A DNA stretch of 51,450 bases, taken from a virus. Taxonomy: Duplodnaviria > Caudoviricetes. The stretch covers positions 1-51,450 of IMG/VR virus record IMGVR_UViG_3300031650_000002; one strand, given 5' to 3'. Both the position numbers and the translations under genes were made by a program. Positions within the stretch are counted from its first letter, which is position 1. Each line of letters opens with the position of its first letter. The notes under the pieces were generated by a model. It saw nothing but the letters and a program-made list of their open reading frames with translations, did no database searches and was not told the DNA's origin. This document shows, piece by piece, positions 1-51,450 of the stretch.

Positions 1-734
1 GAATCAATAACCTTCTTTAATCTTTCTATTTCTTCTAAGGCATGTTCTGAATTTCTAATTGCATCACTGATTTTAGTATTATTTATCATAGCTTCATGTA
101 ATTCATTATTAATATCGTCTACAGATATCAATTCTTCCGGTAGATCTTCGATTGTTATTTCTTCCCTATTGCCGGATAGTAATTTTACTTCCCGGCCTTT
201 TTCTAACCTTTGATCATATAGATAAGCAATCTTTTTTTCTATTTCAGTAATATCAAATCCGGTTAAATCAATAAGCACCTGCCGTTGTTCCCTTCCCTTC
301 ATTTGTGAAAATAGCCGTGGATCAAAACTTAGATAACCGATAAAGTCATCTAATAGCTTTTGCGGGGTAGTATATTTTAGCCCTTTTCCGTTAGTTACTT
401 TTAGTTGGGTATCGCCGTTAGTTTTCCATATTCTATTTACGACAAATAGCACTTCCGGTATTTTCCCAGCAGCCAAGTCTTCAGGTGATAAATCTTCGCA
501 TAAAGTTACCTCACCTTCCGCTTCTTTTTCACCTTTTCTAATTGGCATAGGGGTTTCCTTAGCCCCAGCTTTCCAACACAATATATACCAAATAGAATCT
601 AAGGCCGAAGTTTTACCTGCCCCGTTCTTACCGGATATGATTATTACATCCTCTTTGGGCGTAATATCTATTGCCTTGATCCCTTTTATGTTCGTACTTT
701 TCAAATTTAATATTTTCAAACCTTTATTTTCCAC
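1..734 (-). CDS. SbcC/Rad50-like AAA ATPase, N-terminal part (runs off the window start)
   Basis: Not in the ORF track. Manual translation from GTG at 734 (AGGAGGT RBS upstream): MENKGLKILNLKSTNIKGIKAIDITPKEDVIIISGKNGAGKTSALDSIW, Walker A GKNGAGKT, then coiled coil. Confidence 0.85.
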   Translation of the reverse strand, partial: MENKGLKILNLKSTNIKGIKAIDITPKEDVIIISGKNGAGKTSALDSIWYILCWKAGAKETPMPIRKGEKEAEGEVTLCEDLSPEDLAAGKIPEVLFVVNRIWKTNGDTQLKVTNGKGLKYTTPQKLLDDFIGYLSFDPRLFSQMKGREQRQVLIDLTGFDITEIEKKIAYLYDQRLEKGREVKLLSGNREEITIEDLPEELISVDDINNELHEAMINNTKISDAIRNSEHALEEIERLKKVID

Positions 735-756
735 TTTTATTTACCTCCTAAAAATT

Positions 757-975
757 TTAATAATTTTGCATACCGTTCTCGGTATATAAGATCACCCCCT
801 TATTTATTTTCCTTCGATATGAAAGTCTATCATTCATTACTCTAACGTTACTCAATAAAAGATAATTTAATTTAACTTTTGTTAATTTGTTAGTAACTAA
901 TAAATTGCGAAATGCTTCCATAAAAGTTACTTTTCTTTCAGTTCCTAACTTCATATTTTCTTCAATAATTATCAA
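757..975 (-). CDS. hypothetical protein
   Basis: 72-aa ORF in the co-directional early operon; start uncertain. Confidence 0.4.
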   Translation of the reverse strand: MIIIEENMKLGTERKVTFMEAFRNLLVTNKLTKVKLNYLLLSNVRVMNDRLSYRRKINKGVILYTENGMQNY

Positions 976-981
976 TTATTC

Positions 982-1173
982 TCACCCCCTTAAAATATTT
1001 AATAATTTCTGAGTATTCTTTTGAGAAACTTTACATTTACATTGAGGTCTTTCTTTAAAAGTTAAAATATTATTAATTTTTAATTTATCTAAATACATTA
1101 TTTTTTCGTTACTAAGGACTGGAGTATAGCCGAATGTTTTAGCAATTTTGATAAAATTTTTTTGTGTATACAT
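982..1173 (-). CDS. hypothetical protein
   Basis: AAGGAG RBS precedes ATG at 1173 (MYTQKNF), so shorter than the ORF-track call. Confidence 0.55.
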   Translation of the reverse strand: MYTQKNFIKIAKTFGYTPVLSNEKIMYLDKLKINNILTFKERPQCKCKVSQKNTQKLLNILRG

Positions 1174-1221
1174 TGTTTGACTCCTTAAAATAAAAATAGC
1201 CAAATATCCAACCGGTTATTT

Positions 1222-1641
1222 CTAACCAACCAAATATTCGGCTTTAAATGCGAAACTGTTTAAAGACCCGCCTTTAATTCTATTTATTTTTTTAGGTAAT
1301 AATCTTAGATTATTTAAATCCCAAGCTTTTCTAAAACCAATATGCGTTGTTTTAGAATATTTATATATTCTAATAGGTTTTATGTGGTCTAATTCTAATC
1401 TGCAATCTAAATAATCCTGCCAGGTATATTCTTCGGGAATTGTAGAAATTAATCTTGCTTTTAATTCCCTTATTGTATATCCTAATATTATTTTCCAATG
1501 ATTTTCTTTATTAGATTTACTATTTTTTAAAGCCCTTCTAATCGAGCGACTTATATTTCTATCTAATCTAAATCTTTCGTCAGTTTTTAATCTATTAGCT
1601 TGATACTTTTTATAATATTCATAAAAAGATTTGTTATACAT
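1222..1641 (-). CDS. HNH-type homing endonuclease
   Basis: LELDHIKP...WDLNNLRLLPKKINRIKG motif and basic N-terminus. Confidence 0.75.
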   Translation of the reverse strand: MYNKSFYEYYKKYQANRLKTDERFRLDRNISRSIRRALKNSKSNKENHWKIILGYTIRELKARLISTIPEEYTWQDYLDCRLELDHIKPIRIYKYSKTTHIGFRKAWDLNNLRLLPKKINRIKGGSLNSFAFKAEYLVG

Positions 1642-1773
1642 AAAAAAACCCCAAATATTCTTAAATGTTCAGGGTCTTTTTTGGTATTCGATATATTATA
1701 TGTTATATCCTGTAATATATCTTATGTAAACTAAATAACTAAAATTAAACCCCGAAACATTTAAAATATTTTT

Positions 1774-1959
1774 TTATAATAATACTTCTTTATAAAAATC
1801 CATTATTGCTTTTTGATATATTGGTAAAGGTTTTCTAGTTGTCCCTAATTCCCATCTTACTATTGTATGCTCTCTACAGCCAATCTTATCAGCAAGCTCT
1901 CGCCTGGTCAAATTAGCTTTTTCCCTTGTTTTTCTTAATTTGCTTAAATCAATTATCAT
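1774..1959 (-). CDS. Cro-like XRE helix-turn-helix regulator
   Basis: LRKTREKANLTRRELADKIGCREHTIVRWELG; GGAGGT RBS; first gene of the early operon. Confidence 0.85.
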   Translation of the reverse strand: MIIDLSKLRKTREKANLTRRELADKIGCREHTIVRWELGTTRKPLPIYQKAIMDFYKEVLL

Positions 1960-1979
1960 ATAACTAACCTCCCATAAAA

Positions 1980-2008
1980 ATATTACTATATGTATAGTAA
2001 TATGTCAA
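1980..2008 (-). promoter_or_regulatory. sigma70-type early promoter with overlapping palindromic operator
   Basis: TTGACA (2008-2003), 17 nt, TAATAT (1985-1980). Perfect 11-bp arms ATATTACTATA-tg-TATAGTAATAT at 1980-2003. Confidence 0.75.
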
Positions 2009-2422
2009 CCCCTTTTTGAAAATAAATTAAAAAATGTGAGTTTGAACAAAAAATAGCATTATATTAGCTTGTTTTTTGTGCGGATTATATATAATCGCCT
2101 TTAAGGGGTCTGTGGCTATCGTAGTGGCAAATTATGCTTTTTACATACAATCATAAGCAGATATGCCTATTTTAGCGAGGTTATTAGTACTATAAACAGA
2201 AAAAGCCAGCTTTTACACTGACTTTTCCTGCGGAGGAAAAAATGAATCTGGATATTATAACCGTCCAGCCCGGCTTGGGGGGATCACCTATTATTTATAA
2301 ATCTTTCTACTTCCTCTTTCATCTGCTTATCTAATTTATTTTTAAACTCTTTTTGTTTTACATAGAATAATAGTTCTCTTACTTTTAGTTCAACTCTTAT
2401 ATTTCCCTTTTTACTGTTTGGA

Positions 2423-2581
2423 TCAAAACCCTAATAACATCTTAACAACTTTAACAACTACATCATCAACTTTACTTTCCGTTTCTGCTGCTTTTAGTTC
2501 CCATTCATTTAAAGATTTTTCAATAGCACTTCTTAATTCAGGGCTAATCAAATCTAAAATCTTTGAAATTATTGTCCACAT
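2423..2581 (-). CDS. small hypothetical protein (52 aa)
   Basis: MWTIISKILDLISPELRSAIEKSLNEWELKAAETESKVDDVVVKVVKMLLGF; AAAGGAG RBS; below the ORF-track cutoff. Confidence 0.65.
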   Translation of the reverse strand: MWTIISKILDLISPELRSAIEKSLNEWELKAAETESKVDDVVVKVVKMLLGF

Positions 2582-2607
2582 GATTTTTACTCCTTTCTAT
2601 TTTATTT

Positions 2608-2691
2608 TTATAAGTATCTCAACAATTCTATCCACCATGCAATAAGTGCGAATATTAATCCCCCACCTACTAACCAGTTTAATATTCCCAT
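2608..2691 (-). CDS. 27-aa hydrophobic membrane peptide
   Basis: MGILNWLVGGGLIFALIAWWIELLRYL with strong AAGGAGG RBS. Confidence 0.55.
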   Translation of the reverse strand: MGILNWLVGGGLIFALIAWWIELLRYL

Positions 2692-2771
2692 AATATCCTC
2701 CTTTCTCATTTCTATGCACCAAAGTTATCACTAACCTCTGTTTCGTGTATGTAATTGAGAATCTAATTGTG

Positions 2772-3418
2772 AACTAACCGGAATTACCGGATAACTGTAG
2801 TCCATATCGACACGTTTGTAGTCATATATAGGGTGTGACCCCATATATTGAACATGCAAGGTCGATAATAGTCTCACTATTTGGTATAAACGTGTCCAGT
2901 TTCGTCACTCTATCATTCGCTAAAAATGATTATTTAAACTATTTTCTGGTAGTGATAATAAGTAATTGCGTTATTATCATCTTGTGTAAATTTTGCACAT
3001 ACTCGATTCTAATGAATGCTATAAATAACACTTTCAGCAACCGTTGAAACAGGGGACGCCATTGAAACGCCCCCGTTACTCCTTCTCCACATGGCAGATG
3101 AGCTAATATTTTAGACGTTCGGCTAAAATATTATATCGTTAAACTTTTCTTACCTGACAATTCGCCTTTTAAGACAATTTGTCTGGTATATCTGTAACAT
3201 AAGGAATAATCCCTCCAAAATATGTTATATATATATTTCCATTAACTTACTGTCCTTAGGTGTTTACACTTCTCAACAACTGTTATCAATTGTGTCCATA
3301 ACTGATAATAGCGTTGTCGCTAATTATCACAATTCGTTTTGAAAGAGAATTAGCAAATATGCTAACATTTCACTTCTACATTAACATTGTGTTAAATATT
3401 CATTTAAAAGTGAACATT
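2772..3418. repeat. array of unrelated short imperfect inverted repeats
   Basis: At least 12 hairpins, e.g. TGATAATAA-N9-TTATTATCA (2953-2979), TAATATTTTAG-N8-CTAAAATATTA (3104-3133), TTAGCA-N4-TGCTAA (3350-3365), TTAACA-N3-TGTTAA (3381-3395); no credible ORF. Confidence 0.8.
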
Positions 3419-3556
3419 ATTGCCGTAGGTGTTATATCAGGAATGCAATATGTATCCTAATCCGCCCATTCCCATACTTCTATTATTCGCTTATTATCTA
3501 TGTTAGGATTTGTTTGTTTCATTTCTCCAACGCTTTAAATAGTATTTTCAAGAATT

Positions 3557-4404
3557 GACCACTCCACCTATCTTGGTTGTTTTCCTTCGCTCTAAGAGTT
3601 CCAGTAACAACTAACATGTATCTTCAAGAAAAGCTACCATGAGCTTTTATCAGCGGAGTGGAACGTTTAAGAACCAATTGCCTGTTTTCCCACCCTGTTC
3701 ATAAAAATCTAATAGCTAATCTATTTATTTCCATCATATTTTTACCCGTTTTTAAACAATGAACGATACCTCGATGAATCGCTTTGGGCATATAGATAAC
3801 ATCATTTTTATTTATATGATGACCTTCTGAATCTTCAAAAGATTGATTAAGGGGATTAAATCCTAACTCACGTCTTTTGAAATCATTTCTTTGGCTATTT
3901 ATTTCCCCTTTTTCTGTCTTATTATATTTTCGATTGTGTTTATTGTGTTTCCCACGATTATTTATACGATATTGTTCTATCTTTTCGAAATTATTTTTTC
4001 GATATCGTTTATCATGTTCTTTTCTTTTTTCGGGGTTATCTTCACGCCATTGTTTCTTATGTTCTGGATTATTTTTACGCCATTGTTTATTATATTCGTT
4101 TTTATCTTCCCGATTGTCCAATGTCCATTGTTTCATATATTCTTTGCGTTTTTCTTTATTGTCAATACGATATTGCTTATCATATGCTTTTCTATCGAAC
4201 ATAATTCTCCTAATCCATTCTCCCACCCTCATGGACTTAGCCACTGCAGTCGGCTACCCTATCACCTCTAAGAAATATAAGCACAGGCTTATATTGTAGT
4301 GTGATATTTATTATGCCAATATTTGGTGAATGTTTTATCACAATGTCGACTAATCTAACACTCACCGCTCGCCACCTTGCCTTCATTCGAAGTTGGAGTG
4401 GCTC
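3557..4404 (-). ncRNA. candidate large structured RNA interrupted by an HNH gene
   Basis: GC-richer non-coding flanks 4222-4404 and 3557-3697. CCACTCCA near the 5' end can pair with TGGAGTGG near the 3' end; internal hairpins GGTGAGTGTT/AACATTCACC and AAAAGCT/AGCTTTT. Confidence 0.4.
3699..4202 (-). CDS. HNH-like homing endonuclease with basic repeats
   Basis: Repeated KQWRxDN units then EGHHINKND...IHRGIVH; AGGAG RBS favours start MFDRKAY at 4202. Confidence 0.7.
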   Translation of the reverse strand: MFDRKAYDKQYRIDNKEKRKEYMKQWTLDNREDKNEYNKQWRKNNPEHKKQWREDNPEKRKEHDKRYRKNNFEKIEQYRINNRGKHNKHNRKYNKTEKGEINSQRNDFKRRELGFNPLNQSFEDSEGHHINKNDVIYMPKAIHRGIVHCLKTGKNMMEINRLAIRFL

Positions 4405-4406
4405 TT

Positions 4407-4504
4407 TGGTGGAGGCGGAGGACGGTCAGCCCTCGTGCAAGAACAAGTATCGACTTGGTGATACCCAAATCCACTATGCCTATTCCTGTCGAACATACAC
4501 CCCC
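4407..4504 (-). ncRNA. miniature tmRNA-like RNA (tRNA-like domain only, 98 nt)
   Basis: 5' GGGGGTG pairs with 3' CGCCTCC-ACCA including G3.U70; stemless D loop ending TTCGAC; helix AGGAATAGG/CTTGTTCTT capped by GATTTGG/CCAAGTC; T arm GAGGG-CTGACCG-TCCTC. Confidence 0.7.
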
Positions 4505-4507
4505 ATA

Positions 4508-5755
4508 TTAAATAACTACTTCAAAGACCGTTCTTTTCTTCCTAATTCTATCTGCACTCTTTGCATTATAGGCTTCAATTTCTGTTTCGATGTTATAGCC
4601 CTCTATATGCTCCGTATGCTGTAAATCAATTTTAATGCTATCTATCCTATTTGAGCTATAAATGATATGTATATTCTGGCTTGCCCTACTCGTTAACTGC
4701 AAGCCCCTTTCGCTATATTCATTAGCCCCCACAATAGAACTACCCCTTGCGTATACATCACCTATCCTGGCAGAATGTAAATGTCCGGATATTATAAAAT
4801 GTATTGTTATACCTTTAGCCGCATATTTGCCCTTTATCCCCTGTATAGCTTTCTCAGTCTTTCCTTTTATTTGATGTCCATGAATAAGTAATATATTTTT
4901 GTTTCCTACTTTCACGATTTGCTCCATCGGGTCCGAGTCTGATAAGAATAAGATTCCTTTACTTCCCCTGAATAGATAATTTAATATATTAAATATCGTA
5001 AAATCGTAGTTATCGGTAGCTAAAATATCATTCCAGGCTATATCTTTTGCTATCCTGCTTTCGTTACCCGTTACCCCTGCCACCGTTAAGTTAAAATCTT
5101 TATTCAAGTCAAGGATCATCAGTTCAATTAACCGGACAGCCAAAAAAGTAGCCTTGCTACGATTGGTCGCCTGTGCCAATAATTCATCAAGTCGCCGGTC
5201 GCTATTCATCAAGTCACCGGTCATAGCGAATAATACATTCTTAACATTCTTTAGCTTAAAATATTCTCTTGCCTCTTCAACGAATAATTTACACCGCTTA
5301 CTTGCTATATCAAAATCATATTTATTAATAGCCAAATTAACCAGCTCATTAAAATGCGGGTCGGTTAAATGGAATATTCCCGCCGCTTCATTCTGGTAAT
5401 TCTTATGTTTTATGGTAAATTTAGCGAGATTATACTGGTCTAAAATCTTAACTAATTCTTGATTATATTCAGCTACTGCATTATCTATCCTGGCATATTC
5501 CCGGAAGGCTTTCCGTTCTATCCGGTTAGAATCGGCAAATCGTTGTGTTTTTTTGGCAAGTTTAATATTTTCTCTTAGTAACTCAAGGTCTATATCAGGG
5601 AATTGACTTAGAATATCTTCATCTAAAAATTCTTTATCACAGCTATTACAATAAAATCTTTGCTTTTTAACTGTTTCCCCTTTTTTGAGTGGTTTATATC
5701 CTGAATATTTCCAATTACTTGAACCACATTTAGGGCATTTAATACTTAGTGGCAT
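4508..5755 (-). CDS. calcineurin-like metallophosphoesterase with N-terminal zinc ribbon
   Basis: DPH, GDL, GNE, HGH, GHLH motifs; CPKC...CNSC at the N-terminus; likely start MPLSIKC at 5755. Confidence 0.85.
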   Translation of the reverse strand: MPLSIKCPKCGSSNWKYSGYKPLKKGETVKKQRFYCNSCDKEFLDEDILSQFPDIDLELLRENIKLAKKTQRFADSNRIERKAFREYARIDNAVAEYNQELVKILDQYNLAKFTIKHKNYQNEAAGIFHLTDPHFNELVNLAINKYDFDIASKRCKLFVEEAREYFKLKNVKNVLFAMTGDLMNSDRRLDELLAQATNRSKATFLAVRLIELMILDLNKDFNLTVAGVTGNESRIAKDIAWNDILATDNYDFTIFNILNYLFRGSKGILFLSDSDPMEQIVKVGNKNILLIHGHQIKGKTEKAIQGIKGKYAAKGITIHFIISGHLHSARIGDVYARGSSIVGANEYSERGLQLTSRASQNIHIIYSSNRIDSIKIDLQHTEHIEGYNIETEIEAYNAKSADRIRKKRTVFEVVI

Positions 5756-6480
5756 ATATTCCCCCAATCAATATTTTGTTATATTTTTTACTATTACAAC
5801 TCTGGCAAGTGGGAACTATATTTTCTTTTGTATTGTCCCCACCTTTACTTATCGGTATAATATGGTCTTTTGTAGGTAAATTTTCCTCATCAAATTCACA
5901 ACCACAATAAGCACATCTGTAATTGTATGCTTCTAATATATCTACCCATTCATTTAAAGTTAAGGTGTTAATAATTACTTTTTCTATTGCACGTCTTTTG
6001 GAATAACTTCTTTGACTACAAGCTTTCCCCTTTTCTGTTTTAAACCAAATCCTACCTAATTCTAAATATCTTTCCTTATGTTTCCTTTTATATTTTCTCC
6101 AATATTCTGGATTTTCTTTCCATAGTTTTTTTTGTATATTTTGAGATTCTTTCCTTATTTTTTATGTAATATTTTTTATAATATCCTTTAAGATATTCTT
6201 TATTATCTTCTTGCCATTTTTTCCCTTTTTTTAATATTTCCTTTCTGTTTTCTCGATAATATTCTTTAAAATGTTCTTTAAAATATTTTTTTCTTTTTTC
6301 TTTATTTCTTATATAGTATTTTTTATTATATTCTTTCATATAATCTTTGTTGTTATTCGCTTGGATTCTTTCTCTATTATCTATATAATATTGTTTCTGT
6401 CGTTTTAATTTTTCTTCCTTATTTTTTTGATAATATATTCTATCCCTCTTTTTTTGATCTTCTTTATTCTTATATGGCAT
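5739..6480 (-). pseudogene. HNH endonuclease with a 1-nt frameshift in an A8 run
   Basis: Removing one A at 6126-6133 joins ORF 6088..6480 to ...YRCAYCG...TKDHIIPISKGGDNTKENIVPTCQSCNSKK. Confidence 0.8.
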
Positions 6481-6522
6481 TAATTACCTCCAAAAAAAGT
6501 TGTCAAGTTCTTCCTCCTTTAC

Positions 6523-6705
6523 TTATTCAAATTCAAAATATCTTTCGATTTTATCATTCTCCTCATTCTCATATTCCTCTTTATCTATCTCTAATCTGTT
6601 TTTACAGTAAGGACACATCGACACATATTTATCATTAACCAACCTAAATGATATAACCCAGCCACAATTCGGGCAGGTATAGAATCTATCATCTACCGCT
6701 ACCAT
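6523..6705 (-). CDS. small zinc-ribbon protein
   Basis: CPNC and CPYC pairs, acidic tail. Confidence 0.6.
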   Translation of the reverse strand: MVAVDDRFYTCPNCGWVISFRLVNDKYVSMCPYCKNRLEIDKEEYENEENDKIERYFEFE

Positions 6706-6715
6706 CTTTATACCC

Positions 6716-7156
6716 TTACCTTACACCTCTAATCAATCTAAGGTTATTCACTCCGTAGACAGCCATATAATCTCCTCCTTCTGCCCAATATGGAGGGTTG
6801 CTATCTAAACTCTTATCGTAATAATGCCTAACGCCTACAATAGGGTTATGCTTTTCTGCACTTTGCATAACAACTACTGCTACACCAATGCATACTTCCC
6901 AAAGCCTGCCTTTAATTATTCCCTTTATTACCTTATAATTATGGTCATCTTTATTCCAACAGCTAAACTGTCTCGGTTGTAAAACAACGTCTTTATAAGT
7001 ATTACCATGTCGTTTAGCTTGTAGCCTGTTTCGTATAACCCAACCCACAATAAGCATCGTTTCTATGCTCTCTCCTCTTGCTTCACCATAAATTGTTTTT
7101 GCAAGATGTAAAAGGTCAGTATTTAGGTTTGCAATCTTAGATAATTTAGAAATCAT
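6716..7156 (-). CDS. endolysin, SleB/CwlJ-type cell wall hydrolase (Hydrolase_2)
   Basis: LAKTIYGEARGE...VIRNR...QFSCWN motifs; next to holin-like genes. Confidence 0.9.
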   Translation of the reverse strand: MISKLSKIANLNTDLLHLAKTIYGEARGESIETMLIVGWVIRNRLQAKRHGNTYKDVVLQPRQFSCWNKDDHNYKVIKGIIKGRLWEVCIGVAVVVMQSAEKHNPIVGVRHYYDKSLDSNPPYWAEGGDYMAVYGVNNLRLIRGVR

Positions 7157-7369
7157 TTAATCACCTTCACAATCTTTTTTCCCGCTTTGTAGATAAAATT
7201 TAACTATCAGCGTAACCAGCCCAGCAAATATACCATATACAGTTGTCAGGAATGTATCTAATTCAATACACCCCGAAAAGATATTTAGGGTAACTTTTAG
7301 GAAACAATATAATATTGCAAATACTAATATTCGCCTGATTAAGTGATACTTATTTACTAGATTATTCAT
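7157..7369 (-). CDS. putative holin (2 TM)
   Basis: Two hydrophobic segments, charged C-terminus, directly upstream of the endolysin. Confidence 0.6.
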   Translation of the reverse strand: MNNLVNKYHLIRRILVFAILYCFLKVTLNIFSGCIELDTFLTTVYGIFAGLVTLIVKFYLQSGKKDCEGD

Positions 7370-7590
7370 CTCTTCGTACCAAAATAAATACCGAGAATAG
7401 ATGTTATAAGGGAAACAACGAAAGCAATAACCCCACTTTGCCCCTTCATCTTTGCTATATCGGTGCTATTCTTAAAAGACCTGCCGTTCAATACGTCTAA
7501 TCTCGTATTGACTTCATCAACTTTTTTATCGGTATTTTTAACGATTTCTTCTATTACTATTAATCTTTCTTTAATTGTTTTTTCAGGCAT
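7366..7590 (-). CDS. XhlA-like coiled-coil membrane protein (lysis cassette)
   Basis: N-terminal coiled coil plus a single C-terminal TM helix. Confidence 0.55.
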   Translation of the reverse strand: MPEKTIKERLIVIEEIVKNTDKKVDEVNTRLDVLNGRSFKNSTDIAKMKGQSGVIAFVVSLITSILGIYFGTKR

Positions 7591-7602
7591 TACATCATCT
7601 CC

Positions 7603-8748
7603 TTAAAAATTCATTCCAAAAAATATTGCATTATCTTCTGCTGCTTCCAGTGTTTCCTCACTCCCATAGGTAAGCAAAGCATCCCATAAACTATTATAGG
7701 TTGCTTTTATCCAAGCGGGATTTCTTTCTGTTCCTGTAAAATTCGATACTCTTATTTCATCTTCTATCCCATCCATATATTCGTGTAAACTTGTATGCGC
7801 CCAGTCACCAATATTAACATTTGCATTATTGGTATTCATCGTTTTTTTAGTAACTGCACTACCAGAAGCAACACCATTGATATAAAATTGGTAATTAGTT
7901 CCATCATTTAATATAGCCACATAAATCCAATTTCCTGTTACAGCAGTTCCAGCTGCACTATCTACTCCAGTATCTGCACCATCTCCAGATTGTCTCATGA
8001 CAAAAAGAAAATAACCTGCCAATACTGCCGTCAAATGCCAAGCCCTTGTCGTTCCATCCCAAAATTTAGAAATTATAACTCTATTGTCAGATAAATCATC
8101 TATATTAACAATTGCCTCAATTAAGAAATTACTCGTTAAATCAAGGTCTGCACTATCGGGAATAACTATTCTATCATTACTGAAATCCTGTCCGTACCCC
8201 ACTTTTGCAATTGCAGTTAGAGGATTATTGGCACTGGTTTTTGTGCCGTTATTATTATTAGATGTGCTATCTTTTATCGTTGAAGTCGTTGAGTCAACCA
8301 TGTGCTGAACCATCTTGAAATTATTATTCCAAACTTCCGCCCTGCCATTTATTCCACCTATATAATCTGTATTGTGGTCTGCATCATTGTCAAAATAGTA
8401 ATAGAAATCTGTATCTACATCTGGAGAAGTAGTTGGTATTTTAATATGGTATATTGCGTCAATTTCCGAGACATCAAAAAGTTCTTTTTCAGCATATAAT
8501 AAAGTATTATCACCTAAAGCAAACTGACCTCTATCAAAATCTGCGTCCTCATCAAACTCGGCAAATATTTCTTCTGCCTGTGTTGCTGTAAAAAAGGCAG
8601 TTACTGGAAAATCAGATAGAGTGTCATCTATTTTAGTATGGTCAGTAGTTAATTTTATTCGCTGGTCATATCCACCCACCCAACAATATCCCGTTAAGGT
8701 AAAAGATAATATTAGAATTATAATTAATGGTAATATAAATTTCTTCAT
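7603..8748 (-). CDS. DUF2341-like / LamG (concanavalin-like) protein with signal peptide
   Basis: AAGGAG RBS before MKKFILPLIIILILSFTLTGYC at 8748; LamG signature FYING...NIG...GIEDEIRVS...WIKATYN. Confidence 0.75.
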   Translation of the reverse strand: MKKFILPLIIILILSFTLTGYCWVGGYDQRIKLTTDHTKIDDTLSDFPVTAFFTATQAEEIFAEFDEDADFDRGQFALGDNTLLYAEKELFDVSEIDAIYHIKIPTTSPDVDTDFYYYFDNDADHNTDYIGGINGRAEVWNNNFKMVQHMVDSTTSTIKDSTSNNNNGTKTSANNPLTAIAKVGYGQDFSNDRIVIPDSADLDLTSNFLIEAIVNIDDLSDNRVIISKFWDGTTRAWHLTAVLAGYFLFVMRQSGDGADTGVDSAAGTAVTGNWIYVAILNDGTNYQFYINGVASGSAVTKKTMNTNNANVNIGDWAHTSLHEYMDGIEDEIRVSNFTGTERNPAWIKATYNSLWDALLTYGSEETLEAAEDNAIFFGMNF

Positions 8749-8761
8749 ATTTTCTCCTTTA

Positions 8762-10054
8762 TTAATCATCAGTCGCAAATGTTTCAGTCCCCTGACAATA
8801 CCACTTGTCGCCATCCTCATCATCAAAGGCAAAACTCACTATACATCTATTATTATCAGCAGTAGGAACGCTTACTTTTGTCCCATTAGCCCAATATATC
8901 CCTGCTGGAAAGGTAATCGTATAGGCGTTAGCACCTGCGGGTTGGATGATAATTAGCATATAGTTACCTGAATTAGCGGGGTTAGTAAAAGCCAAAGTAG
9001 TATTTTCTGATAAAGTTATTCTTGCTTTATTAGAATTACCCCAATCTATTGTGGCAGTTCCTTCAGAAAATTCTATAGTCTGGACAGTAAAACCTATTGA
9101 ATGAGCACCTGCATCTAATTCTTCGCCAAGTTCTGGGGCAGGATCATCAACTAAAGCCTCGATATATGTTCCTAAATCACTAATATCCGCTTCAACCAAT
9201 GCTCTACTTTCCCAGCTATCACCATCTGCAACTAAAACATATTTATCAGTAGGTGTAGTAACACCAACATCGCTTAAATCTGATAATTGAGAAGCACCGC
9301 CACCAGAAGGAGTATCTATCCAAGCATAGCCATCAACGGTTGTTTCTAATACTTTTGTGGCAGCAGCAGGATGAGCAGGAATATCGGCAAGATCAGCAAA
9401 ATCTTCTCCTGTAATATCATTAAGTAAAGTAACACTCCAGATAGTTTCCATCTCGCCTTGAGTATCAATAGCAGTTTTTAAGTAGTAATCAGTAAGAGCA
9501 GTAGCTAATTCTGTAGTATCTACGATGTCAGCACTATAAATCGTTTCAACTTCGCCTAAAGTATCTATGGCACTCTTTAGATAGTAGTCAGTTAAGGCGG
9601 TAGCAAGTTCCGTGCTATCGGTTACATCAACACTCCATATAGTTTCTACTTCACTCAATGAGTCTATTGCTGTTTTTAAATAATAATCAGCTAAAGCAGC
9701 AGCTAATTCATCGGAATCAGTTACATCTTTAATCCAGATTGCCTCCATTTCCGAGAGGGCATCCATTTCAGTTTTGAGATAATAATTATCGAAGATCCCT
9801 AAAGTACCACCTGTAGTCTCATCAGCAGGGTAGCTGTCATCACGCTTGGAATGTTGCAAAAGAAAACCCAAATCATCAAGTATTTGTCTTTTTTCATTTT
9901 CTGTTTCCAATGCATCTGCCTTATCCGCAGTCGATACATAAAAATTGGTCCCTGATTCCATTGTATATTTATAATAAGCAGCAGAAACATTCAGACTAAA
10001 CGCTAATAATATAATCGGTAATATTATCCATAGTAACTTTTTATTTTTTAACAT
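8762..10054 (-). CDS. fibre-like repeat protein with signal peptide
   Basis: N-terminal LLWIILPIILLAFSLNVSA; 28-aa repeats; LSDLSDV motif; C-terminal TIDWGNSNK...LIIIQ...ITFPAGIYWANG domain typical of phage fibre-associated proteins. Confidence 0.7.
   Translation of the reverse strand: MLKNKKLLWIILPIILLAFSLNVSAAYYKYTMESGTNFYVSTADKADALETENEKRQILDDLGFLLQHSKRDDSYPADETTGGTLGIFDNYYLKTEMDALSEMEAIWIKDVTDSDELAAALADYYLKTAIDSLSEVETIWSVDVTDSTELATALTDYYLKSAIDTLGEVETIYSADIVDTTELATALTDYYLKTAIDTQGEMETIWSVTLLNDITGEDFADLADIPAHPAAATKVLETTVDGYAWIDTPSGGGASQLSDLSDVGVTTPTDKYVLVADGDSWESRALVEADISDLGTYIEALVDDPAPELGEELDAGAHSIGFTVQTIEFSEGTATIDWGNSNKARITLSENTTLAFTNPANSGNYMLIIIQPAGANAYTITFPAGIYWANGTKVSVPTADNNRCIVSFAFDDEDGDKWYCQGTETFATDD
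9430..9790. repeat. degenerate 84-bp coding tandem repeat, about 4 copies
   Basis: Encodes DYYLK(T/S)AID-x-x-x-E(V/M)ETIWS-x-D(V/I)-x-DSTELATALT units; boundaries approximate. Confidence 0.75.
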
Positions 10055-10211
10055 TATTTATCGCCTCGTTTTTAGTTGGTTTATAATTCATAATTTCGGT
10101 TAGGAGCATATTTTTCAAAGAGATCATAGAAAATTGGCTCAAACGATTTCCCGCCTCTTCCCTGAAAAACTGGTCAAGTATTTGTGTAACTTTGGTTATT
10201 AGATTTTCCAT
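10041..10211 (-). CDS. hypothetical protein
   Basis: AAGGAGG RBS before MENLITK at 10211; first gene after terminator copy A. Confidence 0.6.
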   Translation of the reverse strand: MENLITKVTQILDQFFREEAGNRLSQFSMISLKNMLLTEIMNYKPTKNEAINNVKK

Positions 10212-10237
10212 TATTTTGTTCCTCCTTTCGTAAAAAT

Positions 10238-10296
10238 AAAAAAAGCGCCACAAACTAAGAAACTTAATTCTTAATTTTGGCGCTCTATGGCACTCT
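10238..10296 (-). terminator. Com-site/terminator element, copy A
   Basis: AGAGTGCC-ATA-GAGCGCC-AAAATTAAGAATTAAGTTTCTTAGTTTG-TGGCGC-T7. Confidence 0.85.
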
Positions 10297-10334
10297 ACAG
10301 ACTTATTCAGTTTTTAGAAATTACTTATTAATTA

Positions 10335-10878
10335 TTAAAAATCTTCTTTAGCTTTTTCTATCTCTTTTTGTTTATTAATTTCAGGAAGGTCTTCCTGGTG
10401 AATTTTTACACCTTCAAATATTAACCGACAACTTAACCAATAACCTTTTTCGGAATTGTAATATATATATATTTGTTTTATCTCCTTCCCAGCATAACCA
10501 GTGCTCCAATTTTCTTGTTGGTTCACCATATCTCTCTTCAAAAATCATTTTTAGAATATTAAAATCCCTATTTAATTTAACGTCATTCAATTCACTACAA
10601 ATAGCTTCTACTTTATATAATTGGTTACTACGTAAATTAAATGTATATTCTATATCATAAAATTTGACACTGCCTATAAACTTTTTTTCATCTCTTTTAT
10701 GATATATATTCCCTCTATCTGTATTTTCACTCACCATTTGTAAGAAAAATACCATATCCTCTGCCGGTGCGTCTCCCCATTTCAATCCTCTAAATCCATC
10801 AGGTTCATTCTGAAAAGCGAATCCTATTCCTGTAATTAGAAATATTAAGATTATACTTAATAAAATAACCTTTTTCAT
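10335..10878 (-). pseudogene. secreted moron-like protein frameshifted at an (AT)6 tract
   Basis: Signal peptide MKKVILLSIILIFLITGIGFA; ORFs 10414..10878 and 10335..10541 fuse if one AT unit is added at 10461-10472. Confidence 0.7.
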
Positions 10879-11070
10879 TCTATCCCTCCCAAGATAAAAT
10901 TTCTTTAATTATTTAGGATTTATTTACTCAACACTTCTATAACCTCGCAAATTGTCCCTATATTACTTTGTATATTATATATAAAATAATGCAAAATTAA
11001 ATTCCAGACAATTAATAATCCACCTATAAATATCATTTAATACCTCCTAAATATTATTGAATTTGTTTTT

Positions 11071-11099
11071 ATTATATACCATAATATCAATTTTTTCAA
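11071..11099 (-). promoter_or_regulatory. sigma70-type promoter upstream of the moron and element copy A
   Basis: TTGAAA, 17 nt, TATAAT. Confidence 0.6.
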
Positions 11100-11590
11100 G
11101 TTTTAGGATTATTTTTTATAATAGCTTCTACCTTCGTATTGTATTTCTGAAACCCTTCATCTGTTATACCCAAATAATCTAATATTGTTTTTAACGTTTT
11201 TCTATGTAATTTTGCTTCAGAAGAAGGATTGTATAACTGGTTTATTTTTCCAGCCAGTGCCATTCGTCTATTCGTATTAAAAAAATAAGCGTATTGATTA
11301 TAGTCAAATGGAATTATCTTCCCATCTTTAAATTCATATAATGGAAAATTCCACCAAGTTTTTTGCTCTCTAACTATAAATGCTTTATGGTCTATTTCTT
11401 TTGTATCTTTCCCTTTTTCATCTTTCTTATAGAAGATTTTTAAAGTATTTTTAATAAATTGGTCATTACCATCTAAATCTATCATTTCATCATAACCAAA
11501 AAATTCATTATCACTTATTCCTCTAATAATATTGTGTTCGATAGCATCTTCTTCGAAATTCATCTTTGAAATTTTCAGATATAATTCCAT
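11096..11590 (-). CDS. hypothetical tail-region protein
   Basis: AAGGAG RBS before MELYLKIS at 11590. Confidence 0.65.
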   Translation of the reverse strand: MELYLKISKMNFEEDAIEHNIIRGISDNEFFGYDEMIDLDGNDQFIKNTLKIFYKKDEKGKDTKEIDHKAFIVREQKTWWNFPLYEFKDGKIIPFDYNQYAYFFNTNRRMALAGKINQLYNPSSEAKLHRKTLKTILDYLGITDEGFQKYNTKVEAIIKNNPKT

Positions 11591-11601
11591 ATTATTCTCC
11601 T

Positions 11602-14205
11602 TTACCAACCAGTAGAAAGATTCCAATATCCCCAAGCGTTATCAGGCGAGCCAACGTAACCGTGAAATTTAGGATTTACTCCCCCATCCGTATCGTAGGT
11701 TAAATCTCCTGCATGTCCAGTCGGTGCTGATGAAAGATTACATAATTGTAATGTTCCTGTAGGATAAAATATAAAAGCATTATCTATACAATTAATTATT
11801 GTTTTTTTATCATTATAAAATTCTATTCTGGGAATATTAAGTCCACCAAATGCTATAGCGGAAGCATGTAAAAGAACAAATCCACTTTGTAATCCAGCTT
11901 TAGCCCACACCAAACCTTGTCCGCTTGCATCATAAAACCTGATTCCGCTATCTTCAAAATATATATCTTCACTCGTCCCACTGCCAACTCTAAATCTTGT
12001 TCCGTAAATTGTGCCAGCGTGAACCGTTCCTAAAATAGCTTTAATTGCCGATAAACTATCAACGTTTATTTTCCCAGCGGTAACCGCTCCAGCCTTTATT
12101 TTATCAGTTTCGATAGCATCAGCATTTATTTTGATAGCAGTTATAGCGTTAGCTGCTATTTTGTCAGCTGTCACCGCTCCAGCCTTTATTTTATCAGTTT
12201 CGATAGCATTGGCGACTATTTTACCGGCAGTAACCGAACCATCGGGAAGTACGAGCGTATTGTTATCTAAATCAAAATATACCAATCCATTAGTGGATTC
12301 TATTTTTCCGGTTCGGATATATTTACCGTTTATAATCGTCTGGCCATAAGTAAGAGATACTCCCCGCACTCCTTCAACTACAGAATGCAATACACCAATC
12401 AGGAAATAATAATAGGTCTCGTCATCATCAAATTTTTTTTGCGTTTCATCGACTACAATCTGCCCGGTATATCCGGGCTCTTTAGTGCATTTTGCGTAAA
12501 TATAATATGGTGTAGCATTTACCAAGCTATCCTGGGTATTCTCCGATAGTGTCCATGTTCTTATCTCATCCGCAATCGATAAATGAATCAGTTGACCTGC
12601 ACTGGCATGGAATTTGCTTACATCGGATTGATAGTTCCCCTCAATTTCAATTTCCTTTAAAATAAACTGTGTAGATTTTGCCCCAACTGACAGCATTCCG
12701 GTTTCAACCGAAGCAGGCCGGATATTTCCCATATCGAAATATCCGTCTGTATCAAAAACCATCGTCCTTAATTCTTCTGAAGTTCTCCAATTCCGCCTTG
12801 ACCTTATAATATCGCCACCATAACCAATCTCTATTTTTTCTTTCAAATCTTCCTGCTCGGAATATAGCCGTTGGATCAATTGTACTTCTAAATGATCAGT
12901 TAATTTTAGAGTATATTTATATTCATTAGCCACCGATTTAGTTAATTCTACTATCCGGGTCATTACATCTATCCCTAAATCTGTATCTTCTATTGTAATA
13001 AAATCCCCTGCTTTAAGGTCAATAAGATGGGTTTTAAAATAACGGGGGTCAGGAGTGAGGATATAGGTTACTCTCGGTTCGCAGTTATCATCAATATAGG
13101 TTTGGGCTTTGGCTTGTAGGGCTGTTTCAGCAGTATCTATATAAGATTGTGGAAGATATATTTCAAGTAGAACATATTTATCACCAACAGCAGGCTTTAA
13201 AGTGGCATTCGGCATTTCATAACCTACCTCGTCCTTATAGGCTATAATAGTAAATTCTTTGGTAGCGTTATTATAAGCAGAGACTTCAAATTCATACCCG
13301 CCTAAATTCCCAGAATTAAAATGGAGTTTTGCAGTTACGCCGGAAAGCAGATAATCATTCAGGTTAAAATCCATTCCACTATCAGTAAATTTTGTTATAT
13401 CCGCCCCATCAACCGCGCTAATAGTCCCTTCCCGGTGTGGGTAAATATCCTCAAATATTTCTGTATGTTCAATTGTGCCATACTCATCAACATTCTTTTC
13501 AAGGTAGGATAATCCGCCATCTACAAATATCAATCTTCTTGAATGGTCTCTGTAATCATTTGCTAAATTTTTCTCTGAGCCAAAAGCATACAGCCTTGTA
13601 ATGATATTTTTTTCACTTAGTGTAGTCCGTTGTATATTTCTCAAACCTTGCTTATACATAAAAGTTAAACCGGAATCACTGCCCGCCTTATCAGTAAAAC
13701 AAATATCTTTTTCATCGAAATAAAATTCCCCTTCAAATTCATTACATAGTTTTTGCAAGACTTGCATACAATTAGCTTTGGAAAAGTGTAGCAGCTTATA
13801 GTCTGCATTTGTCTGGTCGCAAGTCCCCTTTGCCCAATCTGAATGCGTTCGGTTCATGTTGGTTACAATTAAATTAATAAAAGTTTCTAAATTCCCCACC
13901 AAGTCAAAATCGGAGTTTCCGTCACTATCTAAAAATTGGGTCTTCAATAATTCATAATACTCGGACTCGAAAACGAGGTTATAATCAAATGAATTTGAAC
14001 TGCTCTTTTTGATATTTGGGAGGTTATTTACATAATAGTTTATACCATCATAAATAACGTAATCGCCGATAGTGATGTCTAAGATATCATGAGAATTAAA
14101 CGTTGACTTTATGATATCCTCACCCAACAACTGACGAATGAGTCTCGTGTTATCATCTATATGAAGACTAAGATTAACTTCTGCACCTCTATAGATATCT
14201 AGCAT
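11602..14205 (-). CDS. tail tip / baseplate hub (Tal-like) protein with beta-helical repeats
   Basis: IITRLYAFGSEKNL, EHTEIFEDIYP motifs of siphophage tail proteins; ITAxKIxA repeats near the C-terminus. Confidence 0.85.
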   Translation of the reverse strand: MLDIYRGAEVNLSLHIDDNTRLIRQLLGEDIIKSTFNSHDILDITIGDYVIYDGINYYVNNLPNIKKSSSNSFDYNLVFESEYYELLKTQFLDSDGNSDFDLVGNLETFINLIVTNMNRTHSDWAKGTCDQTNADYKLLHFSKANCMQVLQKLCNEFEGEFYFDEKDICFTDKAGSDSGLTFMYKQGLRNIQRTTLSEKNIITRLYAFGSEKNLANDYRDHSRRLIFVDGGLSYLEKNVDEYGTIEHTEIFEDIYPHREGTISAVDGADITKFTDSGMDFNLNDYLLSGVTAKLHFNSGNLGGYEFEVSAYNNATKEFTIIAYKDEVGYEMPNATLKPAVGDKYVLLEIYLPQSYIDTAETALQAKAQTYIDDNCEPRVTYILTPDPRYFKTHLIDLKAGDFITIEDTDLGIDVMTRIVELTKSVANEYKYTLKLTDHLEVQLIQRLYSEQEDLKEKIEIGYGGDIIRSRRNWRTSEELRTMVFDTDGYFDMGNIRPASVETGMLSVGAKSTQFILKEIEIEGNYQSDVSKFHASAGQLIHLSIADEIRTWTLSENTQDSLVNATPYYIYAKCTKEPGYTGQIVVDETQKKFDDDETYYYFLIGVLHSVVEGVRGVSLTYGQTIINGKYIRTGKIESTNGLVYFDLDNNTLVLPDGSVTAGKIVANAIETDKIKAGAVTADKIAANAITAIKINADAIETDKIKAGAVTAGKINVDSLSAIKAILGTVHAGTIYGTRFRVGSGTSEDIYFEDSGIRFYDASGQGLVWAKAGLQSGFVLLHASAIAFGGLNIPRIEFYNDKKTIINCIDNAFIFYPTGTLQLCNLSSAPTGHAGDLTYDTDGGVNPKFHGYVGSPDNAWGYWNLSTGW
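12083..12209. repeat. 37-bp direct repeat, two copies 90 bp apart, in the tail gene
   Basis: accgctccagcctttattttatcagtttcgatagcat at about 12083 and 12173 (AIETDKIKAGAV). Confidence 0.75.
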
Positions 14206-14214
14206 TATTTCTCC

Positions 14215-14586
14215 TTATTTACTAATGATTTCCTGCGATTTTAAGACAACTTTTAGACGACCAATATATTCTTTTTCTGATTCATTTCTTAGCCTAAAAT
14301 TATCTTTCCAGACTTGCCTTTCCTGTCCAGCCTTTATTTTTTGCTCTTCTCCCCAGGTTTTACAGCTTTCTACATGGGAATTATAACTTTGAAAATCTAT
14401 ATTATTCTTGTCTAATATCCCTTTCCTTAATGCTTTAATTTCTTCATCTATACTATATTCTTTTCTAATTTTAGCAATCACTTTTTTATCAATTATTTTA
14501 TCCTCTAAAATATCCTCGGCAAATAATGTTTCTTCCTGTTTGCCGGTTTCAGAATTTATCTGTTCTTTAATTAAATATTTATACAT
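14215..14586 (-). CDS. putative tail fibre assembly/chaperone protein
   Basis: KIRKEYSIDEEIKALR motif and position among tail genes. Confidence 0.5.
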   Translation of the reverse strand: MYKYLIKEQINSETGKQEETLFAEDILEDKIIDKKVIAKIRKEYSIDEEIKALRKGILDKNNIDFQSYNSHVESCKTWGEEQKIKAGQERQVWKDNFRLRNESEKEYIGRLKVVLKSQEIISK

Positions 14587-14631
14587 TTTATTTAATCTCC
14601 TTTCTATATTATTATTTTAAAACAAAACTCC

Positions 14632-15333
14632 TTAAAATCTTTTTTCTTCGCAAAATTCATTGACCATTTCTCTTGTTAATTTTTTCCTTCCATAAATTCT
14701 ATGAAATTCTTTATGACAATCTTCGCAAAACGTAATACCGTTATTTATATCGAGAATCTTATCTTTATTCCCTTGATAATCTTTGATATGATGAGCATTT
14801 AAAATGCCACCTTTTTGCCCGCATTTTTGGCAAATATAATTGTCTCTTTTATATACATCTTTTCTCCATATCCTATAATTGCCTTTTGTCATTTTGCATT
14901 GTCTTTCTCCTGTAATTCCACCTTGCCAATTCCAATGTTTTTTGCCAAAATAATGGCGAGAGACTTTTTTTATATTCTCTTTCCTTAAACAACCACAGCT
15001 TTTTGTTTTGTCTAATAAAAAATTACTATTTGATACTTCACATATATTTCCGCAGTCACATCTAAAAATTGAATACCCACTTTTTTCCGCAGGTTTCAAA
15101 ACCGTTAATCTATTTTTCTTTGTGCCAGGCTTTATTGTTTTTGATAACTTTTTTTTAATTGCACATTTTTGACAAAGAAAAGAACCCGATTTATTTAATA
15201 CTGAAAAATATCTTTCAAAAACAACTCCGCATTTAGGGCACGTAATAACAATTTTTTTCTTACTATTTGGTTTTAATTTATTTAAAGGAATCTTCTTCCC
15301 TCTATATATTATATAATTACTGTATTTTAACAT
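14632..15333 (-). CDS. HNH homing endonuclease with zinc ribbons
   Basis: CDCG, TKSCGC, HWNWQGG, RDNYICQKCG, LNAHHI, NGITFCEDCHKEFH. Confidence 0.9.
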   Translation of the reverse strand: MLKYSNYIIYRGKKIPLNKLKPNSKKKIVITCPKCGVVFERYFSVLNKSGSFLCQKCAIKKKLSKTIKPGTKKNRLTVLKPAEKSGYSIFRCDCGNICEVSNSNFLLDKTKSCGCLRKENIKKVSRHYFGKKHWNWQGGITGERQCKMTKGNYRIWRKDVYKRDNYICQKCGQKGGILNAHHIKDYQGNKDKILDINNGITFCEDCHKEFHRIYGRKKLTREMVNEFCEEKRF

Positions 15334-15338
15334 ATCTT

Positions 15339-15367
15339 ATTATACCATATAATATACATAATAACAA
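15339..15367 (-). promoter_or_regulatory. promoter giving a probably leaderless HNH transcript
   Basis: TTGTTA, 17 nt, extended -10 TGgTATAAT; ATG only 5 nt after the -10 box, no RBS. Confidence 0.6.
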
Positions 15368-15392
15368 GAGTTATTCCAATTCGTTTATCCAG

Positions 15393-15659
15393 TTATCCAG
15401 TAATTGATAAAAATCTTAAATCTTTAGCAAGTCTAATTAGTAATCTTAGTTTTTCTAATTCCACGTCAATCTGGAAAAGATGTGGAATCTTGTATCTACT
15501 TTTATTCGCCTGAATAATAAGTTTTTGTATATCTACCATGCAATTTTCTACCTGCTGAGCTAAAACAAATCTCTGCTTTCTCGGAAATTTATCGAGAATT
15601 GGAAACAGATATAAAATTAAATCATATGTTTTTTGGTAAATTATTAATTTTTCATTCAA
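15393..15659 (-). CDS. avd: DGR accessory variability determinant Avd, apparently C-terminally truncated
   Basis: LIIYQKTYDL...KFPRKQRFVLAQQ...IDVELEKLRLLIRLAKDLRFLS; 88 aa, lacks the final EIG..LGGW helix; directly follows a CLec target gene. Confidence 0.85.
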   Translation of the reverse strand: MNEKLIIYQKTYDLILYLFPILDKFPRKQRFVLAQQVENCMVDIQKLIIQANKSRYKIPHLFQIDVELEKLRLLIRLAKDLRFLSITG

Positions 15660-15692
15660 AACAGATTCTCCGATACCAGATTACAGATAATA

Positions 15693-15810
15693 TTATCTTG
15701 CAGCACGGAACCCGAGACTGCTGTACGTACTCGACGGTGCATAACCCAAATTCAGACCGAGAATTCCAGCACCCGAAGTAATATCCCAAAAGCCGCCACG
15801 TCCCGCAGCC
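15693..15810 (-). repeat. DGR variable region (VR); no template repeat found
   Basis: Codons at the expected variable positions all end in a pyrimidine (TTT, GAT, ATT, GGT, GGT, TAT, AGT, TAC, AGC, AGT), as expected from AAY templates; TCTG repeats follow the stop. Confidence 0.7.
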
Positions 15811-16931
15811 CTTTCGCCAGTATAAGCCAAGTAAGCCTTGTCACTTCCATATTCAAGAACAGCTGAGCCAGTCGTTTTAGGTAATGCTGCTTTTTTCCCG
15901 TTAACGTCAGAATCTTCAAGGGTAGCTATGTAATTAGACGAATTTGGCAGAGTTAATCCAGCTTCCGGGAATCCAGGATTAATTATATGGTCTGTTCCGC
16001 CTACTCCAGATACACTATTTCCGCCACCTATAAGTAGGTCTATCCATTCATAAACATTTCCATTTAAACCCCAAACTCCGAGTGGATGTCCGGTTAAACT
16101 CCAAGTGTTCGGACCGCTTCCGGTAAGACATCTATCGATACCATCATCAGTTCCAGGTTCTATAGGATCTCTCATTCCATAATTTTCAGGGGAATCAGCA
16201 TCCTGGTAATCTCTACCATAATTATTATTTCCTTTTGGAAGGTCAATCCCTGCTCTTCTCTTATCACCAAAAATCATACAAGCCAAATAAGCCATACTTG
16301 CCCATTCGTAAGCTGTTACCATGTGGTATTCTGGTATAGTGTAACTATCGCCACTTGCCACATTCGACGGTAGGTCAGGTTCAAAATATACCGTTGTTGC
16401 AGCAGGATTAAATCCAGTAATTCGCCTTATATAAGTTAGTCCATCAGCGACAAGAGTAATCTGTATTTGTGTACCTACTGCATATGTGGGTAAGTGGACT
16501 GTATCGGTTAATTCATTGGCTGCTCCTGCTGCCGCCGAAGCTGTGCTCGTGTTAGAAGCTCCCCTATTTTCACAGGCTACTTTTGCATTAACCCAGGAAA
16601 TATCTGTCCAGGGCACTTTGAGTACTTGTGATACTCCGGGAATAGCTCCGGGGGTATTAGCTGCTGTGCCACCTCTCGAAGCCATAGTAGAGTCAGGTTG
16701 GCTGCATTGATATTTATCAACCCAGAATCCGCCCATATTTATCCCGTTTAAATTCGGTTGAGCTACAAAACCCGCAGTTACATATTTTGGTATCCATATC
16801 ATATTTGAATGAGATGCAAGAGCCGTCACTCCATCTGTATGGATAAATGTCTCTTGTCTCATAGCTGCAAGAACATTTCTTACAGCCTCATCGATGTCCG
16901 CTCCTTTGTGAATCGAATTATAATCTGTCAT
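15693..16931 (-). CDS. Mtd-like receptor-binding protein, FGE-type C-type lectin fold (DGR target)
   Basis: GFWVDKYQCS, GLNGNVYEW, C-terminal RGGxW...GAG...LGFRAA. Confidence 0.9.
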   Translation of the reverse strand: MTDYNSIHKGADIDEAVRNVLAAMRQETFIHTDGVTALASHSNMIWIPKYVTAGFVAQPNLNGINMGGFWVDKYQCSQPDSTMASRGGTAANTPGAIPGVSQVLKVPWTDISWVNAKVACENRGASNTSTASAAAGAANELTDTVHLPTYAVGTQIQITLVADGLTYIRRITGFNPAATTVYFEPDLPSNVASGDSYTIPEYHMVTAYEWASMAYLACMIFGDKRRAGIDLPKGNNNYGRDYQDADSPENYGMRDPIEPGTDDGIDRCLTGSGPNTWSLTGHPLGVWGLNGNVYEWIDLLIGGGNSVSGVGGTDHIINPGFPEAGLTLPNSSNYIATLEDSDVNGKKAALPKTTGSAVLEYGSDKAYLAYTGERAAGRGGFWDITSGAGILGLNLGYAPSSTYSSLGFRAAR

Positions 16932-16969
16932 TATTTTATCTCCTTATATATTTATATTTTTTTATTCTC

Positions 16970-17743
16970 TTATTCTCTTATCGTAAATGTAAGTCCATCG
17001 GAATCTAACACTGGACTTCCATCAGAATCTAAGAAATCATCATAAACAATTGCTATGGTAAATACCAAATTACTCACATCATATCCATTTGTTTCAGTAA
17101 TTTTCACCAGACATATTGAAGAATCTATATAGGGAATTGTCCAGCTATAAATTCCGTCACTCGTTGTTTCATAATTAATTACCCTCCAAGATGCTCCATT
17201 GTCATCACTATATTCTATCTTTACATTAGTTACGCCATCGCTATCCCAGGTTATATTATGGCTCGTTCCCGGTTGCCAGTTTTCTCCTCCGTTAGGAGAA
17301 ATGACAAAAACAAAAGTTGGCACTATTATAGGAACAGGTTCTCTTAATGGAATATAAAACTTGCCCACCAACTTATCTCCGTCCCATTTCGTCAAAATAT
17401 TAAATGTTGAATTTTCTTTAAAATATACATTGTAAACCATGCTTCCGTATGGCAATTTTAGGGTATGCAGACCCGAACTTACCAATACCGTTTTAAAAGC
17501 ATTTAATTTTGTCAAGAAATCTATTTTTGAATCAGCTACAATATGGCAAATTAATCTGACATTTCGAGCATCCCAATATATATCTTCTTCGTCTGTAAAT
17601 GATTGCACCCCATTGGAATCTTCCCAACTGTACTCAGTTACCCCTTTCCGTTTTGGAAAATCCCAGAATCCGCTTGATTTTTCTACGTATATTCCGTATG
17701 TATCTGCTAAATCTAAACCGTCGAATAGGTAATTTTTTTGCAT
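16970..17743 (-). CDS. distal tail (Dit-like) protein with C-terminal Ig-like SPNGGE domain
   Basis: Directly after the tape measure gene; YLFDGLDLADTYGI start; VISPNGGENW domain. Confidence 0.75.
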   Translation of the reverse strand: MQKNYLFDGLDLADTYGIYVEKSSGFWDFPKRKGVTEYSWEDSNGVQSFTDEEDIYWDARNVRLICHIVADSKIDFLTKLNAFKTVLVSSGLHTLKLPYGSMVYNVYFKENSTFNILTKWDGDKLVGKFYIPLREPVPIIVPTFVFVISPNGGENWQPGTSHNITWDSDGVTNVKIEYSDDNGASWRVINYETTSDGIYSWTIPYIDSSICLVKITETNGYDVSNLVFTIAIVYDDFLDSDGSPVLDSDGLTFTIRE

Positions 17744-17744
17744 A

Positions 17745-20700
17745 TTAACTGCCTCCTATACCCCTTAAAGTTTCATTTTCTAAAGAGCCACCTGTATTCA
17801 TTTTATTCCAGATATTCTCTAAATATTTATTGTATTCGGTATTATCGGCAATTCTCGAATTGATTATTATAATATTCTCCATATTAGAAAGTATACTTAC
17901 GGTATTTATTCTAATTGCCTGGAATTGGCCAGCCAATAATCCTGCTGTTTCTTCTGTTATACCTGCAATAGCCCCGGTTAAACCTGTTACACTTGGAATC
18001 GCCCCCACTGCCTCTTCTAATCCTAGACCTGCTGCTTCTAATATATCTGCAAATGCACCCCATTCTGTTTCTATATCTTCAAGCATATTTTGAAATGTTG
18101 TTGATAGAAATTCTATATCCTGAGCTGTTAACCCTCCATCAGGAGTGCCAAGTCCGAGAAGACCTGCAAATCCACCTCCAGATAATATACTAAATAAATT
18201 ATACCAATCCTCAATATATTTCGTGATTATGGTTCTTTTAAAGGCATCTACAATCGCCTTTTTCATCATATCGTTAAAAGTGTCGGCGAAAACTTGGGCC
18301 GAGTCTAATCCTTGAGAAAATCCCTCTGCAATAGCATCAGCGATTGTTTCGGCAGTAGTTCCAGTGAGGATTTGTTGATATTGTTGGTTCAAATTAAATA
18401 TTTCTGCATTCACACTTTCTATGGAAGATAACCAATTATCTATTGCTTCTTGATTAGTCTCATCCCATGTCCACCATAGGAATTGTCCATAAGCTGCCTC
18501 TTCTGCAGCTATCAGATCATAATATACATCAATCTGCTCTTGCAATAAGGCGATTCTCTCTTTTATTGCTGCTGTTTCTGCTATTCCTGTTGCCTGATTC
18601 AATATATACTGTTGTGCCTGTAATTCAAGAGTAATCTTTTTTAACTCTTCTTCTAATTCTGGAACATCAGTTTTATGTTGCACAAACAAATTAATAATAC
18701 TGCTTATAATAGTTGCGATTCCACCTAAGGCTGTTGCAATACCACCAATACCACCCATAGAAAACCCAGAGGCTATTTGTCCAATTCCACTTACTAAATC
18801 AGCCATATCATTTATAGCTTCTTTAAGTTCGGAATCAAAATTACCTACGGCATCAGCTAAGTTATGCAGTGCATTTACAGTATCATCGATTTCACTTCTC
18901 ACGTTTTCCCAGATCTGCTTTTGTGATTCGGCAATTGCTTCATCGATTTTAATTATTTCGTTGCGATAATTAGCATATTCTAATTTCATTGCTTCAAGAG
19001 TCTTAATTTTATTTTCTAATTCTTTATTATTTAAATCTTCCCCAAATGCTGCTAATTTCTCATTAACTTCTTTTGTTGCTTCGCTTGCTTCTATTTCTGC
19101 AATAAGCATTTCTTCTATATTTTTTAATCTTTCTTTTTCATATTCATCGTCCGTTAATAATAATAATTCAGCGGTCTTTTTATGGATAGAAATAATTTTT
19201 TCTTCCGTGGTCTGGTAAGCAGCAAAATAAGAATCTAATAATTCTCTTTTTTCTTTGGCTGCTGCTTTTTCTATTTTAATTATTTCCTGTAATTTATTTC
19301 TTATAAATTCAACACGTTCTACATCAATTACTTTTTCTGCTTCGAGTTCTTTCAATTTCGCTTCAAGTCTTTTGACATAGGCTTCTTTTTCTTCCCCTAT
19401 TTGCTTTTCCCAGCCCTCTTTGAATATAGCCAATTTTGCTTCTGCTATTTCTTTATCATATTTAAGATTAATTTCTTTTTCATTTTCTTTATGCTTTTCA
19501 ATAGTCAATAAATACTCATCAGTGCCTTCTTTATAATTTATAATTATAGCTTCAAAATCATCTTTTTCAGCCTTAAGGTCTTTTTCTCTTGCTTCTGCAA
19601 TATATGCAAAGAGCTCATCTTCTATCTTCTTCTTTTTTTCTATTACTGTCTTGTTATATTCATATATATCATCAGTAATTATTTTGGTTAAATCGGCATT
19701 GCCCTTATATTTTTCCAGCATATCGGAAAGATATTGACCGTAGTTTTCAGCGTCTTTGAATAATTGTACGTTAAGTTTTATTACTTCCTCTTCCCCTAAT
19801 TCAGCTATATCGCTTAAATATAGTTTATATCGGCTTGCCATATATTTTAACTGGGCTTCTACTTCTTCGGTATCAATAGTAACTGTGGTTATGGTTTTGG
19901 GGCCTCCATTGCCTTTATCGGGTTTAGGAGTTGCAATCGGCTTGCCTTGTTTTAATGCTTCTTCTAATTTATTTATTTCTTCCCTTTGAATCCTTACCGC
20001 TTCCGTTGTTTTCTCCACATCAAGCCTTAATTGTATTTCTGTTTTGCCCACTTTCAATTCCGCTGTTGCCAAATCAAGCATTGTTTCCTCAAGGTTTGTA
20101 TCTTTTGCAAATAATGCATCGGTAACTTCTTTTATTAATTTTATTTGCCTTTCGGTAGTATCCTCTCCCAGTTTCATATCTTCTTGAATGTCACGTATTC
20201 TTCCACCAAAATTCATGACTGATATTCCTGCTCCATCATATACTTCAATAAGTGCTTTTATCTGTTTAGTATAATCATCACCATAATACATGCTCATTGT
20301 TCGAAAAAGTTCCTTAATAGGAGCAGTCTGTCTATTACTGATTTCTTCATACCAAGTAGCTACTTTTTCTTTTAATCTTTTTACTTCTTTATTTGCTTCA
20401 TCCTCACTTCTTTCAAATCTTGTCAATGCTATTGCTGCTTGCTTTTCCTCAATTTCTGCTAAAGTTAATTCTGTTTTCATAATTCGTAAAGTTGCTTCTG
20501 CAGTTTCCTCTTTGGCTGCGGTTAGAATATCAAAGTCTGCCCCAGCTTCTCTGGCAGCTTTTCCAAGATTTGGTAAGAGAGTAATTAAGGCATCTTCGGC
20601 AGATTTTAATTCAATCGATACATCTTTACCCTCTTTTAATTTACTTCGTAAATCCTCTATTTTAGCGGTTAATTCATCAATCCTACTCTGTTTTCTTCGC

Positions 20701-21872
20701 AAAGTATCTGCTAATTCTGAATATGCACGGCTCATATTAGATAGTGAATCAGTAGCACCGCTCATGGCTATATTAATTCCTTTGGCTATACCGTTCATAG
20801 ATTTTAATATTTCGTCTCCGAGAGGTTTTAATTTAGCCATTACATTATTATGCAAGATAGATAATTGATTTTCGGTGGTGTCCATCATGGTGGCAAAGGC
20901 TTTATCGGTAGCACCTAAAGAATTTTCTATCTCATTTAAGGTCTTATTATAATTTTCTCCTTCGTTTGTCATAACTGCCAATAATCCGATAAGTCCACGA
21001 ACATTAGGGAATAATTCCATTAATTTTTGTTTTTGGCCTTCGGTTGCATCACTCATTTGTTTTAACATGTATTCAAGGCCTTTTGATTTTAATGTAGCTA
21101 TATCAAATTCAATCCCCATTTCTTTAGCTGCTTTGGCTGCTTCAGCACCTTCTTTTGATGCACGAAGTAAGGCAGTAACAAATCCTCTTATACCGGTAGA
21201 AACAATATGAGGTTGTATCTTCTTGACCGCCTCAGCATAAAAAGCACCGAGGTCATTAAAGCTCATCCCAGCTTCAGCAGCAAGTCCTGTTACCATAGAT
21301 AAAGTTGGGCCCAACTCTTCCATTTTTACTTTACCTAATTTAACTATGGTAAATAATTTATCAGATATTTCAGCGGCAGTTCCAGCGGCTTCTCCATAGG
21401 CGTTCATTACATAGGTCAAGGCGTCTGCGGCGGTAAAGGTATCAGTTACAGAGGCAGTAGCAAGTTCAGCGGAAGTTTTAAGGATATCCATAGCTTCCGC
21501 CCCGTCATAGCCAGCCGACACGATTTGATAAAGAGCTTTGGTCAACTTTTGGGCATTATCTGGGACGGTCTTTGACATATTGATAATTTCTTGAGAGATT
21601 CCTTTGAAATTATCTTGTGTCGCTTTGGAAATAGTCTGGACTTCTTTCATTGCTGTTTCGAATTCTTTGGAGAAGTTGTAGGCTTGCTTAGATATTTTAG
21701 CAAAGACAAGAGCAGAACCTATTGCAAGTCCGGCAAAAATATCCATCTTGGTTATTGATTTTGATAACGTTGCCAATATCCCTTTGGCTTGTGTAGAACC
21801 AGCCATAAGACCAGCATTATCTAAAAAAGTTTTCCAATATAAAGAATCTGATCCGCCTACGTCTAAAGCCAT
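17745..21872 (-). CDS. tail tape measure protein (TP901-like core)
   Basis: 1375 aa, helical; FETAMKEVQTI, ALYQIVSAG, DKLFTIVKLGK motifs. Confidence 0.95.
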   Translation of the reverse strand: MALDVGGSDSLYWKTFLDNAGLMAGSTQAKGILATLSKSITKMDIFAGLAIGSALVFAKISKQAYNFSKEFETAMKEVQTISKATQDNFKGISQEIINMSKTVPDNAQKLTKALYQIVSAGYDGAEAMDILKTSAELATASVTDTFTAADALTYVMNAYGEAAGTAAEISDKLFTIVKLGKVKMEELGPTLSMVTGLAAEAGMSFNDLGAFYAEAVKKIQPHIVSTGIRGFVTALLRASKEGAEAAKAAKEMGIEFDIATLKSKGLEYMLKQMSDATEGQKQKLMELFPNVRGLIGLLAVMTNEGENYNKTLNEIENSLGATDKAFATMMDTTENQLSILHNNVMAKLKPLGDEILKSMNGIAKGINIAMSGATDSLSNMSRAYSELADTLRRKQSRIDELTAKIEDLRSKLKEGKDVSIELKSAEDALITLLPNLGKAAREAGADFDILTAAKEETAEATLRIMKTELTLAEIEEKQAAIALTRFERSEDEANKEVKRLKEKVATWYEEISNRQTAPIKELFRTMSMYYGDDYTKQIKALIEVYDGAGISVMNFGGRIRDIQEDMKLGEDTTERQIKLIKEVTDALFAKDTNLEETMLDLATAELKVGKTEIQLRLDVEKTTEAVRIQREEINKLEEALKQGKPIATPKPDKGNGGPKTITTVTIDTEEVEAQLKYMASRYKLYLSDIAELGEEEVIKLNVQLFKDAENYGQYLSDMLEKYKGNADLTKIITDDIYEYNKTVIEKKKKIEDELFAYIAEAREKDLKAEKDDFEAIIINYKEGTDEYLLTIEKHKENEKEINLKYDKEIAEAKLAIFKEGWEKQIGEEKEAYVKRLEAKLKELEAEKVIDVERVEFIRNKLQEIIKIEKAAAKEKRELLDSYFAAYQTTEEKIISIHKKTAELLLLTDDEYEKERLKNIEEMLIAEIEASEATKEVNEKLAAFGEDLNNKELENKIKTLEAMKLEYANYRNEIIKIDEAIAESQKQIWENVRSEIDDTVNALHNLADAVGNFDSELKEAINDMADLVSGIGQIASGFSMGGIGGIATALGGIATIISSIINLFVQHKTDVPELEEELKKITLELQAQQYILNQATGIAETAAIKERIALLQEQIDVYYDLIAAEEAAYGQFLWWTWDETNQEAIDNWLSSIESVNAEIFNLNQQYQQILTGTTAETIADAIAEGFSQGLDSAQVFADTFNDMMKKAIVDAFKRTIITKYIEDWYNLFSILSGGGFAGLLGLGTPDGGLTAQDIEFLSTTFQNMLEDIETEWGAFADILEAAGLGLEEAVGAIPSVTGLTGAIAGITEETAGLLAGQFQAIRINTVSILSNMENIIIINSRIADNTEYNKYLENIWNKMNTGGSLENETLRGIGGS

Positions 21873-21873
21873 A

Positions 21874-23037
21874 TCATTTCACCTCAATTAAATTCTTTTT
21901 TGCATTCCCCTCGTTAAAAATATCCCAGCGTAAGGGCAATTTATTATCATTTAATCGAATACCTTCATTAATATAGTCCCCAGCCTTATTGTAGTTCTTC
22001 TTCTCAAATTCATAAGTAGCCAGCCAGTTGAGTATTTCGGGAATAATTATCTTTGTATTACTGATCAATAACTGATCATATAAACTACCTTCACTATTTA
22101 CGATATTAAGAGCTATTTCAAAATTTTCTCGAGCTTTTTCGTTGTCTTTACCTGCCCAGTAGTTACCGATCATTAAATATATTTGAGAAATTCTACTTGA
22201 ATAATGGCAGGCTTCCCTTTCTATTCTTTCGGCATTTTCTATATCATTAAGTACTAAGTAAGATCCTACCAAATTAACAAATACCTCTAAAAAAGCTGTC
22301 CAGCCCTCATTATAATTTTCTTTTCTCATCTTTTTTATCCATATTTCCCCATATTTAATTGTATTTTTGAAGTCTCTTGTTACATAATAGGTCTTTACCA
22401 AATGTGTTAGATTGTGTAAATTCTCCGGATGTTCTTTATATTCTTTTTGGAGCATAGGTAAACTGCGTTCCATTTTCTTCTCATATAACTTCTCCCCTTT
22501 TTCACCTTGAAAAATATATCCATAATGTTTAAATATTATATGAGGAGCAAAAAGATAAGGAGCCTTACAAATTGGTTTATTATGCACTGCTTGTTCGTAA
22601 TGAAAATCGCCATCATTTTTAAACAAACGTGGCTGTAACATTTCCGAATATTGCTTTAAATCTCTGGTGTGATAATTAAATAATTTTACAAATACAGAAG
22701 GCTCTTTATATTTTGGATTCAAGATTATATCCTCTAAAGGATATAAGCATTTTTGGTCAAGCTCTTCATCAGCGTCTAAAATAAGGATTTTATCTCCTGT
22801 AGCCTTTTTAATCCCATAATTACGAGCTTCGCTAAAATTCCAGGGGATAAATTCTTTTTTATATACCTTGTCGGTATATTCTTTAGCTACTTCTATAGTC
22901 CTATCAGTACTTCCCGTATCTGTTATTAATAATTCGCACCATTTTTCATGTATGATAGGAAGGAAACTATCTAAACACCGCTTAAGATTTGCCTCCTCGT
23001 TCTTAGTAATTAAGCACATTGATAATTTTGGTTTCAT
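21874..23037 (-). CDS. GT2 glycosyltransferase with TPR repeats
   Basis: LSMCLITKNEE, DTGSTDRT, NFSEARN, ILDADE, VHN, HYGY. Confidence 0.9.
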   Translation of the reverse strand: MKPKLSMCLITKNEEANLKRCLDSFLPIIHEKWCELLITDTGSTDRTIEVAKEYTDKVYKKEFIPWNFSEARNYGIKKATGDKILILDADEELDQKCLYPLEDIILNPKYKEPSVFVKLFNYHTRDLKQYSEMLQPRLFKNDGDFHYEQAVHNKPICKAPYLFAPHIIFKHYGYIFQGEKGEKLYEKKMERSLPMLQKEYKEHPENLHNLTHLVKTYYVTRDFKNTIKYGEIWIKKMRKENYNEGWTAFLEVFVNLVGSYLVLNDIENAERIEREACHYSSRISQIYLMIGNYWAGKDNEKARENFEIALNIVNSEGSLYDQLLISNTKIIIPEILNWLATYEFEKKNYNKAGDYINEGIRLNDNKLPLRWDIFNEGNAKKNLIEVK

Positions 23038-23049
23038 TGATTCTCCTCT

Positions 23050-23258
23050 CTACAATAAATCTTTTATATCATTTATATCCTTTATTTCTAATTTATTTGC
23101 TTTTTTCTTCTTCTCGTTCTCGAGATCATATGAAGGGATACTGTTCATTAGCATTGCAAGATTTATGAATGAATATCCCCACAATACATCTTCCATAGTT
23201 AGCGAAGGAAAGTAATGCAAAATCCCACCAATAACTCTCCAGGGATTTAGGTTTTTTT
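23050..23258 (-). CDS. tail assembly chaperone -1 frameshift extension (gpT-like)
   Basis: Open -1 frame NLNPWRVIGGILHYFPSLTMEDVLWGYSFINLAMLMNSIPSY... entered at the A7 run (23252-23258) just before the chaperone stop. Confidence 0.75.
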
Positions 23259-23795
23259 GTTCGCCAGCAGATTCATTCCCTTTAGGCTGGCAAGCGAAGC
23301 TAAAAAAGGGGAGACGTCCATTTGTTGAATCACTAAAGTCAAAACTTTTAATCCTTCCTTTGCCGTCAAGTTTTCGTTTAGGAATTTGATTAATCTTCTG
23401 GATGGTTCTTTTTCACTATTCACAATCCCGTAAGCAATCATCTTAATTAATTTATCTTTATTTTCGACTATATTTTTAGCCCCTAAATCCAGGATATTGA
23501 CTTCTTTCCCTTTATTATTTCCCTCATCTTTCATAACTCCCAATAATTCTTTGGTATCTAAATCCAATAAAATCTTACTAATCTTCAAAAGCGTCCCCAT
23601 TCGAATAGGGTAAATAACAAATTTTCGTTTAATGGGAATTAAATTAAGCTTATGAAGTATATTCGTTTTGCTTACGGTTATTTCAAAATCTACCCCTTTT
23701 TCTAAAATGGAATCTATAGCATTTTGACGAACTTGGTTATCGTCTTTGGTATCCAATGGAACTTTAACTTTCTCTTTAGACTTTTTCTTCGACAT
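23247..23795 (-). CDS. tail assembly chaperone (gpG-like)
   Basis: Between major tail and tape measure genes; ends AAC AAA AAA ACC TAA. Confidence 0.75.
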   Translation of the reverse strand: MSKKKSKEKVKVPLDTKDDNQVRQNAIDSILEKGVDFEITVSKTNILHKLNLIPIKRKFVIYPIRMGTLLKISKILLDLDTKELLGVMKDEGNNKGKEVNILDLGAKNIVENKDKLIKMIAYGIVNSEKEPSRRLIKFLNENLTAKEGLKVLTLVIQQMDVSPFLASLASLKGMNLLANKKT

Positions 23796-24381
23796 ATTTT
23801 CTCCTTTTTAATATAAAATAATCCTTCCAGAAATTTCTATTAATATTAACTTTACTGTTACAACTTCCACAAAGTGCTGTTAAATTATCTGGTAAACAAT
23901 TTCTCTTGACATAGTCAATATGATGTATACTAAGTTTTCTTATATTCTCTATTTCAGGCATACCACATAATTGACATTTATATCCGTCTCTTTGTCTTAT
24001 TAATTCTTTAAGTTGCCGATTAAATTCAACAGTATAAGGCTCAAAAGAAAGCCCGCCTCGCCAATTAGGATTTTTTTTACCAGCAAATATACCTTTACGA
24101 GTTTCACTCATTTTTTTCCTTGTTTCTTCTGTTGGATGCATATTTAAATGAGCGATTCTTAATTTTTCTTTTGATTCTTCTGAATGGTGTTTGCCTAACC
24201 TGCCAGAAGGTTTGCCTTTAAAAGCAATACTTATTCTTTTCTTAGTTTCTTCTGTACGATGTTGACCTAAATTGGAAAGTCTTATTTTTTCTTTAGTTTT
24301 TTCTGTGGGGTGTTTTCCTAACATAGCAAGTCTCTGTTTATTTTTATGTTCTTCTGTTCGTTCATATACCCCAGTTGGCAT
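23776..24381 (-). CDS. NUMOD3-repeat HNH homing endonuclease
   Basis: GKHHSEESKEK repeats; RDGYKCQLCG, LSIHHID, LCGSCN. Confidence 0.9.
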   Translation of the reverse strand: MPTGVYERTEEHKNKQRLAMLGKHPTEKTKEKIRLSNLGQHRTEETKKRISIAFKGKPSGRLGKHHSEESKEKLRIAHLNMHPTEETRKKMSETRKGIFAGKKNPNWRGGLSFEPYTVEFNRQLKELIRQRDGYKCQLCGMPEIENIRKLSIHHIDYVKRNCLPDNLTALCGSCNSKVNINRNFWKDYFILKRRKYVEEKV

Positions 24382-24403
24382 TTTTGCCTCCTTTTTTTAA
24401 ATG

Positions 24404-24446
24404 TTATACCCGCCCTAAAATATTACTATCATAGAGCGGGTAATAT
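24404..24446. terminator. hairpin after the major tail gene
   Basis: TACCCGCCCTA...TAGAGCGGGTA stem. Confidence 0.5.
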
Positions 24447-24455
24447 AATCATTGC

Positions 24456-24971
24456 CTACCCTGCAACTTGTGTAATTACTATTGGGGATATCTGTGTCGA
24501 ACTGGCAGGAATCATTACATCGCAAGAGAAACTAATCTGGCCTGATTCTGTTTTGGTAAACCGCAAATCCCCTCCAGCCTTGACAGAAGCTCTGGGAATC
24601 TGAATCTTTAACTGGAATCCTTTTATGACTTTAGATATTGCTTCTATACAGCTTTCCTTTATAACGGCAGCAGTCACGGCAGCACTCCATACTGTTCCTG
24701 CGGCAGATCCACCAAAAGCCTCTATTAATACAGCAGTACCCATATCCCTTGTAGCAAATTCGATAGTTTTCTTACTTGTGCCCAAAATAGATATATCGGG
24801 AAGGTCTGTTTCTTCTACAAAAAGGTCAGTACTTGCGGGGGCTTCTATGATAAGATGGGCACTGTCAGGAACAGTAGGGGATATTGTTGAAAGCGTAGTT
24901 CCCATTACTCCAGTTACTCCTACAGCTCCAATTCTTATACTTTCAAGTCCAATTAATCGAATGTTTGACAT
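24456..24971 (-). CDS. major tail (tube) protein
   Basis: Position after the neck genes; 171 aa; KIQIPRASVKA motif. Confidence 0.75.
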   Translation of the reverse strand: MSNIRLIGLESIRIGAVGVTGVMGTTLSTISPTVPDSAHLIIEAPASTDLFVEETDLPDISILGTSKKTIEFATRDMGTAVLIEAFGGSAAGTVWSAAVTAAVIKESCIEAISKVIKGFQLKIQIPRASVKAGGDLRFTKTESGQISFSCDVMIPASSTQISPIVITQVAG

Positions 24972-24989
24972 TAATATTCACCTCTTTCT

Positions 24990-25856
24990 TTATTTTTTTA
25001 CTTTATTTAATTTATTTAAAATATTTTCTTCATTAACTTCAATTTCATTAAAATATACTATTTCCCAGCCATACTGTTTAAACACTTCTGACCTTTGGAT
25101 TTTCCAATCTTCTATGCTTATATGATTTCTTTTCTTGTAGTATCTGGCATAAACCTCTATTGCTATTTTTTCGCTGTTAGTATTAATAAAATCAGGATTA
25201 TACCTGCCTATAATAAAAGAACCATCACCAACATATTTATAAGGCAAATTATGTTTATCCACTATAGATTGAAACTTTTCTTCTAAGCTCGTTGGGATTC
25301 GCCTGCATAGAATCTTTTTAAGCACTTCTTTTGTGTAATGGGAATGAGCAATTCTATTTTTTTCTTTACTCTCTTCTGTATGACGTTTACCGTAAAAATG
25401 ATTATTTTCACCACTTATTGCTATACTAATTTTTCTTTTCGTTTCTTCTGAAACTAAATGCCCTTTATGAGATTCGCTCATTTTTTCTATAATCTCTTTT
25501 AAGAAATGTTTATTTTTATTCCAAGGAATATTACCTAAGTGGCCAAGCCCTATCTTTTCTTTAGTTTCTTCTGAATGATGTTTGCCTTTCATAGGAGAAG
25601 GTCTACCCGAATTAGCAATACTCATCTTTTGTAAGGTCTCATCACTTAGATTTTCTCTCAAATGAGCAATCCTCATTTTTTCTCTGGATTCTTTAGTTGG
25701 AGATTCTAAATGTTTACCTAAATTGGCAAAACTTATTTTCATTTTATGTTCTTTACTTAAAGATTTACCTAATTTAGCATTTCTCATTTTTTCTAAAGTT
25801 TCCTCTAAATAGACTCCAGTTTTCCCTTTATTCCAAGGAATTTGACCTATAGGCAT
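24990..25856 (-). CDS. NUMOD3-repeat endonuclease with DUF559/Vsr-like domain
   Basis: PWNKG and GKHHSEETK repeats; TSLE...PDF...IAIEV...YGWEIV. Confidence 0.85.
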   Translation of the reverse strand: MPIGQIPWNKGKTGVYLEETLEKMRNAKLGKSLSKEHKMKISFANLGKHLESPTKESREKMRIAHLRENLSDETLQKMSIANSGRPSPMKGKHHSEETKEKIGLGHLGNIPWNKNKHFLKEIIEKMSESHKGHLVSEETKRKISIAISGENNHFYGKRHTEESKEKNRIAHSHYTKEVLKKILCRRIPTSLEEKFQSIVDKHNLPYKYVGDGSFIIGRYNPDFINTNSEKIAIEVYARYYKKRNHISIEDWKIQRSEVFKQYGWEIVYFNEIEVNEENILNKLNKVKK

Positions 25857-25868
25857 TTATGTATCTCC

Positions 25869-26267
25869 TTATTTCTCGATATAGCACTGTAGACGTATAC
25901 TTGTATATGACATAGATATTTGTTCATTGTCCTGTAATAATATTTGGCTTGTGATATCAAAAACATAATAATTATTCGTAGCGTTATATCCTTCAATTAC
26001 TGCCACCACCGCATCAGTTACTGCTCTTAATCGTGTGATATCAGGAGTGCTATTGACAAAATTCTTACAAAAGCAATTGATAATAAAAACAGAATCATTT
26101 GTAATTTCGCTACCTACATAATTCGACAAAGGCAGTATAACTATATCTTGTAGTTCGCTGTTTAAGGGCTTCTTATTCCTATAAATTCCACCATCAATAG
26201 TAGTTTTCACACTGGCTACATTAATAACCGGATAAAGTATATCTAAAATGTCAATCGTGGTTTTCAC
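25869..26267 (-). CDS. tail completion/terminator protein
   Basis: Synteny and size (132 aa). Confidence 0.65.
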   Translation of the reverse strand: MKTTIDILDILYPVINVASVKTTIDGGIYRNKKPLNSELQDIVILPLSNYVGSEITNDSVFIINCFCKNFVNSTPDITRLRAVTDAVVAVIEGYNATNNYYVFDITSQILLQDNEQISMSYTSIRLQCYIEK

Positions 26268-26707
26268 TACAATCCATACTCCTTTATCTTTTTCTTTAGA
26301 AGTGCCTTCGCTGCCGGTACGCTTCCGGTAATTACGTCTTTTCCTTTTGCCTCAACCGCCGCTGCATACTCCATGCCGGCGACCACAATCAGAATAAACC
26401 CTTTAGGATTTTCTCTTAATACTTCATCTGCTATTTTTTGACCTTGTGCCCTTCCTTCTGCAGTTTTCCCTTCAAACTTTCCTACAAGGATATTTCCATC
26501 CCTTGCCACAACATAACCAATAGAGCTTCTTAAATTTCCAGTTTGATCATGGAAAGAACCTGCTTCAGGTGTTTTTTCTCTGGCAGCATTAACACACGCT
26601 TCGCCTACCATAGCAAGTGTAGATATGATTCTTTTTTCGATACTTAGTACGAATCTGTCCACTCTATTATTTATACTACCTTGAGAGAAGCCAGGAATAA
26701 GCCCCAT
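26267..26707 (-). CDS. HK97 gp10-like neck protein
   Basis: DQTGNLRSSIGY and AGMEYAAAVE motifs. Confidence 0.85.
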   Translation of the reverse strand: MGLIPGFSQGSINNRVDRFVLSIEKRIISTLAMVGEACVNAAREKTPEAGSFHDQTGNLRSSIGYVVARDGNILVGKFEGKTAEGRAQGQKIADEVLRENPKGFILIVVAGMEYAAAVEAKGKDVITGSVPAAKALLKKKIKEYGL

Positions 26708-27016
26708 TTAACACTTTACCTCTACATGTTTCTGATATGGAAACAATTGCAAAATCACATGTTCTTTATTAAAAAAGGTTAATTTTGCATCATCGGGAAC
26801 ACTATTGACGCCGGTAAAAAGTGGAGACATGACGTACCAATTATATCCGATCATATTTCCCGATTCTCCTATGATATATTTAGTTGAATTCGGTTGGATA
26901 TTACAGACAATTCCTATAGTTATCAAAGTTCCGGGGGTATATATCCCGATTGAATTAATAGTCCCGGCACCATAATAGCTTATAGTCGCTGTATGTGGAT
27001 ATCTTTCTATTACCAT
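26708..27016 (-). CDS. head closure protein
   Basis: Synteny; beta-rich 102 aa. Confidence 0.6.
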   Translation of the reverse strand: MVIERYPHTATISYYGAGTINSIGIYTPGTLITIGIVCNIQPNSTKYIIGESGNMIGYNWYVMSPLFTGVNSVPDDAKLTFFNKEHVILQLFPYQKHVEVKC

Positions 27017-27303
27017 ATTGCTACTCCATTAACTGTTGCTTTGTCTTCACCGTATTTCTGTAAGATTCTTTTTGCCATTGCGATTAGCTGTGCTCCACTA
27101 TATTTAACTGAAAAAGCTCCTTCTCTTAATTCGGGATGTGCCGCCAGGGTAAAATAGAGAGAAGCGGCAGCTAAATCTATTTCTTTAGCGTTAGCTGCCG
27201 CATAAGTTCCACCTGTCGCAACGCCTCTGTCTAAAAGAAGTTTCTCTAACAGATTATTATTACTATATTCTGTTAAACTTTGTAGAGCTTCTTTATTTGT
27301 CAT
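27010..27303 (-). CDS. head-tail adaptor/connector
   Basis: Follows the capsid gene; LREGAFSVKY motif. Confidence 0.65.
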   Translation of the reverse strand: MTNKEALQSLTEYSNNNLLEKLLLDRGVATGGTYAAANAKEIDLAAASLYFTLAAHPELREGAFSVKYSGAQLIAMAKRILQKYGEDKATVNGVAIW

Positions 27304-27316
27304 CTACTTGCTCCTT

Positions 27317-28432
27317 TTATACTGTCCAAGTGACGTGATGTTCCGTATCTAAATTATAAATATGGTCTATAGCAGGGCAGCTTGGAAACGCATTTATTTC
27401 ACCTTTTGTAAACTGAGTTACAGGGTCGATATGACTCCAAGTAGAAATTAAAATGCCGCCTTTTTTAGCTTGTATTACCTGTTTTGGAGGATTAGTCTCT
27501 TCCGCAATAGGACCTCTAAGCGTATTTCCACACTGTAAGCTATCTACAAAAATTACATGATTATCTCCAGTAGCACTTAACCACGGGTCGACTGAATGAA
27601 TTGTATGGTCTTCATCCTCATAACTTATCACGGTATCAATTATTACTATTTGAGGAAGCCCAAAAGCCTTTAATGTTAGATTTAAAACATCTAGAGATGG
27701 AACCATTGTTATTTTTGTAGCTCCCCAAGTTGTATAAGGTACTACAAAATTCCTAACTTCATCTGCAGTTACCATCTCTGAAAATTTAGATTCATTCATT
27801 AATATATATTGAGGATTTGCTCCAGCTCTTTTTGCTGCTCTTACGACAGTACGAATGTCAGTTATAGGTTTAATTAGACTTGAATCTCCAGCACTCCAAT
27901 ATCTTGCAGCACTAACCATTTTCTTTTTGTTGGCATCAGGAAGTTGAAAATCTACTACTTCCTCGGTAACTATTCCACCAACATTATTAGTTGTAGAAAG
28001 AACTATTTGCCCAGTAGATAAAGCCTGTAAAGCAAACCATTCTAATCTACCTAATACTGCATCCATACAAAAATTAGTATCGTTAAAGACAAGTTGTAGA
28101 AGTGCTCCCTGTTCAGGATTCGCCATAGCCTTAAAAGCATTATAATCGTTTATATCCGTTTCCGTCATTTGTCTTTTTACTCTAATGGAAGGAATTGAAC
28201 CGGTTAATTTGCTTATGCTTTTTCTTGTCTTGAGAGGGGCACTTGAATTATAAGCCACAACATCTGCCATTACACGATTCCCTTCACTGCCAATTAAAGT
28301 TTCAAAATTCAAATATGGCGTAGTCTTCATGGGGAAGAAGTTAGGCCAATATTGTTTCTCATACGGCCTCTTATTTAACCATATTTCTAAATTCTTCTTA
28401 TTCATCTCATTAAACATATTATATTCACTCAT
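27317..28432 (-). CDS. major capsid protein (lambda E-like)
   Basis: ADVVAYNSSAP, RLEWFALQALSTG motifs; 371 aa. Confidence 0.9.
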   Translation of the reverse strand: MSEYNMFNEMNKKNLEIWLNKRPYEKQYWPNFFPMKTTPYLNFETLIGSEGNRVMADVVAYNSSAPLKTRKSISKLTGSIPSIRVKRQMTETDINDYNAFKAMANPEQGALLQLVFNDTNFCMDAVLGRLEWFALQALSTGQIVLSTTNNVGGIVTEEVVDFQLPDANKKKMVSAARYWSAGDSSLIKPITDIRTVVRAAKRAGANPQYILMNESKFSEMVTADEVRNFVVPYTTWGATKITMVPSLDVLNLTLKAFGLPQIVIIDTVISYEDEDHTIHSVDPWLSATGDNHVIFVDSLQCGNTLRGPIAEETNPPKQVIQAKKGGILISTWSHIDPVTQFTKGEINAFPSCPAIDHIYNLDTEHHVTWTV

Positions 28433-28465
28433 TATTATTCACCTCATTAATTCATTTTTTATTTT

Positions 28466-29071
28466 TTATGCGAATCTTATTCTGGCAGTAAGAGCAGTCT
28501 TGTCAGCAGCAGTTACAAAATAAGGCATCTCTGATTCATCGACCGTACCTCTTACAACAGCCCCAGCGAATAGGTTATTCAGTAAGGTTGTTACACCGTC
28601 CCTTCTAACTTCTACAGTATCTCTTAATACAGCACTAGCCGCATAGAGAGGGGTATTAGTAGCCGCAACAGCTCCCTCGAAAAGGATAGCATTAGTTGCA
28701 ACACCCTTAAGAGGTTTACTCGCAAGTAGTACCGCATTGGAAACTAATCCTGGAGTAATAGTCAGGATAGTAGGAGCATGCACAGTTCCGAACCCGCCAA
28801 TATATTCGCCTTCTACAAATTCATTCCGGGGATCTACATACATAATTGTTGCATCGCTTGCTACATTATGAATGACTTTCGCAGTTTTAACTAAGTCATA
28901 CAGCCCCACGCTGGTAGTGTCCGCATGTAGTAAAGCTCCCTTTTTTATCTCCTGTGTAGTAGTTTTAAATCTATCAGTTCTAATAGTTACTCCACCGGGA
29001 ATATCTTCTAATATTTTTAGAAATACAGGGTCATATACGACCCCTGCTTCTTTTGATACTTGTAAACTCAT
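28466..29071 (-). CDS. head decoration protein
   Basis: Between scaffold and capsid genes; EDIPGGVTI start, AVVRGTV end. Confidence 0.7.
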   Translation of the reverse strand: MSLQVSKEAGVVYDPVFLKILEDIPGGVTIRTDRFKTTTQEIKKGALLHADTTSVGLYDLVKTAKVIHNVASDATIMYVDPRNEFVEGEYIGGFGTVHAPTILTITPGLVSNAVLLASKPLKGVATNAILFEGAVAATNTPLYAASAVLRDTVEVRRDGVTTLLNNLFAGAVVRGTVDESEMPYFVTAADKTALTARIRFA

Positions 29072-29101
29072 TATTATTCACCTCGTTTAATTTAATTATA
29101 T

Positions 29102-29770
29102 TTATTCTTCTATTAATTTCTTACCTTCAAAAGTTCCTTCAGCTGTTCCTTTTCCACTTGCAACCTTAGCTATTAGTTCTTCATTCATGCTCCCAGCCGC
29201 TTCGCCTTTTGCAGGTGCTCCACCGTCTTCTTTTAATTTCTTATCAATTTCAATTTGCCTTGCTTCTAATACTTTATTTTGTAAGTCTTTTATTGCTGTT
29301 TCGATATCTTCATCTTTTTCGGCTATTACATACTTCGAAAACCCTTCATTTAATCCGGCAATTTTCAGTGCCGTTTTAATTTTAGTATCTCGTTTTTCCT
29401 GAATCGTGGTTTCTGTCAACTTTTCCATAGATTCAGTGAGTTTATTAATTCGTTCATTTAAGTCCGAAATTTTCTTTTCTTCTTCATTCATATTTTTTTG
29501 CTCTTCCTTTCTTTTCTCTTCAGCTTTTCCTTTTACCCCCGCTTCCTCAGCCTCTTTCTTGAGTTTAAGGTCATGGGTAGTAACTGCTTGCGTAACTCTT
29601 CTGTCTGTTTCACTTTGTAAGTATTTCTCGAAACTTTTTGTCAAATTAGCTTCTTTAATCGCATTAACAAGCTCCTCTGATGTAAGTTCCACTTCTGTTT
29701 TTCCCTGTTTCTCCTTTTCCCCACCTTCATCAGGTGTAATCTTAGGATCTCCAGTCTTTTCTTTTAACAT
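29102..29770 (-). CDS. capsid scaffolding protein
   Basis: QSETDRRVTQA motif; charged coiled coil. Confidence 0.8.
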   Translation of the reverse strand: MLKEKTGDPKITPDEGGEKEKQGKTEVELTSEELVNAIKEANLTKSFEKYLQSETDRRVTQAVTTHDLKLKKEAEEAGVKGKAEEKRKEEQKNMNEEEKKISDLNERINKLTESMEKLTETTIQEKRDTKIKTALKIAGLNEGFSKYVIAEKDEDIETAIKDLQNKVLEARQIEIDKKLKEDGGAPAKGEAAGSMNEELIAKVASGKGTAEGTFEGKKLIEE

Positions 29771-29804
29771 CTTAATTTATCTCCTTTATATTTTTTATAT
29801 TTAT

Positions 29805-30251
29805 TTAAGTTTTTATTATAATCTTTTTAAGAGAATATTTTTCTGCATCATCTTTAGGTAAAAGATATCCTCTCGATGTTTCTATCTCTACTTCTTTATA
29901 TCTTTTTAAAAAATGTAATTGTTTTAAAAATTTCTTTCCAAATATATATATAAATTGGAAATCTCCTATGACATAAAGCCAAGAATTATCTTCTCTAAAA
30001 ATACCGGAAGGAATAAATTCTAAATTTTCTTTATTGGTTTTCTCTGATATTTCTATATAAAGATTCCCTGTTTCTTTAAACCTATTATCAAATTTTATTT
30101 CAATTCCTGCTTTATTTTCACCTAATGCATATTGATATTCTTTACTTGTATAGGTTAATATCGGTAACCCAATTTTATATAATTCTTCAACTATAAAATC
30201 TTGATAATAATTTCCTTCTTTTAATTTCTCCTCATAGTAAGGCGTATTTAT
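29805..30251 (-). CDS. PD-(D/E)xK nuclease-like ORF lacking a canonical start
   Basis: 148-codon open frame missed by the ORF track: ...GENKAGIEIKFDNRFKETGNLYIEISEK...; only candidate start is ATA overlapping the methyltransferase TAA. Confidence 0.6.
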   Translation of the reverse strand: MNTPYYEEKLKEGNYYQDFIVEELYKIGLPILTYTSKEYQYALGENKAGIEIKFDNRFKETGNLYIEISEKTNKENLEFIPSGIFREDNSWLYVIGDFQFIYIFGKKFLKQLHFLKRYKEVEIETSRGYLLPKDDAEKYSLKKIIIKT

Positions 30252-31171
30252 TTTATTTCAGCTCCCCATGTATCCCAATTATCTATTTTTCGCCGTGCAA
30301 ATAGTTCTATTTTTTTACTGTTTGGATACATCTTTTCTATTAACTCTCTAAAATATTCTGGTTTTTCTGAATGTTCTTTTGACCTTTCAATAGAAATAAC
30401 ACTATCTTCTAATTCTTTATTTTGTTTAAGAAAAGACCCTTTTGTGCATACTAATAAAAATTCGTGTCTTACAGAATTATAATGTCCCCAGTTGTGTTTC
30501 ACTTTATCCCAAATAAAAGATGACTTATATTTAAAGCCCCATGCTTTTATAACTTCAAAACATTCTTCTAATAATGGAGAAGTTACCCACAAAAATAAAA
30601 CTGCATTATCATCTGTAATATCTTCTATATTTAATTCACATAACTCTTGTATGGTCATTGAAGTATAATGTCGTTCAACCGAACCATACCCCTCAACAAG
30701 TGTATCTCCATAAGACCACGGAGGGTCTGCATAAAGAACATTATATTTGCCTTCTGGTAATTCAGGAGTCCCTTCAAATTCATTTTCTCTTTGCAATTTT
30801 CTTGCTAACTTAACAGCCCCAGAAGTGGTTATTTCTTTTTTGTCTTGTATATATTCTTCAAATTTCTCTTCAGGTATAGAAGCGATTCGCTGCCAGCTAG
30901 AAGATTGGTCTTTTGTTACTCCTATATCTGACAAAGTCGTAGGGTGCGATTTTGTGCCAATTGTAATTTGTTCTGGTAATAACTCCCCAGCTCTGCGTTC
31001 AGCCCTTAACTTTATTTCTTCTGCTTTTCTTATTAAGTCTGGACTTTCTTTTGCCTGTATCATTGCATAACGATATGCTTCGGCTTTATCTCTAATAAGT
31101 TTAATTTCATCAACTTTATGGCATTCCTGTATAGCAAATTTCATTTTGTTATACTTTTCTAAATATTCCAT
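30248..31171 (-). CDS. MT-A70-family adenine methyltransferase with N-terminal DNA-binding region
   Basis: YADPPW, LFLWVT, WGFKY, HSEKP, IELFAR. Confidence 0.9.
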   Translation of the reverse strand: MEYLEKYNKMKFAIQECHKVDEIKLIRDKAEAYRYAMIQAKESPDLIRKAEEIKLRAERRAGELLPEQITIGTKSHPTTLSDIGVTKDQSSSWQRIASIPEEKFEEYIQDKKEITTSGAVKLARKLQRENEFEGTPELPEGKYNVLYADPPWSYGDTLVEGYGSVERHYTSMTIQELCELNIEDITDDNAVLFLWVTSPLLEECFEVIKAWGFKYKSSFIWDKVKHNWGHYNSVRHEFLLVCTKGSFLKQNKELEDSVISIERSKEHSEKPEYFRELIEKMYPNSKKIELFARRKIDNWDTWGAEIK

Positions 31172-31191
31172 ATTCCCCCCTTTTATAAAAC

Positions 31192-31252
31192 AAAAAAAAG
31201 CGCCAGAGACTAAGAAGTTTAATTCTTAATCTTTGGCGCTCTAAGGCACTCT
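31192..31252 (-). terminator. Com-site/terminator element, copy B
   Basis: AGAGTGCC-TTA-GAGCGCC-AAAGATTAAGAATTAAACTTCTTAGTCTC-TGGCGC-T8. Confidence 0.85.
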
Positions 31253-31290
31253 CAAAATTCTATTTAATTTTCAAGAATATATACACATTA

Positions 31291-31319
31291 ATTATAATAT
31301 AATATTTTTTATATGTCAA
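31291..31319 (-). promoter_or_regulatory. consensus sigma70 promoter upstream of copy B
   Basis: TTGACA (31319-31314), 17 nt, TATAAT (31296-31291). Confidence 0.85.
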
Positions 31320-31992
31320 CTTTTCTATCATTAAAATATTTATCATAGTTATAGAAGATTACAAATCCCTTAACGAATTGGAAACTTACATATTGGATGG
31401 GCATATCTACCCCGTAAATTTTAATCTTAATCGCCTCAAATTTAATCTTATTAAACCAAACCAATATTTCTTCTATGGAGTACGCCTCATCTATAATCTG
31501 TAATCTACCCGGTAATTTCCCATGCATAAAAACCTGTAGTCTGGCGTCAGGAATATTAAGGTAGATAGTTGTATTTTCATGAGAATACCGTTCTATATTC
31601 TTTAGCAAGCCTGGGATTTTCTCTCGTGGTATATGCTCCATTATATCACATAGGCATATCACATCAAACTTTTTCTTATCAAGATTAATATTAGTTACAT
31701 CACCTGTTAGATATTTAATGTTTTTATGGTTAGAATTTTCTTCTGCAAACTCGATTAATTTTGGTGACAAATCTACACCAATAACTTTTGCACCTAATTC
31801 AGCAATATAACGGGTAGTGATCCCGGTCCCGCAACCTAAATCTAATACACTCATACCATCACCAATTATTTTTCTTAGGTCTTCTTTAATTTTGGTATGG
31901 CGGGGGTTTTCACGGGTATGATCATATTTAAGATAATCGAGGAAATTGTCGTAATAATTTTTTACCTCGGTTGTAGTGGGTTTTTTATTCAT
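31309..31992 (-). CDS. class I SAM-dependent methyltransferase (possible sugar O-methyltransferase)
   Basis: VLDLGCGTG, GVDLS, FDVI...DIMEHI; coupled to a glycosyltransferase. Confidence 0.85.
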   Translation of the reverse strand: MNKKPTTTEVKNYYDNFLDYLKYDHTRENPRHTKIKEDLRKIIGDGMSVLDLGCGTGITTRYIAELGAKVIGVDLSPKLIEFAEENSNHKNIKYLTGDVTNINLDKKKFDVICLCDIMEHIPREKIPGLLKNIERYSHENTTIYLNIPDARLQVFMHGKLPGRLQIIDEAYSIEEILVWFNKIKFEAIKIKIYGVDMPIQYVSFQFVKGFVIFYNYDKYFNDRKVDI

Positions 31993-32921
31993 GATATTGC
32001 CTCTATAACTTTTCTTAATTCGTTCAATTGATTTTCAAGTATCCAGCCTTCGTATTTAACCCAGTTTTTGTATGAATTAGAATGATAATCTTCATCTCTT
32101 ATTTCATTCACCGCTTCCTCAATAGTATTAAAAATATCAATGTCAGGATATAATTCTCTTGCCCCTCTGAAATTATGTATAACTGGTTTTATCCCTCTTG
32201 CCATAGCCTCAGTTATGGCCAGCGAATGCCCTTCATGAATCGAGGTATGTAGTAAGTAGTCCATACCTTTCCAGAAGTCCTCCATGTCATCGATCCAGCC
32301 ATAAAAAACAACGTTATCCTGTAACCCCATTTCTTTAATCATGTGCTCTAAATAAACTTTATACCGTAGATCCTGATAAGATCCTGCTATATGTAATAAG
32401 TATCTCTTATCAATATCTACCAGCTTTTTCATTATTTGCAGTGCCATTTGCGGGTTCTTTTTGTAATTAATGAATCCTACCCAGGCAACATTAAACCCTG
32501 TCTCTCTCTTTTTAAATGGAATTTTATCTATATCTACTCCATTATATATAACCTCATTCTTTACTTTATCTATAATACCAGGAGATAATTCATTCAAGAT
32601 TTCTCTAATATGTGGAGCTACAAAGATTAATCTATCTACCACATCCCAGTTAATCTGCTTAGGGAAGTCAGTAAATATTTCATAGCTATGAAGACGGATT
32701 ATTACCTTTTTTCCTTCTATCTTTTTATAATTAGTCCCTATAACAGCTACTTCATTCGCCCATTCAAAGAAAATTATATCCCCATAATCTATTGCATTAA
32801 AAATATCCCATTTAGTCCTTACTACAAACTTCCTTACTGTATAATCACTTGATAGCCCTTCTATTATCGGGTCTATAAAATTATCTAACCCAGCTGCGCA
32901 AATTACGCTTATTTTTTCCAA
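31989..32921 (-). CDS. GT4 glycosyltransferase
   Basis: VIYNGVD, SIHEGHSLAITEAMARG (Ex7E). Confidence 0.9.
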   Translation of the reverse strand: MEKISVICAAGLDNFIDPIIEGLSSDYTVRKFVVRTKWDIFNAIDYGDIIFFEWANEVAVIGTNYKKIEGKKVIIRLHSYEIFTDFPKQINWDVVDRLIFVAPHIREILNELSPGIIDKVKNEVIYNGVDIDKIPFKKRETGFNVAWVGFINYKKNPQMALQIMKKLVDIDKRYLLHIAGSYQDLRYKVYLEHMIKEMGLQDNVVFYGWIDDMEDFWKGMDYLLHTSIHEGHSLAITEAMARGIKPVIHNFRGARELYPDIDIFNTIEEAVNEIRDEDYHSNSYKNWVKYEGWILENQLNELRKVIEAIS

Positions 32922-32972
32922 TTTGCCTCCTTTATTATTTAATCTTTTGGGGTTAATCTTTCCGCAATCTCT

Positions 32973-33308
32973 TCATCCGTTTAACACCCTCATATATTCT
33001 TTAATAAACTCTGGGTTATCCCGAATAAAGCAGGAAGAACACGTCGTTAATTGGCAAGTCATTCTCTCGTCATTTTCTAAGTCAAAACGCATTTCATAAC
33101 GCATACCATGCCAAGCCTCGTGTAGGATTACCTGAAGTTCATATTGATAATCAAGTGAATCAAGTATTTTTATTTCTTTAGCCCCTTCGTTAATATGACC
33201 ATCTAAAGAACGTTCATCTTCTACAATTATTTTATGATAGGTAATTATATAATCACTCGATACAATTCTAACCTTCTTAAACTTTATACGCTTTTCTTTC
33301 TGTTTCAT
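32973..33308 (-). CDS. small HExxH metallopeptidase-like protein
   Basis: VILHEAWHG followed by EndE. Confidence 0.7.
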   Translation of the reverse strand: MKQKEKRIKFKKVRIVSSDYIITYHKIIVEDERSLDGHINEGAKEIKILDSLDYQYELQVILHEAWHGMRYEMRFDLENDERMTCQLTTCSSCFIRDNPEFIKEYMRVLNG

Positions 33309-33319
33309 AATCCCCCTTT

Positions 33320-34033
33320 CTATCCTATATAGAACCTTTGATTCTCTATTAACTGCTCTTCAGCTACATCCCTCACTACCCGAGCAGGTGCACCCATAAC
33401 TACCATTCGAGCCGGTACATCTTTGGTAATTATGCTACCAGCAGCTACTAAAGCATCCTCTCCGATAACTTTACCCGGGAGAATAACCGCTCCCGCTCCA
33501 ATTCTACCGCCTTTTTTAACTGTAACGCCTTTAAAATGTTTAAATCGTTCTTCTGTCCTACCTAAATAATTATCATTACTTGTCACCACTCCGGGAGCGA
33601 TAAAAACATAATCTCCTAATTCTGAATAAGCGGTAATATAACAATTGCTTTCCAATTTGCAACGTTTGCCAATTAAGACATAATTCTCAATAGTTACGCC
33701 CCTGCCAATTATGGTATATTCGCCTATAGTGGTATTTTCTCTTATAGTAGCCATGTCAGCCACCATAACATTATTAGCGATATTAGAGCCAATATAAATA
33801 ATTGCACCTGACCCGATTATACAATTATCGCCTATCACCGTTGGAGTTAAATCCTTTTCCTCTTTTAAAGTGCTTATACTTGCTTTCATGGGAAGTTTTC
33901 CGATTACTGCGTTGTCATCAATTCTTACGTTATTGCCGATTATAACGCCGCTTTTGATTACTACGTTATGGCCAAACTGACAATTATTGCCGATTATAAC
34001 GTTATCTTCAATAATTACATTGTTTGATTTCAT
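33320..34033 (-). CDS. hexapeptide-repeat N-acetyltransferase (WbpD-like)
   Basis: Left-handed beta-helix repeats; DYVFIAPGVVTSND, VAAGSIITKDVP. Confidence 0.85.
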   Translation of the reverse strand: MKSNNVIIEDNVIIGNNCQFGHNVVIKSGVIIGNNVRIDDNAVIGKLPMKASISTLKEEKDLTPTVIGDNCIIGSGAIIYIGSNIANNVMVADMATIRENTTIGEYTIIGRGVTIENYVLIGKRCKLESNCYITAYSELGDYVFIAPGVVTSNDNYLGRTEERFKHFKGVTVKKGGRIGAGAVILPGKVIGEDALVAAGSIITKDVPARMVVMGAPARVVRDVAEEQLIENQRFYIG

Positions 34034-34676
34034 TTAATACCTCATATATTTGCTTTCTGGCTATCTTACAATATTCTTTACTTATTTCACTACCAATATA
34101 ATTACGATTATTCCTAATTGCTATTTTGGCTGTTGTGCCAATGCCCATAAATGGGTCATAAATAATATCATGTTCATTACTAAAATTTATAATAAAAAAT
34201 TTTGCTATATCATCGTGCATAATTGCCTTATGTTCTTTACACATTTTAGCAACTGATGTTGTTATATGATTTTTTGTATATGTATTGTTAGATTTTAATT
34301 TATTACCAAAACAAAATATAAATTCATAAGCATTTGTTATATTAAACCCTCTTGCAGGCATTGGATTTGATTTTTCCCAAATAAATATTTCGTATATTTT
34401 ATTATAAAAATTGCCTATTAAGCGAAATATATCTTGTTTGTTATAGTAATTTTTTTGTAAATTAATAAAAACATTACCTTTTGTAATTCTTATTGCTTCA
34501 TCAATAAATGTTTTTAGAAACGAATAATAATCATTTATAATATCGTTATAAAACAAATATTTATCATTTCTTTTTCTGTTATATGGTGGAGAAGTAAAAG
34601 TTAAATCTACGCTCTTATCAGGTATATCCTTCATCACTTCAAGACAATCACCACATATTATTTGGTTTACTTCCAC
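34008..34676 (-). CDS. beta-class N4-C/N6-A DNA methyltransferase
   Basis: TSPPY precedes DPFMGIGTT. Confidence 0.9.
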   Translation of the reverse strand: MEVNQIICGDCLEVMKDIPDKSVDLTFTSPPYNRKRNDKYLFYNDIINDYYSFLKTFIDEAIRITKGNVFINLQKNYYNKQDIFRLIGNFYNKIYEIFIWEKSNPMPARGFNITNAYEFIFCFGNKLKSNNTYTKNHITTSVAKMCKEHKAIMHDDIAKFFIINFSNEHDIIYDPFMGIGTTAKIAIRNNRNYIGSEISKEYCKIARKQIYEVLNEIKQCNY

Positions 34677-35794
34677 GATACCTCCTCAAAATCCCCCGAA
34701 CCTATATCCAACCCCTCATCAGCACCTATAGCCCTTGAATACTTCTGAGACTTATAGGCCATCAAAATTATACTTAATGATTTTTTACCTTCGTTGCCGT
34801 CAATTAATGGAGTGTCATCAGTCCTTATCGCATTTATAAAGTCTGCATATAAGGGGGTATGTCCGTCTCCATAGATGTTACCGTCTTCTAAATCACATTC
34901 TTTTTTTACCTGCTCCAGTGTATCCCGACTGTCCTCAAAGCCCCAGACTAAGATCTTATTTAAAGCCAGCCCACCAATAACCGCCGTCCCCTTTTCGCCT
35001 AATATAGTCAATGTTTCTTCTAAGTTTTTAGGATACACATTAACAGTCCCTTCGATGTTCCCGATAGCTCCATTGTTAAATTTGATGATAATGCTTCCAT
35101 AGTCTTCAGCTTGAATATAGGGATGTAGGAAATTCCCGGTCTGGCCATAAACGGAGTATATTCCGCTTCCTATCATCCATTGGAGTAAGTCTATATTGTG
35201 AGTGCATTGGTTTAATAAGCAACCGCCGTCTAATTTCCATGTACCTCTCCACCCTGCTTTATCGTAGTATTCTTTACTTCTATTCCATAAGATCCTAGCA
35301 GTACCGGCAAAGATCCGACCAAATCTTCCCGTCTCGACTGCCTGTCTTAACTTCTGTATAGGCTTATTAAATCTATTTTGATGACAGACTGCTAACTTTA
35401 GCTTATTTCGTTTGGCCATCTCTATCATCTCATTAGCACCTGATATTGACATAGCCATAGGCTTTTCTACGATTACATGCTTACCGTGGTCAAGACAGTA
35501 AAGAGCAATTTCAACGTGATAGCCGGATTCGGTGCAAATAGAGCAGATGTTTATGTCCTCTTTTTGGAGCATTGTTTTATAATCGGAATAGATGTTAATT
35601 CTTGTTGCCGGTATATTATTTTTTACTGTTCCCATTAAATATTTAGCCGATATAAACCCAGCTTTACTTTTTACAATATCGCAAGTAGCCACAAGTTCTA
35701 TATCTTGATGATTATTTAACACCGCTTTTAAGTGATTATCGGATATCCTTCCACAGCCGATTAAAGCTAATTTTAATTTATTTTTTATAGTCAT
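34667..35794 (-). CDS. Gfo/Idh/MocA oxidoreductase (WbpB-like)
   Basis: IGCGRI, VEKP, QNRFN, WRGTWKLDGG, NQCTHNID. Confidence 0.9.
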   Translation of the reverse strand: MTIKNKLKLALIGCGRISDNHLKAVLNNHQDIELVATCDIVKSKAGFISAKYLMGTVKNNIPATRINIYSDYKTMLQKEDINICSICTESGYHVEIALYCLDHGKHVIVEKPMAMSISGANEMIEMAKRNKLKLAVCHQNRFNKPIQKLRQAVETGRFGRIFAGTARILWNRSKEYYDKAGWRGTWKLDGGCLLNQCTHNIDLLQWMIGSGIYSVYGQTGNFLHPYIQAEDYGSIIIKFNNGAIGNIEGTVNVYPKNLEETLTILGEKGTAVIGGLALNKILVWGFEDSRDTLEQVKKECDLEDGNIYGDGHTPLYADFINAIRTDDTPLIDGNEGKKSLSIILMAYKSQKYSRAIGADEGLDIGSGDFEEVSWK

Positions 35795-35831
35795 TTAATC
35801 CCTATCCTTTTCAAAGAATACCTTTAGACAT

Positions 35832-37031
35832 TCATTTATATAAATTGATACTGCTAATACAATAATAACTGTTAATCAATATGTCATCCTTATAAAATTC
35901 GCTTATTTTATCTACTATATATTCCTGTTGTTCCCCTGTGATTTCCGGATAAATCGGTAAGGCCAGAACGTGTTTACTTGCATTTTCAGCAACGGGGAAG
36001 TCCCCTTCTTTGTAGCCTAAATATTTAAAGCATTCTTGTAAATGTAGACACAATGGATAGTATATGTTAGTGCCTATGCCGTTTTCTTTTAGGTATTCTT
36101 GAAGTCTGTCTCTATCTCTTGCGTAGATTACATATTGGTTAAAGGTGTGTTCTTTGTGGTTTTCTATATTATAGATATCACACAAGGGAAAATTTAATAT
36201 AGTCAATAAATCGTATTTCTTAATCAATTTATAATATCTGCGTGCCACCTTGAATCTATCACTTATCCACTTATCTAAATACCTTAACTTTATAAGCAAT
36301 ATAGCAGCGTGTATTTCGTCTAAGCGGGAATTAATGCCTATAACTTTATGATAGTATTTAGGGTCTGCACCATGAGAACGGAATAGCCGGCAATAATCAG
36401 CATATTCTTTTGAAGAGGTTATAATCATACCGCCATCTCCATAAGTGCCAAGATTTTTCGTAGGATAAAAAGAGAAGGTTGCAAGGTCTCCGTAGCTTCC
36501 GGCTCTTTTGCCGAGATATTCTGAGCCTATAGCCTGTGCGCAATCTTCTACTACTTTTAAGTTATATATGCAGGCTATGTCCATAATCTTATCCATTTTG
36601 CACATCTGGCCGAATAGATGGACAGGGATAATTGCCTTAACATTTTTACCAATCTCTAAATTAGCTTTCATATATTCTTGTATTTTTGCAGGATCTATAT
36701 TGTAAGTATCCAGCTCGATATCTACAAATACCGGAGTCGCTCCCGCTCTAACTATGCTCCCAGCAGTAGCAAAGAATGTAAAGGGTGTCGTTATAACATA
36801 ATCACCTTTAGTTATTCCTACAGCTTTTAAGGCTATATAGAGAGCGTCTGAACCGTTGGCCACGCCTACGCCATATCGAGTGCCGGAATAGCAGGCAATA
36901 AAGTTTTCTATTAGTCTTACATTATCGCCATTGATAACTATGCCAGATTCAAGAACGGATTTAATGGTATGGTTAATTTCTGAGCTTATAGAGTTATATT
37001 GAGTCGTTAAATCAAATTGCGGTATATTCAT
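35832..37031 (-). CDS. DegT/DnrJ sugar aminotransferase (WbpE-like)
   Basis: VANGSDAL, EDCAQA, SFYPTKNLG, NSRLDE. Confidence 0.92.
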   Translation of the reverse strand: MNIPQFDLTTQYNSISSEINHTIKSVLESGIVINGDNVRLIENFIACYSGTRYGVGVANGSDALYIALKAVGITKGDYVITTPFTFFATAGSIVRAGATPVFVDIELDTYNIDPAKIQEYMKANLEIGKNVKAIIPVHLFGQMCKMDKIMDIACIYNLKVVEDCAQAIGSEYLGKRAGSYGDLATFSFYPTKNLGTYGDGGMIITSSKEYADYCRLFRSHGADPKYYHKVIGINSRLDEIHAAILLIKLRYLDKWISDRFKVARRYYKLIKKYDLLTILNFPLCDIYNIENHKEHTFNQYVIYARDRDRLQEYLKENGIGTNIYYPLCLHLQECFKYLGYKEGDFPVAENASKHVLALPIYPEITGEQQEYIVDKISEFYKDDILINSYYCISSINLYK

Positions 37032-37050
37032 TTATTCCTCCTTTTTCTTT

Positions 37051-37224
37051 TTATGATTTAAATTTCTCACCTGAATTTTTACTAATAGCAACCCCTTGCT
37101 TAATGGCTTTTAACTTAGCCGTTGCTTCGGATTTCTTATCGCCAGTAGTATAAGTATAGCAAGCCCCCGAATCTCCATACTTCCAGCCGGGTTTATTCTC
37201 TGAACTACATCTCATTAATGGCAT
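37051..37224 (-). CDS. small hypothetical protein (57 aa)
   Basis: MPLMRCSSENKPGWKYGDSGACYTY...; GAGGTG RBS; below the ORF-track cutoff. Confidence 0.6.
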   Translation of the reverse strand: MPLMRCSSENKPGWKYGDSGACYTYTTGDKKSEATAKLKAIKQGVAISKNSGEKFKS

Positions 37225-37225
37225 T

Positions 37226-38290
37226 CTATTTCACCTCGACAATACTTTTCTTTAACTCGAACCCCTTTGTAAAATTATTATTAATCCAATCCGGTATATG
37301 CTTATATCCCGCTACCGTCTTAGCATTTTCACTTAACCAAGCCTCTGCTCCCTTTGGAATCTTATTAATATAATTAGCCTTAGCAATCTTCCCAGTCTCC
37401 ATATATTCAAGTGAATCTTTTTCGTTTAGCATGATTGAAGTAGTATAACAAATGCAGCCCACGTGCCATTCGTCAAATATAAAACCCTTCGGATATTCCC
37501 CTACCAGATCATCACACATATCAAAAATCGGATGGTCAGCTGATAAATGAACCTCAATTCCTGTCACAAAATCAAGCTGTTGCCGTCTTGTGTAGTCACT
37601 TAATCTATAAGAAACATTCACTTCATTCTTTGTTAACCTTAAAGCATTTTTATAAGAGCTTCTATAAATACCAGCCCCCGGGTGATAGCCTTTGGCTGCC
37701 TTAGATAATATTAATTTCCCCTCTTGCCTTACCCGCCTAAATAATCTATTCGGTTCATTAAGGTATTGCTTAATATCCCTTGCAATACCTGCCGCACTTC
37801 TCCCGGTAGATATCCCACTTGCCAAATATAATTCTATCTGGTCTTTTGCCCCGTTAACTATATTCCAGACCCTATCGCTAATTTTTAATCCTGCTGTAGT
37901 CCTTGTAAGAAATGTATCTAACGCCTCCATATTCAATTGGTTAAACGAGGTCGGTATACCATTTTTAGTCAGCTTAATTCCGTCAGCCCACTTACCCACC
38001 ATCTTATTATTCTTTAGATTTGCCATATCCCATTGACTGACTACGCCGTCACCGATATAGGCCTCGATATCATCACGGAGCTTGCTTAGTATTGTATCTA
38101 TTTGTTTTTCTAAGCCTTTATTGCGTATATAGAAAGAGCCTTGAGAGATTGCTGTCGGGTTCTTTAACTTGAATATAGTAATTCTCTTAGCTAAATCTTT
38201 GGAAGCCTGATTTAATACCGCTTGAATTTTGCGATTGTATGCGATTATGGCTTTTATATGTTTAGCTTCATAATATTCTTCTATGGTCAT
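37226..38290 (-). CDS. minor head protein (SPP1 gp7 / Mu F-like)
   Basis: ISDRVW, ALRLTKNE, CDDLVGEYPK...WHVGCIC. Confidence 0.85.
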   Translation of the reverse strand: MTIEEYYEAKHIKAIIAYNRKIQAVLNQASKDLAKRITIFKLKNPTAISQGSFYIRNKGLEKQIDTILSKLRDDIEAYIGDGVVSQWDMANLKNNKMVGKWADGIKLTKNGIPTSFNQLNMEALDTFLTRTTAGLKISDRVWNIVNGAKDQIELYLASGISTGRSAAGIARDIKQYLNEPNRLFRRVRQEGKLILSKAAKGYHPGAGIYRSSYKNALRLTKNEVNVSYRLSDYTRRQQLDFVTGIEVHLSADHPIFDMCDDLVGEYPKGFIFDEWHVGCICYTTSIMLNEKDSLEYMETGKIAKANYINKIPKGAEAWLSENAKTVAGYKHIPDWINNNFTKGFELKKSIVEVK

Positions 38291-38300
38291 TTATACTTCC

Positions 38301-38945
38301 TCATGTAAATAATAATTCCGGAACGGCACTGATTCGCCTTCGTGCCATCTCGCAATATTCTGGGGATATTTCTATCCCGATATATCTACGATTAAGTTCT
38401 TTACAAGCTACTGCCGTAGTTCCTGAACCGATAAAAGGGTCAAAAACTAAATCGTTTTTATTAGTAGATGATTCTATTATTCTTTCGATAATTGATACTG
38501 GTTTTTGTGTTGGATGATATTTAGGAATTTCTCTTTTAAATTGCCAAACATTAGAATATCTTTTACTTTTTAATTTAAAATTTTCTTTTGGCATAAATGC
38601 TATACATTCATATTGATTCCCAAAATCTCCAAATAAATCACCTGCCGACCAATTATTTTTAACCCACACAATTACATTTTTTACCCTTTTGTCTACCAAC
38701 GGATTCTTTTGTGAATAAAACACGAATAAACTTCCTGTTGGCTTTAAAATACGCCAGCATTCATCTATATCAATAAATAATTTATCGTCATTAATAATTT
38801 TAGAATGAGGATTATTATATTTATAGTGGTTAGATAAATAATTAATTCCATAAGGCGGGTCAGTCACCACCAAATCAATTGAATTATCAGGTATCCCCTT
38901 CATCACTTCAAGACAGTCACCTTGTATTATTTGGTTATATTCCAA
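38301..38945 (-). CDS. beta-class DNA methyltransferase
   Basis: TDPPY, HPTQKP, DPFIGSGTT. Confidence 0.92.
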   Translation of the reverse strand: MEYNQIIQGDCLEVMKGIPDNSIDLVVTDPPYGINYLSNHYKYNNPHSKIINDDKLFIDIDECWRILKPTGSLFVFYSQKNPLVDKRVKNVIVWVKNNWSAGDLFGDFGNQYECIAFMPKENFKLKSKRYSNVWQFKREIPKYHPTQKPVSIIERIIESSTNKNDLVFDPFIGSGTTAVACKELNRRYIGIEISPEYCEMARRRISAVPELLFT

Positions 38946-39714
38946 TCAACTTCCCCTTCTCCAACAAACTCTCATTCTCCTCATCAGCCAACTCCATCAT
39001 CTCCGGCAGGTAACCCTTTACTACCCCCGCCTTAATTAAAAACTTTATATCTTTGCTTAAACATTTCCCGCCTGCTCCCCTGTAGCCATCGAATAAGGGG
39101 TCAAGGTGCATAGGGTTTATATATTTATCCAGTTTGAAAGCCTTGAGTAGCCTGTAATAGTCTGCCCCGTAAGCCTTACAGATATCGTATAGCTCGTTAG
39201 CAAATACTACCTTTACGGTGTATAGGGTATTTAAAGCAACCTTAACCAATTCCGCTTCTACCGGCTTCATCATTAATATTTTCTTCTTATCGATTATAGG
39301 TGAAAATAGATTTTCGAATATCTCAAACGTTTCTACCTTGCGAGTTCCTACAACTATTTTGTAAGGCTTAATTTCGTCTTCTAAAGATGACCTTTCCCTT
39401 AGAAATTCTGGCAAATAGACAAATTCCCTTTCGTATATCGTTGCGAAATTATCAGTCATCCCCGGCATAACAGTAGAACGTATAGCGATTATTCCATTTT
39501 TGTTTTTAAGGGTTGCATAATTTACTGCCTCTTTGACATCTTCAAATTTGCAGTCGGGTTTAGTTGGGACACAAATGAAGATAACTTTGGATCGAGAGAT
39601 AATATTAGAAAATCCTTTGGCAGGGTCGTATCTCTTGACAGTATGGCCTAACCCTTCTAATAGTTCGCTTAAGCTACCGCCTACGACGCCACAGCCAATA
39701 ACGCCTAATTCCAT
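38935..39714 (-). CDS. short UDP-glucose/GDP-mannose dehydrogenase family protein (WbpA-like)
   Basis: GCGVVG, FICVPT, RSTVMPG, PEFLRE, AELVK, GAGGKCLSKD; lacks the C-terminal domain. Confidence 0.85.
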   Translation of the reverse strand: MELGVIGCGVVGGSLSELLEGLGHTVKRYDPAKGFSNIISRSKVIFICVPTKPDCKFEDVKEAVNYATLKNKNGIIAIRSTVMPGMTDNFATIYEREFVYLPEFLRERSSLEDEIKPYKIVVGTRKVETFEIFENLFSPIIDKKKILMMKPVEAELVKVALNTLYTVKVVFANELYDICKAYGADYYRLLKAFKLDKYINPMHLDPLFDGYRGAGGKCLSKDIKFLIKAGVVKGYLPEMMELADEENESLLEKGKLIGI

Positions 39715-39717
39715 TTT

Positions 39718-41127
39718 TTATACCTCAAATGATTCTCCAAGTTTCGCTACCTTGCCTTCCTTTTCTTCCGCCAATCGCTTTATATCCTCTTCAGCATCTT
39801 CGACGAGTAGATTCTGTCTAACTGCCTCATCCCCACTCATAATTGCCTCGCCACCCCTTGCAGTGGATAAAGCATTTATAGTTTCGGTTACATTTTGTGG
39901 TAAGACGTTCCCAAATTTAACTGATATATTTAATTGATCTAAGTTCTGTTTTTCCACCATATCGGTTACACTTATTATTGCCTTTAATAAATTTATTCTC
40001 CTGGCCAGAGCCTCTCCAAATGTTTCCTCTTTGTTTTTCGCTTTTAAGACGGCATCCATGAACATAAATTTTAAGGCTTCACCGGAGGTTTGATCCATAC
40101 CTTTAACGTTATCGAAGGATAAATCGGGTGTAGAGGTCATGGAAAAGATGATATCTTTTAAGGTGTTATATTCTAATTTAATCGCTTCAGGAGCTTGGTC
40201 CCAGGTGAGATATTCGGCGTCCCCGTAATCCGTTTTACCGTCAGCACCTGTCACACCAGTAAATTGTAATAACTTCCCTACTTCTGCCTTATCTGGTGGG
40301 TTGGTTATCTTCCCTTTTATCTTTAACGTAGGTGATCCGAAGTAGTCGTTGGTATCGGCAAATTTACTGATCAGCATTTCACTTCTGTCAATTTCGGTTT
40401 GTACATCTGTCCACTCCGGTTGAGCCTGCTCATAATATATAACCGGGATCTTGCCAAAGTGGTTTTCTTCCTCTGTAACTATCCAGGATTCTTTTTTCGT
40501 TCCTTTAAAGATTTTATCGGCAGTATATATGTCTACATGCCCATAGGTTTTTTCATCTATATCTTCTAATTTGTAACGCCGGGTAAAAGCGTCCATATCT
40601 CCATTCTCGTTAAAATGTGAATATATCTCATCACCATTTTCGCTACATAAGAGAGCTACTTTAATATCTTTTTGAACATATTTATCACCATTTACTCCAT
40701 CTATTACATCATACGCTTTTGTATACCATAACTCCGCTACCTTTGTTTCAATAAATAACCGCCGTGCCAGCTTCCTATTAAAATAATCAAGTTTATTCTT
40801 TTCCCAAACATCCTGAATTAAGGTAAAAGTCTTTTGAAGATTATCCTCTTTGTTAGCTAAAATTAGTTTCACGGCATCACCGAATAAGAATGATACTGCC
40901 ATGTTAACAATCTTCTTTTGATATCGGATAACTAATTTTGCCTGCTCAACACGCTTCTTCTTTGTATCACTACCTACTAACTTAACAGGTCGAAGTAAGA
41001 TATCATGTTCACCTTGATATTGTTTTTCATAGGTTTCAATATCCCGTTCTACCGGGTCTTTACAAAGCACGGTCGTTAATTTAGAGTAATCGTCTTTATA
41101 TTTGTCTAAAATGTCTTTTATATTCAT
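39718..41127 (-). CDS. portal protein, SPP1 type
   Basis: KKIVNMAVSFLFG, FGKIPVIYY, TPDLSF, SGEALKF. Confidence 0.93.
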   Translation of the reverse strand: MNIKDILDKYKDDYSKLTTVLCKDPVERDIETYEKQYQGEHDILLRPVKLVGSDTKKKRVEQAKLVIRYQKKIVNMAVSFLFGDAVKLILANKEDNLQKTFTLIQDVWEKNKLDYFNRKLARRLFIETKVAELWYTKAYDVIDGVNGDKYVQKDIKVALLCSENGDEIYSHFNENGDMDAFTRRYKLEDIDEKTYGHVDIYTADKIFKGTKKESWIVTEEENHFGKIPVIYYEQAQPEWTDVQTEIDRSEMLISKFADTNDYFGSPTLKIKGKITNPPDKAEVGKLLQFTGVTGADGKTDYGDAEYLTWDQAPEAIKLEYNTLKDIIFSMTSTPDLSFDNVKGMDQTSGEALKFMFMDAVLKAKNKEETFGEALARRINLLKAIISVTDMVEKQNLDQLNISVKFGNVLPQNVTETINALSTARGGEAIMSGDEAVRQNLLVEDAEEDIKRLAEEKEGKVAKLGESFEV

Positions 41128-41158
41128 GGTATTGGTCTCCTATCATTTCCTTATATTT

Positions 41159-42415
41159 TTAGAATATTCCCAGACCAGAAGCGGTATAAACCTCTTCTTC
41201 TTCTCCCTCGAAGATCCTGTCATTTAGGGCATACCGAACCTGGTCGATGTAATGGTTGTACTTGTCTACAGGCTCGTTGATGGTCTCCCCGTCTTTATTC
41301 TTTTTCCATTGATATTGTTGAAATTCGTTGATGGCATTTTGACATTGTCTATCTATTACAATTTCAAATTGCCTTAGATACTGAATCCCGAAATTGACAC
41401 TTCCTGGACCCTTTTTGGCTGCCAGTGCTTCTATTCCGTAGCCTCTTAATTCTGCTATGGATTTAGGCTCGTTGTCACATCTGATATATTCTTTGTGTAT
41501 GACCGGTTCAAGTTTTGACGCTATGACATCATTGGTCAGGCCCAGCTCATAGATCATCTCTTCTAAGATGTATAATTTCTTGCCCTTAATTGCCTGTCTG
41601 CCCGCTGCCGTCGGGTCGTTGCTATAGCCGAAGTCAAGGCCGTTATAATAAGTCCCGAAAGTATTCTTAATCTTTGAAAGATCCTCTATGCGCCAGTTAG
41701 TGAAGATCAGGTCGCCTAAGACGCCCCAGTTGCCTAAGGTATAAACATCTCTGTAGTAAGGGTCTTGTTCGTTTTCTAATTCGTCATGATCAGCCTGCTC
41801 TAAAAATTTATTATCTTTGTGAGTCGTTTTTAGAATTGTTAAGCCTTCATCGTGATATTCTGTTTCGCCTTCTATCCAGTTGGTGAAGAATTCTTTAAAT
41901 ATCCAGTGAGAACGCATAATCGGATTAAAACATAATATTATACGCTTCTTAACCCCACCAGCTAAACCCCTTGTCCTTATTTTTAATTGCCTAAAAGCTT
42001 CTTTCTTTGTTTCGGTTGCTTCTTCGACAAGAACATCTGTAATAACGCCCCTCTCAGGTATAATTGATTTAAGTTTTTCGGGGTCATCTAGTCCCCTAAA
42101 AAGTATCTGATATCCATTAATACAGGTTATAGTCATCTCGGATTTATTAATCTTAAATAGCTTGCTTGCACCAAAGTTTAATATAACCTTTTTTATTTCG
42201 TTAAAAACCGAAGCTCTTATTGTATTCGCTGTGTTTCTGATTACAAGATAATTTCTACCACCATTTAAGATATCTATTACACACCTTTGAAAAACAAAAA
42301 CACTTTTGCCTCCCGAAGCTCCACCGAAAAATACTTGTATTCTTGTATCATTTTTTAGATAAGGGATATAGACTGGGTTAAAGATATCTTCATCAATTTT
42401 TATATTACAAATCAT
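41159..42415 (-). CDS. terL: terminase large subunit, PBSX family
   Basis: GGASGGKS, VEEATE, FNP, GLDFGYSND, DKYNHYIDQVRY. Confidence 0.95.
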   Translation of the reverse strand: MICNIKIDEDIFNPVYIPYLKNDTRIQVFFGGASGGKSVFVFQRCVIDILNGGRNYLVIRNTANTIRASVFNEIKKVILNFGASKLFKINKSEMTITCINGYQILFRGLDDPEKLKSIIPERGVITDVLVEEATETKKEAFRQLKIRTRGLAGGVKKRIILCFNPIMRSHWIFKEFFTNWIEGETEYHDEGLTILKTTHKDNKFLEQADHDELENEQDPYYRDVYTLGNWGVLGDLIFTNWRIEDLSKIKNTFGTYYNGLDFGYSNDPTAAGRQAIKGKKLYILEEMIYELGLTNDVIASKLEPVIHKEYIRCDNEPKSIAELRGYGIEALAAKKGPGSVNFGIQYLRQFEIVIDRQCQNAINEFQQYQWKKNKDGETINEPVDKYNHYIDQVRYALNDRIFEGEEEEVYTASGLGIF

Positions 42416-42502
42416 TATTGGTTTCTTTTAATCTATTTCTTTCTTTTTCCCACCTTAGTTTATGTCCATTTATTATATTATTGATAACATATATACCAGA
42501 TA

Positions 42503-42952
42503 TCATTTTTTACCCTCTATGGTTACATGTATTTCTATATCTTTATCTTCGGGAGTCTCGCCCATCAATTTTAAATCAAGGTTGCATAGCTTGTCATAGC
42601 TATTTATAACCTTCTCTAAGTCTTTAACATTGTCTACATCAAGTATGTTGTTATTTTTAAAGTCCTGTATCACTTTATTAAGCATTGCCTTTAGTATCCC
42701 TAATTGTGTTTTTATCTCAGCTCTATAATCAGCTTTAGTATTTACAACAGTTTGGTTTGTTTTCTTCTCGAGAGATTTAGCATTTTCAATATCTCTTAAA
42801 CCTACCCGTTCCTTCCAGTTAAAAGCCTTCGCCCACTTCTTTAGTGATGTCTTTGAAACGGTAAACTTTAGGGCAACTTGCGGGTAACTTCGCTTATCAC
42901 CTAAACTATAATAATATTCAAAGGCTTCTCTATGCCTTAGGGTTTCAATCAT
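42503..42952 (-). CDS. putative terminase small subunit
   Basis: N-terminal HTH (RSYPQVA...KKWAKAFNWKER); directly upstream of TerL. Confidence 0.7.
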   Translation of the reverse strand: MIETLRHREAFEYYYSLGDKRSYPQVALKFTVSKTSLKKWAKAFNWKERVGLRDIENAKSLEKKTNQTVVNTKADYRAEIKTQLGILKAMLNKVIQDFKNNNILDVDNVKDLEKVINSYDKLCNLDLKLMGETPEDKDIEIHVTIEGKK

Positions 42953-42973
42953 ATATTTATCTTCACTGCCTTT

Positions 42974-43219
42974 TTATTTAATTAAATCCAGTTTCTCTAC
43001 TTCCGAATTTACATAATTATCATTTATAATATTATCTTCTATTTCCTCAATCGTAATCTTAAAAGGTTTTTTCCCGTTCATTGCTATTATATTCACTACC
43101 GCTATCAATTCTGATTCGGGAATATCTATTTTTAATCTCGTATTTCTAACCTGCCCACCAATAGCGATAGCTTGTATATCGGGAAAGCTCGCTATAAATT
43201 CAATCTTCTTAATTTCCAT
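42974..43219 (-). CDS. hypothetical protein, first gene after element copy C
   Basis: AGGAAGGAG RBS before MEIKKIEF at 43219. Confidence 0.65.
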   Translation of the reverse strand: MEIKKIEFIASFPDIQAIAIGGQVRNTRLKIDIPESELIAVVNIIAMNGKKPFKITIEEIEDNIINDNYVNSEVEKLDLIK

Positions 43220-43238
43220 AAGCTCCTTCCTTATAAAT

Positions 43239-43299
43239 AAAAAAAGCACCAAATCAAAAAGCATTTCTACTTTCACAACTTGGCGCTCTAAGGCACTCT
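43239..43299 (-). terminator. Com-site/terminator element, copy C, overlapping the Com-like stop codon
   Basis: AGAGTGCC-TTA-GAGCGCC-AAGTTGTGAAAGTAGAAATGCTTTTTGATT-TGGTGC-T7. Confidence 0.85.
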
Positions 43300-43536
43300 A
43301 TCTCTATATTCTTTTCCTAAGCACTTAACAACTACTTTTTCTTCTACTACAGAGGTGACACTGTTATAATTTCCGCATTTATCACATTTGACAATCAGCG
43401 TTTTTGGATTGCCTTTTAAATCGAATCCGGGCTCTCCTATAAAAAACTTATGAAAGCAGAGCCGCCCGTCATCAAATGTTCCCTTACATCGAACCTCTAT
43501 TTTTTTAATAATATCACCTCCAGCGATTATTTTCAA
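43288..43536 (-). CDS. Mu Com-like zinc-finger RNA-binding regulator
   Basis: IEVRC-x9-CxHKFF...LIVKCDKCGNYN resembles the Com pattern IRCxxCxKLLF...IEIRCPRC; its 3' end contains the tandem GAGNNCC site. Confidence 0.7.
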   Translation of the reverse strand: MKIIAGGDIIKKIEVRCKGTFDDGRLCFHKFFIGEPGFDLKGNPKTLIVKCDKCGNYNSVTSVVEEKVVVKCLGKEYRDRVP

Positions 43537-43542
43537 ATTTAT

Positions 43543-43998
43543 TTAATTCAATTTCCACTTTTCGCCAGTCCAAATTTTGTCGTATTCTTCTTTCATTACA
43601 AAGGCAAGCCAGAGTTCATTCATACTATTAAACATTGCCATATATTTATCAAAAGACGGAGAGCTCCTATTTATCCATCTCTGGAATTTTTCTATAATCA
43701 TTCGATAGATAAATGAAGGGTCATTTTGTAAAGCATGTGTTGTGGAATACATTTTAAGAAATATTGGCAATACCATCTCCTGCAACTGCTCTTGCGTGGG
43801 TAGCCAGATAAAATCTTTATATGCCTCTACGCACCGCTGTTTCTTCATTTTATAGAGCCATGTTTGGTTGTTACATGTATATAGTTCTATACTTTTTGCT
43901 TCTTTGCGATAATAATAATTTGGTTCTATTGCAGGATTCCATTCCCTCTGTAAATCCTCATTCTTTTCGCACATCTCAATATAATTTTTAGTTACCAT
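43543..43998 (-). CDS. hypothetical phage protein
   Basis: 151 aa, AGGAGGT RBS, WLPTQEQLQ motif. Confidence 0.7.
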   Translation of the reverse strand: MVTKNYIEMCEKNEDLQREWNPAIEPNYYYRKEAKSIELYTCNNQTWLYKMKKQRCVEAYKDFIWLPTQEQLQEMVLPIFLKMYSTTHALQNDPSFIYRMIIEKFQRWINRSSPSFDKYMAMFNSMNELWLAFVMKEEYDKIWTGEKWKLN

Positions 43999-44015
43999 TC
44001 TCTTTACCTCCTTTA

Positions 44016-44228
44016 TTACTTCACTAAACTTTTTACCATATCATCTAACCTAAAATCTACGATATCCCTTGTTGACCTGCCCTCTGGTCTACACATACAC
44101 CGCTTAACCCTCATTTTATCTTGCAATATCTCTACCTTAAACCTTTTATTGCTGCTGTTATCGTAGGCGTCATTCATGCAGTATAGGATATTTCGTGCAG
44201 TCTGTTCGGTTATATTTAAAGCTATCAT
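44016..44228 (-). CDS. hypothetical protein
   Basis: AAGGAGG RBS; 70 aa. Confidence 0.6.
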   Translation of the reverse strand: MIALNITEQTARNILYCMNDAYDNSSNKRFKVEILQDKMRVKRCMCRPEGRSTRDIVDFRLDDMVKSLVK

Positions 44229-44297
44229 AATTAGCCTCCTTTATATTTTTTTACATAAGTCATTCAAGGCCCCTAAATGATGATATATGCAATACGA

Positions 44298-44654
44298 TCA
44301 CCTCCCCTCTATTGTTATCTCTGTTCTTGGGTTCGCCTTATCTATATGGAAATTGACGATCGGCTGACCGATACAATCGGAATTATCATCTAATATAATC
44401 TGTTGGTCGACTAATGAGTCAAGCCAAGCTATTAAACCACCACCGAGATAATTTTGAATATCACGCTTTCGATTGGTCTTGAAATATATATCAAAAGTAA
44501 TTTTCACATTTTCAGCAAACTCCCCTATATCATCTATTTCATCACTCTTCATAAATTTTATACGTTGTTCACAGATTAGCCAGCCAATCATCTCTTTATA
44601 TATATCTCGCTTACTCCAATATAATTTAATATATTTATTTTTGCTTAATGGCAC
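44298..44654 (-). CDS. RusA-like Holliday junction resolvase
   Basis: PLSKN, RKRDIQNY, LDSL, ILDDN, NPRTEITI. Confidence 0.8.
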   Translation of the reverse strand: MPLSKNKYIKLYWSKRDIYKEMIGWLICEQRIKFMKSDEIDDIGEFAENVKITFDIYFKTNRKRDIQNYLGGGLIAWLDSLVDQQIILDDNSDCIGQPIVNFHIDKANPRTEITIEGR

Positions 44655-44806
44655 TTCGTCTATTATCAGCTTCGTCTTGCTTCACCTCCTCTAATTCCCT
44701 CTCATATAATATCGCCTTATCATCATCTACGCAGTTGTTTAACAAGTCCTCAAGCTCGTAGATTCTGTTTAGCTGACCTATAGTTAACATTATTTTTCCT
44801 CCTTTT

Positions 44807-45172
44807 TTAGCCGATTATCGGCCTACTCAATAAATTATCTACCAGCTTTTGACCCGCCGTGCTATACTTAGATTTAATATATTCAATCTGCTCATTATTT
44901 ATTTTAGTATTCTCTTTTTGCTTCGCTAAAAATGCCTGGCTAAACTGCCGCTTATAATGTTTACCAGGTATCTCATTCTTACGGCGGCTCGTTCCTCGGT
45001 TCTTAGAAGTTATTTTTACACCCCACTTGATTAGCCGTAGATAGATCATGGGATTAGTTACACCGTATAGCTTGGCAATATCTTTTACCGGCATACCCTC
45101 TTTACACTTTGCGGTTATGTTGGCCTGGTTCTCGTCTATATAGGCGGCTATTAAGTGTTTATTTTTAATCAT
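44807..45172 (-). CDS. HTH DNA-binding protein
   Basis: GMPVKDIAKLYGVTNPMIYLRLIKWGV. Confidence 0.65.
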   Translation of the reverse strand: MIKNKHLIAAYIDENQANITAKCKEGMPVKDIAKLYGVTNPMIYLRLIKWGVKITSKNRGTSRRKNEIPGKHYKRQFSQAFLAKQKENTKINNEQIEYIKSKYSTAGQKLVDNLLSRPIIG

Positions 45173-45387
45173 TTCTTATCTCCTTCTCTTAATTCTGTTT
45201 TAACATACCAATCGCCTATATTATTTCGGCAATTCTCACAAGCTACTACAAATCCAGTTATATATTTATTATCGTTTCTATGTGCTACTAAAGTCAGGTT
45301 TTTATTTATTCCACAAAAAACACATTGTAAATTAAAATTTGTATCCTCATTTTTATTACCGAGTATATTTAACTTTGTTTTAGTCAT
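45169..45387 (-). CDS. small zinc-finger protein
   Basis: CVFC and CENC pairs. Confidence 0.55.
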   Translation of the reverse strand: MTKTKLNILGNKNEDTNFNLQCVFCGINKNLTLVAHRNDNKYITGFVVACENCRNNIGDWYVKTELREGDKK

Positions 45388-45727
45388 TTTTTATCTCCTT
45401 CGCCGTTTCCGGCATATTAAACTTGCCTTTTAACATATCACTTAACTTTTTGGCATTAGCTTTGTTTCTTTCTATCTCTTCTTTAGTTAATTCAGGCTCC
45501 GGCTTAAATATATATTTCTCCGGTGTTTCACTTAATTGCTCAAATACATCAGCAGGCCGGGGGAAGTATTTACACTTTCGTAGGCAACTTTTGGTTATGA
45601 CTGTTACCTGACTGTCAGGAATATCCCGGAATATATCAAAATAGATTTTTACCACATAAGGATTTAAGTTTTTTTCATACACTTCACTAAATATTTTCAT
45701 CATTTGATCAAAATTCTTTTTATTCAT
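45380..45727 (-). CDS. putative helicase loader/inhibitor-like protein
   Basis: Overlaps the end of the initiator gene; CKYFPRPADV motif. Confidence 0.6.
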   Translation of the reverse strand: MNKKNFDQMMKIFSEVYEKNLNPYVVKIYFDIFRDIPDSQVTVITKSCLRKCKYFPRPADVFEQLSETPEKYIFKPEPELTKEEIERNKANAKKLSDMLKGKFNMPETAKEIKND

Positions 45728-46436
45728 TTTCTGCTCCTTCTATTTTTAAGGCTTCATCTATACCTATAAATTTATTTTGTTTATTATTATTCTTTCTAAG
45801 TGGGAATACACCTAGCCAGCTATTTTTAATACTTTGATTTAATATTGCTATTTGTGTATCTTTATTATCACTTAATTTATTAAGATCATCAATAATCAAT
45901 TCTTCTGCTCTTTCTGTCATTGGACTTCTTTTCTTTTTCCTCATCTCTTTAAAATCTTTCCAGGCTTTTAAAAAAATATCGCCTTTTTTTTGTATAGTTT
46001 CTTTTGTATAGTTTCTTTTAGTTTCTTTTGTGTTTACCTGTTTGGGGAACTTTTTGTTCCTTATTTGGGGAACTCCAGTTCCTTGTTTGGGGAACTTTTT
46101 ATCCTGATTAGGGAACTTTTTAATAGTTCCCCATTTAGGGAACTTTTCCCATTTTTCAAAGTCCTTCTGAAATCCCAATTTATTACCATTTTTAATAATT
46201 AAGTTTCTATGTATCAATCTTTTTAAAGTTTCACTAACATGACTTTTTGATATTGCAGTCATTTTTACCAATTGGCTGCCAGTAATCCAATCCATTTTTT
46301 TGTGCCAACCATAAGTTTTTCTAAAAATAGCCCACAATATCTGGCTTTCATAACTCGATAAATATGTTTTGGCCAACGCTTCAACTATTTCATTAGCTAA
46401 ATCTACGTGACCATCTTCTCTTTGTGGGTTAGCCAT
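45720..46436 (-). CDS. lambda O-like replication initiator
   Basis: MANPQREDG...ANEIVEAL...IFRKTYGWHKKMDWITGSQL; internal iterons. Confidence 0.9.
   Translation of the reverse strand: MANPQREDGHVDLANEIVEALAKTYLSSYESQILWAIFRKTYGWHKKMDWITGSQLVKMTAISKSHVSETLKRLIHRNLIIKNGNKLGFQKDFEKWEKFPKWGTIKKFPNQDKKFPKQGTGVPQIRNKKFPKQVNTKETKRNYTKETIQKKGDIFLKAWKDFKEMRKKKRSPMTERAEELIIDDLNKLSDNKDTQIAILNQSIKNSWLGVFPLRKNNNKQNKFIGIDEALKIEGAENE
46041..46150. repeat. iteron array, probable replication origin
   Basis: Five copies of TT(T/A)GGG(G)AACT spaced about 22-27 bp inside the initiator gene, next to an AT-rich tract. Confidence 0.8.
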
Positions 46437-46442
46437 TCTACC

Positions 46443-46826
46443 CTACCTCTCGAATATTTCTAACTGACTTACCTTTTGTGGAAACATCTCATTGCAAGCC
46501 TTCAATACCGGATTGATTATCGCTAATTCTTTGATCGCCTTCTTGCGCATACGCTCCCGCCACTCTTTTGCTTCCTCGTGGGTAAAGGGGATAAAATATC
46601 CGCCTGGCTTATGCGGGGTGCTTAGGATCGGATAGCCTTCCCGTCGCAATTCCCTGATTGCCACGCGGACCGACCTATCGGTAATTCCATCATTGTGCCA
46701 GTAAAGATATTTATTGACTATCTCATATTGACTGATAGCGTTAAAAGCACCTACATGTTCTTTGATGATATTCCAAATATCCTGATTGTAAATTTGTTTG
46801 TGCCCTCTACAGACATGATTTGTCAT
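46443..46826 (-). CDS. winged-HTH protein
   Basis: ITDRSVRVAIRELRREGYPILS...GGYF. Confidence 0.7.
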   Translation of the reverse strand: MTNHVCRGHKQIYNQDIWNIIKEHVGAFNAISQYEIVNKYLYWHNDGITDRSVRVAIRELRREGYPILSTPHKPGGYFIPFTHEEAKEWRERMRKKAIKELAIINPVLKACNEMFPQKVSQLEIFER

Positions 46827-46827
46827 T

Positions 46828-47175
46828 TTAATTAACCCCTCTTAAATCTTTTTCTAAAACATAATCAGTTTTGCCCATAGTATAGGCAACCAAATAAGCA
46901 AATCCATATTCTTGTCTTTTTATTTTTATCCATTCGGCCCCAGGTTCTAAGAAATCCCCTTCTTCTCTTACTGCTTCGAATATTGTATAAAAGACTAACT
47001 TTCTTCTGCCTACGACATAGCCATTAATTTCTTTATCTAGATAAACAAGTTCCCTTCTTTTCAGATGTTTTTCCTCATATTCCTTAAAATCGTCAAACTC
47101 CCAATACTTTTGATCTATCTTTCTTTTTCTGGTTATTCTTCTATATCTTACTTTTTGACCTAATTTAAATTTCAT
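46828..47175 (-). CDS. hypothetical protein
   Basis: 115 aa, AAGGAG RBS. Confidence 0.65.
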   Translation of the reverse strand: MKFKLGQKVRYRRITRKRKIDQKYWEFDDFKEYEEKHLKRRELVYLDKEINGYVVGRRKLVFYTIFEAVREEGDFLEPGAEWIKIKRQEYGFAYLVAYTMGKTDYVLEKDLRGVN

Positions 47176-47187
47176 TTAATTAATCTC

Positions 47188-47231
47188 CTTTTTCTGGGGA
47201 CAGGTAAAATAGCCACAAAAACCTGCCCCCG
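47188..47231 (-). terminator. GC-rich hairpin
   Basis: GGGGACAGGT...ACCTGCCCCC stem; orientation uncertain. Confidence 0.4.
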
Positions 47232-47395
47232 ACACTTTAGTCATTCTTACATAAAGAAATATTAAACCACAATCAAAGGCATCATCTCCCCCTTTTTTAA
47301 TCAGCCCTGCCCCCCTGAAATATGGTCAAAGGAGCAGGGATCGGCAATCCGAAGAACCCTGGAGAGAAAGCCGGATCGCCGGGATTCACCCCTTT

Positions 47396-47602
47396 TTATT
47401 TATTAACCTCAATGGCTAATCGGTAGTACATAACCGGATCTTTACTTTTTACTTTCTTCTTGTCTATATCGGCAATCAAGTTCTTAAAATAATTCTCTAC
47501 TTCCATTAAATCTATCCTGGTATTATTGTGAATTTTAATTTCCCGGTCTTCCCTGATATCGTTTAATAGATCTGTTACCGCAAATAATTCTTTATAGGTC
47601 AT
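47396..47602 (-). CDS. hypothetical protein
   Basis: 68 aa, GAGGGGAG RBS. Confidence 0.55.
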   Translation of the reverse strand: MTYKELFAVTDLLNDIREDREIKIHNNTRIDLMEVENYFKNLIADIDKKKVKSKDPVMYYRLAIEVNK

Positions 47603-47778
47603 ATTTATAGTTCTCCCCTCTTTTTTTATAGTTTATTTATATAACTTTTATAGTTCCCCTATAATATCTTCCAGTTTATCCCTCGTTCTAAGCAAGCAAC
47701 TATAAGCTATTTCGGGTATTACGAGAATAAATATTGCCAAAACTATAATTACCCATTCGTAAATATTCTCTAATGTTT

Positions 47779-47997
47779 TCATCTTTTCTTCCAATCCTCT
47801 GGACATCCAAAATTAGCATTAGTAATACAAACTAAATGCCCATCATGATTCCAATCGTGTGGTCTGAAACAATTTCTTTTAAAACATTTTATTTCATTTA
47901 TATTTATATCTTTCGCTTGGCTATAACCCCATTTATCTTTATATTTTTTACTCCACGCTCCGGTCCCGCCACAAAGATCAAGAATTATTTTTGACAT
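47779..47997 (-). pseudogene. DNA methyltransferase N-terminal remnant fused to an unrelated Cys/His tail
   Basis: KIILDLCGGTGAWS SAM-binding motif with no catalytic motif; only 72 aa. Confidence 0.5.
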
Positions 47998-48175
47998 CTA
48001 TGGTTTCCTTTTGAATCTTTTTATCATTTCTTCTTCTCATATATTTCAGCAGATCCAAAAGTTTGATGTCATTCTCTTTAGTAAATTCTCTTAATTCTTC
48101 TACAGATCTACGAAATTTAGTCTTATAAATCCCCCGTTTGTTCCTTTTGATCCGTTTATATACACCGCTTGTCAT
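47978..48175 (-). CDS. small basic hypothetical protein
   Basis: MTSGVYKR start similar to the NUMOD3 endonuclease start MPTGVYER. Confidence 0.5.
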   Translation of the reverse strand: MTSGVYKRIKRNKRGIYKTKFRRSVEELREFTKENDIKLLDLLKYMRRRNDKKIQKETIDVKNNS

Positions 48176-48350
48176 GGTTATCTTTTATCCCCAAATAATT
48201 TTTTCTTTATTTTATCCAGTAAAGTTAAAGCGCATTTCTTGTGATAAAGTCTATGATCATACATAATTATATCGTCTAAATTAAGGATCTTCTTCCCGCA
48301 CCGGAAGCATATCCAGGCAAGGCCTTCTTGCAGCTTATATTTTTTCATTT

Positions 48351-48683
48351 TTATTCTCCTTCATAGTGCATATATTCCAATTTTCCATTTTTATCTTTAT
48401 GACTTTTAGGATAAAAATGATTTTCATTTCCTAGGTCGTTTTTGAATATTATTATTTTGTATCCTAATTTTTTCATGAACTCAATATCTTTATCATCAAC
48501 ACCTATATAGCCCTTATTAATATTGTGTCCACAACAGCAACCATTCGTATTAATTTTTAATGACCATAAATATTTAATTTCGTCAGCTATACATTTATCA
48601 ATTCCCATCAACTCACCATTAGGTATTTTTAATGTAATTTGATTATCATAACTACCCATTTTAACGTTTACACAATCACACAT
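48351..48683 (-). CDS. Cys-rich hypothetical protein
   Basis: IDKCIADEI...TNGCCCGH motif. Confidence 0.65.
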   Translation of the reverse strand: MCDCVNVKMGSYDNQITLKIPNGELMGIDKCIADEIKYLWSLKINTNGCCCGHNINKGYIGVDDKDIEFMKKLGYKIIIFKNDLGNENHFYPKSHKDKNGKLEYMHYEGE

Positions 48684-48735
48684 TATTCAATTCCTTCAAT
48701 CACATAAACCTTTGTCAGTTTCCGACCCCACTCTT

Positions 48736-48951
48736 TATATTTTTAATGCTAATTGAAAAGATTTAATTAATTTATCTTTTTTAATACGATTTTCTTTCGC
48801 TGGTAATAATCTTAAATTTTTCAGATTCCAACAACACTTAAAATCAGTATCTTCTGTTTTAGTAAAATTAAAAATACTCTTCGGTATAATATGATCTATT
48901 TCAAGGTTACCTTCTAAATAATCATTCCAACAACACAGCTAACTTTTTCAT
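48736..48951 (-). pseudogene. truncated HNH endonuclease, paralogous to 1222..1641
   Basis: WNDYLEGNLEIDHIIP...FKCCWNLKNLRLLPAKENRIK with no N-terminal half; ends approximate. Confidence 0.6.
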
Positions 48952-49076
48952 TTTCTTTTTTTCACCTCCTCTCTTGTGGGGCCTGGCCCGGTTAAAGGGT
49001 CGATAAGTCATAATAATTAGGAGTTTATTACAACTTACAATAACCAAGCCAGGCCCGGTTTTTTACTTTTATCTTA

Positions 49077-50669
49077 TTAGTCCGGTATATCCTCGTCGCC
49101 GATTTCTTCATCTGGGAAAGGTGCGTCCTCATTGATTATTTCAAGTGGCTTTTGTTTATTAGGGATGTCCTGTACTTCCTCTTCTGATCTGATCTTCGCC
49201 ATTTTTATTATTTTTTCTACCGCTTCCGGCTTATCAAGTAAGGTCCGTTTCAACTCTTCAATCGGGCTTCCCGGTTCTTTAAAATCAGCCAAACAGGCAA
49301 AATAGGCAATCTCTCTCCAGGTAGCCAAATCTACTTCATTAAATCTTTTAAAGATTTTATCTAATTTTTCTTTATCCTCTTCGGTTGGTGGTTCCAGAGC
49401 TTTCATTAACCGGTTATATATATCTTGATTGGTAATTAATACCTTCCTGGCTAAATGTTCGCTAAGCATGGTTTTAAATATTCCCATATCTACGGCAAAT
49501 TTAACCAGCTTCTCAAAATTATCAATCCCAGACTTCTGGGCCTGTTTCGATATGGCCAGTAGGATTTTAGTTTCTTCTTTAACCTTCTCTTTATAGGTTT
49601 CTTTCGATTCCTGATAAGCTTTAAGTTTGCCCTTTCCTTCTTCTTGGTCCTTCTTTAACTGGGTTTTCTGGTCCTTTGATTTATCACTTTCTTTTTTCAG
49701 ATCCGGTTTTTCAGCTTCTTTTTGTTTTTCTTGATCTTTGGCCTCTTTCTCTTCCTCTTTTTTAATCTCTTTCTCGGGCTCCGGTTCTCCTATAACTGCA
49801 CCTTCTTTTTCACTGCCTGATTTTGGGTCCTCATCCGGTATATCTGGGATCTGATATATTCTTTTTTGCCCTAAGAATAAAGTTTGGCCTTCCCTAATCT
49901 TTTTTATTTCCGGAATAGGTAAATCCAATTCACAGGTTAAAGGCCAGTGCTTATCTTTTCTACCTTCGTGCTGGGTCTCCTTTTGCATTCGCCTTAACTT
50001 AAAAGGCAACATTGTAATACTGTTATATCGGTTAGTTATAGGATCTTTTAGTAGTTCTAAAGCCAGGTAAATCCCACTCTGGACATCAACCATAGTATTC
50101 CAGGAGCCGGAATCAATTACATAAATACCACCCATTGATATATCGGGGATAAAAAAGAAAAGGCTGGCCCGCTTACTACAGCCATCCTTTTGGCCAAACT
50201 TATCGCAGGGGCATTCCACTTCTTCAAAAACCCCTTTTTCGTTTGCCCTCATTGCCCTTTCTCCATTCCCCACACATTTGAGTCCCCTGGAGCTTCCATA
50301 CCATTTATAGGCTTGGGGAAACAGACCCCCGATATCCGGCAAACCATTTTCATCTAATCCGGATAAGGGGAATGCAATTTTTAATTCAGTGGGTTCTTCT
50401 CCGAACATTGTCTTAACTTCCTTAGGGCATACAAAGTAAGGGACATCTTTAGGGTGAAATGCCAATTCTCCATATTTATCTCTTGCCTGTAGGGGATCCC
50501 CATTCTGATCCTTCTTATATTTTCCATCCTTATCTTTTGCTATAGTAGGGACCTTTATCCCCAGCCGGATTTTGCCTTTCCAGGTTAATCTCCGGATACT
50601 GCTAATAGGATGTTCACCTACAATCTTAGTAAATCGTTTAAAAAAATTTGTGCCACCCGTATTATTCAT
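49077..50669 (-). CDS. recombination protein (Gp3-like/RDF family N-terminal domain) with charged C-terminal extension
   Basis: GKIRLG...PYF...KCVGNGE...CPC...GC pattern; follows the AAA ATPase; acidic tail. Confidence 0.6.
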   Translation of the reverse strand: MNNTGGTNFFKRFTKIVGEHPISSIRRLTWKGKIRLGIKVPTIAKDKDGKYKKDQNGDPLQARDKYGELAFHPKDVPYFVCPKEVKTMFGEEPTELKIAFPLSGLDENGLPDIGGLFPQAYKWYGSSRGLKCVGNGERAMRANEKGVFEEVECPCDKFGQKDGCSKRASLFFFIPDISMGGIYVIDSGSWNTMVDVQSGIYLALELLKDPITNRYNSITMLPFKLRRMQKETQHEGRKDKHWPLTCELDLPIPEIKKIREGQTLFLGQKRIYQIPDIPDEDPKSGSEKEGAVIGEPEPEKEIKKEEEKEAKDQEKQKEAEKPDLKKESDKSKDQKTQLKKDQEEGKGKLKAYQESKETYKEKVKEETKILLAISKQAQKSGIDNFEKLVKFAVDMGIFKTMLSEHLARKVLITNQDIYNRLMKALEPPTEEDKEKLDKIFKRFNEVDLATWREIAYFACLADFKEPGSPIEELKRTLLDKPEAVEKIIKMAKIRSEEEVQDIPNKQKPLEIINEDAPFPDEEIGDEDIPD

Positions 50670-50875
50670 TTAAAATTACCTCCTAAATTTTTTATTTTGC
50701 GGCCGTATTTATTTATCTTTACTTCGGCCCCAAATAATTTTTCATAATCGATTTGTTCTTTTGCTTTAAGCCATTTCATTTCTTCTTCTATGGTGGTATC
50801 GTTTTTTCTAGCCCGGTATTTAGCGATATTTTTAAGGCTCATTTTATTTACCTCCCGCTATATTATTTTTTCGCT

Positions 50876-51450
50876 TTAAAATGGAACATCATCATTTTTG
50901 GCTTCTTTTTCAGCTTTTACTTCGGCCTTTACTTTAGTCTTTACTTTAACCTCTCCGTTTTCTTGTTTTACTTCTCCTTCTTCGATATAAAACCCAATCA
51001 TCCCGGTATCATCCACTTCTTCGGCCCAGATTTGATATCCAAATTCATTAGCCATTTGGCGCACTGTTTCTTTGCTTTTGTTATCGAGTAAAGTCCAATC
51101 TGAAATTCTTAGAACTTTTAATTTTGGATTTAAGGCCATTCCAATTTTTACACAGATCTTTAAATGCTCGGAGTATGCTATCTGGGAAAACGGAGTATCA
51201 TCATAGGCTATACCATCTTCGGTTAGGCTTAGTTTCTGGTCCGGAATCTTATGCCAATTTTCTTTTAGGCCATCCACTTTAATTTTGGTTTGCTCGTCTA
51301 TTTCCTGAGTAAAATCGTTATACTCATTTTTGGCCTTGTTTTCTTTTCTGTCTGCTATCTTATTACGGTCCCGGGCTCTTATCTGCTCATTTATTTTTTG
51401 CGATTCAGTTAGTTTTTCTTTTAGGGAATCAACCGGTATTTTTTCGTGGG
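50876..51450 (-). CDS. SbcC/Rad50-like AAA ATPase, C-terminal part (enters from the window end)
   Basis: Frame is open to the window end (HEKIPVDSLKEKL...); degenerate signature FSQIAYSE and Walker B-like LKVLRISDWTLLD. Confidence 0.8.
   Translation of the reverse strand, partial: HEKIPVDSLKEKLTESQKINEQIRARDRNKIADRKENKAKNEYNDFTQEIDEQTKIKVDGLKENWHKIPDQKLSLTEDGIAYDDTPFSQIAYSEHLKICVKIGMALNPKLKVLRISDWTLLDNKSKETVRQMANEFGYQIWAEEVDDTGMIGFYIEEGEVKQENGEVKVKTKVKAEVKAEKEAKNDDVPF

Follow-up and report, generated by a model that had tools for sequence, protein, structure and literature searches.

The locus described here raises the question of what a virus might do with both ends of a tmRNA and no message between them, i.e. 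with a tRNA-like domain (TLD) from which the mRNA domain is missing. Trans-translation is the main bacterial ribosome-rescue path and a drug target, while the way in which phages handle it has, to our knowledge, barely been explored.

The window, i.e. the whole stretch of DNA analysed in this study (51,450 nt; IMG/VR record IMGVR_UViG_3300031650_000002), represents a 95%-complete virus with terminase, portal, capsid and tail genes. The similarity of its portal protein (approximately 35%) points weakly to phages of Bacteroidota as possible relatives, and blastn of window positions 3000-7000 against cultured phages gave no match. The stretch was carried only by DNA contigs of salt-marsh metagenomes (one run contained a C27U variant of the element), and no RNA run was listed as containing the element sequence. 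A promoter and terminator scan (sigma-70 promoters) gave counts no higher than those obtained with shuffled sequences.

Structure of the element

The first-pass annotation, made from the sequence alone, had proposed a 98-nt tmRNA mimic with an alanine-accepting tRNA-like domain. The sequence of the minus strand, read from position 4504 to position 4407, is exactly as claimed there, and its parts are listed in Table 1. Both the sequence and the predicted fold confirmed the acceptor stem with G3·U70, the discriminator A73, the encoded CCA, the stemless UUCGAC D loop followed by helix 2a, the linker and the T arm. The bases G3·U70 and A73, which constitute the established alanine acceptor identity of tRNAs, can be read straight from the element sequence, as can U6·G67. 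The minimum-free-energy fold (-39.2 kcal/mol; z = -2.76, equalled by 2 of 200 shuffles) contains the acceptor stem, the long helix and the T hairpin.

The T loop had been described as non-canonical, and it does read CUGACCG where the canonical tmRNA loop would be UUCRAnU, although its stem is formed. The further claim that helix 2 is closed by a short hairpin, with neither pseudoknots nor a tag frame, also held: the 31 nt between the two strands of helix 2a form a single hairpin, placed at the site of the pseudoknots and tag frame of full tmRNA, there is no mRNA-like domain (resume codon, tag frame, pseudoknots), and ARAGORN reported no tag. The reading of the element as the TLD of a tmRNA without the mRNA domain is supported. 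In its layout, with helix 2a directly closed by a short hairpin and a length of 98 nt (i.e. below 150 nt), it corresponds to the type known from mycobacteriophage DS6A.

Several other readings of this layout were rejected. The motif GCA-UAG at RNA positions 26-31 (one alanine codon and a stop), considered as a tag frame, lies partly within helix 2a and is not kept in relatives. A permuted two-piece tmRNA is not compatible with both ends being contiguous and in normal order, nor is an intron-split tmRNA with a CCA end that follows directly after the T arm.

Table 1. Features of the TLD-only RNA gene and of the upstream gene. Window position = 4505 - RNA position.
Feature	RNA positions	Window positions	Strand	Basis or remark
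Whole TLD-only tmRNA-like RNA gene, 98 nt	1-98	4407..4504	(-)	Sequence, fold, covariance model R1 (40.6 bits, E 2e-7)
Acceptor stem 5' strand, GGGGGUG	1-7	4498..4504	(-)	Partner is 4411-4417; same sequence in L001 and L362
Stemless D loop, UAUGUUCGAC, ending UUCGAC	8-17	4488..4497	(-)	Short, without the GG of most family members
Helix 2a 5' strand, AGGAAUAGG	18-26	4479..4487	(-)	Partner is 4439-4447 (fold)
Internal loop and 7-bp apical hairpin, 31 nt	27-57	4448..4478	(-)	Fold; insertion relative to model R1
Helix 2a 3' strand, CUUGUUCUU	58-66	4439..4447	(-)	Fold, alignment to model R1
Linker GCAC	67-70	4435..4438	(-)	In the family mostly GGAC, some ACAC or GCAC
T arm, GAGGG/CUGACCG/UCCUC	71-87	4418..4434	(-)	Stem formed (fold, model R1); loop non-canonical
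Acceptor stem 3' strand, CGCCUCC	88-94	4411..4417	(-)	Yields G3·U70 and U6·G67
Discriminator A73 and encoded CCA	95-98	4407..4410	(-)	Sequence
SbcD-like exonuclease gene, upstream of the RNA		4508..5767	(-)	phrog_284 exonuclease, E 5.6e-53

The same locus in related phages

A spacer of only 3 nt (UAU) lies between the stop codon of the SbcD-like gene and G1 of the RNA. The junction TAA-TAT-GGGGG is common to the window and two other contigs (L001 and L362), whose SbcD-like proteins are 88% and 84% identical, respectively, to that of the window, and in all three the RNA starts 3 nt past the stop. At the same spot L001 carries an RNA of 135 nt and L362 one of 73 nt; a full-length tmRNA in such relatives, which according to the first-pass annotation would have indicated a recent deletion, was thus not found.

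The helix 2a and T-stem sequences of L001 and L362 differ from those of the window, with every pair compensated (T stem GAGGG/UCCUC in the window, UCGGG/CCCGA in L001 and CGCGG/CCGCG in L362). Both relatives have the D loop UAAGGU and the canonical T loop UUCGAUU, and L358, a contig whose upstream sequence is different, has the same D loop and a near-canonical T loop of 8 nt. Past the end of the gene, pairwise alignment of the window with L001 fails both within the RNA and downstream of it. An exact scan of IMG/VR with a 26-nt 5' pattern of the element gave 0 matches, and that with a 31-nt junction pattern matched the contig of L001 alone.

Family census and covariation

Scans of IMG/VR with three patterns, the census covering two acceptor sequences, identified at least 118, at least 14 and at least 14 stretches, compared with approximately 2 new loci for a decoy pattern in which the 3' anchor was reversed. 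Strict pairing tests were passed by 83 of the 90 unique sequences (137 of 145 loci). When 75 sequences were aligned, 96% of the cells were found to pair, versus 49-58% with the partners slid, and double changes were observed in all 7 model pairs of helix 2a and in 4 of the 5 pairs of the T stem; the search for homologues and covariation had been suggested at the outset.

A covariance model (R1) was based on 71 other sequences, with the window and its closest relative (L001) excluded. In the 51-kb window the element was the sole significant match to this model (Table 1), with 19 of 19 model pairs formed, and the next-best match had an E-value of 2.4. The acceptor, UUCGA and CCA columns match by construction, because the fetch patterns came from the window's own ends, whereas helix 2a and the T stem lie outside these patterns, so that agreement there is not by construction. 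The same model also recovers the DS6A element, the E-values of both matches being rough. Well over a hundred contigs of environmental phages carry the TLD-only design, with strong structural covariation, and we have little doubt that the element belongs, as a divergent member, to a widespread family of TLD-only RNAs of 62-135 nt that are carried by viruses.

This family is restricted to viral sequence, with almost no members in bacteria: the genomes of 185,579 bacterial species yielded 102 pattern loci, and in the 100 of these that were searched with R1 there was one strong match, in a 1.6-kb contig of a Butyrivibrio MAG, and eight weak ones. The pattern matches in bacterial genomes were mostly chance ones, in GC-rich genomes. 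Marginal candidates from short blastn in Maribacter phage Panino (30 bits), Achromobacter phage JWDelta (29 bits) and Xanthomonas phage Xoo-sp13 (22 bits) were rejected as members.

Nearly all family members are on the strand of their neighbours, and some lie within phage tRNA arrays (L196, L023, L060, L230 and L146). The element starts at most 14 nt from the end of a same-strand upstream ORF in 7 of 39 such loci. Among 139 flanking ORFs from 40 loci, neither SmpB, peptidyl-tRNA hydrolase, a synthetase or a release factor nor any recurring partner was detected, and the genomic context therefore offers no functional hint.

Detection by standard annotation tools

The checks originally proposed, i.e. 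ARAGORN and Infernal with tmRNA and mt-tmRNA models, did not recognise the element. ARAGORN found no tmRNA or tRNA on the window, and likewise nothing on L001. Rfam returned nothing on the window at gathering threshold; its tmRNA and mt-tmRNA models did not match the element even at E 10, and the gathering threshold for tmRNA (47 bits) was not reached. The sole Rfam match at E 10 around the element was a meaningless OppA thermometer located downstream, window positions 2000-4420 gave nothing at E 1, and a search of the element's own IMG/VR record with RF00023 also gave nothing.

The 135-nt counterpart in L001 passes the Rfam tmRNA model (51.7 bits), as do 14 of the 20 family members tested, in alignments that skip the entire central part of the model. 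Together with the covariation described above, this bears out the initial reading of a TLD without an mRNA domain. Five of the six members that failed have altered D and T loops. ARAGORN missed all of 60 family loci except two, both of which were mis-called. Since ARAGORN and, for some members, Rfam miss these RNAs, present annotation undercounts such genes. Their silence on the element does not mean that it is a chance look-alike; the locus relatives, the pattern census and the covariance all argue against chance.

A subtype with altered D and T loops

In the window copy a D loop with UAUG is combined with the T loop given above. The D-loop GG is absent in about 14 of the 91 unique sequences, and 13 of these 14 have also lost the 7-nt UUC... 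T loop, compared with 20 of the 77 sequences that retain GG. Variants with U56 have A at the partner position of the D loop, and those with G55 have A at theirs. The combination of A-U in the D loop with U-purine in the T loop was observed in three variants, i.e. the window, L146 and a population variant that keeps the first 63 nt of the window's RNA and has a different T arm, the loop of which has a similar U-purine start.

Joint change of the D and T loops was seen in at least 9 other family lineages. To judge from these comparisons, the window copy belongs to a rarer subtype that has lost the D-loop GG and the T-loop UUC together, and the joint changes may be taken as signs of selection on this subtype. 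The covariation of the two loops provides a natural mutational series that could reveal which features of the tmRNA elbow are important to SmpB, to EF-Tu and to the ribosome.

Proposed role and alternative explanations

The best explanation of these observations, which we consider fairly probable as a whole, is that the element is a phage TLD-only tmRNA gene whose product competes with host tmRNA. The RNA would be co-transcribed with the SbcD-like gene and released by RNase P cleavage at G1, 3 nt past the stop codon. Host alanyl-tRNA synthetase could charge it via G3·U70, A73 and CCA, and host SmpB could be bound via the UUCGAC/GNAC region and helix 2a. Because the RNA has neither a resume codon nor a tag frame, it would compete with host tmRNA for SmpB, and perhaps also for EF-Tu and stalled ribosomes, and the outcome would be suppression of SsrA tagging during infection. 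A similar TLD-only molecule strongly inhibits tmRNA in Escherichia coli whether or not it can be charged, perhaps by titrating SmpB (PMC4131195, citing Mao et al. 2009), and PMC11915505 says the same of the DS6A form. Competition for SmpB as the specific mechanism, argued by analogy with that molecule from evidence cited second-hand, is a tentative proposal whose chances may be close to even.

The same kind of RNA could instead act productively, in tag-free rescue: alanyl-TLD·SmpB·EF-Tu would enter stalled ribosomes and take the nascent chain, and the resulting peptidyl-RNA would drop off and be hydrolysed, which would leave ribosomes free for phage translation and proteins unmarked for proteolysis. 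The parts required for charging and delivery are all kept (G3·U70, A73, CCA, stacked acceptor and T stems), the members in tRNA arrays sit among translation-supporting genes, and CDS-less plastid forms of approximately 65 bp and tag-less mitochondrial forms, which co-occur with imported SmpB, have been interpreted as still aiding with incomplete mRNAs (PMC11915505). However, inhibition of tmRNA by a TLD-only molecule regardless of chargeability (PMC4131195) points to titration and not to rescue of a productive kind, the 139 flanking ORFs include neither a peptidyl-tRNA hydrolase nor a release factor, and the altered elbow of the window copy may hamper accommodation in the ribosome; we thus regard such rescue as unlikely, if worth keeping in mind. 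The altered elbow also bears on whether this copy works at all. Since it has neither the canonical T loop nor the D-loop GG, i.e. the builders of the tRNA elbow, and no Rfam match, it could be impaired, and in a functional family it might be a decaying, non-working relic that lost its canonical loops after the split from an ancestor of the L001/L362 type. The window alone deviates from L001, L362 and L358, its subtype is rare, and neither Rfam at E 10 nor ARAGORN sees it. Against decay, all 19 model pairs and the extra pairs are intact, the acceptor end is perfect, and the intergenic DNA immediately downstream cannot be aligned with L001. Moreover, the two loops have shifted jointly, as in the other lineages, and the population variant retains the 5' 63 nt next to a different T arm with a similar loop start, which makes a relic rather improbable.

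The position of the RNA allows a further reading, in which the fold is above all a cleavage site for RNase P/RNase Z between the SbcD-like mRNA and the transcript that follows it, with the released RNA having no role. The constant distance of 3 nt from the stop in all three positional relatives, the proximity to upstream ORFs in 7 of 39 loci and the common direction of nearly all members and their neighbours would fit this, but G3·U70, A73, the encoded CCA, the UUCGAC loop and helix 2a are needless for processing and are nevertheless kept family-wide, in many unrelated contexts that include tRNA arrays. Processing as the main function is therefore very improbable, and as an accompanying function it is compatible with competition against host tmRNA, not opposed to it. 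Still less probable, and in our view scarcely to be expected, is an integration remnant or a decoy, i.e. an attP-like copy of host ssrA ends, which had been named at the outset as an observation that would speak against the mimic, or bait for a host nuclease that cleaves tRNA or tmRNA. Many temperate elements do integrate into ssrA (PMC11915505), and DS6A encodes a tyrosine integrase; its TLD element, however, lies approximately 10 kb from the integrase gene. The attP copies comprise only the 3' part of ssrA, whereas the element is not of this type because both its 5' and 3' halves are present, joined by a short hairpin. No integrase was found among the 52 ORFs of the window with at least 100 aa or among the 10 ORFs checked against Pfam, and the near-absence of the family from bacterial genomes also speaks against this reading. 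As for bait, the literature search revealed no defence nuclease that cleaves tmRNA; in the DRT2/Neo paper (PMC11100668), tmRNA appears only as the tagging path that is bypassed by ArfA.

TLD-only mimics, of which hundreds occur in diverse lineages of environmental phages and hardly any in bacterial chromosomes, may be more than a peculiarity of one mycobacteriophage and may serve phages widely to counter or to replace host trans-translation, with the window perhaps representing a re-coded subtype in which the D-loop/T-loop lock G18-U55, G19-C56 is swapped for A-U / U-purine; this generalisation seems to us more doubtful than not. A re-coded elbow might let the RNA evade a host factor that reads the canonical elbow, be it a modification enzyme, a nuclease or a contact on the ribosome; alternatively, it might permit SmpB binding without the ribosome ever being engaged. 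Furthermore, since the RNA starts 3 nt past the SbcD-like stop, its excision would leave an mRNA almost without a 3' tail, i.e. a near non-stop message, which could couple expression of this gene to the state of ribosome rescue. With the present family, what was an anecdote from one phage becomes a testable class, for which it can be asked whether the RNA is an SmpB sponge, whether it performs tag-free rescue, and what the phage gains.

Comparison with known systems

The kind of element described here has already been published for one phage, mycobacteriophage DS6A, which PMC4131195 (Hudson, Lau and Williams 2014; tmRNA Website) enters as '(TLD only)' and PMC11915505 mentions again; the kind is therefore not new. 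In our literature search, phage TLD-only tmRNA was discussed in these two tmRNA-database papers, for DS6A alone. Model R1 recovers the DS6A element at positions 28478-28560 of JN698994 (83 nt, 53.1 bits, E = 3e-10). Both it and the window element are phage-borne and built alike: G3·U70 lies in an acceptor stem of 7 bp, the D loop has no stem and its last bases are CGAC (DS6A, GGUCGAC; window, UUCGAC), a short loop caps helix 2a, a linker of the CAC type and a T arm are present, and there are neither pseudoknots nor a tag frame. In contrast to the window, with its UAUG and CUGACCG, DS6A has the D-loop GG and the canonical T loop UUCGAUU. They also differ in the acceptor sequence (GGGGCCG versus GGGGGUG), in the 3' end, which in DS6A reads ACUA (CCA incompletely encoded) and in the window ACCA, in the additional 31-nt internal loop and hairpin of the window, and in host phylum and GC content.

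With bacterial tmRNA (RF00023) the element shares the acceptor stem with G3·U70, A73, CCA, the UUCGAC D loop, helix 2a, the linker and the T stem; it differs in having no pseudoknots, resume codon or tag frame, in its length (98 nt versus the 374 positions of the model) and in the non-canonical T loop. Like tRNA-Ala and alanine minihelices, it combines the acceptor identity G3·U70 and A73 with stacked acceptor and T stems, whereas, unlike tRNA-Ala, it has no anticodon arm and no D stem and possesses the tmRNA-typical UUCGAC loop and helix 2a.

Tag-less forms had been attributed in the first-pass annotation to some mitochondria. This is correct as far as organelles are concerned, although such forms are also known from phage DS6A (PMC4131195 and PMC11915505). 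CDS-less organellar tmRNAs occur in the mitochondria of jakobids and oomycetes and, as forms of approximately 65 bp, in the plastids of Mallomonadaceae (PMC11915505 and PMC4131195), and, like the element, they amount to little more than a tRNA-like domain and carry no tag frame. The organellar forms, however, descend vertically from the tmRNA of the organelle itself and have a nucleus-encoded SmpB as their partner, whereas the phage TLD-only forms are extra copies that enter a cell which already has a full tmRNA.

Structure and genomic setting of the 98-nt RNA

The 98-nt RNA starts (G1) 3 nt (UAU) past the stop codon of the SbcD-like gene, and both its location and its segmentation are exactly those given in the first-pass annotation. 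In the minimum-free-energy fold (-39.2 kcal/mol, z = -2.76) a 7-bp acceptor stem, GGGGGUG/CGCCUCC, with G3·U70 and U6·G67, is followed by the unpaired segment UAUGUUCGAC, the long helix AGGAAUAGG/CUUGUUCUU (helix 2a), an internal loop, a 7-bp hairpin, a short linker, a T-like hairpin and a single-stranded ACCA end. ARAGORN detected no tRNA or tmRNA across the whole window; Rfam gave no match at gathering scores, and none around the RNA even at E 10.

The window spans an entire IMG/VR virus record (51,450 bp, completeness estimated at 95%) and represents a siphovirus-like genome, whose terminase, portal, major head, tape-measure and tail genes are all on the minus strand. Parts of an SbcC-like gene were found at both record ends, with approximately 100 profile positions absent between them, so the genome is nearly complete or circularly permuted. 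Between the SbcD-like and SbcC-like genes lie small ORFs and non-coding DNA amounting to about 3.8 kb, the RNA included. The 181-aa ORF within this region has no match in Pfam or PHROGs; its C-terminus carries a His-His...Asn...His pattern that is HNH-like by eye. A few short blocks of the adjacent ORF-poor stretch resemble non-coding DNA 3' of the RNA in the positional relative L001 (e.g. ACGGCAAUAAUGUUCAC vs AUGGCAAUAGUGUUCAC); an Rfam search of this stretch gave no match at E 1, and it may contain structured RNA or regulatory sites. Modification and sugar genes are located among the head genes: four ORFs resembling DNA or tRNA methyltransferases and two resembling glycosyltransferases, together with an aminotransferase, a UDP-glucose dehydrogenase-like ORF and a GFO/IDH/MocA oxidoreductase. 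They may play a role in DNA or virion modification.

Table. Features of the window genome.
Feature	Coordinates	Strand	Remarks
98-nt RNA	4504..4407	minus	from sequence
SbcD-like exonuclease gene, 419 aa	4508-5767	minus	upstream of RNA
SbcC-like ATPase, N-terminal part	734..3	minus	phrog_1499/phrog_77; AAA_23, SMC_N
SbcC-like ATPase, C-terminal part	51448..50876	minus	phrog_1499/phrog_77; AAA_23, SMC_N
181-aa ORF	3699-4244	minus	just 3' of RNA; Lys/Arg/Asn/Glu-rich repeats
ORF-poor stretch	2690-3698	minus	about 1 kb, no ORF of at least 50 aa on coding strand
Modification/sugar genes	30248-39714	minus	among head genes
Third glycosyltransferase-like ORF	21874-23037
HNH or homing-endonuclease-like ORFs (n = 4)	6088-6480, 14632-15333, 23776-24381, 24990-25856	minus

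Positional relatives and population variation

A search with the SbcD-like protein identified the contig L001, encoding a protein 88% identical to that of the window. In L001 a 135-nt RNA begins directly after the stop codon and UAU that are also present in the window. Its acceptor stem and ACCA are identical to those of the window RNA, its D loop is UAAGGUUUCGAU and its T arm is canonical. This RNA exceeds the Rfam tmRNA gathering score (51.7 bits vs 47, E 2e-19), with 50 nt in place of 276 middle positions of the model; ARAGORN detected nothing there. A metagenome scan added L362 (upstream protein 84% identical, 73-nt RNA at the same site) and L358, which comes from the L001 metagenome, differs in its upstream sequence and carries a 94-nt form. 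All pairs of helix 2a (AGGAAUAGG/CUUGUUCUU, GGGAUAG/CUAUCCC, AUAACGA/UCGUUAU) and of the T stem (GAGGG/UCCUC, UCGGG/CCCGA, CGCGG/CCGCG) are compensated across the relatives. The DNA 3' of the RNA is not alignable between the window and L001. Recent deletion from a full-length tmRNA, which the first-pass annotation had considered as a possible refutation, does not apply, since L001, L362 and L358 contain no full-length tmRNA at the site and carry short forms.

Two further observations concern the DNA downstream of the 135-nt RNA. The sequence right after its ACCA (L001:7397-7460, plus strand) starts with GGGGGUA, ends with UACCCUC-AGGCACCA and has two small hairpins between; it partially matches the permuted-tmRNA model (E 3e-4, largely from the preceding T arm) and may be a second tRNA-like element, absent from the window. 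About 70 nt 3' of the RNA (L001:7465-7503, plus strand) there is a match to the Rfam abiF RNA motif (36.1 bits, E 9e-5, gathering score 37), with no counterpart in the window.

The stretch was found only in DNA runs of salt-marsh metagenomes, four of which may be the source runs. In contigs of four other runs, one run showed C27U together with loss of U8, one variant had its 3' half swapped (see the section on the elbow), and another had the 3' end CCCCAC-CGCCUCC-ACCA, which joins 9 nt from window position 4320. In contigs from two of these runs 3697-4255 is missing, position 3696 being linked to 4256 through 26 other letters. Some genomes thus carry the 181-aa ORF and others do not, as with a mobile insertion. 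The RNA locus is thus polymorphic by block exchange, with the acceptor end always kept; the four scattered HNH or homing-endonuclease-like ORFs are consistent with this block-wise polymorphism.

A family of TLD-only RNAs

IMG/VR was searched with a pattern joining TTCGA to the two ends of the RNA (acceptor 5' strand and 3' end), which yielded 118 stretches for RNAs of 50-84 nt and 14 for RNAs of 80-114 nt. A second acceptor type (GGGGCUG/..GCUCC) gave 14 stretches, all of which match the family covariance model (39-71 bits). With a decoy pattern (3' anchor reversed) nine loci were obtained: seven family members containing the string by chance and two new loci. The pattern fits in viral loci amounted to 90 unique sequences (145 loci), and 83 of these (137 loci; 62-112 nt) passed a strict test (acceptor 7/7, T stem at least 4/5, helix 2a at least 5/6). 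Five of the seven failures were due to helix 2a alone and two were chance-like. L001, which fails on helix 2a only, extends the family to 135 nt. The only scan with a free 3' end revealed size groups of 68-135 nt and 339-449 nt, plus a 239-nt match without a T arm.

The acceptor, TTCGA and CCA columns, being dictated by the search pattern, contribute no evidence of covariation, while helix 2a and the T stem were absent from every search pattern. In an alignment of 75 sequences 96% of cells were paired, vs 49-58% with the partners slid by 1-3 columns, and two-sided changes occurred in 7/7 helix-2a pairs and 4/5 T-stem pairs. The covariation score was 0.584, vs 0.144 in shuffles.

R1, a covariance model of the family built on 71 sequences, excluding the window and L001, detected the window element with filters off at 40.6 bits (E 2e-7, R1 E-values being rough) and zero mispaired positions; the next match in the window had E 2.4, and L001 scored 51.9 bits. 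The Rfam tmRNA threshold was reached by 14 of 20 family members tested, so by this curated criterion the family is the TLD of tmRNA; the six missed (L146, L120, L209, L230, L144, L224) include five with unusual D and T loops. The first-pass identification of a tmRNA tRNA-like domain without an mRNA domain was therefore right, as indicated by family membership, covariation and the R1 score.

The D-loop/T-loop elbow

The tRNA elbow is locked by the G18-U55 and G19-C56 contacts. The partners of these contacts are a D-loop GG and a 7-nt T loop starting with UUC, both of which occur in most family members. Among 91 unique sequences, D loops with GG accompany the 7-nt UUC T loop in 57 cases and another T loop in 20 (most of these near-canonical, either UCCGAUU or a loop of 6 or 8 nt with initial UUC); for D loops without GG the numbers are 1 and 13. 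In both lineages with U at T-loop position 3 (L187, L230) GA replaces GG, and lineages with G at position 2 (L123, L224, L120, L132, probably L134/L144) have AG in the D loop. This tertiary covariation in the family alignment A1 (loci L120-L238 and others) is evidence for selection acting on the tRNA elbow of RNAs without an anticodon arm.

The window RNA has the D loop UAUG and the T loop CUGACCG, L146 has CAUA and UAGUU, and a population variant combines the first 63 nt of the window RNA with another T arm (stem GGGAA/UUCCC, loop starting with UUA). In all three, the D loop contains A-U and the T loop U-purine. We read the window elbow as re-coded or possibly relaxed rather than randomly decayed, from few lineages and with a self-assigned D-loop register.

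Distribution and gene neighbourhood

The same pattern, applied to 185,579 bacterial and archaeal species, each represented by one genome, gave 102 loci; the 100 searched with R1 yielded only one strong match (73.7 bits, a 1.6-kb Butyrivibrio MAG contig) and eight weak ones (30-35 bits), which indicates that the class is essentially virus-borne. Several 65-nt weak matches to the family model (L258, L269, L291, L323; 33-35 bits) may be a repeated tRNA-like element; at least three of them (L258, L269, L291) come from a single Myxococcota MAG chromosome, OZ245034.1.

Of 60 family loci run through ARAGORN, 16 carried tRNA genes. In about eight loci the element belongs to a tRNA array (25 tRNAs in L196) or has a tRNA gene within approximately 500 nt. 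Two elements were mis-called (as tRNA-Glu and a permuted tmRNA) and the remainder missed. Same-strand ORFs flanking the element (the nearest two per side; 139 ORFs, 40 loci) include terminases, helicases, recombinases and lysins, with no SmpB, peptidyl-tRNA hydrolase or synthetase among them; the element shares the strand of its neighbours in nearly all loci. On an unrelated phage contig a RAGATH-24 RNA (L158:871-1073, plus strand; 54.1 bits vs gathering score 45.3) lies about 1 kb upstream of the mini-tmRNA.

Possible function and relation to known tmRNAs

These data establish the architecture, family membership, covariation, position and viral restriction of the RNA. From established tmRNA biology and the experiment cited below, it would be co-transcribed with the SbcD-like gene, released by RNase P at G1, charged by AlaRS via G3·U70, A73 and CCA, and bound by SmpB at the UUCGAC/GNAC region and helix 2a. 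Having no resume codon, it cannot direct tagging, and we therefore favour a role in which SmpB, and perhaps EF-Tu and stalled ribosomes as well, would be the object of competition between it and host tmRNA. Such a role agrees with the sole experimental statement in the literature searched: according to Hudson, Lau and Williams (2014, PMC4131195), who cite Mao et al. (2009), a TLD-only-like molecule strongly inhibits tmRNA, whether chargeable or not, perhaps by SmpB titration.

The main rival to such competition is ribosome rescue without a tag. A decaying copy is less probable, and a mere processing signal ranks behind it. Least probable is an attP remnant or a nuclease decoy, against which stands the lack of an integrase among the 52 window ORFs and in the Pfam check.

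TLD-only phage tmRNA is a kind already in print. The 2014 paper (PMC4131195) lists ten phages with ssrA, among them 'Mycobacterium phage DS6A (TLD only)'. A 2025 database paper (PMC11915505) repeats these statements on the DS6A form, and also notes CDS-less plastid tmRNAs of about 65 bp and tag-less mitochondrial forms. The literature searched contained no description of TLD-only tmRNA as a widespread phage class, although supplementary tables and the tmRNA database may hold more. In Maribacter phage Panino (PP540027) the annotated 333-nt 'tmRNA' overlaps two tRNA genes and the family model gave only a weak 92-nt TLD-like match there (1441-1532, 30 bits), hence that annotation looks doubtful.

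The DS6A element, unannotated in its GenBank record, was recovered by R1 between gp33 and gp34 (JN698994, 28478-28560, 83 nt, 53.1 bits), i.e. by the same model that finds the window RNA. The latter is a divergent variant of phage TLD-only tmRNA and not a new kind of system, and the class is much larger than the single published case.
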